NCBI GenBank assembly: GCA_964554645.1
Contig: CAZKPK010000001.1
Coordinates: forward strand, 3,697-67,696
DNA from: an uncultured Candidatus Saccharibacteria bacterium
Lineage (GTDB): Bacteria; Patescibacteriota; Minisyncoccia; Phycocordibacterales; UBA9973
Direction: 5' to 3'
Length of the DNA stretch: 64,000 bases
Shown here: positions 1 through 64,000 of the stretch, piece after piece
Layout: each line of letters opens with the position of its first letter
Position numbering within the stretch: the first letter of the stretch is position 1
Notes under the pieces: model-generated
Seen by the model: only the letters and a program-made list of their open reading frames with translations
Databases searched by the model: none
What the model was told of the DNA's origin: nothing
Translations under genes and position numbers: made by a program

Positions 1-40
1 AATGCAGTGATGAGTGATGCGATGATTAATGTTTCCATAA

Positions 41-649
41 TTATTTTAGTGCTTCTATTTCTTTGATTAATTTTTCATTTGCCAAAGCCATATTCGGGTC
101 ATCCATTGTAAACCTGATTATTCCTTCTTTATCAATGACAAAATAAGTGTGGCCAGGCAAAGAGCCGCGATGCATAGATGAATTAAGATTGAGCGTATCA
201 TACGCTATAGACACGGAGCGCGCGGTGTCAAAAATAATTTTTGACTTTACTAAGTTGGTCGATTTACTTACGATATCAAGCCACTGACTTTTGGGGTCTG
301 TTACGATTGAGAAGGCTATTATACTTTCAGTGTCAAATCTAGAATCGTTGCCAAGTTCCGCTATCTGATTCCAGCAGGCCGGATAACACATTGACCCTTC
401 GTTAAAGAAAAGAACGACATTTTTACCGAGATAATCGCTTAATTTAACCGTTTCTCCGGTGATTGATTCAAGCTCAAAATCAGGCGCTTTTTGGCCCACT
501 GCTTCTTTGAAGTAAATTTTTTCTTTTATTTCCGGATTAACTGCGCTTTTTGTTTCGGAAGGTTCTTTGCTGCCGGTGAATAAAATTAATCCGCCGACAA
601 TAACTATCACCACTCCGCCGATAAGTATTTTATTGTTTAGTGTTTTCAT
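41..649 (-). CDS. membrane-anchored thioredoxin-fold protein (redoxin/AhpC-TSA superfamily; SCO-like CxxxC..H signature)
   Basis: 202-aa ORF; N-terminal TM helix ILIGGVVIVIVGGLILF; core VVLFFNEGSMCYPACWNQ (CxxxC); distal GHTYFVIDKEG; last gene of minus-strand copA cluster. Confidence 0.75.
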   Translation of the reverse strand: MKTLNNKILIGGVVIVIVGGLILFTGSKEPSETKSAVNPEIKEKIYFKEAVGQKAPDFELESITGETVKLSDYLGKNVVLFFNEGSMCYPACWNQIAELGNDSRFDTESIIAFSIVTDPKSQWLDIVSKSTNLVKSKIIFDTARSVSIAYDTLNLNSSMHRGSLPGHTYFVIDKEGIIRFTMDDPNMALANEKLIKEIEALK

Positions 650-735
650 AATGATTGGTTTAAATTAAAATAGTAAAAAATCTCTTGAGGGGATTTTAAA
701 AGGCACAACCAAAAATTTTACGACAAAATTAAAAG

Positions 736-1140
736 CTATGCCTTGTATGAAAGAGACGGACTATTTATGAAAAGTGAAAGCCGTTTGATTATTTCTGTCG
801 GCAGAGTATATAATTTTTTGTTGTCCAGATAATATTTCCATTTATAAAAATACTGTTTTTGGTTCAAAAAGTTTTGTTTGCCGAAAAAATACAAGGCTAT
901 GCCTAAAAACAAGAATGAAAAGATAAAGAATGAAGAAAAAGTTGCATTAGAAAACTGCTGCCAGTTATTTATATGTTCAAGAGTGTTTTCGCACACAGAA
1001 AAGCCATTTTCCGAGTAGGGGCAATTTACCATCGGTGTTTCGGACATGTGGTTGAATTTAAACAAGCCAAAAACCCCAATGCTTATGTAAGCAAGTAAAA
1101 TAGAAAACCCTAAGAATAATTTTGCATTTCGTAAATTCAT
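736..1140 (-). CDS. hypothetical membrane protein
   Basis: 134-aa ORF with two hydrophobic helices (LFLGFSILLAYISIGVFGLF; FSSFFIFSFLFLGIALYFF); no recognisable motif. Confidence 0.55.
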   Translation of the reverse strand: MNLRNAKLFLGFSILLAYISIGVFGLFKFNHMSETPMVNCPYSENGFSVCENTLEHINNWQQFSNATFSSFFIFSFLFLGIALYFFGKQNFLNQKQYFYKWKYYLDNKKLYTLPTEIIKRLSLFINSPSLSYKA

Positions 1141-1153
1141 GTTTTTAAAAATT

Positions 1154-1540
1154 TCATTTTATTTTAAACCATTCTTTAAGAGATTTAGGCCACCCGATTA
1201 TTAGAAGCAATGCTAAAGGAGCTCCCCAATTAGCCCACCTTTCAACGAAATCCCAAATCGGCATCCCGACAATAGGTCTCAAGAGCGCGGTCCAAAATCC
1301 CCAGAATACCATCCAGAGAAGCGCAAGGCGGATTGGTTTAATCAGAACAAGGATAGCCAATATAATATCTATGATCCCTAAAATAAATAACAATTGAGTT
1401 GCTGTTTCTGCATCAAAAACGCCAAATTGAGTAAACCAACCAATCCAGTCTTTCTTGCCTTGCAAAGCAAACACACCATGACCAATAAATTCACCAGCAA
1501 CCGAGACTCGCAAGACCCATTCAACAAGTTTCGTATTCAT
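1154..1540 (-). CDS. DoxX-like integral membrane protein
   Basis: 128-aa ORF, 4 predicted TM helices, N-terminal VAGEFIGHGVFAL resembles DoxX-like family; weak assignment. Confidence 0.5.
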   Translation of the reverse strand: MNTKLVEWVLRVSVAGEFIGHGVFALQGKKDWIGWFTQFGVFDAETATQLLFILGIIDIILAILVLIKPIRLALLWMVFWGFWTALLRPIVGMPIWDFVERWANWGAPLALLLIIGWPKSLKEWFKIK

Positions 1541-1556
1541 GATTTTATTAAATCAC

Positions 1557-1682
1557 TTACTTATTAATTTGTTTGTAAAGCCAGATGCCGAGCAGAATCA
1601 GGTCTATCACTACGATTGTCATAATGATGATACCCAACCCTCCGCCCATTATCCCGCTATACCCGTATCCATATCCCATCAT
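1557..1682 (-). CDS. possible small Gly/Tyr-rich membrane peptide (41 aa)
   Basis: My translation of the minus strand: MMGYGYGYSGIMGGGLGIIIMTIVVIDLILLGIWLYKQINK; lies between copA and the DoxX-like gene; below the ORF-track cutoff. Confidence 0.3.
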   Translation of the reverse strand: MMGYGYGYSGIMGGGLGIIIMTIVVIDLILLGIWLYKQINK

Positions 1683-1847
1683 ATTGCCATTATATACTAT
1701 TATTTTAAATAAAGCGACCTTTTAAAGTTTCTTTTATTATCATTGTTTTTCTTAATCATACACAATTTTAAATATACGCCATGGCTGATATTGAGACAGT
1801 TTAGATTTTTGTTAATTTGATAAAAGTTTTTAATTAGCTGACAATGT

Positions 1848-4400
1848 TCAATTGTTTTTTAACCGTAATGAATTCAAAACCACGCTGATACTGCTAAAGG
1901 CCATGGCGACAGCGGCAAAAATCGGGTTGAGCAAAATTTTGAAAAATGGATATAGAATTCCGGCGGCGACAGGAATAAAGGCAATATTGTAAAAAAATGC
2001 CCAGAAAAGATTTTGTTTTATTATTCTCATTGTCCGTCTGGAAATTTTTATAACTTCCCAAATAAGCATCAGGTCGCCTCTCATTAAAGTGATATTAGCC
2101 GACTCCATCGCGATATCCGTGCCCTCTCCCATAGCGATGCCGATATTGGCTTGAGTAAGCGCTGGAGCGTCGTTGATACCATCGCCGATCATGGCCACAA
2201 TTTTTCCTTGATTTTGAAGCTCGCGAACTTTTTCTGACTTTTTATCGGGCAGAACTTCGCTCATTACATTGTTTATACCCACTTCCGCCGCAATCGCTCT
2301 GGCAGTGCGGTTGTTATCTCCGGTAATCATCCAGACGTCTATCTTGTTTTTTTGAAGAGCCTGAACCGCTTCTCTGGATTCCTTCTTTAACACATCGGCG
2401 ACAGCTAGTGCGCCCTTTATTTTTTTATCAACGGCAAGAATCATCACCGTTTTCCCTTCATTTTCAAGCTTGGCAATATCGATCTCATAGGGAGAAATGT
2501 CAAGATTAATATCTAAAATCAGGGTCCGGTTTCCCAAATACGCCTCAACTTTTTGAGATTCAATTTGCAAAATTCCCCGTAACCCTTTTCCAGAGATGGC
2601 CTTAAAATTTTCCAATTTATACAATCCAATTTTTTCTTTTATTACTTCATCCAAGATCGCTTGATCAAGAGGGTGGGAAGATTTTTGATCTAAACTTGCG
2701 GCATATTGCAATATGGCTTGCGCTAAAGGATGTTCCGATCGCTGTTCGAGCGAAGCGGCTAAATTAAGGATCTCCGTCCGATGGCCATTATTGAAAGCGA
2801 TAATATCAGTCAACTGTGGTTTCCCTTGAGTCAAAGTTCCAGTTTTATCCAAGATAATTGTATCTATCTTGCCTCCGATTTCGAGCGAAGTGGCGTCTTT
2901 AATCAAAATTCCTCTGGTAGCGGCGTTGCCAGAGGAAACCATAATAGCCATCGGAGTGGCAAGCCCGAGCGCGCAAGGGCAGGCAATTATCAGAACTGCC
3001 ACAAAATTAACAAGCGCAAAAGTGAAAGCGGGATTCGGTCCAAAGAAAAACCAAATAAGGAAAGTTAGAACAGCGACGATAAATACCGCCGGAACGAAAT
3101 AAGAAGAAACCAGATCGGCTAATCGCTGAATCGGCGCTTTAGAGCCTTGAGCCTCTTCCACCATTTTGATGATTTGCGAAAGCATCGTGTTTTTGCCAAT
3201 CTTGGTCGCGCGGAAGGTAAAGGCTCCGAATTTATTTATAGTGCTGCCGATGACCAAACCGCCAACTTTCTTGTGAACCGGCATGGATTCTCCGGTAATC
3301 ATTGATTCATCAATTTCTGATTCTCCTTCGGTTATTTTGCCGTCAACTGGAATTTTTTCTCCGGGTCGAACAACTATCAAATCCCCAACCTGCACTTCGG
3401 ATATCGGTATTTCAACTTCTTTGCCATCCCGCAGAATTTTTGCGGTTTTGGGCTGTAAGCCAATAAGTTTTTTAATAGCTTCGGAAGCCCTTCCTTTCAT
3501 CAAAATCTCAAAATATTTTCCCAAGAGAATTAAAACAATAATGATTGCCGAAGTGTCAAAATAGGTTGCCGGTGTTATTCCGCCCTTGGTGAAAAAAACG
3601 GGAAAGACTGTGACCGCTAGGCTGTAAAAATATGCCGCCAGCGTTCCGATGGCAATCAGGGTATTCATATCAGCCGTGCGGTATTTTATAAGAAGCTTCA
3701 GCCCGCTATAAAACTGAAAACCTACCCAAAACTGCACCGGCGTTGTCAGTAAAAGAAGCGTCCAATTGTTGTTCATAATTTTGGGCACAAAAGAAAACCA
3801 CTCCGGAAAACTGCCCAAAAATATAAAAAGCGAAAGAATGCCACCGATAATAAGTTTGCGTTTCATAATTTTTACCTGTCTTTCTCGCTCGATTTTTTCT
3901 TTATCCAAAATTTCTTCTGCCTCGCCTTCTTCTTTAATTGGCTTGTAGCCGGCGTCAGAAATAACCTTGAAAATTTGATCGATATTTACTAGAGAATAAT
4001 TAAAAATCACTTTGGCCCGCTGGTTTGAAAAATCTACATCAATATTTTTTATGCCCGATAATTTTTTGATAGCTCCCTGCACGACCATGGCGCAATGCGG
4101 AGAATCCATGCCTAAAACTTTTATTGAAATTGTTTTATTATCACCGCTAACAACGAGTTCGTCTTTTTTAGTAGAGCCAACATTAACATTTTTAGAAACT
4201 AAATGATATCCTGCTCCACTTACCGCCTTTTCAAGGCTTGATTCGGAAATAATATTTTCATCAAATTCAATTAAGGCTGATTCCGAAGCAAAATTGACCG
4301 AAGCTGAATGCACTCCGGCTGTCTTAGAAAGCACGCGCTCAATTGTCGCCACGCAACTCGCGCAATGCATTCCTTGAATTTTATATGTTTCCTTTTTCAT
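1848..4400 (-). CDS. copA: copper-translocating P1B-type ATPase
   Basis: 850 aa; two HMA domains (GMHCASC; [10 protein letters not shown]), CPC motif [20 protein letters not shown] phosphorylation site, GDGINDAP hinge. Confidence 0.97.
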
Positions 4401-4441
4401 TTTATGAGTTTTTGTTTATTTGTATGCATAGTTACAGTTCA

Positions 4442-4469
4442 AGTATATACCCCCTAGGGGTATTGTCAA
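4442..4469 (-). promoter_or_regulatory. copA promoter with CsoR-type inverted-repeat operator in the spacer
   Basis: Minus strand reads TTGACA (4469-4464), 16-nt spacer, TATACT (4447-4442). The spacer is filled by ATACCCC-N3-GGGGTAT (4447-4463). Confidence 0.6.
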
Positions 4470-4601
4470 CAATACCTGTTGAAAACTAAGAATTAACTCG
4501 AGGTAATATGGTATAATAACTTGGTCGGTCATTATAAACTTTTTAATCAAATCTATCCATGATTAAAGGAGATCATTAAGAAATAGTTTACTTGTTCTAA
4601 A

Positions 4602-4632
4602 AAGAGGCAGCATCAGCTGTCTCTTTTGTGTT
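4602..4632 (+). terminator. terminator-like hairpin + U-tract immediately upstream of the ATP-grasp ORF
   Basis: 10-bp stem AAGAGGCAGC/GCTGTCTCTT (one G.U), loop ATCA, followed by TTGTGTT; ends 4 nt before ATG 4636. Confidence 0.4.
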
Positions 4633-4635
4633 ATC

Positions 4636-5853
4636 ATGCTACAAATGAATGAACCATCTGTGAAAAAAAGTTCTTGCTCTTATTGTGGGGATGCTTCCAT
4701 CAATCATACTCTTTCTTTTTTAGAGAGCGTGATTTCAATTACTCTTGATAATCAGGCAAAGAAATTTATAAAATACGTTCCCTTTTTCATAAAAAATTTT
4801 GCTGACTTGGTTCCTGAATTTTTATTTAGAACTCTTGCCTTTTTGAAACTCGCCGAATTCTCGGGAGATATAAATAAAGCGAATACTTTTCGTTCCAGAA
4901 TTATCTGGGAAGAAGCAAAAAGAAGGGGAATAATAATGGAACAGGTGATATTTCTCGATAGGCCCTTAGATTATTATCGCGCAATAATAAAAATTAAAAA
5001 TAAGAAAAAAAATATTTATTTTGAGAGTCTTCCTGTAAAGCCAGAATTTTTAGATCTGAGTAAAAATTGGGATGATAAAGTTATACTCAAGCAGGAATTC
5101 AAGAAGCAGAATATCCCAGTTCCAGCTTATTTTGAGCTCTCTCCTTTTTCACTTTTTGGTTTCAAAAATAAAAATATAGAAAAAATATTTTCCAAATTAC
5201 CTAAGCCCATAGTGGTCAAACCGCGAGTAGGATCTCGTGGCAGGCATACTATCACCAATATTAATACCATCCAACAATTAGAAGAAGGTATTAATGTCGC
5301 CGGGCAAATATGCTCCTATCTTGTTGCTGAAGAGCATTTACAAGGTAGTGTTTGCCGGGCAACTTTTGTGAATGGAGTGCTTGCGGGATTTTATAAAGGC
5401 CACGCTCCAACTCTCTTGGGTGATGGGAAAAGGACGATTCAAGAACTTATTAAGGAAAAAGATAGTAGACGTCATAATCGAGTCGAGCCCATACGTGTTT
5501 CAAAAGAGTTACACGATCATATTTTACGATCAGGATTTACCATTCTTGATATTTTGCCCATTGGAGTTTCTTTATCTCTAACGCATCGCATCGGCCGATT
5601 ATTTGGAGGGAGAACTATAGAAATGATTGATGATCTTCACCCGAGCTTTATCTCTATTTTAGAAGAGGCTGCAAAAATTGTAGGCTTATCTGTGGTAGGA
5701 TTTGATTGCATTATACCTGACACAACCAAAGATGCTCATTCACAGAAGTGGGGGATTATTGAATGTAATTCTTTACCCTTTATAGATTTGCATTATTATG
5801 CCTTAGAGGGCAAACCTAGAAATATTGCCGGCATGATCTGGGACTTGTGGTGA
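4636..5853 (+). CDS. ATP-grasp domain protein (RimK/cyanophycin-synthetase-like)
   Basis: 405 aa; VVKPRVGSRGRHT glycine-rich ATP-grasp loop, AEEHLQG, ECNSLPFIDLH; N-terminal CSYCG; exact start uncertain. Confidence 0.6.
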   Translation: MLQMNEPSVKKSSCSYCGDASINHTLSFLESVISITLDNQAKKFIKYVPFFIKNFADLVPEFLFRTLAFLKLAEFSGDINKANTFRSRIIWEEAKRRGIIMEQVIFLDRPLDYYRAIIKIKNKKKNIYFESLPVKPEFLDLSKNWDDKVILKQEFKKQNIPVPAYFELSPFSLFGFKNKNIEKIFSKLPKPIVVKPRVGSRGRHTITNINTIQQLEEGINVAGQICSYLVAEEHLQGSVCRATFVNGVLAGFYKGHAPTLLGDGKRTIQELIKEKDSRRHNRVEPIRVSKELHDHILRSGFTILDILPIGVSLSLTHRIGRLFGGRTIEMIDDLHPSFISILEEAAKIVGLSVVGFDCIIPDTTKDAHSQKWGIIECNSLPFIDLHYYALEGKPRNIAGMIWDLW

Positions 5854-5901
5854 GTTTGTCGAACCATATGTGGCAATAAATTTTACTAGTGAAATTTTTT
5901 T

Positions 5902-6471
5902 TTAAAAATAATTTTCGCCCTTTTTTGCGCTTTTCATATATTTTCGGATGAATGCAAACAATAGGATAGCTAATATAATCACGCTTACTATGGCTGCATA
6001 ATAATTCAAATATTTCTCTATGACCAGATACATGTTTCCGAAAAATATTCCAATAACGAACCAAACTGCATACTGGACAAGAGAAACCAGCCCGCAGGTT
6101 TTGAAATATCGCCCAAAAGGAATATGCAACGCGCCGGCGGCAACGAGTCCCGTGAATCCAATGCCATACACGAGCTTGGATACGACGATCGCCTGGCTGT
6201 GATTTTCACTGAAATATGCTTTTGCCTTTTCTAATTTTTCTTCGGTGATTTTGAAATAAGGCAGGAATCTTTTTCCGCAGTATCCGATATAGTATTGCGC
6301 AAAATCTCCGACAATGTCTCCTAAAACTATTATCACATAAACTAATAAGGGATTTAAAATGCCAAGCATGATCAAGGGTCCGGAGATTATCATCAAAATC
6401 GGACCCTCGATCAGGGAAAAAGGTATCAAGATCAGGTATTTATATGTCAGTAAAAGTTCAATTAAAGACAT
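5902..6471 (-). CDS. DedA/SNARE-associated (VTT domain) membrane protein
   Basis: 189 aa, multi-TM, LIPFSLIEGPILMIISG and GYCGKRFLPYF typical of DedA family. Confidence 0.7.
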   Translation of the reverse strand: MSLIELLLTYKYLILIPFSLIEGPILMIISGPLIMLGILNPLLVYVIIVLGDIVGDFAQYYIGYCGKRFLPYFKITEEKLEKAKAYFSENHSQAIVVSKLVYGIGFTGLVAAGALHIPFGRYFKTCGLVSLVQYAVWFVIGIFFGNMYLVIEKYLNYYAAIVSVIILAILLFAFIRKYMKSAKKGENYF

Positions 6472-6477
6472 TAACCA

Positions 6478-6486
6478 ATACTATCA
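6478..6486 (-). promoter_or_regulatory. extended -10 (TGaTAGTAT) 6 nt upstream of dedA ATG
   Basis: Minus strand reads TGATAGTAT-tggtta-ATG. Confidence 0.4.
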
Positions 6487-6490
6487 TATT

Positions 6491-7150
6491 CTAATGCGCC
6501 ACGGTGAAAGCGATGATTTTTTTCACGCCAGATTGCTTTAAAATTTTTCGCGCTTCGCTCAAGGTCGCGCCGGTGGTGGTAATGTCGTCTATCAGAATTA
6601 TATTTTTATTCTTCAACAGCTCTCCGTTTTTTATAGCGAAAGAGCCGATGATGTTTTTCAGGCGTTCTGCGCGGTTCTCAATGCGCGCTTGATGTTTTGT
6701 TTCCTGCGGTTTGATTAAAATATTGTTTTCTAATTGCATAGCTATCTTTTCGCGCAAACTATTTATTCTTATCAATTCTCGGCAGATTAATTCCGCTTGA
6801 TTATAGCTGCGCTCTCGCCGTCTTTTCTTAGACAAGGGAATGGGAATTAGGATTGGTTCGCGGAAATTTTCCATTACGCTTAATTCTGAAAGCTCCTCCA
6901 AGATTTTTTCGTAAATAACTTTTGCAAATATGCTTGCCAATCTTTTTTTTCTCTTATACTTGAAGAGCAAGAGCGCTTTTTTAATGGGCGGGTGGCGATA
7001 ATCATATATGGGGAAAATCCATTTTGCGCTTTCGCGCTCCGCCGCCGGTGATTCGGAAAGACATTTAATGCACAAATCCGAACCAGCCTGACCGCACGAG
7101 ATGCATTTTACAGGAAAAACAAGGTCCAAGATGGTGTTTAAAAATCGCAT
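6491..7150 (-). CDS. comFC: ComF family competence protein (phosphoribosyltransferase domain)
   Basis: 219 aa; N-terminal 4-Cys CISCG..CIKC; C-terminal PRT motif IILIDDITTTGATL. Confidence 0.88.
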   Translation of the reverse strand: MRFLNTILDLVFPVKCISCGQAGSDLCIKCLSESPAAERESAKWIFPIYDYRHPPIKKALLLFKYKRKKRLASIFAKVIYEKILEELSELSVMENFREPILIPIPLSKKRRRERSYNQAELICRELIRINSLREKIAMQLENNILIKPQETKHQARIENRAERLKNIIGSFAIKNGELLKNKNIILIDDITTTGATLSEARKILKQSGVKKIIAFTVAH

Positions 7151-7243
7151 CCCATTAGAAATTTTAATAATAATGTTTTATTGTTTATCTTATTCATATT
7201 GGATTTCTAATCGGGACATATTTATGATACAATATTAGCATAA

Positions 7244-8383
7244 ATGGATAATCCGTTTAAAAAAATATTTTCCAGTATAAGAAATCTCACAAAAAGTGGA
7301 GAAGATAGCGCTGTTGGCATTGATATTGGTTCTTCCGCAATCAAGGTGGTTGAGATAAAAAGGAAAAGAGGCAAAGTGGTGCTTGAAACCTATGGAGCAA
7401 TAGCTCTTGGTTCCTATGACGCCCTTGATGTGGGGCGTGTCACCAATCTCTCGGTTGAAAAGATGGCGGAAGCTCTCAAGGAGGTCTTGAAGCAGTCCGG
7501 GATTACCACTACTTCAGGGGCTTTTTCTATTCCCATCCAATCAAGTTTAATTTTTGCCGTTGAACTTCCGGTTCAGGCTAAAGAAAGCGAGATAGCGACA
7601 ATTATTCCCACTGAAGCTCGCAAGTATATTCCGGTGCCAATTACGGAAGTTTCTCTTGATTATTTTATCTTGCCTCAAAAAGAACCTTCTTTTGAAGAGA
7701 TGAATGCAGTTGTTGATAATCCCGACATTCCGCAAAAGCCGACAGATAAAACAAGCGTGCTTGTGGTGGCGACGCAAAATGACGCAATTTCCAAATATCG
7801 TTCCATCGTTTCTCAATGCTCTCTCTCCGCCTCTTTTTTTGAAATTGAAATATTTTCTTCAATCAGGGCGAATTTTGAACACGAACTTTCTCCAGTGCTG
7901 TTGATGGATTTCGGCGCCTCCCGCACGAAACTCTCTTTGGTTGAGTTTGGAATGGTCAAAAGTTACCATACGATAGATAAAGGGGGAGCCGATATAACCG
8001 ACTCTATTTCCAAATCTTTAAGTATTCCTTTCAGTGAGGCGGAAAAAATGAAAAAAGAATTTGGTCTCTTTGAAAATCCGGTGGAAAAAAGTTTGTCGGA
8101 TATCATCAGAATCCATATTGATTATATTTTTTCTGAAGCCAATAATGTGCTGTTGGAGCATGAGAAAAGATACAATAAAACTATAAGCAAAGTGATATTT
8201 ACAGGCGGCGGATCTCTTTTGAAGGGGCTGAAAGAAGTGGCGGCAAATAATTTTCGAGCGGAAATAGAAATCGGCCATCCTTTCAGCAAGGTCAATGCTC
8301 CAGCCTTTTTGGAAAAAGTTTTGGAAACGATGGGTCCCGAATTCGCCGTCGCCTTGGGACTGGCGTTGCGAAAGTTGCAGTAA
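7244..8383 (+). CDS. pilM: type IV pilus assembly protein PilM (actin-like ATPase)
   Basis: 379 aa; GIDIGSSAIKVVEI N-terminal actin-fold motif, FTGGGSLLKGL. Confidence 0.9.
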   Translation: MDNPFKKIFSSIRNLTKSGEDSAVGIDIGSSAIKVVEIKRKRGKVVLETYGAIALGSYDALDVGRVTNLSVEKMAEALKEVLKQSGITTTSGAFSIPIQSSLIFAVELPVQAKESEIATIIPTEARKYIPVPITEVSLDYFILPQKEPSFEEMNAVVDNPDIPQKPTDKTSVLVVATQNDAISKYRSIVSQCSLSASFFEIEIFSSIRANFEHELSPVLLMDFGASRTKLSLVEFGMVKSYHTIDKGGADITDSISKSLSIPFSEAEKMKKEFGLFENPVEKSLSDIIRIHIDYIFSEANNVLLEHEKRYNKTISKVIFTGGGSLLKGLKEVAANNFRAEIEIGHPFSKVNAPAFLEKVLETMGPEFAVALGLALRKLQ

Positions 8384-8389
8384 AAAATT

Positions 8390-8437
8390 ATCCACCCCGT
8401 CCTTTGATTACAAAGTCCACCCCTCAAGAGGGGAATC
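8390..8437 (+). repeat. family A hairpin repeat (unit)
   Basis: ATCCACCCCG-[CCTTTGATTACAAAG]-TCCACCCCTCAAGAGGGGAATC; 47 nt identical to 16013-16059; starts 7 nt after pilM stop. Confidence 0.9.
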
Positions 8438-8444
8438 AGAAAAA

Positions 8445-8945
8445 ATGAAAGAAACTACCCCAAAAAAAGAAAAGTTTAAAGAAGTAATTGTTTCAGATGA
8501 AATTAGAAAATATCTTTCAGAAGCTACATGGCTGAAAGAGGGGGAAGATGTTAGACTCCCGGATTATATAAGACTCAAAACTGAAATAAGAGATATTTTA
8601 GTCCGAGTTGGAATTTGGTCGGATGAATTTTCTAAATGGCTAGATATGAATCTTGACGGTGTAAGTTTGCTGGGCAAACAAATTGAGGCAGTAGGCCAAT
8701 GGATGGAACGCAAAGATAATAAATATAGAAAAGAAAACTTAGAACATTACCGTGCTGGTGCAAAAACAAGCCTAGAATATTTGGAAGGCTGGTCTCCAGC
8801 ATTTGAAAAGTGGCTTCTTGATGGTTTGCCAGGAGATCTGCAAAAAGTTGGTGAAAACATGGATTATATAGGGAGAGTGTCTAGCACTATCGGAGCTATT
8901 AATATGGCAAAAAGATTGCTTAAGAAAAAAAAAGATCAAAAGTAA
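8445..8945 (+). CDS. hypothetical protein (accessory insertion in pil operon)
   Basis: 166 aa from ATG 8445 (MKETTPKKEKF...). The track ORF 8295 start reads through repeat A1 and overlaps pilM, so it is trimmed. Confidence 0.6.
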   Translation: MKETTPKKEKFKEVIVSDEIRKYLSEATWLKEGEDVRLPDYIRLKTEIRDILVRVGIWSDEFSKWLDMNLDGVSLLGKQIEAVGQWMERKDNKYRKENLEHYRAGAKTSLEYLEGWSPAFEKWLLDGLPGDLQKVGENMDYIGRVSSTIGAINMAKRLLKKKKDQK

Positions 8946-9026
8946 ACTATATTTCAACATGAGGAAGCGATATAAACAGAAAAGTAATAATCTAGATTAA
9001 AATAACTATATGCGCAATAGGCAACC

Positions 9027-9112
9027 ATCCACCCCGTCTCGACTAAAGTCGAGTCACCCCTCAAGAGGGGAACGTCCACCCCGACGCAAGCGTCACCCCT
9101 CAAGAGGGGAAT
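9027..9112 (+). repeat. family A repeat, tandem pair
   Basis: Two units: ATCCACCCCG-TCTCGACTAAAGTCGAGT-CACCCCTCAAGAGGGGAA and TCCACCCCG-ACGCAAGCGT-CACCCCTCAAGAGGGGAAT. Confidence 0.9.
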
Positions 9113-9162
9113 GGAATCCAAAATCTCTATATCCATATTGGGAAATTCCTAAAAACAAAATT

Positions 9163-9522
9163 TTGACTGATAGGGCAAAAGATTTAAGAAAGGCGGGTAA
9201 TTTATCTGAAGTTATTTTTTGGCAAACTTTTAAAGATAAAAATAAATTAGGTTTTGATATTGATAGACAAGTTATAATCGGCAATTATATTGTAGATTTT
9301 TTTATTCCCGAACTAGGTTTAGTTTTTGAGATAGACGGTTCAAGTCATGACGATAAGCTTGAATATGATGCTGAACGAGATGCTTTTATGAGAGATTTAA
9401 ATTTAAAAGTGGTTAGAATTCTTGATATTGATGTGAAGAAGAATCTAGGAAGTGTCTATCAATTTGTATTAGAAACAATACATAAAAGAAAAAAGGATGC
9501 ATTTGAATTATTCCCCTCTTGA
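9163..9522 (+). CDS. DUF559 (Vsr-like/PD-(D/E)XK) endonuclease-domain protein
   Basis: LRKAGNLSEVIFWQ..GFDIDRQVIIGNYIVDFFIPELGLVFEIDGSSH matches the DUF559 core. TTG 9163 is my start guess; ORF upstream to 9010 is repeat-encoded. The TGA stop lies inside the right-hand repeat. Confidence 0.75.
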   Translation: MTDRAKDLRKAGNLSEVIFWQTFKDKNKLGFDIDRQVIIGNYIVDFFIPELGLVFEIDGSSHDDKLEYDAERDAFMRDLNLKVVRILDIDVKKNLGSVYQFVLETIHKRKKDAFELFPS

Positions 9523-9596
9523 GGGGTACTCCGACTTCAGTCGGAGTGGGGTGGATGTATGAGGGGTGACCCGATGACCATCGGGTCGGGGTGGAT
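9510..9596 (-). repeat. family A repeat, tandem pair in inverted orientation
   Basis: ATTCCCCTCTTGAGGGGTA-CTCCGACTTCAGTCGGAG-TGGGGTGGAT + GTATGAGGGGTG-ACCCGATGACCATCGGGT-CGGGGTGGAT; reverse complement of family A consensus. Confidence 0.9.
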
Positions 9597-9665
9597 AGCT
9601 GTAGAACCAGAGTTATGCACATTATATTTCACTTAAGTTTGTTTTTGTAATATAATTAAGATACG

Positions 9666-10271
9666 ATGGAGCAGAGTTTCCAAACATCATTTATACCTAA
9701 AAAACCGATAGTGAAAGAACGCGCCATTCCGGCGCGACCTATTGGTATTTTTATCATCATTACTATTTTTGTTTTATTCACCGTGCTTTTGGCAACCGTC
9801 GCTCTTTATTTCTATAAAGGGATTTTGGCAAAGAACATTACGCAAATGGAGAATGACTTAAATCTGGCTAAAAATCGTTTTGAACCTTCTAAAATAACGG
9901 AGCTCCAGCTATTAGACAAGCGTCTGCGCGCATCAAGTGAAGTTCTGTCTCATCATATAGCTATCACGCCTGTCTTTCAAGCATTGCAAGCCATTACTAT
10001 GAAAACTGTCCGTTATACTAAGTTCAGTTATGATTTTGGGAATACGAAAGATGCGAAAGATACGAAAGTGATTATCAAATTAAGCGGCCAGGCAGTCGGT
10101 TATCGCTCGGTTGCTCTGCAATCTGATCTTTTTGCTAAAAATAAAAATTTAATTGATCCAGTTTTTTCCAACCTGGCGCTTGATGACAAAGGCAATGTCC
10201 TTTTTGATCTGGAATTTTCGGTCGATCCGTCTTTGGTTGATTATAAGCAAATGCTCTTAACCCAAAGTTAA
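9666..10271 (+). CDS. PilN-like pilus assembly membrane protein
   Basis: 201 aa; single TM (IGIFIIITIFVLFTVLLATVALYF); position in pilM-N-O series; call is position/topology based. Confidence 0.55.
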   Translation: MEQSFQTSFIPKKPIVKERAIPARPIGIFIIITIFVLFTVLLATVALYFYKGILAKNITQMENDLNLAKNRFEPSKITELQLLDKRLRASSEVLSHHIAITPVFQALQAITMKTVRYTKFSYDFGNTKDAKDTKVIIKLSGQAVGYRSVALQSDLFAKNKNLIDPVFSNLALDDKGNVLFDLEFSVDPSLVDYKQMLLTQS

Positions 10272-10276
10272 TTTTT

Positions 10277-10897
10277 ATGATGCGATTTATTCTGCCAATT
10301 ATTTTGTTAGGAATCAGCGTGGCTGTTTTTATCATGTTCTCTAATCCTATTTACAATGATATTGGGGGATTGCGCGCGCAGACAGCGTCCTTCAATGAAG
10401 CGCTAAATAATTCCAAAATGCTTGAAAATGAACGAGATAAATTAACTTCCAAATATAATTCTATTGATATAGATAATTTAGCAAAACTCCAAAAGCTTTT
10501 GCCGGAAAATATTGACAATATACGCTTGATTCTTGAGATAGAACAGATAGCCTTGCCTTACGGCATGGCCTTGAAGGATGTAAAATACAATGCGACAGCT
10601 GACAAAGATAAAGCAAGCTCTGCGTCTCCTGTAGCCGGGGTTGCGCAAGGTGGCGAAACGGTCCAATCTTCTTCCAAAGATTATGGAGTTTGGGATTTGG
10701 AGTTTTCCACAACCGGTGCTTACAGCAATTTTCTTAATTTTACAAGAGATCTGGAAAGCAATCTTCGAATTGTCGATATATCATCAATTGCTTTTTCATC
10801 TGATACGAGTAGTGATTCCAGTTCGGCCCCCAAGTCTCCGTCTACCGAATCTTATAAATATAATTTTAAAATTAAGACTTACTGGCTAAAAAATTGA
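10277..10897 (+). CDS. PilO-like pilus assembly membrane protein
   Basis: 206 aa; N-terminal TM then coiled coil (LRAQTASFNEALNNSKMLENERDKL); position based. Confidence 0.55.
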   Translation: MMRFILPIILLGISVAVFIMFSNPIYNDIGGLRAQTASFNEALNNSKMLENERDKLTSKYNSIDIDNLAKLQKLLPENIDNIRLILEIEQIALPYGMALKDVKYNATADKDKASSASPVAGVAQGGETVQSSSKDYGVWDLEFSTTGAYSNFLNFTRDLESNLRIVDISSIAFSSDTSSDSSSAPKSPSTESYKYNFKIKTYWLKN

Positions 10898-10973
10898 AAT
10901 AATTTCGCCCGAGCCGGAAAGGCTTTAGGGCTAAAAAATTAAAATTCCAATAGAGCGAACATAAAATAAAAAA

Positions 10974-11399
10974 ATGCCAAAAATAAGAAACATCATAATA
11001 TTTATAGCCATCGGAGCAGCCTTCGTTTTAATTTATGTTTTTTTTATAAAAAATCCTCCCGGTGATGATATAGCTCCCCTGATTTCCTCTTCGCAGACTT
11101 CGGCGATCTCGAATACAAATACAACAACGGGGAACGTAAATGGGATTGCCGCTCAAGATTTTCTAAGTTTGCTCTTGAGTGTTAAAAATATAAAATTAAA
11201 TGACACTATCTTTTCTGATGATGCATTTACCAGTTTGCGTGATTCTAGCATTACACTTACCCCGGATGGAAATGAAGGCAGACCAAATCCATTCGCTCCA
11301 ATCGGCGCTGATATTTTGCCGCCGGCGAATGCCAACACCCCAACGGGACAGACCGGAAGCGGAGGCGCTGGAACCGGAGTTCCCGCCTTGCCTCAATAA
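10974..11399 (+). CDS. hypothetical membrane-anchored protein of pilus cluster
   Basis: 141 aa; N-terminal TM IIIFIAIGAAFVLIYVFF, low-complexity Pro/Gly/Thr C-terminus. Confidence 0.55.
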   Translation: MPKIRNIIIFIAIGAAFVLIYVFFIKNPPGDDIAPLISSSQTSAISNTNTTTGNVNGIAAQDFLSLLLSVKNIKLNDTIFSDDAFTSLRDSSITLTPDGNEGRPNPFAPIGADILPPANANTPTGQTGSGGAGTGVPALPQ

Positions 11400-11402
11400 A
11401 TT

Positions 11403-13151
11403 ATGAGTTTTTTAGAAGAACTAGCTAAAGAAGAGGTAATTAAAAAAAGCCAAATAGGCGAGATTAAAAACCGCGCGCAAGAGAAATTTGGAGGAGACAT
11501 AGATGAAGCCTTAATTGAATCCGGGATAACGGAGGAAAAAATTCTTGAAGTCAAAGGAAAATATCTGCAAATGCCGGTAAAGAAAGTGGCCAAGGATAAA
11601 TTGACTTTTGATGCTCTAAAATATATCTCGGAAGATTCAGCGACACACTATCATTTTGCTCCGATCGAGTTGCGAGAAGGAGTGCTAGAAGTGGGCGTTA
11701 CAAATCCGGAAAATATGCAAGCGATGAATGCGTTGCAATTTATCTCTGCCAAACTAGGCATTCCGTTCAAAGTGTATTTGATTTCTAAAAGTGATTACGA
11801 AAGCGTCATGGAGACTTATAAAGGCATAGGGAGCCAGGTGGAAGAAGCGCTCAGTGAGTTGGATCAAGAAGAGATAGCTAAAGCTGGAGGTCTGAGTGAA
11901 GAAAATTTAAGTAAAGAAATTAAGAATATAAAGCCGGGTGAAGAAACAAAAATAGTGGAAGATGCGCCAGTCATAAAAATCGTGGCGGTTATATTGCGTA
12001 ATGCCATAGAAGGCAATGCCTCCGATATCCATATTGAATACACTGGAGAAAAAGTGAAAGTGCGTTTTCGCGTGGATGGAAGTTTGCATACCACCATAGT
12101 GTTGCCTCCGAACATTTACGGCGGAATAATAGCACGTATAAAAATTTTGGCCAAGCTTCGACTGGACGAAAAAAGAAAACCTCAAGATGGATCGTTTAGC
12201 GCCAATATTGACGGACGCAAGGTTGATTTTCGCGTTTCTACCATGCCGGCGTATTATGGCGAGAAAGTTGCGATGCGTATTCTAGATTCCGAAAAAGGGG
12301 TCAAGCCTTTGGATCAATTGGGTTTATCAGAAACCAATCTCAAGATGATCCGAGAAGCGCTAAAATTGCCATACGGACTTATTTTAATCACTGGCCCAAC
12401 GGGATCAGGAAAATCTACGACCTTATATTCAATGATGAATGAACTCGATCGGGAAAAAAGCAATATTGTGTCTCTAGAAGATCCAGTGGAATATCATATG
12501 TCTGATATTAACCAATCGCAGATGATGCCGGAGATCGGATATACTTTCGCTTCCGGACTTCGTTCTATTCTCCGCCAGGACCCGGATATAATAATGGTTG
12601 GAGAAATTCGCGACAAAGAAACAGCCCAGCTGGCTATTCAAGCGGCTTTAACCGGGCACCTGGTTCTTTCTACGCTTCACACGAACAATGCTATTGGGGC
12701 AGTGCCTCGCCTGGTTGATATGGGGGTTGATCCGTATTTGATTGCGCCCACTCTTATTCTTTCCATTGCTCAACGTCTGGCCAGACTGACTTGCCCAAGT
12801 TCTCGAAAACTTATTCCGATGGACGAAAGCATTAAAATGCAGATCGAAGAGCAATTAAAAGATTTACCGAATGAATTTAAAAAAGAAATTGGAGTAAAGG
12901 GACAGATGTATGACACGGTTCCCTCGAACGAATGTCCTTCTGGCACCAGAGGGCGGATTGCTATTTTTGAAATGTTTAAAATAGACAAAGAAATGCAGAA
13001 TGTGATATTGAAAAGCCCGACGAATGGAGAAATCTACAGAGTCGCCCGCAAAAAAGGAATGCTAATGATGAAAGAAGATGCCATGCTTAAGTCCGTCAAA
13101 GGCATTATTCCTTTTACGGAAGTTTATAACTTTAGCAATGAGAATGAATAG
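11403..13151 (+). CDS. pilB: type IV pilus assembly ATPase PilB (GspE family)
   Basis: 582 aa; Walker A GPTGSGKSTTLY, LRQDPDIIMVGEIRD, tetracysteine-like region. Confidence 0.95.
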   Translation: MSFLEELAKEEVIKKSQIGEIKNRAQEKFGGDIDEALIESGITEEKILEVKGKYLQMPVKKVAKDKLTFDALKYISEDSATHYHFAPIELREGVLEVGVTNPENMQAMNALQFISAKLGIPFKVYLISKSDYESVMETYKGIGSQVEEALSELDQEEIAKAGGLSEENLSKEIKNIKPGEETKIVEDAPVIKIVAVILRNAIEGNASDIHIEYTGEKVKVRFRVDGSLHTTIVLPPNIYGGIIARIKILAKLRLDEKRKPQDGSFSANIDGRKVDFRVSTMPAYYGEKVAMRILDSEKGVKPLDQLGLSETNLKMIREALKLPYGLILITGPTGSGKSTTLYSMMNELDREKSNIVSLEDPVEYHMSDINQSQMMPEIGYTFASGLRSILRQDPDIIMVGEIRDKETAQLAIQAALTGHLVLSTLHTNNAIGAVPRLVDMGVDPYLIAPTLILSIAQRLARLTCPSSRKLIPMDESIKMQIEEQLKDLPNEFKKEIGVKGQMYDTVPSNECPSGTRGRIAIFEMFKIDKEMQNVILKSPTNGEIYRVARKKGMLMMKEDAMLKSVKGIIPFTEVYNFSNENE

Positions 13152-13227
13152 ACGGAGTTGTTCACCAAGTGTTATTTGAAAGTAATTTGTAGTATAATTG
13201 ATTATTAGTTAATAGAGGTAAAAATAT

Positions 13228-13620
13228 ATGGAAAAAGAAAAAAGAAAAATTTTTATAGTTGATGACGATAGTTTTCTTCTAGATATGTATGCGCTTAAAT
13301 TTAGCCAAAATAATTTTGAAGTTTATACAGCAGTGAGCGGTGCGCAAGTAATAGAAAAGCTTCAGGGCGGACTCCGTCCGGATGTTATGCTGATAGATAT
13401 AATTATGCCGGAGATGGACGGTTTTGAGATGTTGGAAAAAATAAATGCCGACAAATTATCTCCGAATTCTGTCAAAATTATTTTGTCCAACAAAAGCCAA
13501 CAATCGGATATTGATCGAGGCAATAATTTGGGAGTAGCGGGCTATATTATAAAGGCTAATTCTACCCCAGTAGAAGTGATTAGTCAGATAACAAGCATTT
13601 TAGAGAAAAAAGCCAAGTAA
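13228..13620 (+). CDS. stand-alone response regulator receiver protein
   Basis: 130 aa; FIVDDDS, DVMLIDIIMPEMDG (phospho-Asp), GYIIKA. Confidence 0.9.
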   Translation: MEKEKRKIFIVDDDSFLLDMYALKFSQNNFEVYTAVSGAQVIEKLQGGLRPDVMLIDIIMPEMDGFEMLEKINADKLSPNSVKIILSNKSQQSDIDRGNNLGVAGYIIKANSTPVEVISQITSILEKKAK

Positions 13621-13625
13621 GCCAT

Positions 13626-14684
13626 ATGGATTATAAGAAAAAACTTGAAGAACTTATTTTGACCGTTATTCGCGAAAACGGATCGGACTTGCATTTAGGC
13701 ACTGGAAGAGTGCCAGTTATTCGCGTGTCGGGAGAATTGATATTTCTTGCCAAGCAACCAGTTTTTACAAAAGAAGATATGATTGGAATTTTGAGTGAAG
13801 TGTTGGAGAAAGCGAAAGTCCAGAAATTTATGGAAAGTCAGGAAGCCGATTTCTCTTATGATTTCCGCGGGGAAGCGCGGTTGCGCGGCAATGCTTTTTT
13901 TCAGAAAGGTCTAATCTGCGTGGTTTTTCGATTGGTGCCGAAAGTAAAGACTATCGCCGAATTGCATTTACCTGCCATTGTTGCAGATCTTGCCCGTAAA
14001 AAGCAAGGTTTTTTTCTAGTAGTTGGTCCCGTTGGGCAGGGCAAGTCGACCACTCTGGCCGCGATGGTGGATCTAATCAACAATGAAAAGGCGCGCAATA
14101 TCATAACAATTGAAGACCCGATTGAACATGTCTATGTGCCCAATAAATCCATCATCAGCCAGCGCGAAGTCGGTATTGACACCGCCGACTTTCATCTGGC
14201 GCTTAAATCGGCTTTCCGAGAGGATGTAAATGTAATAATGATAGGCGAAATGCGCACGCCAGAAACGATAGCGACTGCCGTAACTGCCGCCGAAACCGGA
14301 CACCTGGTGCTTTCCACTTTGCACACCAATAACGCTTCTCAGACCATAGACAGGATTATCGACTCTTTTCCGGGCAGTCAACAAGATCAAATTCGCTCCC
14401 AGCTTGCCGCCTCGCTGCTGGGTATTTTTTCTCAAAGGCTGATCCCTCGAATTACCGGCGGACTTATTCCCGCCTTTGAGCTTCTTTTAAATAATAGCGC
14501 CGTGTCAAATTTAATTCGGGAGAAACGCACGCATGAAATAGACGTGGTCATAGAAACAGGGATGGAATCCGGCATGATTGACTTGAACCATTCCTTGATG
14601 GAGCTGGTGCGCGCCGGAGAAATTACGATTGAGAACGCTTACCAGTATTCTCTCAATCCTAAGGGTTTGGAACGGATGATTTAA
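13626..14684 (+). CDS. pilT: twitching motility ATPase PilT
   Basis: 352 aa; GPVGQGKSTTLA, FREDVNVIMIGEMR, GHLVLSTLHTN. Confidence 0.95.
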   Translation: MDYKKKLEELILTVIRENGSDLHLGTGRVPVIRVSGELIFLAKQPVFTKEDMIGILSEVLEKAKVQKFMESQEADFSYDFRGEARLRGNAFFQKGLICVVFRLVPKVKTIAELHLPAIVADLARKKQGFFLVVGPVGQGKSTTLAAMVDLINNEKARNIITIEDPIEHVYVPNKSIISQREVGIDTADFHLALKSAFREDVNVIMIGEMRTPETIATAVTAAETGHLVLSTLHTNNASQTIDRIIDSFPGSQQDQIRSQLAASLLGIFSQRLIPRITGGLIPAFELLLNNSAVSNLIREKRTHEIDVVIETGMESGMIDLNHSLMELVRAGEITIENAYQYSLNPKGLERMI

Positions 14685-14689
14685 AAAGA

Positions 14690-14732
14690 CCACAGGTCAG
14701 ACCTGTGGGATTCCCATAGGTCTGACCTATGG
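14690..14732. repeat. family B palindromes, tandem pair (REP-like)
   Basis: CCACAGGTCAGACCTGTGG (14690-14708) and CCCATAGGTCTGACCTATGG (14713-14732) between pilT stop and pilC start. Confidence 0.9.
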
Positions 14733-14744
14733 AACAATAAAGAT

Positions 14745-15953
14745 ATGTTATTCAAATACAAAGCGGTAGATCCTGAGGGTTTAAATAAAGAAGGAGAGAT
14801 TGACGCAACCAATCGCGATCTGGCGATAAGCGGTTTGCAGAGAAGAGGGTTGGTGATTATTTCCATCCAAGATGAAACAGAGCGCAAGTCTATTTTTTCA
14901 GTTTCTTTTTTTGAAAAAGTTTCCAATAAAGATGTAGTTATTCTTTCCCGCCAGATCGCGACTTTATTTGAAGCGCAAGTTTCGGCGCTGAAAGCCTTTA
15001 CGATGCTGGCGGCCAACGCGGAAAATAAGCTTCTGGGCCGCAAGCTGACCGTTATTGGCGATGATCTTCAAGCGGGGGTTTCCATTTCCGGCGCATTGGC
15101 GAAGCATCCGGATGTATTTTCCAGTTTTTATGTGAATATGGTCAAAGTGGGCGAGGAAACCGGAAAACTTGATCAGACCTTTCTATACTTGGCGGAGTAT
15201 TTAGATCGCCAATATTCCCTTACTTCCAAGACCAGAAATGCGCTTATTTATCCGGTTTTTGTGATTATTACGTTTTTTGTGGTTATGACTCTGATGTTTG
15301 TTGTGGTGATTCCAAAACTCTCTTCAATTATCCTGGATTCAGGGCAAGCAATACCGGTTTATACAAAAATAGTCATCGCAATTTCCAATCTTTTTGTTCA
15401 CTATGGTTTCTTTGTTTTGATTTTTTTGGTCTTGCTGGGCATCTGGGTTTGGAGATTATCTTCTACGGAAAAAGGGAAAGCGTATCTTGATTCATTAAAA
15501 CTCTCTACGCCGGCTGTAGGTAATTTATACAGGAAGCTTTTTCTTTCCAGAATGACGGACAGTTTAAATACCATGATTTCTTCCGGTATTCCAATAGTTC
15601 GGGCGATAGATATTACGGCCGAAGTTGTCGGCAGTCGCGTCTACAGAGGACTTCTAGGAGAGGTAGCGGATGAAGTAAAATCCGGTCTGGCGCTCTCTGT
15701 GGCGCTGGCCAGACATAAAGAAGAAATACCCAGTATTTTGGTGCAGATGGTGCAGGTGGGGGAGGAAACTGGTTCATTGGGGGCTATTTTAAAAACCTTG
15801 ACCAATTTCTATAAGCGCGAAGTGGATGATGCGATTGATACGTTAGTGGGCCTGATAGAACCGGTAATGATCGTGGTTTTGGGTCTCGGAGTGGGCATAC
15901 TCCTAGTTTCCGTATTAGGGCCAATTTACAATATGGCTGGAGGAATCAGTTAG
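14745..15953 (+). CDS. pilC: type IV pilus platform protein PilC (GspF family)
   Basis: 402 aa; duplicated GspF domains (MVKVGEETGKLD / MVQVGEETGSLG), 3 TM. Confidence 0.95.
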   Translation: MLFKYKAVDPEGLNKEGEIDATNRDLAISGLQRRGLVIISIQDETERKSIFSVSFFEKVSNKDVVILSRQIATLFEAQVSALKAFTMLAANAENKLLGRKLTVIGDDLQAGVSISGALAKHPDVFSSFYVNMVKVGEETGKLDQTFLYLAEYLDRQYSLTSKTRNALIYPVFVIITFFVVMTLMFVVVIPKLSSIILDSGQAIPVYTKIVIAISNLFVHYGFFVLIFLVLLGIWVWRLSSTEKGKAYLDSLKLSTPAVGNLYRKLFLSRMTDSLNTMISSGIPIVRAIDITAEVVGSRVYRGLLGEVADEVKSGLALSVALARHKEEIPSILVQMVQVGEETGSLGAILKTLTNFYKREVDDAIDTLVGLIEPVMIVVLGLGVGILLVSVLGPIYNMAGGIS

Positions 15954-15957
15954 GATT

Positions 15958-16059
15958 GATTCTCCTCTTGAGGAGTACTCCGACTCAGGTCGGAGGGAGG
16001 TGGATGAGTTTTTCCACCCCGTCCTTTGATTACAAAGTCCACCCCTCAAGAGGGGAATC
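15958..16059. repeat. family A inverted doublet (REPIN-like)
   Basis: Reverse unit GATTCTCCTCTTGAGGAG..GGGAGGTGGAT (15958-16005) faces forward unit TCCACCCC..CCCCTCAAGAGGGGAATC (16013-16059); 18-nt terminal inverted repeats, 2 mismatches. Confidence 0.9.
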
Positions 16060-16134
16060 GCTACCCCTGTGGATAACTTTCTTGCATGTTTTTTTGCCTC
16101 TATATGATATAATTACTCCATTAGAAAAATATTT

Positions 16135-16162
16135 CAGCCATAGGCTGATCCGCCTTAGGCGG
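16135..16162 (-). repeat. family D double-hairpin repeat
   Basis: CAGCCATAGGCTGATCCGCCTTAGGCGG = reverse complement of CCGCC-TAA-GGCGG-AT-CAGCC-TAT-GGCTG. Confidence 0.8.
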
Positions 16163-16203
16163 AAAAAATAAGTCGAAAATATATTATTATTAGTTAATTA
16201 TTA

Positions 16204-16233
16204 TTGACTTGCCCCGCTGGGGCGGGGTAGATA
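16204..16233 (+). promoter_or_regulatory. promoter-like element with GC hairpin just upstream of major pilin gene
   Basis: TTGACT (16204-16209), hairpin CCCCGC-TGGG-GCGGGG (16212-16227), TAGATA (16228-16233), ATG at 16242. Confidence 0.35.
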
Positions 16234-16241
16234 AATAAATT

Positions 16242-16706
16242 ATGAAGAATTTTAAAAAAGGTTTTACATTAATTGAACTCTTGGTCGTAGTAGCCATCAT
16301 CGGCATTTTGGCGTCGGTTGTCTTGGCGTCGTTGAATACAGCAAGGACAAAAGGTAAGGACGGAGCTGCACAAACATCCATAGCTAGTGTTAAAGCTCAA
16401 GCTGAAATTTTCTTTACTACTAATTATGGGACTGCGGGTACTATAACTGACGCATCTTCAGCTGGAACTACAAGTGCTTGTGATCAGGCCCAAGTTATAA
16501 ATATTCTTAAGTCTGTAAAAGGAAATACTGGTAGTACCGCAACTTGTGCAGTTGGTCTAGATGGTGCAACATGGGTAGCATGGAGTCAACTAGCTTCACA
16601 GACCTCACCAGCAAACTTCTGTGCGGATAGTACAGGTTTTAGTGGTTCTCGTACAGTTGCTCCTACGTCAGCAGTTACTGCTGCTGTGAGTTGTGCATCT
16701 AGTTAG
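16242..16706 (+). CDS. type IV major pilin (prepilin N-terminal methylation domain)
   Basis: 154 aa; MKNFKKG|FTLIELLVVVAIIGILASVVL class III signal; paired C-terminal Cys. Confidence 0.93.
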   Translation: MKNFKKGFTLIELLVVVAIIGILASVVLASLNTARTKGKDGAAQTSIASVKAQAEIFFTTNYGTAGTITDASSAGTTSACDQAQVINILKSVKGNTGSTATCAVGLDGATWVAWSQLASQTSPANFCADSTGFSGSRTVAPTSAVTAAVSCASS

Positions 16707-16749
16707 TAGTGCAAGTGCAAGCAAGGATAATCCTTGATATTTAGAAAAA

Positions 16750-16772
16750 CCACCCCAAAAGGGTGGTTTTTT
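16750..16772 (+). terminator. rho-independent terminator after pilin gene
   Basis: CCACCC-CAAAA-GGGTGG followed by TTTTTT. Confidence 0.8.
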
Positions 16773-16877
16773 GTTTGCGTGTTATATTTGGGTTATGGTA
16801 TGATTAAGAGTAAGAATCAAATATGTTTAACTCGCTTACTAGAAAATATTAATAATTAATTTGTGGATACAAATTTT

Positions 16878-16967
16878 ATGATAAATGCATATATATTAGG
16901 AGCTTTAGTACTTATAGCCCTTATTCTTTTGGTTATTCTTGCAAAGAAAAACAATCAAGAAAAGTAG
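16878..16967 (+). CDS. possible 29-aa hydrophobic peptide
   Basis: My translation: MINAYILGALVLIALILLVILAKKNNQEK; bracketed by two near-identical terminators. Confidence 0.25.
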   Translation: MINAYILGALVLIALILLVILAKKNNQEK

Positions 16968-17023
16968 TTTGTTCTAGCTACGGACTAGCTACGGACGTTG
17001 GACGTCCGACGAAGATCAGAAAG

Positions 17024-17050
17024 ACCACTCCCAAAAGGTGGTTTTTTTGT
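17024..17050 (+). terminator. terminator-like hairpin (paralog of 16750)
   Basis: ACCAC-TCCCAAAAG-GTGGT + TTTTTTT; sequence resembles the 16750 terminator. Confidence 0.5.
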
Positions 17051-17062
17051 TTTCTTTGCTTG

Positions 17063-17071
17063 TGGTATAAT
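17063..17071 (+). promoter_or_regulatory. extended -10 (TGgTATAAT) 6 nt upstream of MNT ATG
   Basis: TGGTATAAT-caaaaa-ATG(17078). Confidence 0.45.
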
Positions 17072-17077
17072 CAAAAA

Positions 17078-17470
17078 ATGAATATAAATGAGTTGCAATC
17101 AAAAATGATACCTTTGGCGGAAAAATACAATTTAAAATTAGTTGTTCTTTTTGGTTCGCAGGCTAGTGGACGGACACACAAAAGAAGCGACATAGATATA
17201 GCTGTTATTGGAAAAGTTGCTTTTGATATGACCAGACTCACAATTGATTTTTACAATCTTTTTAATAGAGAAGATGTAGAAATCGTTGATATCAGTAGCG
17301 CTTCGCCCACGACGATGTATGTAGTTGTCCGAGACGGAAAATTGTTATATGAAAGCGAATCCGGGGCTTTTTTGAAATGGAAACTTTATGCAATGTGGGT
17401 TTGGCGAGATACTGCATGGCTAAGAAGATTGCGCGATAAAAAATTGGTAGAGTGGGCCAAAACGGCATAA
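17078..17470 (+). CDS. nucleotidyltransferase-domain antitoxin (MNT/MntA-like)
   Basis: 130 aa from ATG 17078; LFGSQASGRTHKRSDIDIAV (GS..DxD NTase motif). Confidence 0.85.
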   Translation: MNINELQSKMIPLAEKYNLKLVVLFGSQASGRTHKRSDIDIAVIGKVAFDMTRLTIDFYNLFNREDVEIVDISSASPTTMYVVVRDGKLLYESESGAFLKWKLYAMWVWRDTAWLRRLRDKKLVEWAKTA

Positions 17471-17483
17471 TTCAATAATTCAT

Positions 17484-17912
17484 ATGATACAAAAAGACAC
17501 CATAAAAAAAATAGCTGTTATTCAAGATTATTTGAATGCTCTAGCTCTTTACTTGAAAATTCCTACGGAGGAATTATTGGAAAACAATGAAAAGCGAGCT
17601 GCCATGGAACGTTATTTTATTCTCATGGCAGATGAGGCTTTTGACATCAATAGTGCTTTGGCTTATCAACTCGGTAACAGGATTCCCGAATCAAATAAGT
17701 CAACGTTTTATGAAATAGCGAATTTGGATATAATCAGCAGAGAATTTGCGGATGAGATTTCATTATCCGCGAAGACGAGAAATAATCTCGTTCACGACTA
17801 TGAGAAGGTTCAAGAAAGCGTTCTCATTGAAGAAATGAAGAAATATGCGGAGTTATATAAAAAATATGTAAAGATTCTGATTGAAAAATTTGTGGCAGAT
17901 ATAGGGAAGTAG
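17484..17912 (+). CDS. HEPN/DUF86 toxin (HepT-like)
   Basis: 142 aa; RNNLVHDY = Rx4HxY HEPN motif; directly follows MNT gene. Confidence 0.85.
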   Translation: MIQKDTIKKIAVIQDYLNALALYLKIPTEELLENNEKRAAMERYFILMADEAFDINSALAYQLGNRIPESNKSTFYEIANLDIISREFADEISLSAKTRNNLVHDYEKVQESVLIEEMKKYAELYKKYVKILIEKFVADIGK

Positions 17913-17955
17913 TCTGATTTTGGTATTTTGTGGTTTAAAGTGATACAATATAACT

Positions 17956-18783
17956 ATGCTTTTTTTGCTTTTGGTTATTTTTTTCATCCTCGGTCTCATC
18001 ATCGGCAGCTTTTTGAATGTGATAATTTATCGGCTGAATACAGCCAGATCGTTCGGAGGCAGGAGCGCTTGTATGTCTTGTCAGAACAGGCTTTGCTGGT
18101 ATGAACTTATCCCACTCTTTAGTTTTTTGGGTCTTGGGGGGAGATGCCGAAGCTGTAAAACTAAAATTTCTATCCAATATCCGTTGGTGGAACTTGCGAC
18201 TGGCTTGATTTTCGCCTTGTTATTTTTTAAACTGCAAGATGTTTTTTATACTAATTCTCTGGTTTTTTTCATCACTTATGATTACTTTGCTTTATTGTTT
18301 TCACTTCTTCTAGTCATTGCCACTTATGATCTCAAACATAAAATAATTCCGGATATTTTGTCTTTTGCTTTTGGCGCGCTTGCTTTTATTGGCCTATTTT
18401 TCTTCTCCGCCCAAGGCGGATCCGCCTTTGGCGGAAATAATATTTTTTACCCCCATTTTCCCACAGTTTTAGAATTTTTGTCGGGTGGATTAATAGCGTT
18501 ACCTTTTGCTTTTTTTTGGCTTGTATCTTCCGGTCGGTGGATGGGGTTAGGGGATGCCAAGCTTGCGCTCGGCATTGGGTGGTTTTTAGGCATATCTTCT
18601 GCGCTCTCGGCTTTAGTGGTTGCTTTCTGGTCTGGAGCCATCGTCGGAATAATTCTCGTTATTTTTTCCAGAAATAGAAAAATTGGCAGGCTGGGGATGA
18701 AAAGCGAAATTCCTTTTGCCCCTTTCCTAGTTTTTGGCGCGTTTCTAGCTTTTATTTTTGGATTGAATCTTTTTGGAATTTAA
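17956..18783 (+). CDS. pilD: prepilin peptidase (A24 family)
   Basis: 275 aa; CMSCQNRL..CRSCKTKI zinc motif, YPLVE, GLGDAKL active-site Asp. Confidence 0.93.
   Translation: MLFLLLVIFFILGLIIGSFLNVIIYRLNTARSFGGRSACMSCQNRLCWYELIPLFSFLGLGGRCRSCKTKISIQYPLVELATGLIFALLFFKLQDVFYTNSLVFFITYDYFALLFSLLLVIATYDLKHKIIPDILSFAFGALAFIGLFFFSAQGGSAFGGNNIFYPHFPTVLEFLSGGLIALPFAFFWLVSSGRWMGLGDAKLALGIGWFLGISSALSALVVAFWSGAIVGIILVIFSRNRKIGRLGMKSEIPFAPFLVFGAFLAFIFGLNLFGI
18407..18434 (+). repeat. family D-like double hairpin inside pilD ORF
   Basis: CCGCC-CAA-GGCGG-AT-CCGCC-TTT-GGCGG, translated SAQGGSAFGG. Confidence 0.75.
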
Positions 18784-18792
18784 AAGAATTTT

Positions 18793-19383
18793 ATGTTTAA
18801 GTTGAGTAAAAAAATAAAAAATAACAAAGGAATGACTTATATAGAACTTATTGTTGTTCTCTCTATTTTTGCCATTATGTCTTCCATTATTCTTTATAAT
18901 TATGGAGAATTTCAGGCAAAAGTGGATATCAAAAATTTAGCCAGCGATATCGCTTTGAAAATTGTTGAGGCGCAGAAGTCAGCGCTTTCTGGAAAATGGA
19001 CTTCTGGCGCGGTGGATGGTTGGAAACCATCTTATGGTATATATTTTAATACTTCCAGTGCTGATGAAAAAAAGAAGTTTACTTATTTTGCAGATTTTAA
19101 TAACGATAAAATATATAACGATACTCCGCTAGATACAATAAGTATTACAAAAGGCAATTATATAGAAAAAATAGAAAGTTGCGCAGGTTCTCCCACTATT
19201 TGCGCTTTGGTCACAAACTCCTTTTTGTCAATCATTTTTACAAGACCAAATTCTGGCGCAGTTTTTAGTTCCTTGAGTGGCATACTAACTGGTTTTGATT
19301 ATATTCAAATCACTATTTCCTCACCCCAAGGTAAAACAGCCTTAATAAAAATCTATCCTTCGGGGAGGATACAAGTAAATTAG
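18793..19383 (+). CDS. minor (pseudo)pilin, prepilin-type N-terminal domain
   Basis: 196 aa; NKG|MTYIELIVVLSIFAIM. Confidence 0.85.
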   Translation: MFKLSKKIKNNKGMTYIELIVVLSIFAIMSSIILYNYGEFQAKVDIKNLASDIALKIVEAQKSALSGKWTSGAVDGWKPSYGIYFNTSSADEKKKFTYFADFNNDKIYNDTPLDTISITKGNYIEKIESCAGSPTICALVTNSFLSIIFTRPNSGAVFSSLSGILTGFDYIQITISSPQGKTALIKIYPSGRIQVN

Positions 19384-19414
19384 GTTTTAGGTTCTAGCTA
19401 CTAGGTTCTAGTAA
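19380..19414 (+). repeat. 7-nt-phased YTAG array (5 heptads) starting at stop codon
   Basis: TTAGGTT TTAGGTT CTAGCTA CTAGGTT CTAGTAA; first TAG is the stop codon of 18793..19383. Confidence 0.9.
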
Positions 19415-19423
19415 TACAAAAAA

Positions 19424-20044
19424 ATGCAAGATAAAAATAACAAACAAAAGAGGTTCACCCACCAAAATTTTCTAAAGAAAATTTCAGGCGGGTTCACTAT
19501 AATCGAAACAATGATTGCTATCTCTCTTTTTTTGGTTGTTGTCATGTCAGGCATGAACGCTCTTTTGAATGCTAATTTGCTTCATCAAAAATCGGGAGAC
19601 ATGCGTTCTATTTTGGATAATTTAAGTTTTATTATGGAAGATATGTCTAGAAATTTAAGGACGGGGTATGATTATTATTGTATCCTAGCTGGAGAAACAA
19701 TTCCCAGTGGGACAGTTAATCCTCGAAGTTGTACTGACGGAGTAGGAATTTCCTTCAAATCTGCTACTAGTGGTCAGTGGGTATATTATGTAGGTAATAA
19801 TCCTAATAGCGTGTATGGTATTTTTAGAAAAATTGGAGCAGAAACCGTTCAATTGACTCCCAATGAAGTTGTTATTACGTCAACTTCTCTTGTTTCAGTT
19901 TTAGGCGCAGAACCGCCACCGGGCAACAGCCAACAACCCTTTGTTACTATTAGATTAGTCGGAAAAATAATCTTAAAAAATAATGTTGAAACGCCATTTT
20001 CTTTGCAAACCTCGGTGTCCCAAAGGTTAATAGATGTTATATGA
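19424..20044 (+). CDS. minor pilin, prepilin-type N-terminal domain
   Basis: 206 aa; SGG|FTIIETMIAISLFLVVV. Confidence 0.85.
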   Translation: MQDKNNKQKRFTHQNFLKKISGGFTIIETMIAISLFLVVVMSGMNALLNANLLHQKSGDMRSILDNLSFIMEDMSRNLRTGYDYYCILAGETIPSGTVNPRSCTDGVGISFKSATSGQWVYYVGNNPNSVYGIFRKIGAETVQLTPNEVVITSTSLVSVLGAEPPPGNSQQPFVTIRLVGKIILKNNVETPFSLQTSVSQRLIDVI

Positions 20045-20586
20045 GTAAATTTTTTAAACAAAAAAATACGGCTTTTACTTTAGTAGAAACGCTTGTGGCT
20101 ATTTCGATTTTTACCGTATCCTTGCTTGGAATAATGTCTGTTTTGGCTTCTGGTATTGCCAATACGAATTATGCCAAACAAAAAATGGTTGCCACCTATC
20201 TAGCGCAAGAGGGCATTGAATATATCAGGAATATGCGGGATACTAAGGTCTTGTATGGGTCGGGGGATAGTAATGCCAAATGGAATCAATTTAAATCTGA
20301 TCTTAGCCCATGCAATAATGATAGCGATCATGCATGTGGTTTTAATACAGTCTTTCCTTATGATGTTTCTACATGTCCTTCTCTTAATGATTGTAAATTA
20401 TATGTGAACAATGGGGGTTATAACACTAATTCAAGTGGTACGGACTCTGGTTTTGTTCGCAAAATTTGGATGGACACGGCCGGTCTAGGTTCAGACGAAG
20501 TAAAAATTTTTTCAAAAGTTGAATGGACTACAGGTTCTGGAGTTAAAAGTGTAACTTTTTCCGAAAATTTATTTAATTGGTGGTAG
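20041..20586 (+). CDS. minor pilin, prepilin-type N-terminal domain
   Basis: 181 aa; NTA|FTLVETLVAISIFTV; ATGA overlap with upstream gene. Confidence 0.85.
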   Translation: MSKFFKQKNTAFTLVETLVAISIFTVSLLGIMSVLASGIANTNYAKQKMVATYLAQEGIEYIRNMRDTKVLYGSGDSNAKWNQFKSDLSPCNNDSDHACGFNTVFPYDVSTCPSLNDCKLYVNNGGYNTNSSGTDSGFVRKIWMDTAGLGSDEVKIFSKVEWTTGSGVKSVTFSENLFNWW

Positions 20587-20593
20587 AATAATC

Positions 20594-23222
<2,629 letters not shown>

Positions 23223-23240
23223 TTTCAATACAGGGAACCG

Positions 23241-23285
23241 TCGCATAGCGGTCAAGTGCCGAAGGGAATACAGACTTGGAAAGCG
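23241..23285 (+). pseudogene. tRNA-Ser 5'-half-like fragment
   Basis: TCGCATAGCGGTCAAGTGC and CTTGGAAAGCG match the D-arm and anticodon loop of the adjacent tRNA-Ser; no T arm or acceptor 3' strand. Confidence 0.3.
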
Positions 23286-23325
23286 CTTTTTTGTTTGTTA
23301 ATAAATATTCGAGTGAAATATCAGA

Positions 23326-23410
23326 GGAGGGTTCGCATAGCGGTCTAGTGCGCACGCTTGGAAAGCGTGTGTGGAGCAATCCACCAGGAGTCCGAATCTC
23401 CTACCCTCCG
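23326..23410 (+). tRNA. tRNA-Ser (anticodon GGA)
   Basis: Manual fold. Acceptor GGAGGGT/ACCCTCC. D arm GCAT-AGCGGTCTA-GTGC. Anticodon stem CACGC/GCGTG with loop TTGGAAA. Long variable arm TGTGGAGCAATCCACC. T arm AGGAG-TCCGAAT-CTCCT. Discriminator G; CCA not encoded. Confidence 0.85.
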
Positions 23411-23421
23411 CACGAATAAAG

Positions 23422-23430
23422 TGTTATAAT
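23422..23430 (+). promoter_or_regulatory. extended -10 (TGtTATAAT) upstream of sufS-like gene
   Basis: TGTTATAAT 15 nt upstream of ATG 23446. Confidence 0.4.
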
Positions 23431-23445
23431 TATTCAACAAAATTT

Positions 23446-24654
23446 ATGTTAGATACGGATAAAATAAGAGCTGATTTCAGTATTTTAAAAAAGAAAAACG
23501 GCGCAACCCCGATCTATTTTGATAGCGCTTGTATGAGTTTAAAGCCCGATAAAGTTGTTGAAACGATGAACGATTATTACTTTAATTATCCGGCTTGCGC
23601 TGGTCGCAGTTCTCATAAAATGGGAGATAAGGTTACGAAGAAAATAAAAGAGACGAGGCAACTTATTGCAAAATTCATAAACGCCAATAGTGAAAATGAA
23701 ATAATTTTCACGCGCAACACAACTGAAGGCATAAACTTGCTTGCAAATTCTTTCGGTTTTAAAAAAGGGGAGGTGGTTTTAATTTCGAACAAAGAGCATA
23801 ATTCAAATTTAGTTCCTTGGTTGCTATTGAGAGACAAAATAGGCATTATCGTAAAAATAATTCCTACGAACGAAGATGGCACTTTTAATTTAAACAGCTT
23901 ACCCTCGTTAATTAAAGGCGCCAAACTTCTTTCAATAGTCCATACTTCCAATTTGGATGGGGTTACTAATCCCGCCAAAGAAATAATAAAAATTGCCCAC
24001 CAAAACAATGTCTTGGTTTTCTTGGATGCCGCGCAGAGCATTCCCCACCAAAAAATCAATGTTCAAGATTTAGAGGTTGATTTTTTGGCTTTTTCCGGAC
24101 ACAAAATGCTGGGTCCGACCGGCACCGGAGTTTTTTATGGCAAGTATCAATTATTAGAAAAGTTAGAACCGTTTATGGTTGGCGGAGATACGGTTTTGTC
24201 TTCCACTTATGAAAATTATAAATTTTTGCCTGCGCCGGAAAAATTTGAAGCTGGATTGCAAAATTACGCCGGAATTATCGGGCTGGGAGAAGCTGTCCGA
24301 TATTTGAGCCAGTTTGATTTTAATGACATAAGAGAACAGGAGCTTAAATTAAATTCTTATATCACGGCGGAATTGCAAAAAATTCCGCAAATAAAAATTA
24401 TCGGCCCCCAAGACGCCCAAGACAGATCCGGGATTATTGATTTTTATATTGATGATACAGATATGAATAAATTTGCGATTATGCTTGATGAAATGGCAAA
24501 TATCTCCATTCGTTCTGGACAACACTGCGTCCATTCTTGGTTTAATGGTAAAAAGATTTTTAATTCCGCCCGCGTTTCTTTATATTTTTACAACACGATG
24601 GAAGAGGCCGAAACATTTATCGCCAATTTAAAAAAGATTATAAAAATATTGTAA
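23446..24654 (+). CDS. sufS: cysteine desulfurase (class V aminotransferase, SufS/CsdA-like)
   Basis: 402 aa from ATG 23446 (the longer track ORF overlaps the tRNA); PLP-Lys FSGHKMLGPTGTG; active-site RSGQHCVH. Confidence 0.88.
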   Translation: MLDTDKIRADFSILKKKNGATPIYFDSACMSLKPDKVVETMNDYYFNYPACAGRSSHKMGDKVTKKIKETRQLIAKFINANSENEIIFTRNTTEGINLLANSFGFKKGEVVLISNKEHNSNLVPWLLLRDKIGIIVKIIPTNEDGTFNLNSLPSLIKGAKLLSIVHTSNLDGVTNPAKEIIKIAHQNNVLVFLDAAQSIPHQKINVQDLEVDFLAFSGHKMLGPTGTGVFYGKYQLLEKLEPFMVGGDTVLSSTYENYKFLPAPEKFEAGLQNYAGIIGLGEAVRYLSQFDFNDIREQELKLNSYITAELQKIPQIKIIGPQDAQDRSGIIDFYIDDTDMNKFAIMLDEMANISIRSGQHCVHSWFNGKKIFNSARVSLYFYNTMEEAETFIANLKKIIKIL

Positions 24655-24658
24655 ATTC

Positions 24659-25597
24659 ATGCCCTGCCTATTAGCTTTAATTATATTTTCAATCTTGGGC
24701 ATATTCAGCGCTTCTCATAGAGCTTTCGCGAAAGAGGCTTTTGATTGCGTGTTCAGAAGAATAACTTTTCGTCCTTGCAACGCTAGTTTTCAAGAAAAAA
24801 TAAAAGGAAAAATTTTATCAAAATTGATTGTTCGTTCAATTTTTCTCGCTAAAATGGTCAATAAACATTATGAAATATTATCTTGGATATTTTTTATCTT
24901 AATGGTAGGCAGTACCCTTTGGGTTTTACGGGGCGGGTATAATTTCTATGTTTATGGCAGTTGCAATGGACTTAACCAAAGCGGATTCTGCGCTTTTGAT
25001 CCAAGCGGGGAAAATAATAAGGTAACAACAATCGGAGACAGTTCTGCTTGCGGTCTTACGCAAAATTCAGAAGAAAATTTGACATTAGAGAATGTTAATC
25101 TCTCTATTTTCCCGACTCAAAATACTGGGTCAAAAGACACCGTGGTTTTTGTTGGTTGTTATGCTTGCGATTATTCCAGAAAGGCTTATCCGGATATTCA
25201 AAAATTAGTAAAAAATAAACAAGCCAACTATGTTTTTGCTCATTATCCAGCCAAAGGTGATACTACTTTTTTAGCCGAGATAGGATATTGTGTGTCTAAA
25301 GATTACAAAAATGAATATTGGGATTTAAATAATTATCTGTTCACCGCCGATAAGGATTTTATTTTGAACAAACTAAATGCTAATAAAATACTGGAGAGCT
25401 TCAATTTTGATGTAAAAAAAGTGAACGAATGCGCGAATAACATTGAAACAAAAAACATTGTGCAAGATCAAGTTATCGAACTCAAGAAGACCAATCTTTA
25501 TGGCACGCCTACTATTTTTATAAATGGCAAGGCATTTGTAGGACCCAAGCCGTATAGAGTCTACCGAAACGCTCTAAATAAATTTATTTTCTTCTAA
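24659..25597 (+). CDS. membrane-anchored DsbA-family thioredoxin-domain protein
   Basis: 312 aa; two N-terminal TM helices, CYAC active site (FVGCYACDYS), cis-Pro loop LYGTPTIFINGK. Confidence 0.8.
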   Translation: MPCLLALIIFSILGIFSASHRAFAKEAFDCVFRRITFRPCNASFQEKIKGKILSKLIVRSIFLAKMVNKHYEILSWIFFILMVGSTLWVLRGGYNFYVYGSCNGLNQSGFCAFDPSGENNKVTTIGDSSACGLTQNSEENLTLENVNLSIFPTQNTGSKDTVVFVGCYACDYSRKAYPDIQKLVKNKQANYVFAHYPAKGDTTFLAEIGYCVSKDYKNEYWDLNNYLFTADKDFILNKLNANKILESFNFDVKKVNECANNIETKNIVQDQVIELKKTNLYGTPTIFINGKAFVGPKPYRVYRNALNKFIFF

Positions 25598-25645
25598 AAA
25601 TAGAGTAGAACGAACAAATGATATTCTCGGCAATAGTTTTAAAAT

Positions 25646-28639
25646 ATGAAAAAATTTGAAGGAGAATACAGCAGTGAATATAAAAAACTCAATCCGGCTC
25701 AAAAAAAAGCGGTAGATACTATTGATGGACCGGTCATGGTGGTGGCCGGTCCGGGAACGGGCAAGACGCAGATTTTGGCCTACCGTATAGCTGAAATTCT
25801 AAAAAGGACGGATACCAAACCGGAGAACATTCTCGCGCTTACATTTACTAACGCGGGAGTTATATCAATACGCGAGAGACTTCTCGAAATGATGGGAGAC
25901 ACGGCTTACAGAATAAATATTTTCACATTCCATGCATTTTGTGAGCACATTATTAAAGAATTTCCTTTTTATTTTAAAGAATTAGAAAGTGCGCGAGTGA
26001 TTAGCGATTTGGAGCGAGTCCAGCTTGTAGAAAAAATAATTAAAGACAATAAATTTAAAGATCTTGTATCTTTTCATGATGAATTCTTTTTCTTAAACAA
26101 AATAGTAAGTGGGATTTTGTCTATCAAGAAAGAAGGATTTTCGCCAAAAGAATTTATTGACAAATTACCTGAATGGAAAAAGAATCTTCTTTCTGGTGAC
26201 GATTTGTATTACAAGAAAGATTTTGGTAAGTACAAAAAGGGGGAGCTCAAGCCGACTGAAGCAGAAAAAGTAAATCAAAAAATTCACAAGGCAGAGGAGC
26301 TGGGTGAAATATTTGCTTTGTATCAGGCAGAGCTCAAGAAGTTTGGCTTCTATGATTTCTCCGACATGGTGCTATATGTCTTGGAAGAGTTATCCAAAAA
26401 CAGAGACCTAAAAGCTGACATCCAAGAGAAATATCAATATATTTTAGTGGATGAGCACCAAGATACAAATGAAGGACAGAATGCTCTGCTCGAATTTCTC
26501 ACTGATGCTCCACATTTAGAAGGCAAGCCGAACATTTTTGTAGTGGGAGACGAAAAGCAATCCATTTACAGATTTCAGGGTGCGAGTGCAGAGACTTTTT
26601 CTAGATTTCAAAAAATGTATAAAGATATTTATATGGTGGTTCTGTCCGAGAATTATCGCTCTACACAAAATATTTTAGACGGAGCCCACAGCACAATTGT
26701 AAAAGGAAAGAAAATGCGGGATAGTAGTGAACTTCTTGCAAATACAAAAGAGAATGAAAAGATTACTGTGCGTGAATTTTCTAATTATAAATTCGAGCTT
26801 CTTTTTCTGGCGGAAGAAATAAAGAGGAAAATCGACGATGGAGTTTCCCCTTCAGAAATAGCAGTCTTGTATCGCGCAAACAAAAATGTCTCAGACATAA
26901 AGGCCGCCTTCGACTTTTACAAGGTAGATTACACCATATTTAGTAGAGACAAGATTTTAGATGATCCCAATATTCGAAATTTAATACATATATTGAAAGT
27001 AATCTACAATTTGAACGACGATCACAACCTTAGTAAAGCATTTTTCGCCAAATTTCTAGGCTTCGATGCTTATGACATCGTCCGAATATTGGATAAATTT
27101 AAGTCCTTACGCAAAATGGAGAAGAAGCATGTTTTTTCCATCATAGAGGACAAAGCAACATTAAAAGAAATCGGGGTTAAGAACATTGAAATGTTTATAA
27201 ATTTTGCGAAAGTATTAAAGGAGATTCAGTTAGAATCTAAGAATCAATTTTTTTCAGATTTCTTCAAAATATTTCTAGCGAAGATTGGATATATAAAATA
27301 TATGCTCTCGTCTTTGGACAGCCGGCTTCAAATTGTAAAACTCGATAAAATTTTAGATGAAATAAAAAAACAAAATAGTGCAAAGAGAGATTATGGACTT
27401 CATGACTTTGTGTATTTCGTAGATGCCTTTGCTAAATATAACTTGGATATTAATAGTGCCGACCCAGAGATCATCGAAGGTGTGTCGCTGATGACAGCGC
27501 ATGGCTCCAAGGGTCGCGAGTTCGAATATGTCTACATTATAAACGCTATTCGTAGAAGTTGGGAGGCAAGTCGAGGTGGTGGTGGAGCGATTGCATTACC
27601 TATTTATCAATACGATGGCGATATCGAAGACGAAAGACGCCTTTTCTATGTGGCGATGACGCGCGCAAAGAAGGTTTTGAATATTTCATATGCTCGCATC
27701 GACAACGATGGTAGAGAGCATGAAGCATCAGAGTTTGTAAAAGAAATTAATGCTAAATATAAAAAAGAGCAGAAGATGGATAAATTTGAGGAAAAAAATG
27801 TAGAAAAATTAAGTGCATTTTTGAATGTAAGTGACAAGTCTGCTTCACTCTTCGAACCGAAATATTTGAAGCTACTTTTCTTTGAAAGGGGATTGAATGT
27901 CTCTGCGCTCAACAACTATCTAGAATGTCCAAAGAAATATCTTTTCAAAAATCTTATACGAATTCCAGATGTTTATTCACCAACTTTAAAATTTGGAGAC
28001 CTTATACACAAATCACTCGAATTATTTTTTACTGAGTCTGCACGGGCGGAGAAGATTCTACCAAAAAAGTTTCTTTTGCAGATTTTCAAAAAAGAATTAC
28101 TGAAGACCTACTTCTCGGAGAAAGATGAAGAAAAATTTAGAGAGCGTGGAGAGAAGACATTGTCCGAGTATTATGACGACTATTGGAAGACCTGGACTTA
28201 TAAAGTGAAGACGGAGTTTAATCCAAAAAGAAATTTCGAACTCGACAATAAAGAAATTTTAAAAATTACTGGTTTTATTGACAAAATAGAGCAAGACGAA
28301 GATGACGGCATAATAAACATCGTAGACTATAAGACCGGGAGGACTTTTTCAGAGAAAGATAAAGAAGAAAAAGCAGAATATGAAAGGCAAATTGTCTTCT
28401 ATCATCTTTTACTCGAGGAATATGATGAAGGAAATCTCACAGTGAACAAAAGCATGCTCGATTTCGTCGAAAAAAATAAAAAAGGAAAATTTGAACAATA
28501 CTCCTTTACAGTTACCAAAGAGCACCTAAAAAGATTAAAGGAGGAAATAAATCTTTGCGCTACGGAAGTTATTTCTCTAGAATTTCTTAAAAAAGGCTGT
28601 AATAAAAAAGACTGCGAATGGTGCCATATATTGAATTAA
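25646..28639 (+). CDS. UvrD/PcrA-family helicase fused to C-terminal PD-(D/E)XK (Cas4/AddB-like, Cys4) nuclease
   Basis: 997 aa; GPGTGKT, VDEHQDTN, MTAHGSKGREFEYVY, RLFYVAMTRAKK. C-terminus has CPKKY, IDKIE..IVDYKTG, QIVFYHLL, CNKKDCEWC. Confidence 0.9.
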   Translation: MKKFEGEYSSEYKKLNPAQKKAVDTIDGPVMVVAGPGTGKTQILAYRIAEILKRTDTKPENILALTFTNAGVISIRERLLEMMGDTAYRINIFTFHAFCEHIIKEFPFYFKELESARVISDLERVQLVEKIIKDNKFKDLVSFHDEFFFLNKIVSGILSIKKEGFSPKEFIDKLPEWKKNLLSGDDLYYKKDFGKYKKGELKPTEAEKVNQKIHKAEELGEIFALYQAELKKFGFYDFSDMVLYVLEELSKNRDLKADIQEKYQYILVDEHQDTNEGQNALLEFLTDAPHLEGKPNIFVVGDEKQSIYRFQGASAETFSRFQKMYKDIYMVVLSENYRSTQNILDGAHSTIVKGKKMRDSSELLANTKENEKITVREFSNYKFELLFLAEEIKRKIDDGVSPSEIAVLYRANKNVSDIKAAFDFYKVDYTIFSRDKILDDPNIRNLIHILKVIYNLNDDHNLSKAFFAKFLGFDAYDIVRILDKFKSLRKMEKKHVFSIIEDKATLKEIGVKNIEMFINFAKVLKEIQLESKNQFFSDFFKIFLAKIGYIKYMLSSLDSRLQIVKLDKILDEIKKQNSAKRDYGLHDFVYFVDAFAKYNLDINSADPEIIEGVSLMTAHGSKGREFEYVYIINAIRRSWEASRGGGGAIALPIYQYDGDIEDERRLFYVAMTRAKKVLNISYARIDNDGREHEASEFVKEINAKYKKEQKMDKFEEKNVEKLSAFLNVSDKSASLFEPKYLKLLFFERGLNVSALNNYLECPKKYLFKNLIRIPDVYSPTLKFGDLIHKSLELFFTESARAEKILPKKFLLQIFKKELLKTYFSEKDEEKFRERGEKTLSEYYDDYWKTWTYKVKTEFNPKRNFELDNKEILKITGFIDKIEQDEDDGIINIVDYKTGRTFSEKDKEEKAEYERQIVFYHLLLEEYDEGNLTVNKSMLDFVEKNKKGKFEQYSFTVTKEHLKRLKEEINLCATEVISLEFLKKGCNKKDCEWCHILN

Positions 28640-28678
28640 AATCTTGTAATTTTGTCTGTTTTTCGTTAAGATAGCTAT

Positions 28679-29437
28679 ATGAATGAGGGAAATAAAAAAG
28701 GAACCATACATCCGTTGTCTCTTTTGGCCAATCAAGCTTATGAAGCTTTTACCGAGATGGGTTTTGAAATTGTGACCGGACCGGAGCTTGAAAGCGACTG
28801 GTATAACTTTTACGTTTTAAATTTTCCTAAAGATCATCCGGCGCTTGATATGCAGGACACATTCTGGCTAAAACCTCCACGAGGTGAAGGTTCGCCCGAT
28901 CATTTTTCAAATGATTTAGGGACAAAAGAAAATAAACATGTTCTGCGCACCCATACCACGACCGTCACAGCTCGCGCGATTGAGGAAGCAGGGAAAGCTA
29001 GCCGAATACCTTGCGCCTTCATTTCCATCGGAAAGGTTTTTAGAAATGAAGCGACGGATATGACTCACGAGATGCAATTTTTTCAGATAGATGGGGCAAT
29101 GGTCGGAAAAAATATTTCCATCGCTGATTTAAAAGGAGTGCTTACTCATTTTTATAAAAAAATGCTGGGAAAAGAAGTAGAGATAGAATTCCGACCGAGT
29201 TTTTTTCCTTTTACCGAACCTTCCATTGAAGTATTTGCTAAATTCAATGGCAAATGGCTGGAAATGATGGGGGCGGGAATGCTCCACCCAAATGTTTTGC
29301 GCAATCTCGGCCTTGATCCTGCCAAAATGCAAGGCTTTGCTTTCGGTGGCGGGCTGGATCGCATTGCAATGATTAAATGGAATATTTCCGATGTGCGACT
29401 TTTTTATCAGGGAGATTTGCGTTTGAATCAGTTTTAA
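28679..29437 (+). CDS. pheS: phenylalanine--tRNA ligase alpha subunit (short form)
   Basis: 252 aa; FRNEATDMTHEMQFFQIDG, FPFTEPSIEV, GAGMLHPNVL. Confidence 0.95.
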   Translation: MNEGNKKGTIHPLSLLANQAYEAFTEMGFEIVTGPELESDWYNFYVLNFPKDHPALDMQDTFWLKPPRGEGSPDHFSNDLGTKENKHVLRTHTTTVTARAIEEAGKASRIPCAFISIGKVFRNEATDMTHEMQFFQIDGAMVGKNISIADLKGVLTHFYKKMLGKEVEIEFRPSFFPFTEPSIEVFAKFNGKWLEMMGAGMLHPNVLRNLGLDPAKMQGFAFGGGLDRIAMIKWNISDVRLFYQGDLRLNQF

Positions 29438-29438
29438 T

Positions 29439-31367
29439 ATGAAAATTTCTTATAATTGGCTCAAATGGTATATACCGGAAGCGCCTCCCGCAAACAAACT
29501 TGCGGATATTTTTAATTACCATATTTGCGAAGTGGAGAGTGTCCAACACCGAGTGTTGGACAAAGATAAAGATTGGATTTTTGATTTAAAAGTTTTGCCG
29601 AACCGCGCGCATGATTTACTTTCACATCAGGGAGTCGCTCGCGAGCTTGCTTCACTTTTAGATATCAAATATGTAGATCCCACGCCGAAATATAAAATTC
29701 CCGCCTCCGCCAAGGCTGCCCCCTTCGCTGAAGTGGCTACGAAGGCCAAGTCGGCGGGCAAGCCGGAATTAAAAATTGATGTTCAAACGCCTTTATGCAG
29801 GCGATATATGGGCAGAATTATAAGGGGAATAAAAATCGGTCCCAGTCCGGAGTGGATGGTGAAGCATTTAGAATCAATAGGACAGAGAAGTATAAATAAT
29901 ATTGTAGATGCCGCCAATATTGTAATGTTTGATTGCGGACAGCCGACTCATGCTTTTGATCTGGATAAAATGAATAGCAAGATAATAGTGCGCGAGGCAG
30001 AAAATGACGAAGACATAACCACTTTAGATAATCAGGGAATAAAATTAAAAAGTTCAAATATGGTGATTGTAGATTCTAAAAATATTTTAGCGATTGCCGG
30101 AATAAAAGGCGGGAAGATTGCGGAAGTGGACAATAATACAAAAAATATAATTCTTGAGGTTGCTAATTTTGATCCGGTTTCGGTGCGGAAAACAGCTCAA
30201 GCCTTTAATCTATTTACCGACGCGCGAAAGAGGTTTGAAAATGACCTGTCGCCAGAATTGGCACCATATGCCATGCGCGAACTCTCGGCTCTCATTTTTG
30301 AAATGTGTCCGGACGCTATTTTTGAAGATGTTGTGGATGTTTACCCCCACACCAATGATATTGGTGTGGGGGTTTATCCTGAAAAACAAAAGGAGAAAAA
30401 ACTTTCTTTTTCGGCTGAAAGAATTTCAAAAATTTTAGGACTCAAAGTTTCAGTTAAAGAAATAGAAAATATTTTGCAGAGATATAATTTTAGGTATAAA
30501 GAAAATAAAGGGAAATTTGAGGTTGTTGTGCCACCGATGCGTCTTGATTTAGCAATAGAAGAAGATATGGCGGAAGAGATAGGTAGAATTCTGGGATATG
30601 ATAAAGTAAAACCACAAATTCCCCACATGTCTGACATGTGGGAACCACAGGTTAATGAGATTTATGCAAAAATTTCCTGGGTCAGAAATAAATTATTGGC
30701 TGATGGATATTCCGAAGTGATGACTTATACTTTTCGAGAAAAGGGAGAAATAGAAGTGCAAAATAGCGCTTCCGATAAAAAGTTTTTGCGAACGAATTTA
30801 ACTGATGGATTGAAAGAAAGCGTTAAATTAAATCACGCCAATGCCCCGCTGTTAGGAATTGACGAAATTAAAGTTTTTGAAATTGGAACTGTTTTCAAAA
30901 AAGATAAAGAGCAGATAAATATTTGTTTTAGTGACAAAAAAAATATCACAGAAGTTTCTTTAAATGATTTTTGTAAAGATATGCTTTCTAGTGATTCTCC
31001 TCTTGAGGAGTACCCTTTAGGGGGAGGTGGAAAATTTATCCACCCCGTCGCAAGCGCCACCCCTCAAGAGGGGAATAGATTCAAGATGTGGTCTTTGTTT
31101 CCTTTCATTGCGCGCGATATCGCTGTCTTTGTGCCGGAAAAAATTAAGAGTTTGGAAATAGAAAAAATAATAAAAAAGAATATGGGAAATATGGTGATTC
31201 GAGGTCCGGAACTTTTTGATGAATTCAAAAAAGGCAATCAGATTTCTTATGCCTTCAGATTGGTTTTTCAATCTTACGATCGGACACTGACAGACGCAGA
31301 AGTGAATGAAATTATGGATAAAATAACTGACAAAATTAAGAAGAATAAAGGTTGGCAAGTAAGGTAA
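29439..31367 (+). CDS. pheT: phenylalanine--tRNA ligase beta subunit (reduced architecture, several repeat-derived inserts)
   Basis: 642 aa; MKISYNWLKWYI, LPNRAHDLLSHQGVAREL, B3_4 IVDAANIVMFDCGQPTHAFDLDK, C-terminal FPFIARDIAVFV. Confidence 0.93.
   Translation: MKISYNWLKWYIPEAPPANKLADIFNYHICEVESVQHRVLDKDKDWIFDLKVLPNRAHDLLSHQGVARELASLLDIKYVDPTPKYKIPASAKAAPFAEVATKAKSAGKPELKIDVQTPLCRRYMGRIIRGIKIGPSPEWMVKHLESIGQRSINNIVDAANIVMFDCGQPTHAFDLDKMNSKIIVREAENDEDITTLDNQGIKLKSSNMVIVDSKNILAIAGIKGGKIAEVDNNTKNIILEVANFDPVSVRKTAQAFNLFTDARKRFENDLSPELAPYAMRELSALIFEMCPDAIFEDVVDVYPHTNDIGVGVYPEKQKEKKLSFSAERISKILGLKVSVKEIENILQRYNFRYKENKGKFEVVVPPMRLDLAIEEDMAEEIGRILGYDKVKPQIPHMSDMWEPQVNEIYAKISWVRNKLLADGYSEVMTYTFREKGEIEVQNSASDKKFLRTNLTDGLKESVKLNHANAPLLGIDEIKVFEIGTVFKKDKEQINICFSDKKNITEVSLNDFCKDMLSSDSPLEEYPLGGGGKFIHPVASATPQEGNRFKMWSLFPFIARDIAVFVPEKIKSLEIEKIIKKNMGNMVIRGPELFDEFKKGNQISYAFRLVFQSYDRTLTDAEVNEIMDKITDKIKKNKGWQVR
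29700..29758. repeat. GC-rich imperfect long hairpin inside pheT
   Basis: CCCGCC..CCTTCG / CGAAGG..GGCGGG arms; translated PASAKAAPFAEVATKAKSAG; strong local GC excess. Confidence 0.55.
30343..30373. repeat. 31-nt perfect palindrome inside pheT
   Basis: ACCCCCACACCAAT-GAT-ATTGGTGTGGGGGT; flanked by GTTTAC/GTTTAT; translated YPHTNDIGVGV. Confidence 0.85.
30622..30642. repeat. family B variant palindrome inside pheT
   Basis: CCCACATGTCTGACATGTGGG (21 nt), translated PHMSDMW (compare HRSDLW from canonical copies). Confidence 0.8.
30993..31076. repeat. family A inverted doublet inserted in frame in pheT
   Basis: GATTCTCCTCTTGAGGAG..GGGAGGTGGA + ATCCACCCCGTCGCAAGCGCCACCCCTCAAGAGGGGAAT; 84 nt = 28 codons (DSPLEEYPLGGGGKFIHPVASATPQEGN). 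Confidence 0.9.
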
Positions 31368-31379
31368 AACCTGCTATAA

Positions 31380-33488
<2,109 letters not shown>

Positions 33489-33507
33489 ATTTATTATATT
33501 GCGCTTT

Positions 33508-34095
33508 ATGAAAAAATTAATCTTAGCTTCAAGTTCAAGCACAAGGAAAAATTTGCTTACAGAAGCCGGCTTGAATTTTGAAATTGATCCAAGTAGTTAC
33601 GAAGAAGATATAACATTATTAATGTCTCCAAAAGAATTAGTGGCTCATTTATCTTACGGTAAAGCAAAAGATGTAGCATCGAGGCACCAAGAAGCCATAG
33701 TTCTAGGAGCTGATACAATTATTGTCTATCAAGATAAAATTCTCGGTAAACCTCATACATCGGAAAGAGCTAAAGAAATGTTAAAAATGTTAAGTGGTAG
33801 GGCACACTTAGTTGTTACTGGTTTTACAATAATTGATACGAAAAATAATCATAGCATCTCCAAAGTTGTAGAAACAGAAGTGTTTTTCAAAAATCTCACA
33901 GATAGAGAAATAGATAATTATGTAGCTACCGGTGAACCACTGAATAAAGCAGGGGCTTATGCAATTTTAGAGAATGGTGGCAAATTTGTTAAAAAGATCG
34001 AAGGAAGTAGAACAAATGTGTCAGGTTTACCCATGGAGGAGTTAATGAATGTTCTAAAAAATTCCCATAGGTCAGACCTATGGGATGTGTTATAA
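33508..34095 (+). CDS. maf: Maf-like nucleoside triphosphate pyrophosphatase
   Basis: 195 aa from ATG 33508; KLILASSSSTRKNLL, GADTIIVYQDKILGKP, AGAYAI; last residues (HRSDLWDVL) encoded by a family B palindrome. Confidence 0.88.
   Translation: MKKLILASSSSTRKNLLTEAGLNFEIDPSSYEEDITLLMSPKELVAHLSYGKAKDVASRHQEAIVLGADTIIVYQDKILGKPHTSERAKEMLKMLSGRAHLVVTGFTIIDTKNNHSISKVVETEVFFKNLTDREIDNYVATGEPLNKAGAYAILENGGKFVKKIEGSRTNVSGLPMEELMNVLKNSHRSDLWDVL
34064..34084. repeat. family B palindrome (left flank of RAYT gene)
   Basis: CCCATAGGTCAGACCTATGGG. Confidence 0.9.
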
Positions 34096-34102
34096 TAGCA
34101 GT

Positions 34103-34780
34103 ATGAGTCTCAGAGATTCGAATTTAGTGGAAAAAGAGTATTATCATATTTACAATCGCGGTAATGGAAAAAATAAAATTTTTAATTCCATAGAAGATTA
34201 CGATCGTTTTTGTAAACTTCTTTTTATTTGTAATTCTGAAAGAAGTTTTACATTCAGAGATTCAGTCGTAGATCAAAAAATTGATGCCTGGGATTTTGAA
34301 AGGGGAGAACCGCTTGTGGAAATATGTGCATGGGTTTTAATGCCTAATCATTTCCATATAATTTTAATTTCCCATAGGTCGGACCTATGGGATGAGAAGT
34401 ATAATCCAATAACGGAATTTATGAGAAAACTTTCTACGGCTTACGCTATGTATTTTAATAAGAAATATAACCGCACTGGATCTCTTTTTGAAGGAAAGTT
34501 TAAGTCTAAACATATTAGCAAAGATAATTATTTCCATTATTTATTTTCTTACATTCATCTTAATCCAATTAAATTAATCCAACCAGATTGGAAAGAAAAT
34601 GGTATCAAGAATAAAAAAGAAGCGATTGCTTATCTTATGAATTTTAAATATTCAAGTTTTCAAGATTTTTATGGTGTCTCTAGAAAAGAAGGAAAGATAA
34701 TAAATAAGAATTCGTTACCAGAAGATTTTAAATACAATCATGTTGAGGAACTTTTTGAATGGATAACTGATTCCCCATAG
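34103..34780 (+). CDS. IS200-like Y1 HUH transposase, REP-associated (RAYT-like)
   Basis: YHIYNRGN, HUH motif LMPNHFHIIL, catalytic Tyr motif YIHLNP; flanked by palindromes at 34064 and 34773. Confidence 0.85.
   Translation: MSLRDSNLVEKEYYHIYNRGNGKNKIFNSIEDYDRFCKLLFICNSERSFTFRDSVVDQKIDAWDFERGEPLVEICAWVLMPNHFHIILISHRSDLWDEKYNPITEFMRKLSTAYAMYFNKKYNRTGSLFEGKFKSKHISKDNYFHYLFSYIHLNPIKLIQPDWKENGIKNKKEAIAYLMNFKYSSFQDFYGVSRKEGKIINKNSLPEDFKYNHVEELFEWITDSP
34371..34391. repeat. family B palindrome inserted inside the RAYT ORF
   Basis: CCCATAGGTCGGACCTATGGG, 21 nt = 7 codons (SHRSDLW), 2 residues after the HUH motif. Confidence 0.9.
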
Positions 34781-34795
34781 GTCAGACCTATGGGG
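34773..34795. repeat. family B palindrome (right flank; provides RAYT stop codon)
   Basis: CCCCATAGGTCAGACCTATGGGG; the TAG at 34778-34780 is the stop. Confidence 0.9.
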
Positions 34796-34834
34796 AATCA
34801 CTTCTTGAAATTCTCAAAAAAGAAAGGAAATAAA

Positions 34835-35521
34835 TTATTTCTTGTTTATAGTTTCTAACTTTTCTCCTTTCCAGAATTCATATAGCGGTGAAATAAACAT
34901 TCCTGTCACAAAGAACCAGACCAAATCTTCAACTGGAATATTTAAAAGCATTATGCCAGAAATATTTTTATGTATCCAAAAATTTATCGCTGTCGGGTCG
35001 AAAGAGAAAATTATATAATAAATAGGTATAGAAATTAAGGTAATGATCACTCCACTCGTTAAAGACAGGATGATTAAATCTTTTCTGTAAAAATAAATTA
35101 CTAGCGTTGGAATTAACATTGTAAATAATGATGAATAGAAAGAGTGTATATTTATATAGAAAAATGTAAAATTTCCAATGAATGTTGACAACAATATCAC
35201 AATTATAAAATGTTTTAGATGAGTATTCTTTTTTCCACGAATTTTAACTAATTTATCCTTAAAGATTTCTTCATATATTGAAACTATTATTCCTCCGACA
35301 AAGAAACCAAAAAGAATATCTTCTATACCCACAATTGTTCCTGTTATGGTGGTAGGTTTCCACCAATCCTTTGTCCAGATAAAAGCTTCCATAAAAGTAG
35401 CCACTATGGCAACTAGACTACCCATCAATAATATTTCTTTTCTAAGATCTTTACGATATATATACAGAATCAACCAAACCGGAAAATACATTAAAACTCC
35501 AATTAAATATGTTGAATTCAT
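34835..35521 (-). CDS. polytopic membrane protein with internal duplication (lycopene-cyclase-domain-like)
   Basis: 228 aa; two homologous halves (YIYRKDLRKE..GIEDILFGFF / FYRKDLIIL..PVEDLVWFFV); family call tentative. Confidence 0.5.
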   Translation of the reverse strand: MNSTYLIGVLMYFPVWLILYIYRKDLRKEILLMGSLVAIVATFMEAFIWTKDWWKPTTITGTIVGIEDILFGFFVGGIIVSIYEEIFKDKLVKIRGKKNTHLKHFIIVILLSTFIGNFTFFYINIHSFYSSLFTMLIPTLVIYFYRKDLIILSLTSGVIITLISIPIYYIIFSFDPTAINFWIHKNISGIMLLNIPVEDLVWFFVTGMFISPLYEFWKGEKLETINKK

Positions 35522-37284
35522 TATTTTTTATCCTTCATTTCTTCCAAAAGTTTTTTAATTAGTTCTTCTTTTGATATTTGTCCGAGGTTACCGGTGCCCG
35601 CCTTGGTGGGTAAATCGCGGGATTCAAGGGTCACTTTTTTGGCTTCAATTTCTTTGTCACCGAGGACAATCCAATACGGGATTTTGTTTGTTTTTGCATC
35701 GCGGACTTTCTTGCCAAGATTTTCATCTCCGTCATCCAGCTCTGCGCGAATATTATTTTCTTTTAATAATTTAAAAATTTCTTTGGCGTATTCGTTATGA
35801 TTTTCTCGCACTGGAATTATCTTTACTTGTGTTGGTGACAACCAAAGAGGGAAAGCACCAGCGGTGTGCTCGATTAAAATAGAAAGAAATCTTTCAATTG
35901 ATCCCATAATCGCTGCGTGAATCATTACGATGCGTTCTTGTTGTCCTTTTTCGTTGATACAATATAAATCGAATCTTTCAGGCATATTCATATCGATCTG
36001 AATAGTAGCTACTTGATGTTCTCTGCCAATAGCGTCTTTGGCCATGAAATCTATCTTTGGTCCATAAAAAGCTGCTTCTCCTATAGCTTCAATCGCTTTT
36101 TCACCATTCTTTTCAATTATTTTTCTTAAAGCATTTTCTGAATTTACCCATATTTCAGAAGTGCCTAAGTATGCCTTCATATTTTTCGGATCGTGGAGGG
36201 AAAGACGGGGTTTTAGAATAAAACCAAAAGAACCATAGAAAGTTTTTATAATATTATAAATTTTACCCATTTCATCGCCCGCTTGATCTAATCGACAGAA
36301 TACGTGCGCGTCATCTTGAGTAATGGAACGTACTCTAGAAAGCCCAGATAGTTCTCCTGTTTGCTCATCGCGATAAACTTTCGTAGTCGAGGCATATCTT
36401 TGAGGGAGTTCTTTATAGCTCCACTGACGTCTGTTGTAAATCTGAGTATGATGCGGACAATTCATCGGCTTTATTGTAAATGTGTGTTTTTCTCGGGTAG
36501 TTATTCTAAACAAATCATCCCTGAATTTATCCCAGTGCCCAGACTTCTCGTAAAGCTCCTTCTTGGTTATGTGTGGAATATCCACTCTTTCATAACCGGC
36601 GATTTCACGCAGTTCCCAGACAAAACCGTCCAGCAAGTCTCTTAGCATTGTGCCTTTTGGGGTGAAGAGGGGAAGTCCTGCGCCTACTAGTTCTGAGAAA
36701 GTAAATAAATCAAGTTCTTGGCCGATCTTTTTATGGTCTCTTTTTTCTGCTTCTTCTCGCTGTTTTATATATACATCGAGTTCTTCCTTTGTTTCAAAAG
36801 CGAGTCCATAAATACGCGTGAGCATTTTGTTTTTCTCATCTCCACGCCAATAAGCTCCGGCTACACGGTCTAGCCTGAAAGCATCTACTGGCAGTTCTTT
36901 ATTTGGATGTTCCAAGTGCCCGCCTTTACACAGGTCCACCAAAGTTCCAGATGTATAGAAAGTTAATTTTTTTCCATCTTTAGCAAATTCCTCAAGTAGT
37001 TCGGTTTTGTATTCATTCCAGGCAAATTCTTTTCTAGCTTCTTCTAGTGTTACTTCGCGGCCGGTAAACGTATTCCAAGTCTTTATAATTTCCCGCATTT
37101 TCTTTTCTATTTTAGGGAAATCTTCAACAGAAACTGCTTTTGGTAAATCAAAATCTTGGTAAAAACCATCATCAATAGCTGGACCGATAGCATTTTTGGC
37201 TCCTGGATATAGTTCTTTTATGGCTGTTACCAAAAGGTGTGCTAAGGTGTGTCTGATCTTGTATGCGTTGTCCACTTTTTCCAT
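35521..37284 (-). CDS. thrS: threonine--tRNA ligase (no N-terminal TGS domain)
   Basis: 587 aa; starts at the editing-domain HTLAHLL; RVRSITQDDAHVFC; class II core and anticodon-binding domain. Confidence 0.96.
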   Translation of the reverse strand: MEKVDNAYKIRHTLAHLLVTAIKELYPGAKNAIGPAIDDGFYQDFDLPKAVSVEDFPKIEKKMREIIKTWNTFTGREVTLEEARKEFAWNEYKTELLEEFAKDGKKLTFYTSGTLVDLCKGGHLEHPNKELPVDAFRLDRVAGAYWRGDEKNKMLTRIYGLAFETKEELDVYIKQREEAEKRDHKKIGQELDLFTFSELVGAGLPLFTPKGTMLRDLLDGFVWELREIAGYERVDIPHITKKELYEKSGHWDKFRDDLFRITTREKHTFTIKPMNCPHHTQIYNRRQWSYKELPQRYASTTKVYRDEQTGELSGLSRVRSITQDDAHVFCRLDQAGDEMGKIYNIIKTFYGSFGFILKPRLSLHDPKNMKAYLGTSEIWVNSENALRKIIEKNGEKAIEAIGEAAFYGPKIDFMAKDAIGREHQVATIQIDMNMPERFDLYCINEKGQQERIVMIHAAIMGSIERFLSILIEHTAGAFPLWLSPTQVKIIPVRENHNEYAKEIFKLLKENNIRAELDDGDENLGKKVRDAKTNKIPYWIVLGDKEIEAKKVTLESRDLPTKAGTGNLGQISKEELIKKLLEEMKDKK

Positions 37285-37291
37285 AGTTCGT

Positions 37292-37300
37292 ATGATAACA
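37292..37300 (-). promoter_or_regulatory. extended -10 (TGtTATCAT) 7 nt upstream of thrS ATG
   Basis: Minus strand reads TGTTATCAT-acgaact-ATG. Confidence 0.4.
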
Positions 37301-37357
37301 CACTTTAAATTTTTTCAAAATTGCTTTTCATCCATAATATGCTAGAGTGTATTCATT

Positions 37358-37582
37358 ATGGTAGTCCGAATGAGAAGCACAAAATCGCATACGAAAAATA
37401 GACGTTCGCATCATGCGTTGGCTAAGGCTAATTTTTCAAAGTGCGAGCATTGCAAAGCCTTGAAAAAACGCCATACAGTATGTTCTGCTTGCGGGTTTTA
37501 TCGAGGAAAAAAAGTTTTGGATCTAGTTAAGAAAACAGAAAAGAAACAGAAGAAAGAAAAAGCGGCTCAAGCAAAGAATTAG
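37358..37582 (+). CDS. rpmF: 50S ribosomal protein L32
   Basis: 74 aa; KSHTKNRRSHHAL, Cys4 (CEHC..CSAC). Confidence 0.9.
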   Translation: MVVRMRSTKSHTKNRRSHHALAKANFSKCEHCKALKKRHTVCSACGFYRGKKVLDLVKKTEKKQKKEKAAQAKN

Positions 37583-37620
37583 TTACTAGGGGCTAGTGGC
37601 TAGGGACTAGAACCTAGAAG
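37579..37620 (+). repeat. 7-nt-phased CTAG array (6 heptads) starting at rpmF stop codon
   Basis: TTAGTTA CTAGGGG CTAGTGG CTAGGGA CTAGAAC CTAGAAG; CTAG at 37586, 37593, 37600, 37607, 37614. Confidence 0.92.
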
Positions 37621-37636
37621 CTATAACCTAATTTTT

Positions 37637-38593
37637 ATGGCCAATAGGCACCTTTCCAGATCAATAGTGCTCCAAACGCTTTTTGAGTGGGATTTTATGT
37701 CCGCTGGGAAAGAGAGTATCAGTTCTATTAATGGCGAGATTAAGAAAGTATTGGACAGAAATTTAAAAGAATTTGCTCCCGGACTCGAAGATGACAGTTT
37801 TGTTTTTTCGCTTTTAAATGAAGTGTTAAAAAATTGTGTTCGGGTTGATCAAATTATAGAAACATCAGCGCCGGATTGGCCGATAAATAAAATTTCTGTC
37901 GTTGATAGAAATATTCTCCGAATCGGATTAACGGAACTTCTTTTCAGCGACCGATCGCAAGTGCCCCCAAAAGTGGCGATTAACGAAGCGATTGAATTGG
38001 CAAAAACTTTTGGCGGAGAGAATTCCAGTAAATTTATAAACGGCGTACTCGGAGCAGTTTATAAAGAAATGGGTGAACCTGGCAAGGAGCAAACGAGCAA
38101 AAAGAAAAATCGCAATCAATCCAAAGAACAGGGAAAAACGTTGGACCTCACCAAACTGCCGGTTGAAAACTTGGGCGGCGCGTTAGTTTATGCAACAAAA
38201 GATGGGAATATTTTATTTGCGCTTGTGCATGATGTTTTTGGCTACTGGACTCTTTCTAAAGGCAAAGTCGAAAAAAAGGAAAGTGTTCAGGAAGGGACAG
38301 TAAGAGCAATCAAGAAGGAAATCGGGCTTGATGTTGTGCTAGAAGAAAAACTTGGGGAAAATGAATATGTTGCAACCCACCCAGAAAAAGGAAAAAGCCT
38401 GAAGAAAGTTATATATTTTTTGGCGTATAGCGAATACAAGGAGCTTATTTTGGAAAAATCCGGCGGACTCGATGGGGCCAGATGGTTTGAAATGATGGAG
38501 GTGCCGGAACTTCGCATTTATAATGACATTATTCCGCTTATTGAAAAGGCGGTCGAAATATTGAGCAGTAAAAAACAAAAGAACAGTCAATAA
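37637..38593 (+). CDS. nusB: NusB antitermination factor fused to a C-terminal NUDIX hydrolase domain
   Basis: 318 aa; NusB core (ILRIGLTELLF, VAINEAIELAKTFGG, KFINGVLG); Lys-rich linker; NUDIX box GKVEKKESVQEGTVRAIKKEIGL. Confidence 0.85.
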   Translation: MANRHLSRSIVLQTLFEWDFMSAGKESISSINGEIKKVLDRNLKEFAPGLEDDSFVFSLLNEVLKNCVRVDQIIETSAPDWPINKISVVDRNILRIGLTELLFSDRSQVPPKVAINEAIELAKTFGGENSSKFINGVLGAVYKEMGEPGKEQTSKKKNRNQSKEQGKTLDLTKLPVENLGGALVYATKDGNILFALVHDVFGYWTLSKGKVEKKESVQEGTVRAIKKEIGLDVVLEEKLGENEYVATHPEKGKSLKKVIYFLAYSEYKELILEKSGGLDGARWFEMMEVPELRIYNDIIPLIEKAVEILSSKKQKNSQ

Positions 38594-38617
38594 GTTTATA
38601 AGATAAAAAATAAAATT

Positions 38618-39313
38618 ATGATTCAACTTTCAAATTTTGAGAAAAAAACAAAAATAATTTTTAGGGATAAGAATTTGCTCAAACAAGCTTTTATTCATCG
38701 TTCTTACATAAATGAAAATCCGTCGACCACTCTTTCGCACAATGAACGCTTAGAATTTCTGGGAGATGCCGTGCTGGAACTTATTGTCACAGATTTTCTT
38801 TATAAAAAATACCCGAATTATACGGAAGGGGAACTGACTGCTCTGCGTTCAGCTTTAGTTAATGCTGTCATTATTTCTGAAGTTGCCGCCAAAATCGGCA
38901 TGAATGATTATTTGCTTTTATCTAAAGGAGAAGCCAAAGATGGCGGCAAAGCCAGACAGTATATTTTGGCAAACACATACGAAGCCTATATTGGAGCCAT
39001 ATATTTGGATCAAGGAATAAATATCGCGGATAAATTTGTCAGGAAAACCCTTTTGCTCAAAACGGATGAAATAGTAAATAAAAAACTTTGGCGGGATGCG
39101 AAATCTCTAGTGCAAGAAAAAGCGCAGGAGTTAGTGAATGTTACGCCTGCCTATAAAGTGCTAAAAGAATCCGGTCCCGATCACGATAAAAATTTTACAG
39201 TTGGTATTTATTTTGGCGGGAGTTTGATAGCCGAAGGCAAAGGTCAATCCAAGCAAGAAGCAGAACAATCTGCCGCCCTGAATGCGTTAAAGGTAAAAAA
39301 TTGGCTGGATTGA
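38618..39313 (+). CDS. rnc: ribonuclease III
   Basis: 231 aa; ERLEFLGDAVLELIV signature, C-terminal dsRBD. Confidence 0.95.
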   Translation: MIQLSNFEKKTKIIFRDKNLLKQAFIHRSYINENPSTTLSHNERLEFLGDAVLELIVTDFLYKKYPNYTEGELTALRSALVNAVIISEVAAKIGMNDYLLLSKGEAKDGGKARQYILANTYEAYIGAIYLDQGINIADKFVRKTLLLKTDEIVNKKLWRDAKSLVQEKAQELVNVTPAYKVLKESGPDHDKNFTVGIYFGGSLIAEGKGQSKQEAEQSAALNALKVKNWLD

Positions 39314-39376
39314 AAGGTGTTGAACTGGCTCAAAGTTGAGTTGCCTTCTCAAGCCCTTTTTGTTATTATATACATT

Positions 39377-39595
39377 ATGAATACTATTACTGTGTCTAAA
39401 AACAAAATAGAAAAAGAGGGTGGAGTAGTACTTCTTTCCCTTAGGGAGTATCGAAAAATTCAAATGTCTTCGATGCCTATTTATTACTTGCAAAGCAAAG
39501 AAGCAAGGAATTTGGATAAATTGGTAAAAAACGGGCTCAAGAGTTATAAAGATGGTAAAACTAAAGTTCTGAAATCTTTTGCGGATTTTGATTAA
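39377..39595 (+). CDS. putative type II antitoxin
   Basis: 72 aa from ATG 39377; immediately precedes the RelE-like toxin (5-nt gap); no strong family motif. Confidence 0.55.
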   Translation: MNTITVSKNKIEKEGGVVLLSLREYRKIQMSSMPIYYLQSKEARNLDKLVKNGLKSYKDGKTKVLKSFADFD

Positions 39596-39599
39596 TTTT

Positions 39600-39866
39600 A
39601 TGAAGATACGAGAGGTGCGGATTAATGCCAGATTTGAAAAGAATTATAAAAAACTTCCCTATAAAATAAAGGGCAAAGCGAAAGTCAAAGAAAGAATTTT
39701 TAGAGAAAATGTTTTTCATTCGATTCTTCGCACTCATAAATTGCACGGTGAGGAAAAAGAAGCTTGGGCCTTTTGGATTGATTACACTTATCGCATTAAG
39801 TTTATTTTTCTTAGTGAAGGAGTTGTGCTTTTTCTAGATGTTGGCACTCATGATATTTATAATTAA
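39600..39866 (+). CDS. RelE/StbE-family mRNA interferase toxin
   Basis: 88 aa; FEKNYKKLP, THKLHGE..WAFWIDYTYRIKF, VGTHDIY. Confidence 0.8.
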   Translation: MKIREVRINARFEKNYKKLPYKIKGKAKVKERIFRENVFHSILRTHKLHGEEKEAWAFWIDYTYRIKFIFLSEGVVLFLDVGTHDIYN

Positions 39867-39933
39867 TTATTCATTCCAATGTTCTATAGAATGTTGGAGT
39901 TAAAAAGTTTTGAAGCTTTTGTGACAAAATAAA

Positions 39934-39942
39934 TGCTATAAT
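39934..39942 (+). promoter_or_regulatory. extended -10 (TGcTATAAT) 6 nt upstream of smc ATG
   Basis: TGCTATAAT-caccca-ATG(39949). Confidence 0.45.
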
Positions 39943-39948
39943 CACCCA

Positions 39949-42117
39949 ATGCGACTCAAAACTCTTGAACTGAATGGCTTTAAATCTTTTTCTCAAAAAA
40001 CAGTTTTGGAGTTTGATAACAGTATTGTCTGCATTGTCGGTCCGAACGGTTCAGGAAAATCAAATGTAGTAGAAGCCATCCGTTTTGTCTTGGGCGAGCA
40101 ATCAATGAAATCAATGCGTGGCAAGACGGGCGTTGATCTCATTTTCAAAGGATCCAAAAATTTGCCTAGGAAAACGCGGGCGGCCGTTACAATATATTTC
40201 AATAACTCTGACAAAATTTTTAGGCTTGAGGATGGTGTAGGAGAAAACATGAATTTGAATTATGACACTATCAGCATAACGCGCCAGGTTTTCCCTGACG
40301 GACTCAATAAATATATTTTAAATGGGACAGAAGTGCGCCTGAAAGATATTCACCACCTTCTGGCCTCGGTTAACATAGGTTCTTCCGGGCATCATATTAT
40401 TTCCCAGGGCGAGGCTGATAGGATTCTGAATGCCAGCCCAAAAGATAGGAAGGAAATGGTGGAAGATGCGTTGGGGCTCAAAATTTACCAGTATAAAATA
40501 AAAGAATCTGAGAGAAAACTGGAAAGAACAGAGAACAATATGAAAGAAGTGACCATGTTGCGCAGAGAAAATGCTCCGCACCTTAATTTCTTAAAGAAAC
40601 AAGTAGAAAAATTTGAAAGGGCGAAAGAAATGCAGGCAGAGTTAGCAATTCTCTACCAAGAATATTTAAAAAAAGAAAACGTTTATTTAAATAAAGAGAA
40701 GGAAAATTTTCTCGCAGAAAGAAATAAAATAGCCAAAGAACTGGAAAGTGTTGTTAGTAAAATTTCTCTGACTGAAGACAGTGGTTCAGCTAAGGGAAAT
40801 CAAAAAATAGAGGAGCTAAGAACTATTGAGCAAAAATTAAATGAAATCCGCAGCGCCAAGGGAGAAATGAACAGAAAACTGGGAAGAATTGAAGGGATGA
40901 TAGAGGCCAAACAGAATAGAGTTAAAATTTCTGGCCGGTGTCCCATGTGTGGCAGAGAGTGGGGGGAAATGAGCAAAGAACAACTCGAAAACAGAGAAAA
41001 CAATCAGCAAGAATTAGCAGAATTGAAAAATTCTCAAGCTGGTATTCTAACGCAGGTGCAGGAAATGGAAAATAAAGAGAAAGAGCTTGTCGATCAGATA
41101 GAAGAATTGAAGCAGGAAATAAATAAACAGATGGAAACCTTGCGCGATTTGGAGCGGGAGAAGTTCAGCTTTAAGGTTAGGCATCAGGAATTGTCTTCAG
41201 CTTTGGAACTGGTGCGCATCAAAGAAACGAATTTAAAAGGCAGGCTTGAAGCCTTTGAAAGTGAGATCAAAGAAGGTGTAGCGCTTATAGGTCAAGAGAT
41301 TTTGTCCTATCCGCCCGAGGCGGACCAGCCTTGGGCTGGTAAAGAAATAGATGAAACAAGGCAAGCTGAGTTAAAGAAAAAAATTGAGCGTTTGAAAATA
41401 AAATTGGAAGATGCCGGTCTTGGCGGCGGAGCGGAAGTTTTGAAAGAATTCAAAGAAGTTTCGGAGAGGGATAATTTTTTAGCGAAAGAAATGGAAGATT
41501 TATCTAAAAGCATGGTGGCGTTGCAAAAGCTCATAGAAGATTTAAAGGAAAAGATAGACACAGAATTCAAGGAGGGTATCAAAAAAATAAACAAAGAATT
41601 TCAAGAATTTTTCTCCTTAATGTTTGGCGGGGGGACGGGATCTCTTGCGATAGTGGTGGAGAATAAAAAGAGACGAAGTATGAGCGAAGAAGAGGCTAAA
41701 TTCAGCGAAGCTGAATCGCCCGACGCTTCTGAAGAAGCGTTTAGGGAAGAGATTGTTTTTGAACAGGGCATAGAAATAAATGTTTCACTTCCTCATAAAA
41801 AGGTCAAAGAGCTTCAGGCGCTCTCGGGCGGGGAGCGATCACTCACTTCTATTGCTCTTCTCTTTGCGATGTCGCAAGTGAATCCTCCGCCATTTTTGGT
41901 GCTTGATGAAACCGATGCTGCGCTGGACGAAGCCAACTCGCGCAAATATGGAGATATGTTGGAAAAACTTTCCAAACATTCTCAGCTTATTGTTGTTACC
42001 CACAACCGCGAGACGATGTCCCGCGCCGGCGTGCTCTATGGCGTAACGATAGGCGGAAATGACACCTCCAAGCTTCTTTCTGTTAAATTCGAAGAAGCCA
42101 CCCAAATTGCGAAATAA
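39949..42117 (+). CDS. smc: SMC-family chromosome segregation ATPase, short form with central CxxC instead of a hinge
   Basis: 722 aa; N-head LNGFKSF..GPNGSGKSNVVEAIRFVLGEQS; C-head LSGGERSLTSIALLFA..LVLDETDAALD; CPMCGREW at residues 331-338; no hinge-like segment seen. Confidence 0.9.
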   Translation: MRLKTLELNGFKSFSQKTVLEFDNSIVCIVGPNGSGKSNVVEAIRFVLGEQSMKSMRGKTGVDLIFKGSKNLPRKTRAAVTIYFNNSDKIFRLEDGVGENMNLNYDTISITRQVFPDGLNKYILNGTEVRLKDIHHLLASVNIGSSGHHIISQGEADRILNASPKDRKEMVEDALGLKIYQYKIKESERKLERTENNMKEVTMLRRENAPHLNFLKKQVEKFERAKEMQAELAILYQEYLKKENVYLNKEKENFLAERNKIAKELESVVSKISLTEDSGSAKGNQKIEELRTIEQKLNEIRSAKGEMNRKLGRIEGMIEAKQNRVKISGRCPMCGREWGEMSKEQLENRENNQQELAELKNSQAGILTQVQEMENKEKELVDQIEELKQEINKQMETLRDLEREKFSFKVRHQELSSALELVRIKETNLKGRLEAFESEIKEGVALIGQEILSYPPEADQPWAGKEIDETRQAELKKKIERLKIKLEDAGLGGGAEVLKEFKEVSERDNFLAKEMEDLSKSMVALQKLIEDLKEKIDTEFKEGIKKINKEFQEFFSLMFGGGTGSLAIVVENKKRRSMSEEEAKFSEAESPDASEEAFREEIVFEQGIEINVSLPHKKVKELQALSGGERSLTSIALLFAMSQVNPPPFLVLDETDAALDEANSRKYGDMLEKLSKHSQLIVVTHNRETMSRAGVLYGVTIGGNDTSKLLSVKFEEATQIAK
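41311..41339 (+). repeat. family D double hairpin inside smc
   Basis: CCGCC-CGA-GGCGG-AC-CAGCC-TTG-GGCTG; translated PPEADQPWAG. Confidence 0.8.
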
Positions 42118-42193
42118 AATATTAGTTATAAAAATTAAATTGTGCTAAGTGACGCTATAACGTAACTGTAAACAATTTTTATATTTTATACTT

Positions 42194-44149
42194 TTATAGG
42201 AGTAAATAGTCTATCGTCTTTTTCTCCAAATCCACTCCTTGCACTTTTATTTTAATTTTGTCGCCGAGGCGGTATGTTCTGTGTTTTTTTTGTCCAACTA
42301 GTTCCAGTTTCTTTTTATTGAAAATATAAAAGTCGTCTTTCATATCTCGCACTCGCACCAAGCCTTCGCATTTCGTTTCCATTTCCTCAACATATATGCC
42401 CCACTCAGTGATTCCGCTTATAATTCCTTCAAAATTTTTTCCGAGCCGTTTGCTCATATATTCAACCTGCTTATATTTAATGGAAGATCTTTCAGCATCC
42501 GAGGCGCGCTTTTCTTGTTCGGATGAAATAATGGCAGTTCTTTCATATTCTCGCAAATACTCTTTGCCTATTTTTTTGTGAGCTAGATAATTTGCCAAAA
42601 GCCTATGCACCATAATATCCGGATATCTTCTGATTGGTGAGGTGAAGTGGGTATAATATTCAAATGCGAGTCCATAATGCCCGATATTTTTAGTGGAATA
42701 AATTGCTTTGGCCATAGATCGAATTACTGCCCGATGCACGGTATCCGCTTCGTTTTTTCCTTCTAGTTGTTTCAAAAGATTATTTATTTCATTATTGGGA
42801 ATGATTCCATCTCGGAGCGTTATTTTATATCCCAAACTTCGCAAGAAAAATGCCAGGTCAGCCATTTTTTCCTGGCTCGGAAAATCATGAATGCGATAGA
42901 TGGATACACTGTCATCTTTTTTACCCTCGGTTGTCTTTGGGGAAAGTGTCTCGGCCACCTTTTTATTGGCTAAAAGCATAAATTCTTCAACTAGTCTATT
43001 TGAATCACCGCGTTCTTTGGTGATTACTTTTATCGGCGTGCCGTTTTTATCCAGCACAAACTTTACTTCTTCCTGATCGAGCGAGATGGCGCCCTTTCTA
43101 AATCGTTCGGTTGTGAGGAGCTTTGCTAAATTATTTAGAATGAACAATTCTTTGTGAAATGGCGCGTCTGTTTTTTTGATCGATTCTTCTGCTTCTTCGT
43201 AGGTAAATCTTTTTTGAGAATGTATAACTGTGCGGCCAAACCATTCGCTTTTTACTTTGGCATTTTTGTCTATAACAAAAATCGCGCTCATCGTAAGTCT
43301 GTTCTTATTCGGCACTAAACTGCATAAGTCATTTGAAAGTTCTTCCGGGAGCATGGGGATTGTCCTATCTACCAGATAAACCGAAGTGCCGCGCTGTTTT
43401 GCCTCCATATCGATAACACTACCCGCTTTTACATAATGCGAAACGTCTGCGATGTGAACACCTATTTCGTATTTTTCCCTATTTAACTCTTTAAACGAAA
43501 TTGCATCGTCAAAATCTTTCGCATCCGATGGATCAATAGTGAAAGTCAAAGTCTTTCTGAAATCCCTGCGTCCTTCATAATCACTTGCTCTGATATCGTT
43601 TTTCTTTATTGTTTTTGCTTCGTCTTCTACTTTTTTAGGGAACTCCGAATCAAAACCTTTTTCCATTGCGATGGCCTGCATTTCAGTATTATTGTCTCCC
43701 GGTTGCCCTAGAATTTTGATTACTTTTCCCTCCGGCGCTTTACGCGCGTCTTTCCAGGAAACTATTTCTACAAAAACCTTCTGTCCCGCTTTAGCCCCAT
43801 TTAATGATCCCTCGGGTATTAAAATGTCTGTGTACATTTTCGGATCGTCTGGTTTCAAAAAGAATATATTGTTTCTTGACCCGAGCGTAGTCGAGGGTTC
43901 TTTTTCTAAAACCCCAGCAAAGCGCATTTTAGCCCGCGATATTATTTTTAACACTTCGGCTGTTTGGCGCCCCTTACTCTTAGGGTGGAGAAGTATTTCC
44001 ACCGTATCTCCATGCATAGCCGTATTCAAATGCCTTGCGTCAATTTCCGGGTCCTGCGCATCTTTTTTATCTCCAACCGCGACATATCCAGTGCCTTTGG
44101 AAGTAATGGATATAATGCCTTGTAGTCTGTTTATCTGTCTATTTGACAT
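42194..44149 (-). CDS. rnr: ribonuclease R (RNB family, C-terminal S1)
   Basis: 651 aa; DAKDFDDAISF, HFTSPIRRYPD, C-terminal S1 domain GIISGITEWGIYVE. Confidence 0.95.
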   Translation of the reverse strand: MSNRQINRLQGIISITSKGTGYVAVGDKKDAQDPEIDARHLNTAMHGDTVEILLHPKSKGRQTAEVLKIISRAKMRFAGVLEKEPSTTLGSRNNIFFLKPDDPKMYTDILIPEGSLNGAKAGQKVFVEIVSWKDARKAPEGKVIKILGQPGDNNTEMQAIAMEKGFDSEFPKKVEDEAKTIKKNDIRASDYEGRRDFRKTLTFTIDPSDAKDFDDAISFKELNREKYEIGVHIADVSHYVKAGSVIDMEAKQRGTSVYLVDRTIPMLPEELSNDLCSLVPNKNRLTMSAIFVIDKNAKVKSEWFGRTVIHSQKRFTYEEAEESIKKTDAPFHKELFILNNLAKLLTTERFRKGAISLDQEEVKFVLDKNGTPIKVITKERGDSNRLVEEFMLLANKKVAETLSPKTTEGKKDDSVSIYRIHDFPSQEKMADLAFFLRSLGYKITLRDGIIPNNEINNLLKQLEGKNEADTVHRAVIRSMAKAIYSTKNIGHYGLAFEYYTHFTSPIRRYPDIMVHRLLANYLAHKKIGKEYLREYERTAIISSEQEKRASDAERSSIKYKQVEYMSKRLGKNFEGIISGITEWGIYVEEMETKCEGLVRVRDMKDDFYIFNKKKLELVGQKKHRTYRLGDKIKIKVQGVDLEKKTIDYLLL

Positions 44150-44154
44150 ATAAT

Positions 44155-44433
44155 TTATTCTAATAACTTTGGATGCGAGCCTATGTCTACCAAAAGCAAC
44201 ACTAATTCTTTTTCTAAAATTTTATATATTAACAAAACATTCGGATATATATGACATTCGCGCGCGCCTTCCAATTTGCCTTTTAATTTATGGTCTCTAT
44301 ATGCTGGGTCTAGGGGAATTTGTTTCTGAATTAATAATATTATTTTTTCAAGTTTAAAAATAGAAAAACTCTCATGCCTTAAGTATATTTTCAAAGACTT
44401 TTGATATTTCTTTGATTTAATTACCGAGAGCAT
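44155..44433 (-). CDS. yafQ: YafQ-family type II toxin (RelE superfamily)
   Basis: 92 aa; DHKLKGKLEGARECHIYPNVLLIYK..DIGSH. Confidence 0.85.
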   Translation of the reverse strand: MLSVIKSKKYQKSLKIYLRHESFSIFKLEKIILLIQKQIPLDPAYRDHKLKGKLEGARECHIYPNVLLIYKILEKELVLLLVDIGSHPKLLE

Positions 44434-44721
44434 TTATTTCTTGTTTAAAATAGTAGAATGCAATTCTCTAATGCTTTTATAAGATTTTATTTTTTTATTT
44501 TTAAGATCATTCACGGTATTTTCTATTTCTTTGGCAAGCTCGGACTCATATTCATCAGTATATCCATTTATAGTTTTTAGTTCAAAGGGAATGCGCTGTT
44601 GTTCCACACTTTGGTGCAAAAAGAGCTTCACTGCACTCGATATATCGAGTCCCATGCGCGCAAAAGTCTTACGGGCGTCTTCTTTTATCTTTTCGTCAAT
44701 TCGTATATTTAATGTAGTCAT
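44434..44721 (-). CDS. dinJ: RelB/DinJ-family antitoxin
   Basis: 95 aa from ATG 44721 (MTTLNIRIDEKIKEDARKTFARMGLDISSAVKLFL); the longer track ORF reads through the promoter. Confidence 0.85.
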   Translation of the reverse strand: MTTLNIRIDEKIKEDARKTFARMGLDISSAVKLFLHQSVEQQRIPFELKTINGYTDEYESELAKEIENTVNDLKNKKIKSYKSIRELHSTILNKK

Positions 44722-44728
44722 AGAATTT

Positions 44729-44764
44729 AGTATATACATTGTGCGCACAAAGTCAAGTCTTGAC
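44729..44764 (-). promoter_or_regulatory. dinJ-yafQ promoter with two palindromic operators
   Basis: Minus strand: TTGACT (44756-44751), 16 nt, TATACT (44734-44729). TTGTGCGCACAA (44739-44750) fills the spacer. GTCAAGTCTTGAC (44752-44764) overlaps the -35. Confidence 0.6.
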
Positions 44765-44966
44765 AATAGGGTCAAGATATGCGATACTATCAGAGATATG
44801 TTTTTACCTTTGTTGATAGTTATAGCTATCATCATGCTATGCGTGACGATGGCGTGGTTGAAGGACGAGGATAGGTAATTCTCGTCCAAGTTCAAAAAGC
44901 TGGCACGTCCAAGGTCGTGCTAGCTTTTTTGTTTGCAATTTTTCATTTTTATGTTAGACTTACTAA

Positions 44967-45287
44967 ATGTTGAAAATAAGATTACAGAGAATAGGTAGAA
45001 AGAACGATCCGGCGTTTCGGGTAGTTTTAACCGATTCCAAAAACAGCACCAAGAGCGGTAAATTTTTGGAAATACTCGGCACTTATAATCCAAAGGCGAC
45101 AGACAAGAAGTTGAGAGCAAATTTTACCAATGACAGGACAAAATATTGGCTATCCAAAGGGGTAAAACTTTCGGACACAATGCATAACTTTTTAGTTAAC
45201 GACAAAATCATAGAAGGTAAGAAGATAAATGTATTGCCAAAGAAAATGCCAACAGTTAAAAGAAAGGAGTTGAAAATGAAGAAGTAA
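44967..45287 (+). CDS. rpsP: 30S ribosomal protein S16
   Basis: 106 aa; MLKIRLQRIGRKNDPAFRVV. Confidence 0.95.
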   Translation: MLKIRLQRIGRKNDPAFRVVLTDSKNSTKSGKFLEILGTYNPKATDKKLRANFTNDRTKYWLSKGVKLSDTMHNFLVNDKIIEGKKINVLPKKMPTVKRKELKMKK

Positions 45288-45403
45288 TTATATACAATAC
45301 AGATATGGAGCAGTGCATCCGGTCGTAAAACTGCTAAACATTTCCACCTGAGGTGGATTCGCCTTTGGAGGAAAAAATTAAAAGTAATTTACTGAAATAA
45401 CAT

Positions 45404-45745
45404 ATGCAAGACGCTGATAAGATATTTTTGGAATATGTGGTGAAAGCTCTTGTTGACAATCCGAACGATGTGAAGATTGAAAGGACTGTTGATGAGATGG
45501 GCGTGCTTATCTCGCTGACTGTGAATCCGGCCGATATGGGCAAAATTATCGGAAGAATGGGGAACACCGCTAAAGCTATTCGTACTTTGTTGCGAATTAT
45601 CGGTATGAAAAATAACGCCCGGGTGAACTTGAAAATCAACGAACCAGAAGGAAGCACCAGAGGACAAGGGTCCATAACCTCTCCGAGTGTTCCAAGTTCG
45701 CTGAAGACAGTAGATCAGGCAATGGAAGACCTGAAAGGAATTTAA
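45404..45745 (+). CDS. KH-domain RNA-binding protein (YlqC/UPF0109-like)
   Basis: 113 aa; GKIIGRMGNTAKAIRTLL (GxxG loop); conserved position after rpsP. Confidence 0.85.
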   Translation: MQDADKIFLEYVVKALVDNPNDVKIERTVDEMGVLISLTVNPADMGKIIGRMGNTAKAIRTLLRIIGMKNNARVNLKINEPEGSTRGQGSITSPSVPSSLKTVDQAMEDLKGI

Positions 45746-45773
45746 TTAGGTTCTAGTGACTAGGTTCTAGGAA
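45746..45773 (+). repeat. 7-nt-phased YTAG array (4 heptads) directly after stop codon
   Basis: TTAGGTT CTAGTGA CTAGGTT CTAGGAA; near-identical to 19387-19411. Confidence 0.9.
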
Positions 45774-45776
45774 AAG

Positions 45777-45800
45777 GCTCAGAGTAATCTGGGCTTTTTT
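45777..45800 (+). terminator. rho-independent terminator
   Basis: GCTCAGA-GTAA-TCTGGGC (one G.U) + TTTTTT. Confidence 0.7.
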
Positions 45801-45833
45801 GTTTGCTTTTTTCAGCCAGAAGCTATAATCTAG

Positions 45834-45860
45834 CAAGATAGTGCTTAAAGCACTATCTTG
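45834..45860. promoter_or_regulatory. 27-nt perfect palindrome between a TATAAT (45824-45829) and trmD ATG
   Basis: CAAGATAGTGCTT-A-AAGCACTATCTTG. Confidence 0.5.
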
Positions 45861-45874
45861 AAGAACTTAATTTT

Positions 45875-46573
45875 ATGCGTTTCCATATAATCACAATTTT
45901 CCCCGAGATATTTGATTCTTATCTTAAAGAGTCGATTATTGGGCGGGCGATCAGAAACAAAATTATTTCAGTAAAGTTTTATAATCCCAGAGATTATGTA
46001 AAAGGAAATAAAAGTAATTACAAACCCGTAGATGGCAAACCTTACGGCGGGGGTGCAGGTATGGTGCTTCAAGCGGAACCGATTTTGCAAGCATTTTTAG
46101 AGGCTGAAAAAAAGGTAAAGAGCAAAAAGAAAAAAGTTGTCATATTTTCAGCCAAGGGGAAATTTTTCAATCAAAAAATTGCATATGATTGGGCGCAAAA
46201 GTATGAAGAAATCATTTTTATTACCGGCCGTTATGAGGGGATTGACGAACGAGTTAAACAGGCGCTCAAAGCGGAAGAAATTTCTGTTGGTCCATATGTG
46301 TTGACTGATGGTGATGTTGCCGCGATGGCCGTTTCTTCTGCCGTAATTCGACTGATACCCGGAGTAATTCGCCTGGAATCTTTAAAGGAAGAGTCCTATT
46401 GGAATTTGCTGTTAAAAAAAGAAAAAGACGGAAAAGTAGGGGAGGATGGTCTAGAATATCCGCACTATACTCGTCCAGAAGTTTTAAAATACAAAGGCAA
46501 AAATTACAAAGTTCCCAAAGTTTTATTGTCCGGGAATCATAAGAAGATAGAGGAATGGAAACAGAGGAAATAA
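45875..46573 (+). CDS. trmD: tRNA (guanine37-N1)-methyltransferase
   Basis: 232 aa; GRYEGIDERV, VLLSGNH. Confidence 0.95.
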   Translation: MRFHIITIFPEIFDSYLKESIIGRAIRNKIISVKFYNPRDYVKGNKSNYKPVDGKPYGGGAGMVLQAEPILQAFLEAEKKVKSKKKKVVIFSAKGKFFNQKIAYDWAQKYEEIIFITGRYEGIDERVKQALKAEEISVGPYVLTDGDVAAMAVSSAVIRLIPGVIRLESLKEESYWNLLLKKEKDGKVGEDGLEYPHYTRPEVLKYKGKNYKVPKVLLSGNHKKIEEWKQRK

Positions 46574-46895
46574 TTCTCAGTATCTGAGCAAGGGGAGTCC
46601 TTACTAAACTTTGTCTACCATCTTGAACATATGTAAAAGATAGTGGATAAATTGGCAAACTACTTTTTCCACATTCCGCATTTGACAAAAAAAGTAAAAT
46701 AGAGTAGGCTGTTTTGGATTCATTGATTGAGTATCGGATGCAATCTTGGTGTTATATTACTAGGGTTTTAACTTAATCATCTAAATAAATTTTAAGAATC
46801 TGCCTGCGCCAGACAGGGCTAAAGAAAAACATTTTTGCCTTGTTTCTCTTGTGTTTTTCTTTCGCTTTTTCTTGTCTTATTTGGATTAAATAGAT

Positions 46896-49800
46896 ATGCA
46901 TCTAGAAACAAAATTTCCGAAAAAATATTTTTCAAGATATAAAAAACCTCTGGTAGAATTTCCAAATTTAATTGAAGCGCAACTTAAATCTTTTAAATGG
47001 CTAATAGAAAGCGGCATTGGCGAAGTGTTCAAAGAATTTTCTCCTATCAGCGATTACTTCGCAAAAAAATTCCAGCTCGAATTTGCATCTTTTTCTCTCG
47101 GCGAGTCAAAAACTGACGAAAATAATTCAAAAATAAATAAACTTTCCTACCAGGGATTGCTTAAGGCTCGGGTAAAACTGACTAATAAAATTTTAGGCAC
47201 TGTGAAAGAGCAGGAAATTTTTTTATCGGAGTTTCCTTTGATGACCTCTCATGGAACTTTCATTATAAACGGCGTGGAGCGTGTGATTGTGCCGCAGCTT
47301 GCTAGAAGCTTCGGAGTTTTTTTTACAGAGTCTGAAAATAAAGGCAATCGATATTTCGGCGCTAAAATTATACCGGCTCGCGGAGTTTGGATCGAAATAG
47401 AATCTGAGTCAGATGGCGGTATTTATGTGAGAATAGACAAAAAGAGAAAATTTTCTGCGACCGCGCTTCTGCGAGTGATGGGTTATGAAACTAGTGAAGC
47501 GATATTGAAAGGTTTTTCTGCCCAAAGCGTTGCGTCCAAAGATGGACAAGGATCAGTTTCAAATTTGGAAACAACAATCAAAGCTTGTTTGGCGAAAGAT
47601 GGAATTAAGAATTTAAATGACTCATATATTGAAATCTACAAGCGTCTAAGAGATGGCGATATGGCAACGGCTGAAAACGCCAAAGAGTTTATTAATTCTT
47701 TATTTACTACTGAAAGATATGACCTTTCTCCGGTTGGTCGTTTTAGGTTTAATCAACGTTTCAACAAACCTATGGATGAAGCGGCGCTGGCCAGGAGAAC
47801 TATTTCTAAAGAAGATCTGGTAACGGTGATTATGAACATTATTGCTCTGAACAATGACCCCGATGCCAAATCTGACGATATAGATCATTTAGGCCAAAGG
47901 CGGGTGAGGTTTGTCGGTGAAATTTTTCAACAGAAAATACGTACCGGCATGATGCAAATCAAGAGGAATATTCAAGATCGAATGTCTATCGTTGATGTTG
48001 ATACCGCGATGCCCATCGCTATTATCAATCAACGCCCGCTTCAGGCTCGAATAAAAGAATTTTTCACCACCAATCAGCTTTCCCAATTTATGGCGCAAGA
48101 AAATGTGCTTTATGAAATAGAACACTTGCGCACTCTCTCGGCTTTGGGACCCGGAGGTCTTACCCGCGAGCGCGCGGGTTTGGAAGTTCGCGATGTGCAT
48201 CCTTCCCATTACGGAAGAGTTTGTCCGATTCACACTCCGGAAGGTCCGAACATCGGTCTTATTTTACACCTTTCCACTTACGCCAAGATAAATGAGTTTG
48301 GCATTATTGAAACTCCATACATAAAAGTCAAAAATGGCAAACTGACCAAAGAGATAGTTTATTTAAATGCGCTGGAGGAAGAAAAATATAATATTGCGCA
48401 TGCCGGAATTTCTTATGATGAAAATGGGAAAATAACGGAAGAAAAAGTAGAGGCTCGGATTAAGACGGAACCGGGCGCAATTTCCCGCGAGGAAGTTGAT
48501 TTTATCGATGTTTCTCCCAATCAGGCTTTTTCCATAGCAACCTCAATGATTCCGTTTTTGGAACACAATAATGCCAATCGGGCATTGATGGGATCTAACA
48601 TGCAGAAGCAGGCTGTGCCTTGCGTGTTGCCCGAGGCGCCTATGGTGGCGACAGGTATTGAAGAATTGGCGGCGCGGGATTCAGGCAGATTAGTTATAGC
48701 GCTGGAGGATGGTGTGGTTTCTTATTTAGACGCAAGAAAAATAATTGTTAAAGGAAAAAATGAACAGACCTATCCTCTCGTTAATTTTATGAGAAATAAT
48801 AACTTTGCTGTATTTCACCAGCGCCCGTTGGTTAATGTCGGAGATAAAGTAAAAAAAGGCGATATCTTGGCGGATACCAGCAGTACCGTCGGCGGACAAA
48901 TTTCTTTGGGACAGAACATCTTTGTAGCCTTTTTGTCTTGGTCTGGATCAACCTATGAGGATGCAATAGTAATTTCAGAGCGTTTAGTTAAAAAAAGTAA
49001 ATTTACAAGCGTTTATGTTGAAGAATTCACTTGCGTAGTTCGCGATACAAAACTTGGACCTGAAATTACCACTCGCGATATACCGAATGTCGGAGAACTC
49101 AAACTCAAAGATCTGGATGAAGATGGTATTGTCCGCATTGGAGCGGAGGTCAGAGAAAATGATATTTTAGTCGGTAAAATTACTCCGAAAGGCGAGACGG
49201 AACTTACTCCGGAAGAACGGCTTTTGCGCTCAATTTTTGCCGAAAAAGCGCGGGATGTGAAAGACACCTCCTTGCGAGTAGAACACGGCAAGCGCGGTCG
49301 CATTATTGGCGTAAAAATTTTTTCCCGCGACTTAGGACATACGCTGGAAGCGGGAATTATCAAAAAAATTGTGATTGAAGTTGCCCAGATCAGAAATATT
49401 TCAGTTGGGGATAAGCTTTCTGGACGGCATGGAAACAAAGGAGTTATTTCAACAATTCTGCCGGAAGAAGATATGCCTTACATGGCGGACGGCACGCCAA
49501 TTGATATCATACTTTCGCCACTCGGTGTTCCTTCTCGTATGAACTTGGGACAAATTTTTGAAATGCATCTCGGGATGGCGGCCAATAGTCTTGGTTACCA
49601 GGCAATTGTTCCGCCATTTTTGGGAGCCAAACACGAAGAAATTAGAGAAGAATTAAAAAAGGCCGGACTGCCAGAGAATGGCAAATTGAAACTTTTTGAT
49701 GGACGCACCGGAGAGGCTTTTGAACAAGATGTTGCCGTTGGTTATATGTATATGTTGAAACTTCACCATATGGTGGAAGACAAGATTCATATGCGTTCAA

Positions 49801-50102
49801 TCGGACCTTACTCCCTCATCACTCAACAGCCTCTTGGTGGAAAAGCTCAAGGCGGAGGGCAGAGATTCGGAGAAATGGAAGTCTGGGCGTTGGAAGGCTA
49901 CGGCGCGGCTTATACTTTGCGCGAGATGCTGACTATTAAGTCTGACGATATTCTCGGCCGATCGGCCACCTTTGATTCTATTATAAAAAATGAAAAAATT
50001 AGACCGCCAAATTCCCCGGCCTCATTTAATGTGCTCTTAAACTATCTGCGAGGGTTGGCGCTGGATGTGAATTTAAGGAAAGACACAAGTAAAGAAGCTT
50101 AA
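46896..50102 (+). CDS. rpoB: DNA-directed RNA polymerase subunit beta
   Basis: 1068 aa; GDKLSGRHGNKGVIS, NMQKQAVP, GGQRFGEMEVWALE. Confidence 0.98.
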   Translation: MHLETKFPKKYFSRYKKPLVEFPNLIEAQLKSFKWLIESGIGEVFKEFSPISDYFAKKFQLEFASFSLGESKTDENNSKINKLSYQGLLKARVKLTNKILGTVKEQEIFLSEFPLMTSHGTFIINGVERVIVPQLARSFGVFFTESENKGNRYFGAKIIPARGVWIEIESESDGGIYVRIDKKRKFSATALLRVMGYETSEAILKGFSAQSVASKDGQGSVSNLETTIKACLAKDGIKNLNDSYIEIYKRLRDGDMATAENAKEFINSLFTTERYDLSPVGRFRFNQRFNKPMDEAALARRTISKEDLVTVIMNIIALNNDPDAKSDDIDHLGQRRVRFVGEIFQQKIRTGMMQIKRNIQDRMSIVDVDTAMPIAIINQRPLQARIKEFFTTNQLSQFMAQENVLYEIEHLRTLSALGPGGLTRERAGLEVRDVHPSHYGRVCPIHTPEGPNIGLILHLSTYAKINEFGIIETPYIKVKNGKLTKEIVYLNALEEEKYNIAHAGISYDENGKITEEKVEARIKTEPGAISREEVDFIDVSPNQAFSIATSMIPFLEHNNANRALMGSNMQKQAVPCVLPEAPMVATGIEELAARDSGRLVIALEDGVVSYLDARKIIVKGKNEQTYPLVNFMRNNNFAVFHQRPLVNVGDKVKKGDILADTSSTVGGQISLGQNIFVAFLSWSGSTYEDAIVISERLVKKSKFTSVYVEEFTCVVRDTKLGPEITTRDIPNVGELKLKDLDEDGIVRIGAEVRENDILVGKITPKGETELTPEERLLRSIFAEKARDVKDTSLRVEHGKRGRIIGVKIFSRDLGHTLEAGIIKKIVIEVAQIRNISVGDKLSGRHGNKGVISTILPEEDMPYMADGTPIDIILSPLGVPSRMNLGQIFEMHLGMAANSLGYQAIVPPFLGAKHEEIREELKKAGLPENGKLKLFDGRTGEAFEQDVAVGYMYMLKLHHMVEDKIHMRSIGPYSLITQQPLGGKAQGGGQRFGEMEVWALEGYGAAYTLREMLTIKSDDILGRSATFDSIIKNEKIRPPNSPASFNVLLNYLRGLALDVNLRKDTSKEA

Positions 50103-50119
50103 TTTTATAAAAAACACAT

Positions 50120-53100
50120 ATGAAAACTTTAAACACAACTGAATTTAATTCGATCGCCCTACGGCTTGCGTCTCCGGAACAAATCAAGGAGTGGTCATTC
50201 GGGGAAGTGACGAAGCCCGAGACGATAAATTATCGCACTGGCCGATCCGAACGTGGAGGTCTCTTTGATGAAAAAATATTTGGACCGGAAAAAGATTACG
50301 AATGTTATTGCGGAAAATACCGCCGGATTCGTTATAAAGACATCATTTGCGAGAAATGCGGAGTGGAAGTTACCCGTTCGATAGTGCGCCGAGAGCGAAT
50401 GGGACACATCGAGCTTGGAACTCCCGTCTCGCATATTTGGTTTCTGCGCGGGGTGCCTTCTCGGATGAGCATTCTGCTTAATATATCCGTGACGGATCTG
50501 GAAAAGGTAATATATTTTGCCGGATATATAATTACTAAAGTTCACGAGGATGAGAAAGAAGCTGTTATTGCCAATTTAGATAAGGAATACAAATCTAAAT
50601 TAAAAAATGCGACCGATGATGATACTCGAGAAAAATTGAAAAATCTGCTTTCTATTACCAAGAAAGAAATTGGGGAAATTTATGAAGGGAAAGTTCTGAA
50701 TGAAATTTCTTTTCATCACTATTCTTTGAAATACGGAACTTGTTTTGAGGCCAATATAGGCGCTGAAGCTATTTATTCCATTTTTAAAAATTTAGATTTA
50801 GATAAATTAAAGACCCATACCGAAAAGATGATCGAAAAAGCCAGCGTGGCTGAAAAAGAGAAATTACAGAAAAGGCTTTCTCTTATTCGCGCTATGACCT
50901 ATGCCGGAATTCGTCCGGAATGGATGTTTTTGACCGTTTTTCCAGTTATTCCTCCTGTCTTGCGCCCGATGGTCGCTTTAGATGGAGGTCGGCACGCGAC
51001 TTCCGACTTGAATGATCTTTATCGTCGAGTTATTAATCGAAACAATCGCTTGAAGAAGTTGAAAGAAATCAATGCGCCGGATGTAATTTTGCGAAATGAA
51101 AAAAGAATTATTCAAGAAGCGGTTGATGCGCTGATCGATAATTCAATTGCCAAACAGAATGATTCTGCCGCCATGAGTCAGTCTCAAAAGCGTCCCCTAA
51201 AATCGCTGTCAGACAATTTAAAATCAAAACAAGGTCTTTTCCGCCAAAATTTGCTTGGAAAAAGAGTAGATTATTCAGGACGTTCAGTGATTGTCGTTGG
51301 TCCCGAGCTTAAGCTTAATCAATGCGGATTGCCAAAACACATGGCGCTGGAACTTTTTAGGCCATTTGTAATTTCCAAAATCTTGCAAGCGGAATTGGCG
51401 TTTAATATTCGCGGGGCAAACAAGCTGATAGAAGAACGAGGGGGGGAAGTCTGGGCAATGCTGGAAGAGGTTATTGCCGGAAAATACGTTCTCTTGAACC
51501 GCGCGCCGACCCTCCATCGTTTAGGTATCCAAGCTTTTAATCCGATTTTAATCGAGGGAAATGCTATTCAAGTTCACCCTCTTGTCTGCCAAGCTTTCAA
51601 CGCTGACTTTGATGGAGACCAAATGGCAGTCTATGTTCCTTTGCTTGAAGAAGCGCAATGGGAGGCAAAAGAGTTCATGGCTTCGAACAAGAATTTACTA
51701 AAACCCCAAAATGGCGATCCGATCGTGCATCCGCGCATGGATATGGTGCTTGGAAGTTTTTGGATGACGAAATCAATAGAAGGAGAAGTGGGTGAAGGCA
51801 AGTATTTTTCTAGGCCCAACACCGCCGTCACGGCCTATGATTATGGGATTATTTCTATGCGGGCCAAAATAAAAGTTCTTCCAATGGATAAACCCAAGTA
51901 TAAGAAATTTAATGGAGAAATTTTTGAAACGACCGTCGGCAGAATCATATTCAATAGTATTTTGCCGGATGATTTTCACTATGTAAATGATGAAATGACT
52001 CAAGATAGGTTGTCTTCTCTCTTGGATGAATTGATTATGCACTCGGGAGTTGAAAATATTCCCCATATTTTGGATACAATTAAAGCTTTTGGTTTTAAAT
52101 ATTCTACTATCTCCGGCACCACTTGGGGGTTGGATAATGTTTCTGTGTCTTCCGAGAAACCGAAAATTATAGCCGAAGGCAAGAAACTTGAAAAAGAAAT
52201 AATCTCCCAGTGGCAGGAAGGTCTTTTATCTGAGGAAGAAAAATATCAAAAAGTTATTGAAGTTTGGACGCATATGAAGAAAAATTTGGAAAAAGTTTTA
52301 CCCAAGACGGTTGACAAACACAGTTCCACTTACGATATATTTACTTCTAAAGCCAGAGGCACGATGAGTTCTTTGATGCAGATGACTGGAATGATCGGGC
52401 TGATTCAAAATAACCAAGGCAAAACCCTGGAATTTCCGATTATCCCTTGCTATCAAGAAGGGCTTTCCCCAATTGAATATTTCGTTATTACTCATGGCGC
52501 TCGCAAAGGCGCTTCCGATACCGCGTTAAATACCGCCAAAGCTGGATATCTAACTCGCAGATTGGTTGATGTGGCGCAGGATGTGGTTATCACTGAAGTA
52601 GATTGCGGAACCAAAGAGGGCAGGATAGTTACCAAAGAAAATATTTCTGGAATTGAAATTCCGCTTTCAAAAAATATCCGCGGGCGGGTATTGGCGGGAG
52701 ATCTTAAAAACAAAAATGGCAAGGTAGTTTATAAAAAAGGGTTTTTAGTCACGAAAGAGGAGGCCTACAATATTGAAGGAGCAGGTTTTACGGAAGTATT
52801 TGTCCGTTCTCCTTTAACCTGCCGCACTGTTCATGGTCTGTGTGTCATGTGTTATGGACTTGACTTAGGACGAAATCGTTTAGTGGAGCTTGGCGAAGCG
52901 GTCGGCATTATCGCGGCTCAGGCCATCGGAGAACCGGGAACTCAGCTTACGCTTCGCACCTTTCACGCTGGGGGCGTTGCCGGCACTGATATTACCACCG
53001 GTCTTCCGCGTGTCGAAGAAATATTTGAAAGGAGAATTCCTAAAAATCCGGCCATTATTTCTGAAACCGATGGTGAAGTGATCGAAATAAAAATAAAAGA

Positions 53101-53791
53101 TCCCGCCTCTGGCGGGACAGGTGTAAAATCTGCTCACTCCCGCGATATTTCAGGATCCGGCGGGGAAAAAATAATCAAAGTGCTTTCAGATCTGGAAGAT
53201 AGTAAGGCGGGGGCTAAAAACGAAATAGAATATCTTGTTCCGTTTCACAGAATGCCTACCGTTAAAGCAGGTGATCACATAAAGAAAGGGGATCTCCTAA
53301 CTGACGGGTCAGCGGATATTGCTGAAATGTTTAAATTTGGCAACAAGGAATTAGTCGAAAATTATATAATTCGGGAAATAAACAAAGTTTATGAATTGCA
53401 AAGCGCTTCAATTTCCAGAAAGCATACGGAAATAATTATCCGCCAAATGTTTTCGCGCCGAAAAATAAAAGACGCGGGCGACACTAATTTTTCCATCGGC
53501 GATATTGTTGAGAATACCGCATTTATAGAAGAAAATCAGAGAGTTGCGCGCTTGGCGGTTAAACCGCCAAGCGCGCTTGGCGGTTTAACCGCCAAAGCAG
53601 AAACAGTGGTGCTTGGTATCACGGAAGTGTCGCTTCGCACTAAAAGTTGGCTCTCGGCGGCTTCGTTCCAAAACACCAATCGCGTTCTTATTGAAAACGC
53701 GGTCAAGGGCGGGGTAGATTCTTTGAGAGGGTTAAAAGAGAATGTTATAATCGGTAGGTTAATTCCGGCTGGAACTGGATTTAAAAAATAA
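50120..53791 (+). CDS. rpoC: DNA-directed RNA polymerase subunit beta'
   Basis: 1223 aa; Zn CYCGKY..CEKCGV, NADFDGDQMAV, GEAVGIIAAQAIGEPGTQLTLRTFH. Confidence 0.98.
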   Translation: MKTLNTTEFNSIALRLASPEQIKEWSFGEVTKPETINYRTGRSERGGLFDEKIFGPEKDYECYCGKYRRIRYKDIICEKCGVEVTRSIVRRERMGHIELGTPVSHIWFLRGVPSRMSILLNISVTDLEKVIYFAGYIITKVHEDEKEAVIANLDKEYKSKLKNATDDDTREKLKNLLSITKKEIGEIYEGKVLNEISFHHYSLKYGTCFEANIGAEAIYSIFKNLDLDKLKTHTEKMIEKASVAEKEKLQKRLSLIRAMTYAGIRPEWMFLTVFPVIPPVLRPMVALDGGRHATSDLNDLYRRVINRNNRLKKLKEINAPDVILRNEKRIIQEAVDALIDNSIAKQNDSAAMSQSQKRPLKSLSDNLKSKQGLFRQNLLGKRVDYSGRSVIVVGPELKLNQCGLPKHMALELFRPFVISKILQAELAFNIRGANKLIEERGGEVWAMLEEVIAGKYVLLNRAPTLHRLGIQAFNPILIEGNAIQVHPLVCQAFNADFDGDQMAVYVPLLEEAQWEAKEFMASNKNLLKPQNGDPIVHPRMDMVLGSFWMTKSIEGEVGEGKYFSRPNTAVTAYDYGIISMRAKIKVLPMDKPKYKKFNGEIFETTVGRIIFNSILPDDFHYVNDEMTQDRLSSLLDELIMHSGVENIPHILDTIKAFGFKYSTISGTTWGLDNVSVSSEKPKIIAEGKKLEKEIISQWQEGLLSEEEKYQKVIEVWTHMKKNLEKVLPKTVDKHSSTYDIFTSKARGTMSSLMQMTGMIGLIQNNQGKTLEFPIIPCYQEGLSPIEYFVITHGARKGASDTALNTAKAGYLTRRLVDVAQDVVITEVDCGTKEGRIVTKENISGIEIPLSKNIRGRVLAGDLKNKNGKVVYKKGFLVTKEEAYNIEGAGFTEVFVRSPLTCRTVHGLCVMCYGLDLGRNRLVELGEAVGIIAAQAIGEPGTQLTLRTFHAGGVAGTDITTGLPRVEEIFERRIPKNPAIISETDGEVIEIKIKDPASGGTGVKSAHSRDISGSGGEKIIKVLSDLEDSKAGAKNEIEYLVPFHRMPTVKAGDHIKKGDLLTDGSADIAEMFKFGNKELVENYIIREINKVYELQSASISRKHTEIIIRQMFSRRKIKDAGDTNFSIGDIVENTAFIEENQRVARLAVKPPSALGGLTAKAETVVLGITEVSLRTKSWLSAASFQNTNRVLIENAVKGGVDSLRGLKENVIIGRLIPAGTGFKK
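53102..53116. repeat. GC hairpin within a GC-rich segment of rpoC
   Basis: CCCGCC-TCT-GGCGGG; surrounding 53095-53170 encodes DPASGGTGVKSAHSRDISGSGGE. Confidence 0.55.
53546..53597. repeat. family C palindrome doublet inside rpoC
   Basis: GCGCGCTTGGCGGTT-A-AACCGCCAAGCGCGC (31-nt perfect palindrome) + CTTGGCGGTTTAACCGCCAAAG; translated LAVKPPSALGGLTAK. Confidence 0.92.
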
Positions 53792-53838
53792 GGTATTGTA
53801 TAATTATGGCGTTAGTATTTTTTTAGACTAATTAAATT

Positions 53839-55080
53839 ATGATGAAGATCAATAATTCTCTCGTTTTCTTTATTGTTTTAATCGCAGTTCTCATCAGTGG
53901 CGCGCTTTTGTTGAACAATGGCGCCAAAGAATTATCGGATGGTTTTTCGCCAAACTATAATCTCGCCAAACCGCCTAGTTCCTCTGAAAAAGAAGTGAAA
54001 GTGTCGGCTGAACACGACAGCGACAAAGGGCTCAATATCACTCGTTTGGACGACAACGTGAAATTTACCGATTACGCTTCGTGTCTGCATCCAGATTATC
54101 TAAAAACTTATACTACATACCCCGGCATTCTTTCTAAAAACAATGCGTGTGTTAATAAAAGAATGCAACACGATATTTTACTCCAAAAACTGACAACTGC
54201 AGAAGGAAGCGCTCGGTTGGCAAAAGATAAAGCCGATATGGTGCAAGAAACCCTGGATTATATCAACGCTCATGAAAATGATGATCAAGTTACCTCATTG
54301 ATGTTTTTTAAAGGAATTGAAGATACCGCTTATTACGAGAAAGCCAGTTTTTCACCGCAATGTTTGGTTCAAGGAGGAGAAAAAGATGGTCCAAAGTTCG
54401 CGGGAATGTTAAAGCCAAAAGGGGATTCGTCCAGCGCGTTTGTTGATTCTACTCCTGCCACCCAAGCAAGCAAGAAATCGCTTCTTCTTAATCTTGAAGC
54501 TTTTCAAAATGGGACGATGGGATTTCTGAAAAAGGCGGCATTTGGACTTGAATTTATTGGTGGTAATTTATTCGACCTTTATATTTTTGTGGAGCCTGAA
54601 GTGGCGAAAAAACATGTCTTAATGCCAGCAGGTCTGAAGACATATGCAAATTTTATAGAAGCAGGTGTGACATTTTCCTCATCGTTAAAATGTAAAAAAG
54701 CAGGCGAAGTTCTAGCTGTGACAACGCTTATTTGGTTTGACCCTGATTTTTCCATGAGTGTTGCCAAATCTTTTAAAGAAGAAAACTGTGTCAACAAGGC
54801 AGATAAGATAAAAAAAGCGAAAGATGATGCAATCTCAAAGCTGAAATATTTGCGAGATATTCAGGCAAAATACGAAAAACAAGCGGTTGCGTATGCTTTA
54901 TCTATGAAAAAGCTGGAAGGAAGCGATCTTGAATGTTTCAATTTGCCGTCCAGCGGAGAAATCGCGAATGATGATGAAGAAACCACACCGCCAGCCACAC
55001 CGCCAACCGCGCCAGCAAAACCATCTTCTTTTCCTTCTTATCAAAATCCTATCCAGTCCGACTATCCAGTTCTGTATTAA
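53839..55080 (+). CDS. hypothetical signal-anchored extracytoplasmic protein
   Basis: 413 aa; N-terminal TM LVFFIVLIAVLISGALLL, several Cys, Pro/Thr-rich C-terminus (TTPPATPPTAPAKP). Confidence 0.6.
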   Translation: MMKINNSLVFFIVLIAVLISGALLLNNGAKELSDGFSPNYNLAKPPSSSEKEVKVSAEHDSDKGLNITRLDDNVKFTDYASCLHPDYLKTYTTYPGILSKNNACVNKRMQHDILLQKLTTAEGSARLAKDKADMVQETLDYINAHENDDQVTSLMFFKGIEDTAYYEKASFSPQCLVQGGEKDGPKFAGMLKPKGDSSSAFVDSTPATQASKKSLLLNLEAFQNGTMGFLKKAAFGLEFIGGNLFDLYIFVEPEVAKKHVLMPAGLKTYANFIEAGVTFSSSLKCKKAGEVLAVTTLIWFDPDFSMSVAKSFKEENCVNKADKIKKAKDDAISKLKYLRDIQAKYEKQAVAYALSMKKLEGSDLECFNLPSSGEIANDDEETTPPATPPTAPAKPSSFPSYQNPIQSDYPVLY

Positions 55081-55152
55081 ATTAACCATTTTACGAGATA
55101 TTAATATTTTACCTGATGAGTTTTGTAAATTACGGTGCTTTTCCTTAAACCA

Positions 55153-55180
55153 TTGACATTGTCAATCAAAAGTATATACT
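55153..55180 (+). promoter_or_regulatory. TA promoter with palindromic operator
   Basis: TTGACA (55153-55158) within palindrome TTGACATTGTCAA (55153-55165), 16-nt spacer, TATACT (55175-55180). Confidence 0.55.
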
Positions 55181-55213
55181 TTAGATATTATTATTATAAT
55201 AATAAAAAACGCC

Positions 55214-55486
55214 ATGCAAACAATGTTAAGTGTAAAAATTGATAAGAGGTTGAAGGAAAAAGCCCATGAGGTGGCTCATGCTCTTGGGGTGTCTTTGAAC
55301 GCGGTTATCAATCAGAATATCAAGGAGTTTATAGATGTGCGACAAGTGACTTTTACTGACCATCCCATGCCAAACAAAAAAACTCAGAGACTTCTAGATC
55401 GTCTTCTGGCGGATTCGAAAGCAAATAGAAATTTTGTAGGGCCATTTAATACGGCCGAAGAAATGATTAAAAGTCTTAATTCCTAA
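55214..55486 (+). CDS. RelB/DinJ-like antitoxin
   Basis: 90 aa; LSVKIDKRLKEKAHEVAHALGVSLNAVINQNIKEFI. Confidence 0.75.
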   Translation: MQTMLSVKIDKRLKEKAHEVAHALGVSLNAVINQNIKEFIDVRQVTFTDHPMPNKKTQRLLDRLLADSKANRNFVGPFNTAEEMIKSLNS

Positions 55487-55495
55487 TATTATTAT

Positions 55496-55753
55496 ATGCA
55501 AGTTGATTTTCATAACCATTTTAGAAAACAGTACAAAAAATTGTCTATGAAAATAAAAGAAAAATTTAATGAGAGGTTAATTGTTTTCAAAAATAATCCA
55601 TTCACATCAGAATTGAACAACCATACTCTTCATGGGAAATATTCAGGATGTAGAAGTATAAATGTGACGGGAGACATTCGAGCGATATATGAAGTTAGAG
55701 AAAAAGGAGTTAGGTTTCTGGATATCGATACGCATAGCAATTTATATAAATAA
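55496..55753 (+). CDS. RelE/YafQ-family mRNA interferase toxin
   Basis: 85 aa; FRKQYKKL, NNHTLHGKYSGCRSINVTGDIRAIY, DTHSNLY. Confidence 0.8.
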   Translation: MQVDFHNHFRKQYKKLSMKIKEKFNERLIVFKNNPFTSELNNHTLHGKYSGCRSINVTGDIRAIYEVREKGVRFLDIDTHSNLYK

Positions 55754-55761
55754 AACATATT

Positions 55762-57579
55762 ATGTCCTCATCAGTTGACCAAATTAAATCACGAATAGAC
55801 ATCCTCTCGCTTGTAAGCTCTTATATCAAGCTAGATAAGGCAGGAGCGAGTTGGAAAGCCAAATGTCCGTTTCATAATGAAAAAACACCCTCATTTTTTG
55901 TCTCGCCGGAACGGGGGAGTTATTATTGTTTTGGTTGCGAGGCTTCGGGAGACATTTTCACTTTTGTGGAAGAATTTGAAGGGTTGGATTTTAAGGGCGC
56001 TCTGAAACTTTTAGCAGATCGCGCAGGAGTGGTGCTTGAAGTTTACAGTCAGGAAAAGAAAGAAGTAGGTGAATTGATTTTTTTGGAGAAAGAAAAATTA
56101 TATCGAGTGATGGAAGAAACCACGAAGTTTTTTGAAAATAATTTTCCGCCCAAGGCGGATCAGCCTCGAGCTGAAAAGGAAATAAAAGAAGCATTAGAGT
56201 ATCTGAAATCGCGTGGTTTAACCGATAAAACTATCAAAGATTTTAGAATAGGTTATGCCATTCTTGATTGGCGAACACTTTATGATTACCTAAAGTCTAA
56301 GAATTTTTCTGATGAAGAAATAGAGCTTGCCGGATTGGCCAAGAAACCGGAAGACAAGACAAAAGCAATGTATGACCGCTTTCGCGGACGCATAATGTTC
56401 CCAATTTCCGATTCCAGTGGCCGGATTATTGCTTTTTCGGGAAGAATTCTGATTGATGATGGAAAATCGGCGAAGTATTTAAATAGTCCGGAAACCCCGA
56501 TATTTAATAAATCTTCCGTGCTTTTTGGCATAGATAAAGCAAAAGATTCCATCCGCAAAAATAACTTTTCCATTTTAGTTGAAGGGCAGATGGATTTAGT
56601 TTTATCGCATCAGGTCGGTTTTAAAAATACTGTTGCATCTTCTGGCACGGCGATGAATGATTCGATAATATCTAAAGAGAACATTATAAATAATTTAGGG
56701 CTTGTTTGCAGATTATCTAAAAATATCGTTCTGGCTTACGATGCTGACAAAGCGGGAGTGAATGCTTCCAATCGTTTTGCAAAAATCGCATTATCTTTAG
56801 GGATGGATGTGAAAGTGGCCAGTATGAGAGAGGGTGTCGATCCAGCCGATATTATCTCCAAAGAGGGTAAAGATGCGTGGCATCAAGCAATCCGAGATTC
56901 AAAACATTTTATTCCATTTATGCTAGAGCGAATCTTGAAAGATGCATCTGGTGATGGAAGAAAAGTGGGCAGAGGAATTCAAGAACGTCTTTTGCCTTTT
57001 CTGAAGGATTTAGACAGCGCGATGGAAAAATCCCATTTTATCAAACTTATTAGCGATAAATCCGGCATAGCTGAAAAAGCTCTAATGGAGGATTTGCAGA
57101 AAGTAGAGTCAGAATTGAAATATGAAACAGAAGAAATCAAAATCGCGAAAGAAAATGTGGACAAAAAATTGAGAAAAGATCCGATTGAACGCAGACTGCT
57201 GGGAATAGCTTTTTGGCAGGAAAGTGTTAAAAGTAAGATCGTAGATCCAGAAATCATTTTTGCGAAACTAGGTAAAGTGAAGGAATATTATAAAGACAAA
57301 AAAGAAGATTTAATTTTCGAAGCGGAAGCTTTTTATTCCAATAGCGAAAACTTACAAAAAGATGTGCGAGAGATGCTACTTTCGATTGAAGAAGAATATC
57401 TTAATGAGGAGCTTGTTAAGAAAATGATAGAACTTAAAAATCTGAAAGATGAAAAGGCTAAATCCAATGTAATTGGATCGCCCGACACTTCAGCAAAAGT
57501 GTTTAGGGACGAAGCAGAAATTTTAAAAAGAATAAATGAAATAAATAAGAGGAAAGAAGAAATTAAAAATAGTCGCTAA
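55762..57579 (+). CDS. dnaG: DNA primase
   Basis: 605 aa; Zn ribbon [45 protein letters not shown]. Confidence 0.96.
56146..56173 (+). repeat. family D double hairpin inside dnaG
   Basis: CCGCC-CAA-GGCGG-AT-CAGCC-TCG-AGCTG; translated [10 protein letters not shown]. Confidence 0.8.
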
Positions 57580-57583
57580 AAAA

Positions 57584-58762
57584 ATGAAAAAAAAGAAAAT
57601 AAAAAAAGTAAATAAGAAGAAAACTATCAAGAAAATAAAAAAGTCCCGACCGAAAGCGTCGGGAAAAAAAGTTGCGAAATTATCTTCTCTAGAAAAAAAA
57701 GCGGAAAATTTGACTCGTATTTCAGATGAGCTTATAGAAAAAGGGCGCAAAAGGGGATTTATTACTTATGATGAAATATTAAAAACTTTTCCTGATGTTG
57801 AAAATAATATTTTATTTCTCGACGAGCTTTATGAGAAATTTGCGATTGCCGGCATTGATGTGTTGGAGGGGGGGAATTTACTCAATCTTAATGTGGATTT
57901 AGCCGATAAAGATTTGGGAAAGTCTGGTATGTATGATTCGATCCAAATGTATCTGAAGGAAATAGGCCAATATCCGCTGATTCACGCGAGTGACGAAAAA
58001 GAACTTGCCAAACGCATTGAACATGGCGATGAAGAAGCAAAAAATCTGCTGGCTCGCGCAAACTTGCGTCTGGTGGTTTCCATTGCCAAAAAATATGTCG
58101 GAAGATCTGCCAATTTAACTCTTCTTGATCTGATTCAGGAAGGCAATTTAGGCCTATTCAAGGCAGTGGAAAAATTTGATTGGACTAAAGGATACAAATT
58201 TTCCACTTACGCGACTTGGTGGATTCGCCAGTCTATTACTCGCGCGTTGGCGGATCAATCCCGCACCATCCGCATACCGGTTCATATGGTGGAAACAATT
58301 TCCAAATATAAGCAAACGCACCGTCGGCTTTCTCAGGATTTGGGCCGGGAACCATTAGCCGAAGAAATTGCCACCGAAATGGGTATTCCAGTGGAAAAAA
58401 TTCACATAATTGAAAATATTAGCCAAGAAACTGTCTCTTTAGAACAGCCAGTCGGGGATGATGACGACAAATCAACTCTCGAAAATTTTATTCCGGATGA
58501 TAAAATCTTGCGCCCAGATCAAGAATCTTCACGCCGGATTCTTTCCGACCAAATTCGCGAAGTTTTAAGTGAACTCAATCCCAAAGAGCGTAAAATACTT
58601 GAAATGCGTTACGGACTTCTTGACGGCATCCAACACACTCTTGAACGGGTAGGAGAAGAATTTGGCGTGACGCGCGAGCGTATCCGCCAAATTGAAGCGA
58701 AAGTTCACGAAAAACTTCGCCAGCATGACAAAATTGCGAGGTTGAAAAACTATTTTGACTAG
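57584..58762 (+). CDS. rpoD: RNA polymerase primary sigma factor (sigma-70)
   Basis: 392 aa; Lys-rich N-terminus; region 2 [13 protein letters not shown]; region 4 [11 protein letters not shown]. Confidence 0.96.
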
Positions 58763-58788
58763 TTAAACTAGATAACAAAATCATTCAA

Positions 58789-59316
58789 ATGATAAAACTT
58801 ATTTTAATAGTTGGATTAATTGTAAATTATGTACCTAAATTTAGACTTAGTGTTTTTAAACAATTAAAATCTTTAAGAAAGATTTCGTTGATACTTTTTG
58901 AAATCATAATACCTTTGGTAGCCATAATTCAATTATATTTATTAAATCCAAAAAATAATTTCATTACATATATGGGAATTATAATTTTTTCTATTGGAAT
59001 TGTATTAGGAACAATCGCTCGTTTACAGCTACGAGAAAATTATCTACCCATCTTAGCCACAAGTCCTTCAAGCAGAATTATTACTAACGGTATTTATGCA
59101 TATATCAGACATCCGATTTACTTTGGTACGATATTAACTATCATGGGTTTTGAATTAGTTCTCTTTCCTTTTCTGTCTTTAATGATTTTAATCATAATTC
59201 CAATACTTGTTTGGCAAATTAACAAAGAAGAAAAGCTTCTTTTTAAACATCTCAAAAAAGAATGGGAAATATATATTTTAAGAACTCCTTTTAAATTAAT
59301 ACCTTTTGTATATTAA
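58789..59316 (+). CDS. isoprenylcysteine carboxyl methyltransferase (ICMT)-family membrane protein
   Basis: 175 aa; GIYAYIRHPIYFGTIL, multi-TM. Confidence 0.75.
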   Translation: MIKLILIVGLIVNYVPKFRLSVFKQLKSLRKISLILFEIIIPLVAIIQLYLLNPKNNFITYMGIIIFSIGIVLGTIARLQLRENYLPILATSPSSRIITNGIYAYIRHPIYFGTILTIMGFELVLFPFLSLMILIIIPILVWQINKEEKLLFKHLKKEWEIYILRTPFKLIPFVY

Positions 59317-59551
59317 CAACCAAAACAACAGCTAGATTTTACTTAGCCAAAAGGTTAAATTTTTTTACAGCTTAAAATAAATTTTTAAGACCCTTTTTTA
59401 CTTTACTTAAATTTTTAGCATCCAATTTTTTTTATGTCTATTTGTTTATGCTTGATATCTTTAACCGAATAAATTTCCGGTTCATCAGCTAAAAAATCAA
59501 AACTCTTTGAATATGCGTTTATATTCGTTATTAATGAAAAGACGCGTTAAA

Positions 59552-59596
59552 ATTCCCCTCTTGAGGGGTGGCTCGGTAATCCGAGACGGGGTGGAT
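59552..59596 (-). repeat. family A repeat unit directly after dsbA-like stop
   Basis: ATTCCCCTCTTGAGGGGTGG-CTCGGTAATCCGAG-ACGGGGTGGAT. Confidence 0.9.
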
Positions 59597-59601
59597 GTAT
59601 T

Positions 59602-60330
59602 TTATTTCAACGCATTATCAATTTTTGGTTTTACCATTGTCCAAGATTCAGCGCCGTCGATGGTGGCGACAATTTTGCCGTTTTTCAAAATAAATCCTTT
59701 CGGGGTGCCTGTGACCCCCGCAGTCGTTCCTTCTTTTTTAGAATCAGCCACGGCTTGCGCGTATTTACTTTGATCTAAACACTGGTCAAACTGAACAACA
59801 TTTAATCCCAAATTTTTGGCAAAATATTTTAAATTCGGATCAGAAAAATTTCCCTTGTTTTCTCCATTTTGGTGAGTATAGAGATAATCATGATATTCCC
59901 AGAATTTACCCTGATCTCCAGCGCATCTCGCAGCCTCGGCTGATCTTACGGATTCCGGTCCCAAAAACGCGAAGTCTCGATACACAAATTGCACATTCCC
60001 GTTTTTTACATAATCATTAATACCAATCATAAACGGAGTCCAGCTTGGATCGATTTGTTTTAAGTATTTAATAACATCTGTATCAGACACTAAACCGGAA
60101 ACTGCTCCACAGAAAGGGCATTGAAAATCTTCATATAAAATAAGCGCAACCTTCGCATTTGAATTTCCAAGCACTCGATCTTCTTTTTCAACTGGGGCTA
60201 AAGATGTTATAGAAACCCCATTATCTACCGGATTCTGCGCCCCGCTGTCTTTTAGCAGAATCGCTCCGGCTATAATGATTCCGGCTACAATTATTGCTCC
60301 GGCTATTTGTTTTTGGTTGTCATTTTGCAT
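59602..60330 (-). CDS. DsbA-family thiol:disulfide oxidoreductase, membrane anchored
   Basis: 242 aa; N-terminal TM, YEDFQCPFCG active site, GVTGTPKGFIL cis-Pro loop. Confidence 0.88.
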   Translation of the reverse strand: MQNDNQKQIAGAIIVAGIIIAGAILLKDSGAQNPVDNGVSITSLAPVEKEDRVLGNSNAKVALILYEDFQCPFCGAVSGLVSDTDVIKYLKQIDPSWTPFMIGINDYVKNGNVQFVYRDFAFLGPESVRSAEAARCAGDQGKFWEYHDYLYTHQNGENKGNFSDPNLKYFAKNLGLNVVQFDQCLDQSKYAQAVADSKKEGTTAGVTGTPKGFILKNGKIVATIDGAESWTMVKPKIDNALK

Positions 60331-60336
60331 TTGCGC

Positions 60337-60345
60337 ATTATAGCA
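60337..60345 (-). promoter_or_regulatory. extended -10 (TGcTATAAT) 6 nt upstream of dsbA-like ATG
   Basis: Minus strand reads TGCTATAAT-gcgcaa-ATG. Confidence 0.45.
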
Positions 60346-60434
60346 TTGTTTTTAAAAATGTGCTATATTAAGGACATTAAAATTATTGTCTGATAGTCGT
60401 TCGGACAAATTATTTATTATTAATTTTAAAATGT

Positions 60435-60728
60435 ATGTGTAATTCAATAAATGGTTGTTGCAAGGGTGGCTGCACTTCATCTTTGATTGGTAAAATCTTG
60501 CTAATCGTTGGAGGCGTCAACTGGGGTCTGGTTGGTGTTGGAATGTTGCTAGGTAGCAATTGGAATGTCATTAACCTGATTTTAGGATCCATTCCAACTC
60601 TTGAGGCTGTAGTTTACTTATTGGTAGGTATCGCAGCTGTCATGAATATTTTTGGCTGCAAATGCAAGAAATGCGTGGAGGCATGCGCTTCATGTGGCTC
60701 TGGCAATAAATCAGAAGGAGCTATGTAG
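60435..60728 (+). CDS. DUF378 membrane protein with Cys-rich termini
   Basis: 97 aa; GGVNWGLVG DUF378 signature; N-term CNSINGCCKGGC, C-term GCKCKKCVEACASCG. Confidence 0.7.
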   Translation: MCNSINGCCKGGCTSSLIGKILLIVGGVNWGLVGVGMLLGSNWNVINLILGSIPTLEAVVYLLVGIAAVMNIFGCKCKKCVEACASCGSGNKSEGAM

Positions 60729-60761
60729 TTCATTTTTTCTATTGAATTTTTTTTCAAAAAA

Positions 60762-60785
60762 GTCCCTATTTTAGGGGCTTTTTCG
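60762..60785 (+). terminator. rho-independent terminator
   Basis: GTCCCTA-TTT-TAGGGGC + TTTTT. Confidence 0.7.
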
Positions 60786-60825
60786 TTGCCTAAGGGCTTA
60801 TTTTAATGTATATTTAAATTCTCGC

Positions 60826-62364
60826 ATGAATTTTAAAAATAGCATATATTATCAAGTGGGCAGGGCAAGCGATCTTGCTGACGCAGACCGTTTTATATAT
60901 AGAATTTTAGAAATAATTCCTGGTTTTTTAGCATGGTTTACCATCATCGGTGTTTTTCTGTTATCTTTTTACGCGCCATTTTATTCCGCTATTTTTATTA
61001 TTGTTTTTGATATTTATTGGATTCTAAAAACAATTTACCTTTCTATCTTTCTAAGGCAAAATTGGAAAAAAACAAAATATAATTTGTCTATAAATTGGAA
61101 ACAAAAACTTTCTAATTTGAAATATAATAGGGTGTATCATTTAATCTTGTTGCCTTTTTATAATGAATCATATGAAATCATCCAAAAAAGTATCACTTCG
61201 CTTGTTTTGTCCGAATACGATAAGAAAAAATTCATTGTCATTATTGCGGGTGAGGAAAGGAATAGGGCACATTACGAAAATACAAAACAAAAAATAGAAA
61301 AAGAATTTCCTAATATTTTTGGTAATATACTGTTTACCATGCATCCGAGCAATGTTCCGGGTGAAATGCCAGGCAAGGGATCCAATATTTCATATGCGAT
61401 AGATATGGCTCGAGTGAAGATTCTAGATACACTGAAAATAAAATATGAGGATGTGCTGGTTTCCGCTTTTGATATTGATACTGTCATATATCCGCAATAT
61501 TTTGAATGCTTGACTTGGTATTTTTTGACCACAGAGGATCCATTAAAATCTTCTTTCCAACCTATTCCAGTTTTTAATAATAATATATGGGAATCTCCAG
61601 CTTTTTCCCGAGTAGTGGCTTTTTCTGCTACATTTTGGCAGATGATTCAACAAGAAAGACCGAAAAGATTGACCACCTTTTCTTCTCACTCAGTATGTTT
61701 TAAAACATTATATGATGCTGGTTATTGGCAAAAAAATGTGGTTTCGGAGGATTCTAGAATATTTTGGAATTTACTTTTGGCGCATGATGGAGATCACAAA
61801 GTAGTTCCTCTGTGTTATCCAATATCTATGGATGCAAATTTAGCCCATAACTTTTGGCATACTACTAAAAATGTTTACAAACAACAAAGGAGATGGGCTT
61901 GGGGCGTGGAAAATGGTCCGTATGTTTGGTTTGGTTTTTTAAAGAATAGAAATATTTCAATAATTAAAAAGATTAGATTCACTTTTATTTTATTAGAAGG
62001 CTATTGGTCTTTGTCAACTAATCCCTTGATACTTTTTTTTCTTGGATGGCTTCCAGTTATTTTAGGCGGAAGAGTTTTTAATAGCACTATTCTTTCATAT
62101 AATCTGCCTTTATTTACCAAAGTTCTTATGACTATATCAATGAGTGGTTTATTTTTATGTGTCCTGATTTCTATGAGTTTTCTTCCAAAACCTCCCCAAG
62201 GGTATGGTAGACTTAATAAATTATCAATGATTGTCCAATGGATTATGATACCTGTTACGATTATATTATTTGGCGCACTGCCCGGATTGGATGCTCAAAC
62301 AAGGCTTTTGCTGGGTAAGTATATGGGTTTTTGGGTTACGCCGAAATATAGAAAGATAAAATGA
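60826..62364 (+). CDS. family 2 glycosyltransferase, membrane-integrated (processive-type QxxRW)
   Basis: 512 aa; LLPFYNES, FDIDT (DxD), QQRRWAWG, multiple TM helices. Confidence 0.8.
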   Translation: MNFKNSIYYQVGRASDLADADRFIYRILEIIPGFLAWFTIIGVFLLSFYAPFYSAIFIIVFDIYWILKTIYLSIFLRQNWKKTKYNLSINWKQKLSNLKYNRVYHLILLPFYNESYEIIQKSITSLVLSEYDKKKFIVIIAGEERNRAHYENTKQKIEKEFPNIFGNILFTMHPSNVPGEMPGKGSNISYAIDMARVKILDTLKIKYEDVLVSAFDIDTVIYPQYFECLTWYFLTTEDPLKSSFQPIPVFNNNIWESPAFSRVVAFSATFWQMIQQERPKRLTTFSSHSVCFKTLYDAGYWQKNVVSEDSRIFWNLLLAHDGDHKVVPLCYPISMDANLAHNFWHTTKNVYKQQRRWAWGVENGPYVWFGFLKNRNISIIKKIRFTFILLEGYWSLSTNPLILFFLGWLPVILGGRVFNSTILSYNLPLFTKVLMTISMSGLFLCVLISMSFLPKPPQGYGRLNKLSMIVQWIMIPVTIILFGALPGLDAQTRLLLGKYMGFWVTPKYRKIK

Positions 62365-63257
62365 TTATGATTAAAAAATACACCAAATTAGCTATATTTT
62401 GTCTCGCTTTTATTGTCATTTCTCCGATTATTGTTTTATATGCCAAAGGAGATATTTTTACCAGTGGTTGGAATATATTAAAAACCGGAGGAATATATAT
62501 AACTAGTGCTCCTATTGGGTCTGAAATTTTTATCAATTCCCAACTAAAAGGTTTAACCAGTTTTTTCTCTAGGAATGTTCTGATTAAAAGCTTGAGACCG
62601 AATACTTATGAGGTGTTGGTAAAAAAGGAAGGCTATAACGCTTGGACCAATAAAATAAAAGTTTCTGATAATTTTGTTTCTGATGCTAATGTTTTTATGT
62701 TGCCGACCGAGATTAAGTTAGAGGAAATAAAAAAATTTGATCTTACTCAAAAAGATAGTGAAAAAATAACTATACCCGCGTCAGTTAAAAATAAAGAGTA
62801 TGAAGATGTCAATCTGGTTTTTTCCAGTCCATCAGTTTTGACACAAAAAACTTCAGCAAACACTACTCCTAAAATTGATTTTAAGGGCAATTTAGGAACA
62901 AAAAATTCGCCGATTATGGATGGCAAACTGGGTGTGTGGCGAGAGGGTGGTGAAGTGTTTGTGGCTTGGTTTGGCAGAAACGATACGGCGCCGAAATATC
63001 TCTGCCGAGAGTCCGATTGCATGCAGACGATAAGCGTATTTAATTTCGGAAAGCCAGTGCGTAACATTAATTTTTTTCCGGAATATGATGGTGTTATAAT
63101 TGTTGCTCTAGAAAATAAAATAGAAGCTTTTCAGGCAGATCCGCATATTACGAAATTATTCCAAAAAATATATGTTGGCCAAAGTCCTGATTTCAGGATT
63201 ATTGATGAAGTTTTGTATATAAAAGATAGAGATTTTATCGCGAAGGTGACTTTATAA
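62361..63257 (+). CDS. PEGA-domain protein, membrane anchored
   Basis: 298 aa; N-terminal TM; ITSAPIGSEIFINSQLKG..TYEVLVKKEGYNAW; ATGA overlap with the GT2 gene. Confidence 0.7.
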   Translation: MIMIKKYTKLAIFCLAFIVISPIIVLYAKGDIFTSGWNILKTGGIYITSAPIGSEIFINSQLKGLTSFFSRNVLIKSLRPNTYEVLVKKEGYNAWTNKIKVSDNFVSDANVFMLPTEIKLEEIKKFDLTQKDSEKITIPASVKNKEYEDVNLVFSSPSVLTQKTSANTTPKIDFKGNLGTKNSPIMDGKLGVWREGGEVFVAWFGRNDTAPKYLCRESDCMQTISVFNFGKPVRNINFFPEYDGVIIVALENKIEAFQADPHITKLFQKIYVGQSPDFRIIDEVLYIKDRDFIAKVTL

Positions 63258-63273
63258 ATTATGAATAATTAAA

Positions 63274-64000
63274 ATGTTGTCGAATCGAAAATTGAAGCAA
63301 AAAGAATTATTTGTCTTTGATCTGGATGGTACAATTATCGAGACAAAGTCGCCGATGGAGCCGGAGATGTCCAAGCTCATAACTCGGTTGATTAAGACAA
63401 AGAAAGTGGCCATTATAGGCGGAGGCAAATACTCCGTTTTTCAAGAACTGTTTGTGTGCAAACTTAAATGCAAGCAAGAGCTTTTTAAAAATCTTTTCCT
63501 GTTTCCCGCCACTTCCACTATCTTTTATAAATATCACCATGGATGGAAAAAAATCTATGCCCTACATCTTTCCTCTGGTGAAATAAAAAAAATTAAACAA
63601 GCATTCCAGGATGTATTTAAGGAAATTGGGTATAAGCACCCCAAAAAAACTTATGGAAAAATCATTGAAGATCGAGGTACCCAGGTATCTTTTTCGATAT
63701 ACGGGCAAGATTTGGTCAAAGTGCTGGGGAGAAAGGGGGTGCGGATGAAAAAAGAATGGCTGAAAAAAAACCTGAAATTAAAAATGAAAATTGCCAGATT
63801 GGTGGGGAAGAAGCTTCCCGGCCTAGAAGTTCGGGCAGCGGGGTTTACGACGATAGATGTGACTAGGCGTGGAATCGACAAGGCTTATGGTATACATCAA
63901 ATTGAGAAACATTTGAGAATTCCGATTAGAAAAATGTTTTTCATTGGAGATGGGATTTTTCCCGGGGGAAATGATTATGCCATTGTTAAAACTGGGATAG
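63274..64000 (+). CDS. HAD-IIB family hydrolase (phosphomannomutase-like), 3'-truncated by window end
   Basis: My translation: MLSNRKLKQKELFVFDLDGTIIE.. (DxDGT), GIDKAYGI, FIGDGIFPGGNDY; open to position 64000; not in the ORF track because no stop lies in the window. Confidence 0.8.
   Translation, partial: MLSNRKLKQKELFVFDLDGTIIETKSPMEPEMSKLITRLIKTKKVAIIGGGKYSVFQELFVCKLKCKQELFKNLFLFPATSTIFYKYHHGWKKIYALHLSSGEIKKIKQAFQDVFKEIGYKHPKKTYGKIIEDRGTQVSFSIYGQDLVKVLGRKGVRMKKEWLKKNLKLKMKIARLVGKKLPGLEVRAAGFTTIDVTRRGIDKAYGIHQIEKHLRIPIRKMFFIGDGIFPGGNDYAIVKTGI

What the first reader, a model, noticed from the sequence alone, without database searches (positions are those of the whole stretch)
15958..16059. 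Family A forms REPIN-like inverted doublets and keeps a hairpin of variable sequence between conserved flanks
At 15958-16059 and again at 30993-31076 a reverse unit faces a forward unit head to head. Both loci share the same asymmetry: the reverse unit is the variant TCTCCTCTTGAGGAG...GGGAGGTGGA and the forward unit is canonical. Each doublet therefore has roughly 18-nt terminal inverted repeats, GATTC(T/C)CCTCTTGAGG(A/G)G. Across all units the central segment differs in sequence but always folds. Examples are CTTTG/CAAAG, CTCGAC/GTCGAG, ACGC/GCGT, ACCCGAT/ATCGGGT, CTCCGACT/AGTCGGAG and CTCGG/CCGAG. That pattern implies selection on secondary structure (DNA or RNA) rather than on sequence. Units 8391-8437 and 16013-16059 are 47/47 identical, which implies recent copying.
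Basis: seen in the sequence. Interest (0 to 1): 0.65.

Follow-up and report, generated by a model that had tools for sequence, protein, structure and literature searches.

The report
Triplex-hairpin repeats tied to DUF559 nuclease
The reported short repeat is real: it is a hairpin-carrying relative of the old, unexplained BoxC/"triplex motif" repeats of E. coli, it spreads as two-part inverted doublets (even in-frame inside genes), and here and in several other phyla it brackets one small DUF559 (Vsr-like) nuclease gene, a candidate partner enzyme I found reported nowhere.

Summary
The window has 10 family A units, including two head-to-head doublets (15958-16059, 30993-31076), each a variant unit facing a canonical unit. 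In 310 units from the window and 190+ related loci the central hairpin covaries (about 92% paired against 40-62% in slid controls; 165 distinct central sequences).

1. The conserved flanks form a three-block potential intrastrand-triplex motif (CCCCTC / GAGGGG / GGGGTG). The variant unit changes all three blocks in register. This puts family A in the known BoxC/PIT/TM class (Holder 2015), as a variant with a variable hairpin in loop 2.
2. 43 of 45 variant units sit head-to-head with a partner, canonical in 40 cases. E. coli shows the same rule with its type A + type B pairs.
3. A single DUF559 nuclease gene (9010-9522) lies between inverted units. This linkage recurs in Paceibacteria and, with other triplex-type repeats, in Clostridia, Sinorhizobium, Deinococcus and Sphingobium; E. 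coli ycjD has copies downstream only.

The window's RAYT-like gene is flanked by a different palindrome family, so this is REPIN-like in logic but is not a REPIN. That the nuclease acts on the repeats is inferred, not shown.

The parts
15959..16005 (-). Variant unit (5' box CCACCTCC, 3' box CTCCTCAAGAGGAG); left half of the head-to-head doublet 15958-16059, which starts 5 nt after the stop of the T2SS-F/PilC gene
   Evidence: sequence; model hit, 51.3 bits; the upstream ORF is T2SSF; the orthologous site in L004 lacks the doublet.
16012..16058 (+). Canonical unit; right half of the doublet 15958-16059; identical to the unit at 8390-8436
   Evidence: 70.6 bits.
30994..31032 (-). Variant unit; left half of the doublet 30993-31076, which lies in frame inside pheT
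   Evidence: 36.2 bits; ORF 29439-31367 is PheT and reads through the doublet as DSPLEEYPLGGGGKFIHPVASATPQEGN.
31038..31076 (+). Canonical unit; right half of the in-frame pheT doublet (84 nt, 28 codons), sitting in the linker just before the FDX-ACB (B8) domain
   Evidence: 53 bits; alignment to solved PheT chains begins right after the doublet; the linker is hypervariable in homologs.
8390..8436 (+). Single canonical unit between pilM and the next ORF
   Evidence: (71.8 bits).
9010..9522 (+). DUF559 (Vsr-like PD-(D/E)xK) nuclease gene. The ORF starts upstream of the two forward units, reads through them, and stops at the TGA inside the 3' box of the reverse unit
   Evidence: PF04480, E 1.5e-21; PDB 3hrl, E 5.6e-9; translation; an ATG-started frame reads through the unit in 17 of 18 related genes; catalytic-type residues D96, E107, D109 and H113 are invariant.
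9027..9112 (+). Two tandem canonical units (9027-9073 and 9074-9112) at the 5' end of the DUF559 ORF
   Evidence: 69.1 and 49.1 bits.
9510..9596 (-). Two reverse units at the 3' end of the DUF559 gene: 9510-9556, a hybrid with variant-like GTAC and hairpin but a canonical box, and 9559-9596, cut in the loop of its 3' box
   Evidence: (69.4 and 22.6 bits).
59552..59596 (-). Single canonical unit starting 5 nt after the stop of the DsbA-like gene 59602-60330 (minus strand)
   Evidence: (60.1 bits).
16197..16232 (-). Weak, degenerate relic (TCTACCCCG plus the hairpin CCCCAGCGGGG, no 3' box) just upstream of the pilin gene
   Evidence: (16.1 bits, E 0.02).

Best explanation
Family A is the Paceibacteria (CPR) branch of the BoxC/PIT/'triplex motif' class of dispersed DNA repeats.

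Anatomy. Read on its minus strand, each unit has a C-rich arm (CCCCTC), a G-rich arm (GAGGGG) and a mirror G-rich third block (GGGGTG, the reverse complement of the 5' box). Together these can form a hairpin plus an intrastrand purine-motif triplex. Unlike the E. coli motif, the long loop between the second and third blocks holds its own hairpin, whose sequence is free but whose pairing is kept.

Spread. The unit that spreads is mostly a head-to-head doublet of one canonical and one variant unit. Doublets land between genes and, in about a quarter to a third of cases, in frame inside genes.

Linkage. The family is genetically coupled to one DUF559 (Vsr-like PD-(D/E)xK) nuclease gene that sits between inverted units.

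Proposed mechanism (inferred). The nuclease recognises the folded or extruded unit, or the T.G and A.C mismatches that a canonical/variant doublet makes when it folds back, and nicks or cuts it. Repair of those breaks by copying from other copies then spreads, replaces and homogenises units. The logic is that of REPIN/RAYT, but with a nuclease in place of a tyrosine transposase.

Shown here: the anatomy, the covariation, the doublet rule, the gene linkage and presence/absence differences between relatives. Inferred: that the nuclease acts on the units, and how copies are made.

The confidence of 0.55 is for the whole statement. Taken separately, I put family identity and anatomy at about 0.85, the gene linkage at about 0.9, and the claim that the nuclease acts on the units at about 0.5.
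For: Triplex anatomy:
- Canonical and variant units each give 6/6 canonical triplets. The variant changes C-G.G to T-A.A in the same register.
- Eight of the ten repeat sequences tested, seven of them flanking DUF559 genes, have different arms and a perfectly matching third block of 6-10 triplets. One Clostridia example gives 7/8, and my script resolved the E. coli motif only partly.
- This is the pattern described and shown in vitro for TM_ECO/BoxC (PMC4666352).

Hairpin covariation.

Doublet rule:
- In the repeat-selected metagenome set there are 45 head-to-head pairs, against 5 tail-to-tail and 7 tandem.
- 43 of 45 variant units are head-to-head with a partner, canonical in 40 cases, and no variant/variant head-to-head pair was seen.
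- E. coli inverted TM pairs are always type A plus type B.

Gene linkage:
- 73 of 105 units in 33 DUF559 loci lie within 150 nt of the gene, a zone that is 4.5% of the sequence.
- In the 120 loci chosen by the repeat alone, 10 contain a DUF559 gene, and in 9 of those 10 units lie within 200 nt of it. The background in flanks is about 1 gene per 500 kb.
- Homology between loci ends at the unit.
- A second, decayed cassette copy in one MAG is 93% identical from unit to unit only.
- The same architecture occurs with other triplex-type repeats in Clostridia (39 of 71 boxes within 150 nt of the gene) and in S. meliloti, Deinococcus and Sphingobium.
- E. coli ycjD has a degenerate motif over its stop codon and a full one about 160 nt downstream. 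That repeat has a median of 16 places per genome.
- Independently, 'DUF559 domain-containing protein' is enriched 14-fold among genes predicted to be targets of inversions (PMC9881135).

Nuclease: catalytic-type residues are invariant. The family groups with Vsr and the homing endonuclease I-Bth0305I.

Turnover:
- The pilC-pilin site holds a doublet in the window and in L014 (with a different canonical hairpin), a remnant in L010 and nothing in L004.
- A unit is gained or lost between flanks that are 94-98% identical.
Against: - No experiment and no structure links DUF559 to these repeats.
- A lone PD-(D/E)xK nuclease has no known strand-transfer activity, so it cannot be a transposase in the classical sense.
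- No target-site duplication and no clean empty site were found.
- Gene-bearing cassettes are canonical/canonical, whereas free doublets are canonical/variant. Doublets are therefore not simple deletion derivatives of the cassette.
- Two opposite cassette architectures exist: 3' boxes facing the gene in the window's clade, 5' boxes facing it in others.
- The variant subfamily may stem from a single origin, so its three-way change counts as few independent events.
- The 6-nt triplex stems are short, and their formation is untested.
- Holder et al. found no mobility genes near TM_ECO.
- A DUF559 protein in Caulobacter has been linked to cytosine methylation and T:G repair, a host function.
Confidence: 0.55

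Rival explanations
1. The DUF559 gene is a selfish, homing-type nuclease gene that uses the repeats only as a landing site. It cuts a doublet and is copied into it. The repeats themselves spread by another route, such as gene conversion, slippage or another enzyme.
For: In the wider 'type II' form the gene sits exactly in the spacer of a head-to-head pair, with the start codon 3-4 nt after one unit and the stop 11 nt before the other. Vsr-fold homing endonucleases exist. Cassettes are rare relative to doublets. A decayed second cassette copy exists.
Against: Free doublets are canonical/variant, but gene-bearing pairs are canonical/canonical. In the window's clade the gene lies between 3' boxes, not in a doublet spacer, and it reads through a unit. 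In related genomes the cassette keeps the same position, which looks like vertical descent. No other candidate enzyme is linked to family A.
Confidence: 0.2
2. DUF559 is a host repair nuclease that deals with triplex or hairpin DNA, or with T:G mismatches. The repeats next to its gene act as a sensor or regulator of its expression. The repeats persist for a host reason such as genome structuring or variability.
For: The Caulobacter DUF559 protein VsrA behaves as a damage-inducing, SOS-induced nuclease tied to cytosine methylation. TM_ECO forms a stable triplex in vitro, and TM loci are more rearranged. The gene is single-copy and its position is conserved among relatives. The ORF reads through a unit in 17 of 18 genes.
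Against: This does not explain why both ends of the gene carry inverted units, why homology between loci stops at the units, or why a duplicated and decayed cassette exists. It also does not explain the in-frame insertions in essential genes.
Confidence: 0.15
3. The units are RNA-level elements (terminators, mRNA stabilisers or small RNAs) kept by selection on RNA folding, and they have no functional tie to DUF559.
For: The hairpin covaries. Many copies lie just after stop codons. At one orthologous site a doublet stands where a relative has a terminator-like hairpin.
Against: Single units between co-directional genes show no orientation bias (8 against 9). About a third of clusters lie inside ORFs, on either strand. 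The region 8300-9700, which holds five of the units, has no terminator-like site. Rfam gives no match. The three-block covariation fits a DNA purine-motif triplex, which according to PMC4666352 does not form in RNA. The linkage to DUF559 is strong.
Confidence: 0.08
4. Family A is mobilised by the IS200/RAYT-like tyrosine transposase of the same genome, making it a true REPIN system.
For: A RAYT-like gene is present in the window (34085-34780). Doublets of inverted units are the hallmark of REPINs.
Against: That gene is flanked, and interrupted in frame, by a different 21-bp palindrome family (CCCATAGGTCnGACCTATGGG), not by family A. No RAYT-like gene lies next to family A units in any locus. 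Family A lacks the GTAG tag.
Confidence: 0.04

Closest known systems
BoxC / PIT (potential intrastrand triplex) elements / TM_ECO of E. coli and other bacteria (Holder et al. 2015, PMC4666352, which cites the earlier work of Bachellier and of Hoyne/Maher)
   Same: Both have three consecutive blocks: a C-rich arm, a G-rich arm and a mirror G-rich block. Both are dispersed in multiple copies, highly conserved, and show no strand bias. Inverted pairs are always made of two different subtypes: type A plus type B in E. coli, canonical plus variant here. No transposase lies nearby.
   Different: Family A has 6-nt blocks instead of 9. Its loop 2 is 12-27 nt and holds a covarying hairpin, against 3 nt in TM_ECO. 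Family A often lies inside ORFs, whereas TM_ECO is reported as always intergenic. The hosts are CPR bacteria with about 38% G+C. The link to a DUF559 gene is not mentioned in that paper.
REPIN/RAYT systems (Bertels and Rainey 2011; Nunvar 2010)
   Same: Both are short palindromic units that spread as inverted doublets. Both have one associated gene flanked by inverted units, which appears to be inherited vertically at a fixed position. Unit type and gene clade co-vary.
   Different: The associated gene is a PD-(D/E)xK nuclease, not a Y1 HUH transposase. There is no GTAG tag. The two halves of a doublet have different hairpins and belong to two fixed subtypes. Many copies are intragenic.
Rickettsia palindromic elements (RPE)
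   Same: Palindromic repeats are inserted in frame into protein-coding genes, including essential ones, and are translated as extra peptide segments.
   Different: The sequences are unrelated. To my knowledge no associated enzyme has been described for RPEs. RPEs are longer.
CGTC-tagged REPs (Di Nocera et al. 2013, PMC3733652)
   Same: Many units read CCCCGTC-stem-loop-stem-CCA. Head-to-head dimers dominate. The authors state that these repeats lack a dedicated transposase.
   Different: Stems of CGTC REPs start with AT and are 8-9 bp. They have no conserved second hairpin and no triplex blocks. In family A the CGTC motif is not invariant (GCC and GGC also occur).
Vsr-fold homing endonucleases (I-Bth0305I, EDxHD family; PMC3239194)
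   Same: Both are small nucleases of the Vsr/DUF559 fold cluster that act as, or look like, selfish genes bounded by their target sequence.
   Different: Those enzymes are encoded in group I introns or inteins and carry NUMOD DNA-binding domains. Here the gene is free-standing between repeat units.

Membership tests
BoxC/PIT/TM intrastrand-triplex repeats | Three consecutive blocks: a C-rich arm, a complementary G-rich arm, and a second G-rich block that mirrors the first (G.G-C, A.A-T or T.A-T triplets) | tested here: met
   Canonical: CCCCTC/GAGGGG/GGGGTG, 6/6. Variant: CTCCTC/GAGGAG/GAGGTG, 6/6. The change is in register.
BoxC/PIT/TM intrastrand-triplex repeats | Short loops (1-6 nt in the ITxF definition; loop 2 is 3 nt in TM_ECO) | tested here: not met
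   Loop 2 is 12-27 nt and forms its own hairpin.
BoxC/PIT/TM intrastrand-triplex repeats | Dispersed, highly conserved, multi-copy, with no strand bias | tested here: met
   10 units in 64 kb, 5 on each strand. 300 further units in related loci. Orientation 8 against 9.
BoxC/PIT/TM intrastrand-triplex repeats | Inverted pairs combine two different subtypes | tested here: met
   43 of 45 variant units are head-to-head with a partner, canonical in 40 cases. The E. coli rule is.
BoxC/PIT/TM intrastrand-triplex repeats | Forms a stable intrastrand triplex (CD, NMR, footprinting) | not testable with these tools
   Only sequence rules could be checked.
REPIN/RAYT | Two inverted REP units separated by a short spacer | tested here: met
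   Spacers of 0-14 nt are typical.
REPIN/RAYT | The associated single-copy gene is a REP-associated tyrosine (Y1/HUH) transposase flanked by the same REPs | tested here: not met
   The flanked gene is DUF559. The RAYT-like gene of the window is flanked by another family.
REPIN/RAYT | A conserved GTAG tag at the foot of the hairpin | tested here: not met
   The consensus is TCCACCCCG(t)C.
MITE | Terminal inverted repeats plus a target-site duplication, derived from an IS that encodes a transposase | tested here: inconclusive
   Inverted ends of 17-18 nt are present. No duplication is visible at the sites compared. The only linked gene is a nuclease.
DUF559 / Vsr-like PD-(D/E)xK nucleases (for ORF 9010-9522) | A match to PF04480 above its cut-off, with the acidic and histidine residues conserved | tested here: met
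   76.8 bits against a cut-off of 20.6. PDB 3hrl at E 5.6e-9. D96, E107, D109 and H113 are invariant in 9 sequences.
Intrinsic terminators | A G+C-rich hairpin followed by a run of T | tested here: not met
   No terminator-like site in 8300-9700, which holds five of the units. The tail is AAT, sometimes AATTTT.

The most novel reading that the evidence does not exclude
DUF559 proteins are the missing partner enzymes of the BoxC/PIT/'triplex motif' repeats across Bacteria. On this reading they are structure-specific nucleases that cut or nick folded triplex-hairpin DNA. They would then both spread and homogenise the repeats and cause the genome instability seen at such sites. The system would be REPIN/RAYT-like, built on a Vsr-fold nuclease, and present from CPR bacteria to E. 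coli (ycjD).
Probability: 0.35. Interest if true: 0.85.

Novelty: new variant of a known kind. Interest (0 to 1): 0.72.

Why it matters
BoxC/PIT/TM repeats have been known in E. coli since the 1990s. They form triplex DNA in vitro and mark unstable loci, but no function, origin or enzyme has been assigned to them, and the authors state that they never found mobility genes nearby. DUF559 is a very large family of small nucleases with almost no assigned function.

A reproducible genetic linkage between the two, seen here in CPR bacteria, Clostridia, Alphaproteobacteria, Deinococcus and, more weakly, E. coli, turns both problems into one testable question. That question can be asked in E. coli with ycjD.

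The CPR variant is also of interest in itself. It is dense (about one unit per 6 kb in a tiny genome), and a quarter to a third of elements are translated inside genes, including pheT.

Tried and rejected
- Rfam: no family matches, at gathering or permissive thresholds, in the window, the doublet or the DUF559 loci of other phyla.
- pheT: I looked for a clean empty site, but the closest homolog is only 65% identical and the linker is hypervariable, so the boundaries of the insertion cannot be fixed.
- Unit ends in the loop of the 3' box: window unit 9559-9596 and both ends of the L033 copy break there. A survey found only these few cases, and most 'incomplete' boxes are merely loop variants, so I dropped the idea.
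- Viral contigs: 15 matches. Only L081 holds true units. The others are chance or coding matches, and none has a DUF559 gene.
- Terminator reading: rejected.
- RAYT as the partner enzyme: rejected.
- CGTC-REP membership: considered and not adopted, because the stem rule and the box architecture differ.
- Literature: 25 papers in the library mention DUF559 and none links it to repeats. The library lacks most subscription journals, so absence is not proof.
- One script call was a typing slip with no result, and one alignment call failed on wrong coordinates.

Full report
**1. Observation**

The conserved 3' box CCACCCCTCAAGAGGGGAAT occurs 7 times at up to 3 mismatches, against none in 100 shuffles.

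I built a covariance model from 24 units of equal length. Run over the window with filters off, it finds ten units, five on each strand, plus a weak relic at 16197-16232 and one probable chance hit.

Both doublets are head-to-head. On the left is a variant unit (5' box CCACCTCC, 3' box CTCCTCAAGAGGAG). On the right is a canonical unit (TCCACCCCG ... CACCCCTCAAGAGGGGAAT).

**2. The hairpin**

In the 24 seed units all eight pairs of the central helix change on both sides. 91.7% of cells pair, against 74% after shuffling and 36-62% when the partner column is slid.

In 122 units recovered independently from metagenomes the figures are 92.7% against 40-60%. Of 253 central segments 165 are distinct, and 59% hold a perfect stem of at least 4 bp, against 9% after shuffling.

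So the pairing is kept while the sequence is free. However, a limited set of hairpin types recurs letter for letter in different genomes. The identity of two copies in the window is therefore weak evidence for recent copying.

**3. The conserved flanks are a triplex-type motif**

The canonical and variant units differ by transitions at three places:
- the 5' box (CCACCCC to CCACCTC);
- the 5' arm of the second hairpin (CCCCTC to CTCCTC);
- its 3' arm (GAGGGG to GAGGAG).

Read on the minus strand, a unit is C-arm CCCCTC, loop, G-arm GAGGGG, long loop, then GGGGTG. The last block mirrors the G-arm and gives six canonical purine-motif triplets (G.G-C, T.A-T). In the variant the three changes fall in the same triplet and turn C-G.G into T-A.A.

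About 220 units show the canonical triple, about 44 the variant triple and 5-8 are mixed. These counts are of sequences, not of events, because the variant may have arisen once.

Independent support comes from other repeat families, which have different arms. Of the ten sequences tested, eight give a perfect match:
- family A canonical, family A variant and L019: 6/6 each;
- L025 and Sphingobium: 7/7 each;
- one Clostridia example: 8/8;
- S. meliloti and Deinococcus: 10/10 each.

The second Clostridia example gives 7/8, and my script resolved the E. coli motif only partly.

This is the architecture published for BoxC, also called PIT elements or TM_ECO: CCCTCNCCC-N3-6-GGGNGAGGG-N3-GGGNGAGGG. 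That motif was shown to form a stable triplex in vitro, is present in more than 260 genomes, is linked to rearranged loci, and has no known function (PMC4666352).

Family A differs in three ways. Its blocks are shorter (6 nt). Its loop 2 is 12-27 nt and holds the variable hairpin. It often sits inside genes.

**4. Doublets**

I collected units in two ways. One used a DUF559 protein query (72 genome loci). The other used only the 3' box as a DNA pattern (120 metagenome loci, and 15 viral loci). Model searches then gave 310 units in all, window included.

In the pattern-selected set there are 45 head-to-head pairs, 5 tail-to-tail and 7 tandem. Over all sets 43 of 45 variant units are head-to-head with a partner, and that partner is canonical in 40 cases. 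No variant/variant head-to-head pair occurs. E. coli shows the same rule: inverted TM pairs always join type A with type B.

As single-stranded DNA the doublets fold into a cloverleaf (z = -6.4 and -3.8). It has an outer stem of 17-19 bp made of the two 3' boxes, two different inner hairpins and a central stem made of the two 5' boxes. Because one half is the variant, the outer stem carries a T.G mismatch on one strand and an A.C mismatch on the other.

**5. Position**

14 of 59 head-to-head doublets lie in frames that stay open for at least 60 codons on both sides. A cruder ORF classification puts 41 of 133 clusters inside ORFs. Most of the rest lie between co-directional genes, where single units show no orientation bias (8 against 9).

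The window's second doublet is 84 nt, or 28 codons, inside pheT. It lies in the linker just before the last domain. In other Paceibacteria that linker holds other repeat-like peptides.

Differences between relatives show turnover:
- The site between pilC and the pilin gene has a doublet in the window. L014 has a doublet with the same layout but a different canonical hairpin. L010 has a remnant and L004 has nothing.
- Two sequences whose flanks are 94-98% identical differ by one whole unit.

**6. The linked gene**

ORF 9010-9522 is a DUF559 protein (PF04480, E 1.5e-21; PDB 3hrl). It has two forward units at its 5' end and two reverse units at its 3' end. The ORF starts upstream of the units, reads through them, and stops at the TGA in the loop of the reverse unit's 3' box.

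In 33 related loci, 73 of 105 units lie within 150 nt of the DUF559 gene, a zone that makes up 4.5% of the sequence. Homology between loci starts about 35-45 nt upstream of the forward unit and ends at the 5' box of the reverse unit. An ATG-started frame reads through the unit in 17 of 18 genes, although the units differ in length and frame.

More distant relatives (Limisphaerales, Kapabacteria, Dojkabacteria, Gracilibacteria) have the opposite layout: reverse unit, gene, forward unit. One MAG holds a second, decayed copy that is 93% identical over the cassette only.

The linkage also holds from the repeat side. In the 120 pattern-selected loci, 10 contain a DUF559 gene, and in 9 of these units lie within 200 nt of it. 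The background in flanks is about one gene per 500 kb.

**7. Generality**

- Clostridia: DUF559 relatives (33-40% identity) are flanked by inverted copies of another repeat with the same plan, CCTTC(C/T)CC-loop-GG(G/A)GAAGG, a variable hairpin, then GGATGAGG. 39 of 71 boxes lie within 150 nt of the gene.
- Cultured bacteria: DUF559 genes of S. meliloti, Deinococcus aetherius and Sphingobium are flanked by inverted triplex-type repeats. Inverted-repeat scores are 208, 71 and 54, against control maxima of 24-33. The S. meliloti repeat has 19 places in that record.
- E. coli: ycjD has a degenerate motif across its stop codon and a full TM about 160 nt downstream. That 51-nt motif has a median of 16 places per genome in 5,426 genomes. 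The chance of one falling within 200 nt of a given gene is well below 1%.
- Published screen: an independent large screen lists 'DUF559 domain-containing protein' as 14-fold enriched among predicted inversion targets, without interpreting it (PMC9881135).
- TM_ECO paper: it says no mobility genes were ever found near the motif, and it does not mention ycjD, endonucleases or Vsr.
- Literature: none of the 25 papers in the library that mention DUF559 links it to repeats.

**8. Mechanism**

The nuclease looks active. D96, E107, D109, H113 and several aromatic residues are invariant from CPR bacteria to Neisseria. The fold cluster includes Vsr, which nicks at T:G mismatches, and the homing endonuclease I-Bth0305I. 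A Caulobacter DUF559 protein causes DNA damage when a cytosine methylase is lost.

My best reading is that the nuclease recognises the folded unit or the mismatched doublet and breaks it, and that repair from other copies spreads and homogenises units. The linkage is shown. The enzymatic step, and the way new sites are colonised, are inferred.

The rival readings are set out in the rivals section with their probabilities:
- DUF559 as a selfish gene that only lands in the repeats;
- DUF559 as a host repair nuclease, with the flanking repeats acting as a regulator;
- RNA-level elements;
- mobilisation by the RAYT-like gene.

The last is the weakest. The window's RAYT-like gene has its own, different palindromes at both ends and one inside it.

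**9. Verdict**

The element is a new, hairpin-bearing and frequently intragenic variant of a known repeat class (BoxC/PIT/TM). It spreads as two-subtype doublets, as in E. coli.

The part that looks new and useful is the recurrent linkage to DUF559 nuclease genes, which gives an old open question a concrete test.

Noticed in passing
window 34064-34794: ORF 34085-34780 is an IS200/RAYT-like tyrosine transposase (YYHIYNRGN..IF and HFH motifs; Pfam Y1_Tnp E 5e-4, below the cut-off). Perfect 21-bp palindromes CCCATAGGTCnGACCTATGGG flank it at 34064-34084 and 34774-34794. A third copy lies in frame inside the gene at 34371-34391, just after the HUH motif. This is a classical REP/RAYT pair coexisting with family A and DUF559.
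   Followed up: partly
window 30622-30642 and 14689-14733: Further copies of the same 21-bp palindrome family. One lies in frame inside pheT (IPHMSDMWE), where homologs read IPKINFKPK. A tandem pair lies between ORF 13626-14684 and pilC. The pheT homolog P0089 carries a RAYT-like N-terminus fused at exactly that pheT position.
   Followed up: partly
window 16134-16170, 18406-18442, 41310-41346, 45343-45379, 56145-56181: A third repeat family of back-to-back hairpins (TCCGCCnnnGGCGGA TCCGCCnnnGGCGGA AAA). Several copies fall inside long ORFs (for example 39949-42117 and 55762-57579), so they may also be translated.
   Followed up: no
window 21354-21380, 21764-21809, 53551-53602: A fourth palindrome family (CTTGGCGGTTTAACCGCCAAG), partly in tandem pairs. 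It lies inside the long ORFs 21045-23222 and 50120-53791.
   Followed up: no
pheT homologs P0001-P0090 (alignment A4, columns about 330-385): The linker between the catalytic-like domain and the last domain of PheT is hypervariable in Paceibacteria. It holds recurring peptides that look repeat-encoded (NSxAFAxGDIxQGxH; FAQSLGSSLRSATPSQKHTG; PLAGTFRxQNFS). This points to a hot spot for small insertions.
   Followed up: no
window 8445-8945, compared with L007 and L004: In L007 pilM is followed directly by the unit pair and the DUF559 gene. The window has an extra 600 nt or so between unit 8390-8436 and units 9027-9112, holding an ORF of 166 aa with no family match. That segment is thus bracketed by direct units.
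   Followed up: no
L216 (E. coli) 930-1150: Downstream of ycjD there is a partial duplicate of the gene's last 40 nt or so (GAGACGGTGCTGGAGAATATTC...), between the degenerate motif at the stop codon and the full TM motif. This may be a trace of an old rearrangement at this site.
   Followed up: no
L081 3772-3968 (IMG/VR contig): Two true family A units lie 160 nt apart on a 4-kb contig classed as viral. L073, L076 and L087 carry a unit-like remnant inside a coding region (..TPLTPQEGNGE..).
   Followed up: partly
window 9510-9556: This unit is a hybrid. It has the variant-type GTAC and a variant-type hairpin (CTCCGAC..GTCGGAG), but canonical boxes. This suggests exchange between the two subtypes.
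   Followed up: no

What the first reader, a model, noticed from the sequence alone, without database searches (positions are those of the whole stretch)
30993..31076. An 84-nt family A doublet sits in frame inside pheT
The complete doublet is exactly 28 codons and is translated as DSPLEEYPLGGGGKFIHPVASATPQEGN. It lies immediately upstream of the conserved start of the C-terminal FDX-ACB-like domain (SLFPFIARDIAVFV). No stop codon arises, although the same element supplies stop codons in other contexts, such as the DUF559 TGA. This is an essential aminoacyl-tRNA synthetase subunit carrying a whole mobile-looking hairpin pair.
Basis: partly seen in the sequence, partly recalled or inferred. Interest (0 to 1): 0.7.

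Follow-up and report, generated by a model that had tools for sequence, protein, structure and literature searches.

The report
Mobile-type hairpin repeat translated inside pheT
An 84-base palindromic repeat, from a family scattered through these ultra-small (CPR) bacterial genomes that also brackets a small nuclease gene, sits in frame in the flexible hinge of an essential tRNA-charging enzyme, and the same repeat is at the same spot in many related species.

Summary
Window 30993-31076 is an inverted doublet of the "family A" repeat. It is 84 nt, exactly codons 519-546 of a 642-aa pheT, has no stop, and ends five residues before the FDX-ACB domain. It is a DNA-level repeat, not a protein motif. 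The same units lie at five other sites in the window, at gene ends or between genes, and in at least 120 metagenome contigs, in both orientations and in several reading frames.

About 30% of copies lie inside long open frames, including UvrB, UvrD, PurD, FtsK, KsgA, HsdS and PheT. The pheT doublet has the same site, frame and orientation in at least 8 other Nomurabacteria lineages. Its conserved arms are about 99% identical while flanking synonymous sites are about 52% identical. Carriers are scattered among alleles with a short unstructured linker or with unrelated hairpin repeats.

Relative to the short allele it replaces about 12 native residues, a net gain of about 16 aa rather than 28. 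AlphaFold2 predicts a disordered loop.

New here: family A units almost always bracket a conserved DUF559 (Vsr-fold nuclease) gene. Doublets are asymmetric pairs resembling REP doublets (REPINs). The closest analogues are Rickettsia palindromic elements and REPIN/RAYT systems. It is a member of neither.

The parts
30993..31076 (+). Family A inverted doublet, in frame in pheT (codons 519-546, DSPLEEYPLGGGGKFIHPVASATPQEGN)
30994..31031 (+). Left unit in the variant form: ATT-CTCCTC-TT-GAGGAG-TA, small hairpin CCC-TTTA-GGG, then GGAGGTGGA
31032..31038 (+). 7-nt spacer AAATTTA between the two units; it varies between orthologs
31039..31076 (+). Right unit, canonical form, inverted: TCCACCCC, small hairpin GTCGC-AA-GCGCC, then ACCCCTCAAGAGGGGAAT
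29439..31367 (+). Host gene pheT (phenylalanine--tRNA ligase beta subunit), 642 aa
31092..31364 (+). FDX-ACB (B8, anticodon-binding) domain, aa 552-642; AlphaFold2 confidence (pLDDT) about 90. The insert lies in the disordered stretch aa 518-554 just before it.
8391..8436 (+). Family A singlet (inverted orientation), 8 nt after the pilM-like stop codon
9028..9112 (+). Two tandem inverted-orientation family A units directly upstream of, and overlapping the 5' part of, the DUF559 ORF
9010..9522 (+). DUF559 (Vsr-fold PD-(D/E)xK) gene bracketed by family A units. Its TGA stop lies inside the downstream unit.
9510..9597 (+). Forward family A unit (9510-9557) plus a 5'-truncated second unit (9558-9597) at the 3' end of DUF559
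15959..16058 (+). Second family A doublet in the window (variant unit plus canonical unit), intergenic, 6 nt after the pilC-like stop codon
59552..59597 (+). Family A singlet in the gap between convergent genes, 5 nt from the stop of the minus-strand thioredoxin-like ORF

Best explanation
The 84 nt are one copy of a selfish-type, structured DNA repeat. It has come to lie, and is tolerated, in the interdomain hinge of PheT, where it is translated as a disordered 28-aa loop.

Shown, anatomy of the unit:
- The unit is about 35-48 nt long.
- It starts with a conserved terminal hairpin, ATT-CCCCTC-TT-GAGGGG.
- A small centred hairpin of free sequence follows.
- It ends with the conserved motif CGGGGTGGA.
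- Units occur as singlets and as inverted doublets.
- A doublet nearly always pairs one 'variant' unit (CTCCTC..GAGGAG..GGAGGTGGA) with one canonical unit. The doublet is therefore an entity of its own, like a REPIN.

Shown, distribution:
- Copies lie at gene ends, between genes, and in frame inside many proteins.
- In PheT the doublet has the same site, frame and orientation in at least 9 lineages that are not each other's closest relatives.
- Its arms are kept nearly identical while the gene around them has diverged to saturation at synonymous sites.
- A highly conserved DUF559 nuclease gene is almost always bracketed by an inverted unit upstream and a forward unit downstream. The downstream unit supplies its FPS-stop.

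Inferred:
- The DUF559 nuclease, or another conserved protein, recognises the arms. This would keep them constant and drive copying, either by nuclease-initiated recombination or by hairpin-based transposition.
- The hinge between the catalytic-like module and the FDX-ACB domain is one of the few places in pheT where an insertion survives. Selection passes only copies of 3n length without stops.
- After insertion, the now redundant native linker residues were deleted. Linker alleles may also move between lineages by homologous recombination. Together these give the 'replacement' appearance and the patchy distribution.
- No function for PheRS is required.
For: The repeat is real and dispersed:
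- Searches show the copies in the window.

The constraint is on DNA, not on the peptide:
- The same arms occur intergenically, in both orientations, and are read in several frames: SPLEE/SPLEG or IPLLRG for one arm, TPQEGN, HPSRGE or PLKRG for the other.
- Across 9 pheT orthologs the 53 nt of arms are 98.7% identical. Third positions of identical-amino-acid codons in the flanks are 52-53% identical.

Structure is conserved while sequence is free:
- There are 133 distinct variable segments and 88 distinct stems.
- 84% have a stem of at least 4 bp, against 51% of shuffles, and the stem is always centred (also 45).
- Compensatory changes are visible among the pheT copies, e.g. GGCGC/GCGCC, GGCAC/GTGCC and GGCT/AGCC.

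The doublet is a unit: 48 of 51 doublets pair a variant unit with a canonical unit, and 107 of 110 singlets are canonical.

It is translated rather than removed: in all 9 pheT carriers both arms are read in the same frames although the core length varies (74, 77, 83 and 86 nt, all the same modulo 3).

The site is permissive: AlphaFold2 gives pLDDT below 50 and no secondary structure for aa 518-554, next to a confident FDX-ACB domain.

Carriage inside genes is general:
- 46 of 156 copies or arrays lie in stop-free frames of at least 150 codons.
- Hosts include UvrB, UvrD, HsdS, PurD, FtsK, KsgA and an AIR-synthase-like protein.
- Same-site copies occur in UvrB, in PurD and in an uncharacterised protein family. 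In that family the doublet is found in both orientations.

Turnover at the pheT site:
- Carriers are nested, with 87-100% bootstrap support, in clades that also hold short-linker or other-family alleles.
- Long linkers are strong hairpins (z -4 to -12). Short ones are unstructured with GC about 0.3.

Link to DUF559:
- All 9 close homologs in the repeat-bearing loci are flanked by units within 6-105 nt. There were no DUF559 hits in 1.28 Mb of pheT loci.
- 97 of the 120 best database homologs carry a unit-encoded peptide (..STPS....HPSRGE or PLKRG) N-terminal to the core, and 91 of 120 end in FPS, which is TTC CCC TCT TGA of the forward unit.
- 119 of 120 keep the motif D..E.DG..H.
- The best 120 homologs are 75-90% identical to the window's protein, against 60-70% for the best PheT homologs.
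- The protein matches PDB 3HRL, and the Vsr/DUF559 group of PD-(D/E)xK nucleases includes a homing endonuclease.
Against: - No transposition or homing event, empty or filled strain pair, or excision product was observed.
- No clear target-site duplication was found; the flanks are only A/T-rich.
- DUF559 has no demonstrated transposase or homing activity, and its link to the repeat is by position only.
- The DUF559 module and several intergenic copies are syntenic between the window and a genome about 75% identical in DNA. Much of the family therefore looks vertically inherited and long-lived rather than actively mobile.
- In about 106 kb around pheT in eight other carriers there is no other family A unit (P about 1e-5 at the window's density). 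The conservation of the pheT arms there is hard to credit to a busy repeat population and might mean the pheT copy itself is under selection.
- The metagenome loci were selected for carrying the canonical motif, and 'inside an ORF' was judged from stop-free frames, not gene calls.
- Translation of the insert is inferred, not observed.
Confidence: 0.7

Rival explanations
1. A single ancient insertion has since been co-opted. The doublet entered pheT once in an ancestor of these Nomurabacteria. It is now kept by selection for a function at this locus. One candidate is the peptide serving as the hinge. Another is the stable mRNA hairpin at the domain boundary slowing ribosomes for co-translational folding. 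Other lineages later lost or replaced it.
For: - The site, frame and orientation are the same in all 9 carriers.
- The arms are about 99% conserved, also in genomes with no other unit nearby.
- The variable parts are 90-97% identical among four carriers.
- The hairpin sits exactly between two domains.
- Other family A copies are syntenic between genomes.
Against: - Carriers are nested in several well-supported clades with the short AT-rich allele. That allele has its own conserved sequence and cannot be re-created after loss without recombination.
- Intergenic copies keep identical arms, so conservation is not specific to pheT.
- At least 7 unrelated hairpin families fill the same hinge in other lineages, so no particular peptide is needed.
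- The left junction differs between carriers, with 0, 1 or 6 native residues retained.
Confidence: 0.15
2. The conserved arms are a host-used nucleic-acid signal rather than a selfish repeat. Candidates include a DNA-uptake-type sequence, a binding site for a chromosome or repair protein, or an mRNA stabiliser. Such a signal would be tolerated in coding DNA wherever the protein allows it.
For: - The arms are conserved across lineages whose PheT is only 60-70% identical to the window's.
- Many copies sit within a few nt of stop codons.
- Some hosts are genome-maintenance genes: UvrB, UvrD, FtsK.
- Copies are syntenic between genomes.
Against: - Density is low, about 0.1 per kb in the window, and zero in about 106 kb in other carriers.
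- There is no orientation bias downstream of genes, 22 against 19.
- No T-tract terminator signature follows the doublet.
- There is no Rfam match.
- The tight bracketing of one nuclease gene is more typical of a repeat with a cognate enzyme.
Confidence: 0.1
3. The insert is not translated. It would be removed from the mRNA as an intron-like element or skipped by the ribosome, as the GC-rich hairpin inserts in some yeast mitochondrial genes are (own knowledge).
For: It is a GC-rich stable hairpin in an AT-rich gene. No expression data are available.
Against: - All pheT copies keep both arms in the same open frames despite length changes.
- In-ORF copies elsewhere are also stop-free in the host frame. 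No such constraint would act on a removed segment.
- There is no intron family match.
- 28 aa is far too short for an intein.
Confidence: 0.03
4. Assembly artefact: a repeat-induced chimeric join placed the doublet inside pheT.
For: The source is a metagenome-assembled genome, and repeats can misjoin contigs. Many DUF559 homologs lie on contigs of 1-2 kb.
Against: The same insert is at the same codon position in at least 9 independent assemblies from different studies, always with an intact ORF and intact flanking domains.
Confidence: 0.01

Closest known systems
Rickettsia palindromic elements (RPEs)
   Same: Palindromic repeats inserted in frame in many unrelated, often essential genes. They add a conserved peptide at positions compatible with the protein fold, and the same insertion is found in orthologs of related species (review PMC10969869).
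   Different: - A different phylum, and no sequence relation was tested.
- The unit here is much shorter (about 40 nt, doublet 80-107 nt, against about 100-150 bp).
- Most copies here are outside genes.
- The unit has a conserved-arms-plus-free-hairpin design.
- The family brackets a DUF559 nuclease gene.
- The pheT site is shared by several unrelated hairpin families.
REP sequences, REPINs and their RAYT transposases
   Same: Short palindromic units. Inverted doublets with a spacer fold into a long hairpin and behave as the unit of selection. One conserved, largely vertically inherited enzyme gene is flanked by the repeats. Copies persist for a long time at orthologous sites (PMC3116915; abstracts).
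   Different: - The flanked gene is a Vsr-fold PD-(D/E)xK nuclease (DUF559), not an IS200/IS605-type tyrosine (HUH) transposase.
- There is no GTAG or CGTC head.
- About 30% of copies are inside open reading frames, whereas REPs are extragenic by definition.
- The arm sequences are conserved across species-level lineages, whereas REP sequences usually differ between species (own knowledge).
Intragenic bacterial MITEs (e.g. ERIC; Correia-type elements from own knowledge)
   Same: Small non-coding elements with terminal inverted repeats that can create in-frame fusions with host ORFs (PMC10969869).
   Different: - No target-site duplication could be defined.
- No IS element with a known transposase shares the ends.
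- The conserved parts include internal motifs, and singlets are common.
Vsr-like homing endonuclease I-Bth0305I (PDB 3R3P) and the Vsr/DUF559 group
   Same: The bracketed gene belongs to the same PD-(D/E)xK group (Vsr, DUF559, DUF2726; structures 1cw0, 3hrl, 3r3p; PMC3424549). It matches 3HRL at E 4e-9. Recurrence at one site across species resembles homing.
   Different: The pheT copy carries no endonuclease ORF, is not an intron or an intein, and is not spliced out as far as the sequence shows. Nuclease activity of this DUF559 subfamily is untested.

Membership tests
Rickettsia palindromic elements (RPE) | Palindromic repeat inserted in frame in protein-coding genes, contributing a conserved peptide | tested here: met
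Rickettsia palindromic elements (RPE) | Insert lies where the protein fold tolerates it (surface or loop) | tested here: met
   AlphaFold2: aa 518-554 have pLDDT below 50 and no secondary structure, lying between two folded domains. The overall model is weak (mean pLDDT 64).
Rickettsia palindromic elements (RPE) | Sequence membership in one of the described RPE families of Rickettsia | not tested
   No RPE sequences were available in the tools. The phylum and the unit size differ, so membership is not claimed.
REP / REPIN-RAYT | Short palindromic unit; inverted doublets with a spacer forming a hairpin, conserved as a unit | tested here: met
   51 doublets, of which 48 pair a variant unit with a canonical unit; hairpin z -4.7
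REP / REPIN-RAYT | Cognate gene flanked by the repeats encodes a RAYT (IS200/IS605-like Y1 HUH transposase) | tested here: not met
   The flanked gene is DUF559 (PF04480), with no Y1 transposase domain. The rest of the genome was not searched for a RAYT.
REP / REPIN-RAYT | Extragenic location | tested here: not met
   46 of 156 copies or arrays lie in stop-free frames of at least 150 codons, and the hosts were identified
REP / REPIN-RAYT | Conserved GTAG or CGTC tetranucleotide at one end | tested here: not met
   The unit ends are (A/G)ATTC... and ...GGGGTGGA
MITE | Terminal inverted repeats, small size, no coding capacity of its own | tested here: met
MITE | Target-site duplication | tested here: inconclusive
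   The flanks of 49 doublets are A/T-rich (..TTAATTAATAAA..) with no consistent direct repeat
MITE | Parent autonomous element with the same ends encoding a transposase | tested here: inconclusive
   The DUF559 module carries the same units at both ends, usually as inverted unit-gene-forward unit, and as forward unit-gene-inverted unit inside HsdS. DUF559 is not a known transposase.
Intron / intein / homing-endonuclease element | Self-splicing RNA or protein signature, or an endonuclease ORF inside the insert | tested here: not met
   No Rfam match at E up to 1. The insert is 84 nt with no ORF of its own and encodes 28 aa with no intein blocks.
Intron / intein / homing-endonuclease element | Recurrent occupation of one precise site in a conserved gene across lineages | tested here: met
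   also seen in UvrB, PurD and an uncharacterised family
Translational-bypass hairpin inserts (mitochondrial 'byp' type; own knowledge) | Insert breaks the frame or carries stops and must be skipped | tested here: not met
   The insert is always 3n and stop-free in the host frame
DNA uptake sequences (own knowledge of the type) | Very high genomic density, on the order of 1 per kb, of a short core | tested here: not met
   About 0.11 units per kb in the window, and none in about 106 kb of other carriers outside pheT

The most novel reading that the evidence does not exclude
Family A and its DUF559 gene may form a previously undescribed REPIN/RAYT-like partnership in CPR bacteria, in which a Vsr-fold (PD-(D/E)xK) nuclease takes the place of the HUH transposase.

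In this reading the asymmetric doublets are copied into, or actively maintained at, a small set of precise permissive sites inside essential genes (pheT, uvrB, uvrD, purD, ftsK, ksgA). This would happen by a homing-like, recombination-dependent route.

The PheT hinge, and a site in PheS, would then be a shared landing pad where at least 7 unrelated hairpin repeat families replace one another. These streamlined genomes would thus continually rewrite the linkers of their core proteins with repeat-derived peptides.
Probability: 0.35. Interest if true: 0.8.

Novelty: new variant of a known kind. Interest (0 to 1): 0.68.

Why it matters
CPR/Patescibacteria have very small, streamlined genomes and are usually described as poor in repeats. 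Yet here an essential synthetase subunit carries four hairpin-type inserts. One of them belongs to a repeat family that is conserved across lineages, is found inside several core proteins, and is tied by position to a nuclease domain of unknown function.

If the DUF559 link holds, it assigns a role to a very widespread 'DUF' subfamily (1548 homologs at E up to 1e-20). It would also add a second, mechanistically different example of the REP/RAYT type of long-term repeat-enzyme association.

The same-site recurrence in pheT, uvrB and purD gives concrete, testable cases of how selfish hairpins become protein linkers. No such element could be found described for this phylum in the searchable literature.

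It is also of practical use. These inserts inflate and diversify marker proteins, and they break assemblies.

Tried and rejected
- **Rfam:** no family matched, at gathering thresholds over the whole window or at E up to 1 on 30900-31150.
- **Terminator or promoter role:** no T-tract terminator or promoter pattern lies at the doublet.
- **RNA-level orientation bias:** downstream of stop codons, forward and inverted units number 22 against 19. This gives no support for a strand-specific transcript function.
- **Target-site duplication:** none could be defined from 49 doublet flanks.
- **Host range by peptide search:**
  - phmmer of the 32-aa insert peptide against 1.84 billion representatives gave only 2 hits.
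  - The word-indexed search with a 59-aa composite of two doublet peptides gave 6 short hits (two searches were rejected for parameter limits).
  - Both queries are too short to be informative, so host range rests on the metagenome loci.
- **Strain variants without the insert:** none exist in the databases, since the next PheT is 70% identical.
- **Co-transfer of flanks with the linker allele:**
  - The FDX-ACB domain shows no excess similarity among carriers.
  - The 70 residues upstream show a small excess (residual +0.04).
  - The pairs are not independent, so this counts only as a weak hint.
- **Window pheS stretch PPRGEGSPDHFSNDLGTKENKH as a further hairpin insert:** not supported (z -0.7).
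- **Literature:** no paper in the library links RPE-like or REP-like elements, or DUF559, with CPR bacteria.
- **Scripts:** the first neighbour-joining run timed out, and two scripts failed on truncated loci and were rerun.
Full report
**1. The observation**

The window is a low-GC (38%) contig of a Candidatus Nomurabacteria (CPR/Patescibacteria) genome. The database protein identical to the ORF 29439..31367 is annotated by NCBI as phenylalanine--tRNA ligase subunit beta of that taxon.

It begins at codon 519, ends at codon 546 and contains no stop. Pfam finds B3_4 (aa 120-290), B5 (323-387), the catalytic-like module (405-491) and FDX-ACB (552-642). The insert therefore ends five residues before the last domain.

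It is GC-rich, 0.55 against 0.37 for the rest of the gene. It folds into one long hairpin: RNA -43.5 kcal/mol, z -4.7; DNA z -3.7.

Its halves recur elsewhere in the window, with zero matches expected in shuffles.

**2. Anatomy of the repeat**

The unit has three parts:
- a terminal hairpin, ATT-CCCCTC-TT-GAGGGG;
- a small hairpin of variable sequence;
- the motif CGGGGTGGA.

Besides pheT, the window holds these copies:

| Position | Form | Context |
|---|---|---|
| 8391-8436 | singlet | just after pilM |
| 9028-9112 | two inverted units | upstream of the DUF559 gene |
| 9510-9597 | one and a half forward units | at the end of the DUF559 gene |
| 15959-16058 | doublet | just after pilC |
| 59552-59597 | singlet | between convergent genes |

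Across all 216 units collected, the variable segment takes 133 distinct sequences with 88 different stems. 84% form a centred stem of at least 4 bp, against 51% of shuffles. The structure is thus kept while the sequence is free.

Doublets are not chance pairs. 48 of 51 consist of one variant unit (CTCCTC..GAGGAG..GGAGGTGGA) and one canonical unit. The C-to-T and G-to-A changes compensate each other in the terminal hairpin. 107 of 110 singlets are canonical. The pheT copy and the intergenic doublet at 15959 both follow this rule.

**3. Is the insert extra?**

I aligned the 120 best PheT homologs (60-70% identical to the window's protein, 592-634 aa). The stretch between the conserved ..EFC.. 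helix and ..FKMWSLFPFIARD.. is hypervariable.

The shortest alleles have about 12-15 residues of the type (P)xDFSLEPRSYNLEA. Their DNA is AT-rich (GC about 0.3) and unstructured (z at or above 0).

Nearly all longer alleles are strong hairpins (z -4 to -12, GC 0.42-0.6). They fall into several unrelated peptide and DNA families:
- AFALGD.GQGTH
- FLNGLAGVGDPENRGPEK
- SPDAF..QKH
- GYFSAEKFLVLAPSR
- LQPSAGTFR
- ALPASGLRH
- PPR..GGE..GGG

Several of these families have further copies in the same loci, including in-frame copies in pheS.

Against the short allele, the window's doublet replaces about 12 native residues, a net gain of 16 aa.

**4. The same doublet at the same place in other genomes**

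In 80 pheT loci from species-representative genomes, seven carry a family A doublet at this site, in this frame and orientation: L001, L003, L007, L015, L030, L034 and L035. Metagenome contigs add L162, L103 and a nested case in L127.

Over nine carriers, the 53 nt of conserved arms are 98.7% identical. In the flanking pheT codons, third positions of identical amino acids are 52-53% identical. The spacer and the small hairpins differ, with compensatory changes. The core lengths (74, 77, 83, 86 nt) are all equal modulo 3, so both arms are always read as SPLEE.. and ..TPQEGN. A segment that was spliced out or skipped would not be held to that rule.

A neighbour-joining tree of PheT without the linker, with 100 bootstraps, places carriers in separate clades together with other allele types:
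- P0029 with two short-linker proteins, 99%;
- P0003 with three other families, 100%;
- P0015 with P0082 and P0106, 94%;
- P0037 with P0089, 99% (first tree).

The short allele has its own conserved sequence in many clades. The pattern therefore needs either repeated acquisition of the doublet at this hinge or exchange of linker alleles by recombination.

Four carriers from different clades share 90-97% identical variable parts. This points the same way. A small excess similarity just upstream of the hinge among carriers is only a hint. The left junction varies, with 0, 1 or 6 native residues retained, while the right junction abuts (K/R)F.MW. This fits insertion followed by trimming of a linker that had become redundant.

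**5. Generality**

In those contigs plus the window there are 156 copies or arrays: 56 forward singlets, 54 inverted singlets, 44 doublets and 2 tandems. 46 of them lie in stop-free frames of at least 150 codons.

Hosts identified by Pfam are UvrB (two contigs, same site), UvrD/PcrA, a type I HsdS, PurD (two contigs, same site), FtsK (between the membrane and alpha domains), KsgA/RsmA, an AIR-synthase-type protein and large surface proteins. One uncharacterised family carries the doublet at one site in four contigs, in both orientations.

The preferred reading is (N/D)SPLEEYP...TPQEGN, with the variant arm 5' in 13 of 15 in-ORF doublets. Other frames (IPLLRG, HPSRGE, PLKRG) also occur. This shows that the conserved object is the DNA and not a peptide.

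These figures carry two biases. The loci were selected for the canonical motif, and ORF status was judged from stop-free frames rather than gene calls.

**6. The DUF559 connection**

The window's DUF559 gene (Pfam E 1.5e-21) is bracketed by units.
- In the repeat-bearing loci, all 9 close homologs (68-91% identity) have units within 6-105 nt. Three distant homologs do not. The 1.28 Mb of pheT loci contain no homolog at all (sequences).
- In the 5.8-billion-protein collection there are 1548 homologs at E up to 1e-20.
- The best 120 are 75-90% identical to the window's protein, against 60-70% for the best PheT homologs, and many sit on contigs of 1-2 kb.
- 97 of those 120 start with a peptide encoded by an inverted unit (..STPS....HPSRGE or ..PLKRG) just before the conserved core WNPKSLYPYWEIPKNKL.
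- 91 of 120 end in FPS, which is TTC CCC TCT TGA of the forward unit.
- 119 of 120 keep D..E.DG..H.

The protein matches the solved 'endonuclease-like protein' 3HRL (E 4e-9). A survey of PD-(D/E)xK nucleases groups Vsr, DUF559 and DUF2726 with structures 1cw0, 3hrl and 3r3p, and lists a group I intron homing endonuclease in that group (PMC3424549).

The module occurs in at least four genomic contexts. In L132 and L149 it lies in frame between the two target-recognition domains of HsdS, as forward unit-DUF559-inverted unit.

In the pil cluster, however, the module is syntenic between the window and an 813-kb Paceibacterota contig that is about 75% identical in DNA. So are the family A copies after pilM and after pilC. 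The picture is a conserved, mostly vertically inherited enzyme gene flanked by the repeat, with hairpin doublets dispersed and long-lived. That is what is described for REPINs and RAYTs (PMC3116915; abstracts). The enzyme here is of a different fold, though, and a third of the copies lie inside genes.

**7. What the insert does to PheT**

AlphaFold2, run with 36 aligned sequences, gave a modest model (mean pLDDT 64). It has a confident FDX-ACB domain (about 90) and a stretch at aa 518-554 with pLDDT below 50 and no secondary structure. From general knowledge of PheRS, the hinge links the catalytic-like B6/B7 module to the anticodon-binding B8 domain.

The peptide is rich in Pro, Gly and Glu. 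The simplest reading is a tolerated flexible loop. Nothing shows that it is needed, and unrelated hairpin-derived peptides fill the same place in relatives.

**8. What remains open**

- I saw no transposition event, no target-site duplication and no strain pair with and without the insert.
- In about 106 kb around pheT in eight other carriers there is no other family A unit (P about 1e-5 at the window's density). The near-perfect arms in those pheT copies are unexplained. They could reflect selection on the pheT copy itself, conversion from distant copies, or lateral re-introduction.
- There is no Rfam match, no terminator signature and no strand bias downstream of genes.
- No paper in the searchable library connects such repeats, or DUF559, with CPR bacteria. 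Absence from that library is not proof of novelty.

**9. Verdict**

By mode of existence it is closest to Rickettsia palindromic elements (in-frame palindromic repeats in core genes; PMC10969869). By architecture it is closest to REPINs.

It fails the defining features of REP/RAYT: no RAYT was seen (the bracketed gene is DUF559), the copies are not extragenic, and there is no GTAG head. I do not claim membership of the RPE families. I rate it a new variant of a known kind.

The DUF559 bracketing, the asymmetric doublet rule and the multi-family hotspot in the PheT hinge are the parts most worth following up.

Noticed in passing
window 30344-30372: A second in-frame hairpin in pheT (aa 301-311, VYPHTNDIGVG). 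It is a perfect 13-14 bp stem, CCCCCACACCAAT-GAT-ATTGGTGTGGGGG, with z -5.1. It is unique in the window, absent from most orthologs, and flanked by a GTTTA direct repeat.
   Followed up: partly
window 30620-30644 and 29718-29765: Two more inserts in pheT. One is a hairpin, CCCCACATGTCTGACATGTGGG, of the family also seen at 14683, 34058 and 34365 (family D9). The other is a GC-rich stretch encoding APFAEVATKAKSAGKP (aa 94-109; z -1.85). Together with the doublet these account for 642 aa against about 594 aa in the shortest orthologs.
   Followed up: partly
L026 5941-5990 and its pheT linker; L008 9397-9514 and 3278-3395; L004 9392-9510 and 2220-2337; L049 2241-2372: Other hairpin families have a conserved core with locus-specific outer stems. 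In L026 the core is 50 nt and 100% identical between the pheS and pheT copies. At each locus it is flanked by different, perfectly complementary outer stems of 10-25 bp. Several of these copies are in frame in pheS. The sharp identity boundary suggests insertion into the centre of older palindromes, or an inverted duplication of the flank.
   Followed up: partly
L132 1857-2407 and L149 923-1509: A forward family A unit, a DUF559 domain and an inverted unit lie in one open frame between the two target-recognition domains of a type I restriction HsdS subunit.
   Followed up: partly
L102 8916-8999, L147 784-888, L108 484-576, L155 439-533: An uncharacterised protein family with no Pfam hit carries a family A doublet at one site in four contigs, in both orientations: canonical arm first in L102 and L147, variant arm first in L108 and L155.
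   Followed up: partly
L201 9550-10568 and 16845-16993 compared with window 8391-9597 and 15959-16058: Family A copies and the DUF559 module are syntenic in the type IV pilus gene cluster of a genome about 75% identical in DNA. They differ in architecture: a singlet against a doublet, and spacers of different length.
   Followed up: yes
L127 (pheT linker, around 961-1001): The pheT doublet has a degraded left arm (SPLLEY). A further repeat encoding SPLQGEGLGVR is nested between its two units.
   Followed up: no
L020, L023, L077 (PheT about 25 aa upstream of the hinge); also P0086 and P0087: Another in-frame insert family (PARNASPASNASRSDSGWHSDA.. or PARNVSSIASAGG) lies at a second site in PheT, near the FEIGTVFKK motif.
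   Followed up: no
window 16131-16165, 18403-18437, 41307-41341, 45340-45374, 56142-56176; 21354-21809 and 53551-53602: Two further short hairpin repeat families are present in the window: CCGCC-AAGG-CGG doublets, and CTTGGCGGTTTAACCGCCAAG (families D1 and D2). They were not examined for coding context.
   Followed up: no
L084 919-1022 and L167 3593-3681; L116 747-788 and L199 2638-2679: UvrB carries a doublet between the helicase domains. PurD carries a singlet or a doublet-like copy in the C domain. In each protein the family A copy is at the same site in two different contigs.
   Followed up: partly

What the first reader, a model, noticed from the sequence alone, without database searches (positions are those of the whole stretch)
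30343..30373. A 31-nt perfect palindrome in pheT with a possible 6-bp target-site duplication
ACCCCCACACCAAT-GAT-ATTGGTGTGGGGGT is read as YPHTNDIGVGV. It is bracketed by GTTTAC and GTTTAT, so the protein reads VYP...VYP. That is consistent with an insertion that duplicated its target. pheT also carries three other inserts: 29700 (GC-rich imperfect hairpin), 30622 (family B variant) and 30993 (family A doublet).
Basis: seen in the sequence. Interest (0 to 1): 0.5.

Follow-up and report, generated by a model that had tools for sequence, protein, structure and literature searches.

The report
Tiny mobile palindrome inserted in pheT
A 29-base palindromic piece of selfish DNA has jumped into the essential gene pheT of an uncultivated Nomurabacteria bacterium, duplicating four bases (TTTA) and adding 11 amino acids in frame. 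It belongs to a family found in many other uncultivated bacteria that I could not find described in the papers I searched.

Summary
Arms 30343-30356 and 30360-30373 are 100% complementary with a 3-nt loop, and the sequence is unique in the window.

The insertion reading is supported, with one correction. The element is 29 bp (30344-30372, CCCCCACACCAATGATATTGGTGTGGGGG). It is flanked by a 4-bp duplication TTTA (30340-30343 and 30373-30376), not 6 bp. Element plus one TTTA is 33 nt, or 11 codons (YPHTNDIGVGV).

- **Empty sites.** All 21 aligned PheT orthologues lack these residues. Three orthologous genes read GTG GAT GTT TAT CCN, which is the window minus the element and one TTTA.
- **A dispersed family.** Most are CPR/Patescibacteria. 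A metagenome scan gave 56 more.
- **Target duplication.** Across 161 non-redundant copies, flanks are direct repeats: 63 perfect 4-bp duplications, 40 of them TTTA/TAAA.
- **Where copies sit.** Some are intergenic and some lie in frame inside housekeeping genes (murC, alaS, mfd, holA, recJ, folD, polX).
- **Longer relatives.** Elements of 100-340 bp share the same ends and duplication.
- **Mobilising enzyme.** No transposase lies near any copy, so the enzyme is unknown.

It works like a MITE or a Rickettsia palindromic element but is far smaller. I rate it a new variant of a known kind.

The parts
30340..30343 (+). Left copy of the 4-bp target-site duplication, TTTA
   Evidence: Direct reading. 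The empty sites in L121, L122 and L123 read GAT GTT TAT CCN, with a single TTTA. TTTA/TAAA is the commonest duplication in the family (40 of 63 perfect ones).
30344..30372 (.). The 29-bp palindromic element CCCCCACACCAAT-GAT-ATTGGTGTGGGGG: two 13-bp terminal inverted repeats around a 3-nt centre. It is stop-free in the reading frame used.
   Evidence: The same ends, (C)CCCCACACCA...TGGTGTGGGG(G), occur in at least 160 copies elsewhere. The identical 27-nt core including the loop is found in murC, in an rsmI-like gene and in another gene of other organisms.
30373..30376 (+). Right copy of the 4-bp target-site duplication, TTTA. It is followed by T, which fits the family's TTTA|Y preference.
   Evidence: 36 of the 40 TTTA/TAAA sites carry the corresponding purine/pyrimidine next to the duplication.
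30342..30374 (+). The 33 nt (11 codons) that are extra relative to orthologues: residues Y302-V312, YPHTNDIGVGV, of PheT. An equivalent register is 30340-30372.
   Evidence: Alignment A1: all 21 orthologues have a gap here, and Y313 and P314 are invariant. Alignment to the solved PheRS beta chain 2RHS_B places the site in the linker just before the B5 domain.
29439..31367 (+). Host gene pheT (phenylalanine--tRNA ligase beta subunit, 642 aa). It stays open through the element.
   Evidence: Pfam B3_4, B5, FDX-ACB.

Best explanation
**What is shown.** The palindrome is one copy of a dispersed family of ultra-short, non-coding mobile elements. A 29-bp unit made of two abutting terminal inverted repeats ((C)CCCCACACCAA...) was inserted into the target TTTA inside pheT, and those four bases were duplicated. 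Element plus duplication is 33 nt, with no stop codon in the frame used. The gene therefore stays intact and gains 11 residues in the linker between the B3/4 and B5 domains.

**What is inferred.** The element is a minimal MITE: terminal repeats and nothing else. It would be moved in trans by a cut-and-paste transposase that makes 4-bp staggered cuts and prefers TTTA|Y. That enzyme is encoded elsewhere, or is no longer present. The insert itself is probably a tolerated, selfish passenger rather than an adaptation.

I put the 'mobile-element insertion with target duplication' part at about 0.85. I put the 'DDE-type transposase acting in trans' part at about 0.45.
For: - **Insertion and exact empty site.** 21 of 21 orthologous proteins lack the 11 residues. 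3 of 3 orthologous DNAs read GTG GAT GTT TAT CCN.
- **Family.** 56 more in metagenomes. 161 non-redundant copies in all.
- **Flanks are duplications, not part of the palindrome.** Within-copy direct matches are 206/304 against a shuffle mean of 131.4, sd 7.4, max 154. Inverted matches are not enriched. The signal peaks sharply at length 4: 35 perfect against 6.0 expected, max 13. 63 of 161 are perfect when the terminal base is allowed to vary, including rarer duplicated tetramers such as TGAA, TTAA, CAGG and CAAG.
- **Longer elements with the same ends and the same duplication.** L022 104 bp TTTA, L094 131 bp TTTA, L152 137 bp TCTA, L095 339 bp TAAA. A short copy flanked by TGAA/TGAA is nested inside a roughly 150-bp element in L099.
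- **Identical core at unrelated sites.** The identical 27-nt core including the loop occurs in murC, an rsmI-like gene and another gene.
- **In-frame copies in many housekeeping genes.** Mur ligase, AlaRS, Mfd-like, HolA, RecJ, FolD, PolX, YceG.
- **No coding capacity and no recurrent neighbouring gene**.
Against: - No autonomous element, and no transposase gene next to any copy, was found in 1.32 Mb of flanking DNA.
- At 29 bp the element is below the 50-800 bp range given for prokaryotic MITEs (PMC11602168).
- Only 39% of copies have a perfect duplication.
- The flank pair TAAA/TGAA recurs at six independent sites, which simple decay of a duplication does not predict.
- Only one copy lies in the 64-kb window, and the rest of this genome could not be searched.
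- Many hits come from metagenome-assembled genomes, so part of the cross-phylum spread could reflect binning errors.
Confidence: 0.75

Rival explanations
1. Single-strand hairpin transposition of the REP/RAYT or IS200/IS605 (HUH tyrosine transposase) type. The enzyme would recognise the folded hairpin and insert the element 3' of a preferred tetranucleotide (TTTA). The apparent duplication would be the element's own 3' tetranucleotide, read by the same recognition rule.
For: - The element is essentially one hairpin of REP-like size. Its stem is conserved while the centre varies in sequence and length from 1 to 11 nt.
- There is a strong preference for one tetranucleotide, TTTA, in 40 of 63 cases.
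- For a single copy, insertion 3' of TTTA of an element ending in TTTA cannot be told apart from a duplication.
- From established knowledge, IS608 inserts 3' of TTAC.
Against: - The flanking tetramer varies and co-varies on both sides (TGAA/TGAA, TCTA/TCTA, CAAG/CAAG). HUH elements do not duplicate their targets.
- The longer relatives have terminal inverted repeats rather than two like-oriented subterminal hairpins.
- No Y1 transposase or RAYT-like gene recurs near the copies.
- There is no conserved GTAG-like 5' tetranucleotide.
Confidence: 0.12
2. Insertion without a dedicated transposase. A hairpin-forming oligonucleotide or short duplex would be captured at a 4-nt staggered break made by a host enzyme (for example a type IIA topoisomerase, which cuts with a 4-base stagger), followed by fill-in and ligation.
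For: - No transposase was found near about 160 copies.
- CPR genomes are small.
- The 4-bp duplication length equals the type IIA topoisomerase stagger (established knowledge).
- The stem is identical across phyla.
Against: - This does not explain why one specific stem sequence is the one inserted everywhere.
- It does not explain the 100-340-bp elements that share only the terminal 9-14 bp.
- No precedent was tested here.
Confidence: 0.08
3. A host-selected functional hairpin inside pheT (a regulatory RNA structure, a protein-binding site or a terminator/attenuator) rather than selfish DNA.
For: - The hairpin is very stable (-30.8 kcal/mol as RNA).
- The insertion at one murC site is retained across at least 6 related contigs.
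Against: - It is absent from all 21 orthologues.
- It is not terminator-like.
- No Rfam family matches; the best hit is E = 0.15, below the gathering score.
- Copies are scattered in unrelated genes and in intergenic DNA with target duplications.
Confidence: 0.03
4. A one-off local palindrome created by a replication template switch or slippage in pheT, with a chance VYP repeat.
For: There is only one copy in the 64-kb window.
Against: - Both arms are new relative to the orthologues.
- The identical sequence occurs in other genes of other organisms, and more than 160 family members share the stem and the duplication pattern.
Confidence: 0.02

Closest known systems
[quoted passage not shown]
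   Same: Terminal inverted repeats of 10-15 bp, short target-site duplication, no coding capacity, dispersed multi-copy family, longer and shorter relatives sharing the same ends, and nested insertions.
   Different: It is 29 bp, against the 50-800 bp given for prokaryotic MITEs. It has no internal sequence at all. No parent insertion sequence is known. A large share of copies sit inside genes, whereas about 90% of MITEs are intergenic (PMC11602168).
Rickettsia palindromic elements (RPEs)
   Same: Palindromic selfish DNA inserted in frame into unrelated housekeeping genes of a reduced-genome bacterium, adding a peptide segment without inactivating the gene (PMC10969869).
   Different: RPEs are about 150 bp and are reported from Rickettsia. 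This element is 29 bp, has a clear 4-bp TTTA duplication, and occurs across CPR and several other phyla. Sequence similarity to RPEs was not tested.
REP / BIME sequences and their RAYT transposases
   Same: Size (20-40 nt), a G+C-rich stem-loop in an A+T-richer genome, and high dispersal.
   Different: REPs are extragenic, carry a conserved 5' tetranucleotide (GTAG) and lack target duplications (established knowledge). Here the flanking tetramer varies and is duplicated, copies are often intragenic, and no RAYT-like gene recurs nearby.
Mitochondrial G+C-rich hairpin elements (yeast GC clusters such as GC42; double-hairpin and repetitive hairpin elements)
   Same: Roughly 30-40-bp G+C-rich hairpin-forming mobile DNA in an A+T-rich compact genome. 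The stem is conserved and the loop variable. No transposase is known (PMC4478555).
   Different: Those elements live in organelle genomes and are mostly intergenic, and an RNA-mediated route has been proposed for them. There is no evidence of common descent.

Membership tests
MITE | Terminal inverted repeats of at least 10-15 bp | tested here: met
   Arms of 13-14 bp, 100% complementary. The same terminal 9-14 bp are found on longer elements.
MITE | Target-site duplication of 2-10 bp | tested here: met
   TTTA on both sides. The empty site is GTT TAT in three orthologues. The family-wide signal is at 4 bp: 35 perfect against 6 expected, and 63 of 161.
MITE | No transposase gene; multi-copy dispersed family | tested here: met
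   29 bp cannot encode a protein. At least 161 non-redundant copies occur in other genomes and metagenomes. Copy number in this genome could not be tested: one copy in 64 kb.
MITE | Size 50-800 bp with an internal sequence between the repeats | tested here: not met
   The element is 29 bp with a 3-nt centre. The size range comes from PMC11602168.
MITE | A cognate autonomous insertion sequence with the same ends | tested here: inconclusive
   No kb-sized element bounded by these ends with a duplication was found, and no recurrent neighbouring protein family, in 1.32 Mb of loci. Whole genomes were not searched.
REP / RAYT | Conserved 5' tetranucleotide next to the palindrome, no target duplication, extragenic location | tested here: not met
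   The flanking tetramers vary and are direct repeats. Many copies are intragenic.
REP / RAYT | A RAYT (Y1 transposase) gene flanked by the repeats | tested here: inconclusive
   No recurrent neighbouring family beyond housekeeping genes was seen. Only about 8-kb blocks around the copies were available.
Rickettsia palindromic elements | Palindromic element of about 100-150 bp | tested here: not met
   29 bp. The RPE size comes from PMC10969869.
Rickettsia palindromic elements | In-frame insertion into protein-coding genes that stay open | tested here: met
   pheT stays open. The same holds for Mur ligase, AlaRS, Mfd-like, HolA, RecJ, FolD, PolX and YceG genes elsewhere.
IS200/IS605-derived palindromic elements | Insertion 3' of a fixed tetra- or pentanucleotide without duplication; subterminal hairpins instead of terminal inverted repeats | tested here: inconclusive
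   There is a strong TTTA preference. However, the flanks co-vary on both sides and the longer relatives have terminal inverted repeats. A single copy cannot discriminate.
Intrinsic terminator | G+C-rich hairpin followed by a T-run | tested here: not met
   It is not reported by the terminator scan, and the tail is TTTATCC. It lies inside an essential ORF.
CRISPR repeat | Regularly spaced array of repeats with spacers | tested here: not met
   There is a single copy in the window, and copies elsewhere are solitary or abutting, without spacers. A Synechococcus CRISPR repeat only resembles part of the stem.

The most novel reading that the evidence does not exclude
The CCCCCACACC palindromes would be a new class of mobile DNA. 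They would be the smallest transposable unit known (about 25-33 bp, a bare hairpin). An enzyme not yet linked to transposition, or one supplied by a host or an episymbiotic partner, would move them across many phyla of groundwater bacteria. They would be able to colonise essential genes because stem, length and duplication together form a stop-free multiple of three.
Probability: 0.15. Interest if true: 0.85.

Novelty: new variant of a known kind. Interest (0 to 1): 0.6.

Why it matters
CPR/Patescibacteria genomes are tiny and are usually regarded as poor in mobile DNA, and standard MITE finders use a lower size limit of about 50 bp. A 29-bp element with a clean 4-bp duplication therefore matters for several reasons.

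- **A blind spot in repeat annotation.** The same stem occurs in dozens of lineages, and copies sit in frame in aminoacyl-tRNA synthetases, Mur ligases and replication and repair genes.
- **A source of protein length variation.** Such inserts contribute to lineage-specific indels in CPR core proteins. That matters for alignments, phylogenies and structure prediction of these proteins.
- **A defined substrate for finding the enzyme.** The ends plus the TTTA|Y target give a concrete handle for finding whatever moves it. That search would also test how small a transposon can be.

For annotation, inserts of this kind should be recognised as mobile-element scars rather than as functional motifs.

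Tried and rejected
- **Other copies in the window.** None were found, even allowing 2-3 mismatches.
- **Rfam.** Only a sub-threshold rpsB sRNA hit, E = 0.15.
- **Terminator reading.** Rejected.
- **CRISPR reading.** Rejected: solitary copies, and only a partial resemblance to a Synechococcus repeat.
- **Same site in another PheT.** I suspected that the very similar copy in L004, and the 'RELYPHTNDIGVGVYP' copies, were the same site in other PheT genes. tblastn and Pfam show they are AlaRS and Mur ligase.
- **Search for a mobilising gene.** Clustering 2,303 ORFs from 119 loci gave only housekeeping families, each present in at most 7 loci. Pairing distant arms gave no kb-sized element with a duplication.
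- **Viral contigs.** Five weak hits without duplications.
- **AlphaFold2 model of PheT.** The model was too poor to place the insert (mean pLDDT 59.6, residues 215-317 below 50), so I used a sequence alignment to 2RHS_B instead.
- **Literature.** Searches for the sequence, and for MITEs or palindromes in CPR/Patescibacteria, found no description.
- **An IS1380/piggyBac-like parent.** The idea (C-rich ends, 4-bp TTAA-like target) rests on my memory only and was not tested.
- **High-G+C actinobacterial hits.** L018, L028, L036, L062, L066, L085, L097 and L101 lack duplications, and I set them aside as unrelated hairpins.
Full report
**1. The observation**

Window 30343-30373 reads ACCCCCACACCAAT-GAT-ATTGGTGTGGGGGT: two 14-nt arms, 100% complementary, with a 3-nt loop. 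It lies in ORF 29439..31367 (+). That ORF is 100% identical to a 'phenylalanine--tRNA ligase subunit beta [Candidatus Nomurabacteria bacterium]' and sits on contig JACPLP010000008.1 of assembly GCA_016186455.1.

In that frame the palindrome reads YPHTNDIGVGV. It is not a chance feature:
- No shuffle of the window contains it.
- The arm with up to two mismatches occurs nowhere else in the 64 kb.
- The hairpin folds at -17.2 kcal/mol as DNA and -30.8 kcal/mol as RNA, z about -5.

**2. It is an insertion, and the empty site is known**

I aligned the protein with 21 orthologues of 67-75% identity. All of them read ...VD-VYP... with an 11-residue gap exactly where the window has YPHTNDIGVGV, and Y313 and P314 are invariant.

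The DNA of three orthologous genes (L121, L122, L123) reads GTG GAT GTT TAT CCN. The window reads GTG GAT G-TTTA-[CCCCCACACCAATGATATTGGTGTGGGGG]-TTTA-T CCT. Removing the 29-bp palindrome and one TTTA restores the orthologous sequence base for base.

So the unit is a 29-bp element (30344-30372) plus a 4-bp duplication (30340-30343 and 30373-30376). Together these are 33 nt, or 11 codons.

**3. It belongs to a large dispersed family**

My estimate from pattern length and collection size is about six chance matches.

Roughly 65 of the 119 are CPR/Patescibacteria metagenome-assembled genomes: Saccharibacteria, Parcubacteria, Falkowbacteria, Uhrbacteria, Giovannonibacteria and others. The rest include Omnitrophota, Planctomycetota, Deltaproteobacteria-type genomes and one 'Nitrospira japonica' genome with copies on eight contigs. 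A few high-G+C actinobacterial hits have no duplication, and I regard them as unrelated hairpins.

A metagenome scan for the window's sub-type (CCAAT-NNN-ATTGG) gave 56 more loci. There is one copy in 64 kb.

**4. The flanks are target-site duplications of 4 bp**

- Within each copy, the four bases on the left match the four on the right as a direct repeat far more often than when right flanks are shuffled among copies: 206 of 304 positions against 131.4 +/- 7.4, maximum 154. Inverted matching is not enriched.
- Testing lengths 2-8 gives a sharp peak at 4: 35 perfect against 6.0 expected, maximum 13.
- Pooling all sources gives 161 non-redundant copies. Of these, 63 have a perfect 4-bp duplication when the outermost base pair (C-G, sometimes T-A) is allowed to vary.
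- 40 of the 63 are TTTA/TAAA and 10 are TGAA/TTCA. Rarer tetramers (TTAA, CAGG, CAAG, TATA and others) are also duplicated.
- Oriented as TAAA, 36 of the 40 sites are preceded by a purine, so the preferred target is TTTA|Y. The window copy (G-TTTA-T) fits this.

**5. Relatives that look like ordinary MITEs**

The same terminal 9-14 bp and the same kind of duplication bound longer elements:

| Locus | Length | Duplication |
|---|---|---|
| L022 | 104 bp | TTTA |
| L094 | 131 bp | TTTA |
| L152 | 137 bp | TCTA |
| L095 | 339 bp | TAAA |

In L099 a short copy flanked by TGAA/TGAA is nested inside a roughly 150-bp element with CCCCACACC ends. This is the behaviour of a family of terminal-inverted-repeat transposons, and the window element is its minimal form.

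**6. Where the copies sit**

About 54 of 124 copies lie in open frames of at least 150 codons. Pfam confirms host genes:
- Two different sites in Mur ligase (L149, L081)
- AlaRS (L004)
- An Mfd-like helicase (L132)
- HolA (L165)
- An RsmI-like methylase (L174)
- RecJ (L033)
- FolD (L117)
- PolX (L011)
- YceG (L154)

The commonest reading is ...Y-PHT(K/N)x(F/I)GVG-VY..., the same frame as in the window. The stem has no stop codon in any frame (direct reading). The modal core length of 27 nt (48 of 124 copies) gives 33 nt with the duplication.

The identical 27-nt core, loop included, occurs in murC (L142, L149, L171; reverse strand in L124, L156, L169), in the RsmI-like gene (L174) and in another gene (L153) of other organisms. 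The murC insertion is shared by several related contigs with small differences, so such inserts can persist.

**7. What moves it**

This is not resolved. I clustered 2,303 ORFs from the 119 loci. No family is present in more than seven loci, and the recurrent ones are housekeeping genes: IleRS, ABC-F, MurC, RF1, XerC/D-like and others. No kb-sized element with these ends and a duplication was found in 1.32 Mb.

A cut-and-paste (DDE-type) transposase acting in trans is my leading inference, for three reasons: the terminal inverted repeats on the longer relatives, the co-variation of the flanking tetramers, and the fixed 4-bp length.

A hairpin-recognising HUH enzyme (REP/RAYT or IS200/IS605 style) is the main rival. 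It suits the tiny hairpin and the TTTA preference, but it does not predict duplicated, variable flanks or terminal inverted repeats.

A route without a transposase, through 4-base staggered breaks, cannot be excluded.

One detail fits none of these cleanly. The flank pair TAAA/TGAA (or its mirror TTCA/TTTA) recurs at six independent sites.

**8. Effect on the host gene**

The ORF stays open. Alignment to the solved PheRS beta chain 2RHS_B places the insert in the poorly conserved linker just before the B5 domain.

The AlphaFold2 model built on 22 sequences was too weak to say more: mean pLDDT 59.6, residues 215-317 below 50. The hairpin is not terminator-like and matches no Rfam family. I infer a tolerated surface loop.

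**9. Comparison with known systems**

It works like a MITE: terminal inverted repeats, a target duplication, no gene, and a dispersed family. However, it fails the usual size criterion of 50-800 bp (PMC11602168) and has no known parent.

It behaves like Rickettsia palindromic elements in colonising genes in frame (PMC10969869), but it is five times smaller and has a different distribution.

It resembles REPs and mitochondrial GC clusters in size and shape (PMC4478555). It differs from REPs in its flanks and location, and from both in setting.

Searches of the held literature for the sequence, and for MITEs or palindromic repeats in CPR, found no description. That library is incomplete, so prior description cannot be excluded.

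**10. Verdict**

- The insertion-with-duplication reading is supported, and the duplication is corrected to 4 bp.
- It is a new variant of a known kind.
- Interest is moderate to high.

Noticed in passing
window 21779-21914 (ligA ORF 21045..23222); L001 2476/2477: The stored NCBI copy of the same contig (L001) lacks 136 nt that the window has, and differs by one further base. The deletion starts inside the palindrome doublet ACTTGGCGGTTAAACCGCCAAGTGGCGGTTTAACCGCCAAGT and splits ligA into two called genes. The window has an intact 725-codon ORF. This could be a population variant, a palindrome-mediated deletion or an assembly error.
   Followed up: partly
window 21353-21375, 21763-21804, 53546-53595: A second perfect-palindrome family, ACTTGGCGGTT(T/A)AACCGCCAAGT, has five copies, two of them as doublets. 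The 53546-53595 doublet lies inside the 1223-codon ORF 50120..53791 (probably rpoC, not verified). A simple test found no 4-bp duplication.
   Followed up: partly
window 14690-14732, 34063-34085, 34370-34392, 34768-34800: A third palindrome family, (T)CCCATAGGTC(A/G)GACCTATGGG(A), has five copies and no obvious duplication.
   Followed up: no
window 29540-29562, 29692-29773, 30622-30642, 30994-31076 (all in pheT): pheT carries further palindromic or G+C-rich segments where orthologues differ in length.
- TGTCCAACAC-CGA-GTGTTGGACA at 29540-29562.
- A G+C-rich stretch at 29692-29773 encoding KAAPFAEVATKAKSAGKPE.
- CCCACATGTC-T-GACATGTGGG at 30622-30642, encoding the peptide HMSDMW, which is shared with P0003.
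- A 41-nt imperfect inverted repeat at 30994-31076 encoding SPLEEYPLGGGGK...TPQEGN, which is shared with P0002, P0003, P0004 and P0015.
   Followed up: partly
alignment A1 (P0003, P0006-P0010, P0015): Other Nomurabacteria PheT proteins carry their own short G/P-rich inserts at different positions (for example TPLLSEEGVGGG, PLPSFPLNRGEE, LAPSEEGGGW, NLPAQAGG). In-frame insertion of short repeats therefore looks general in this clade.
   Followed up: no
window 9011-9119, 9513-9612, 15964-16073, 31033-31079, 59553-59599: Composite G+C-rich repeats are built from CCCCTCTTGAGGGG-type and TCCGACT..AGTCGGA-type hairpins plus GGGGTGG.
   Followed up: no
L024, L027, L032, L035, L043, L045, L057, L083 ('Nitrospira japonica' MAG DR5_44_14): In this genome two CCCCACACC palindromes (flanked by TTCA/TTCA and TTTA/TTTA) sit about 200 nt apart. 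They lie inside a conserved intergenic repeat that often falls at contig ends, which suggests a high-copy composite element.
   Followed up: partly
L006, L017, L073, L089, L004, L111: The flank pair TAAA (left) / TGAA (right), or its mirror TTCA / TTTA, recurs at six independent insertion sites. Random decay of a perfect duplication does not predict this.
   Followed up: no
L099 4369-4520: This is a nested arrangement. A roughly 150-bp element with CCCCACACC ends contains a related palindrome with a variant stem (CCCTCCCACCAAAATTTGGTGGGAGGG). It also contains a canonical short copy flanked by TGAA/TGAA.
   Followed up: partly
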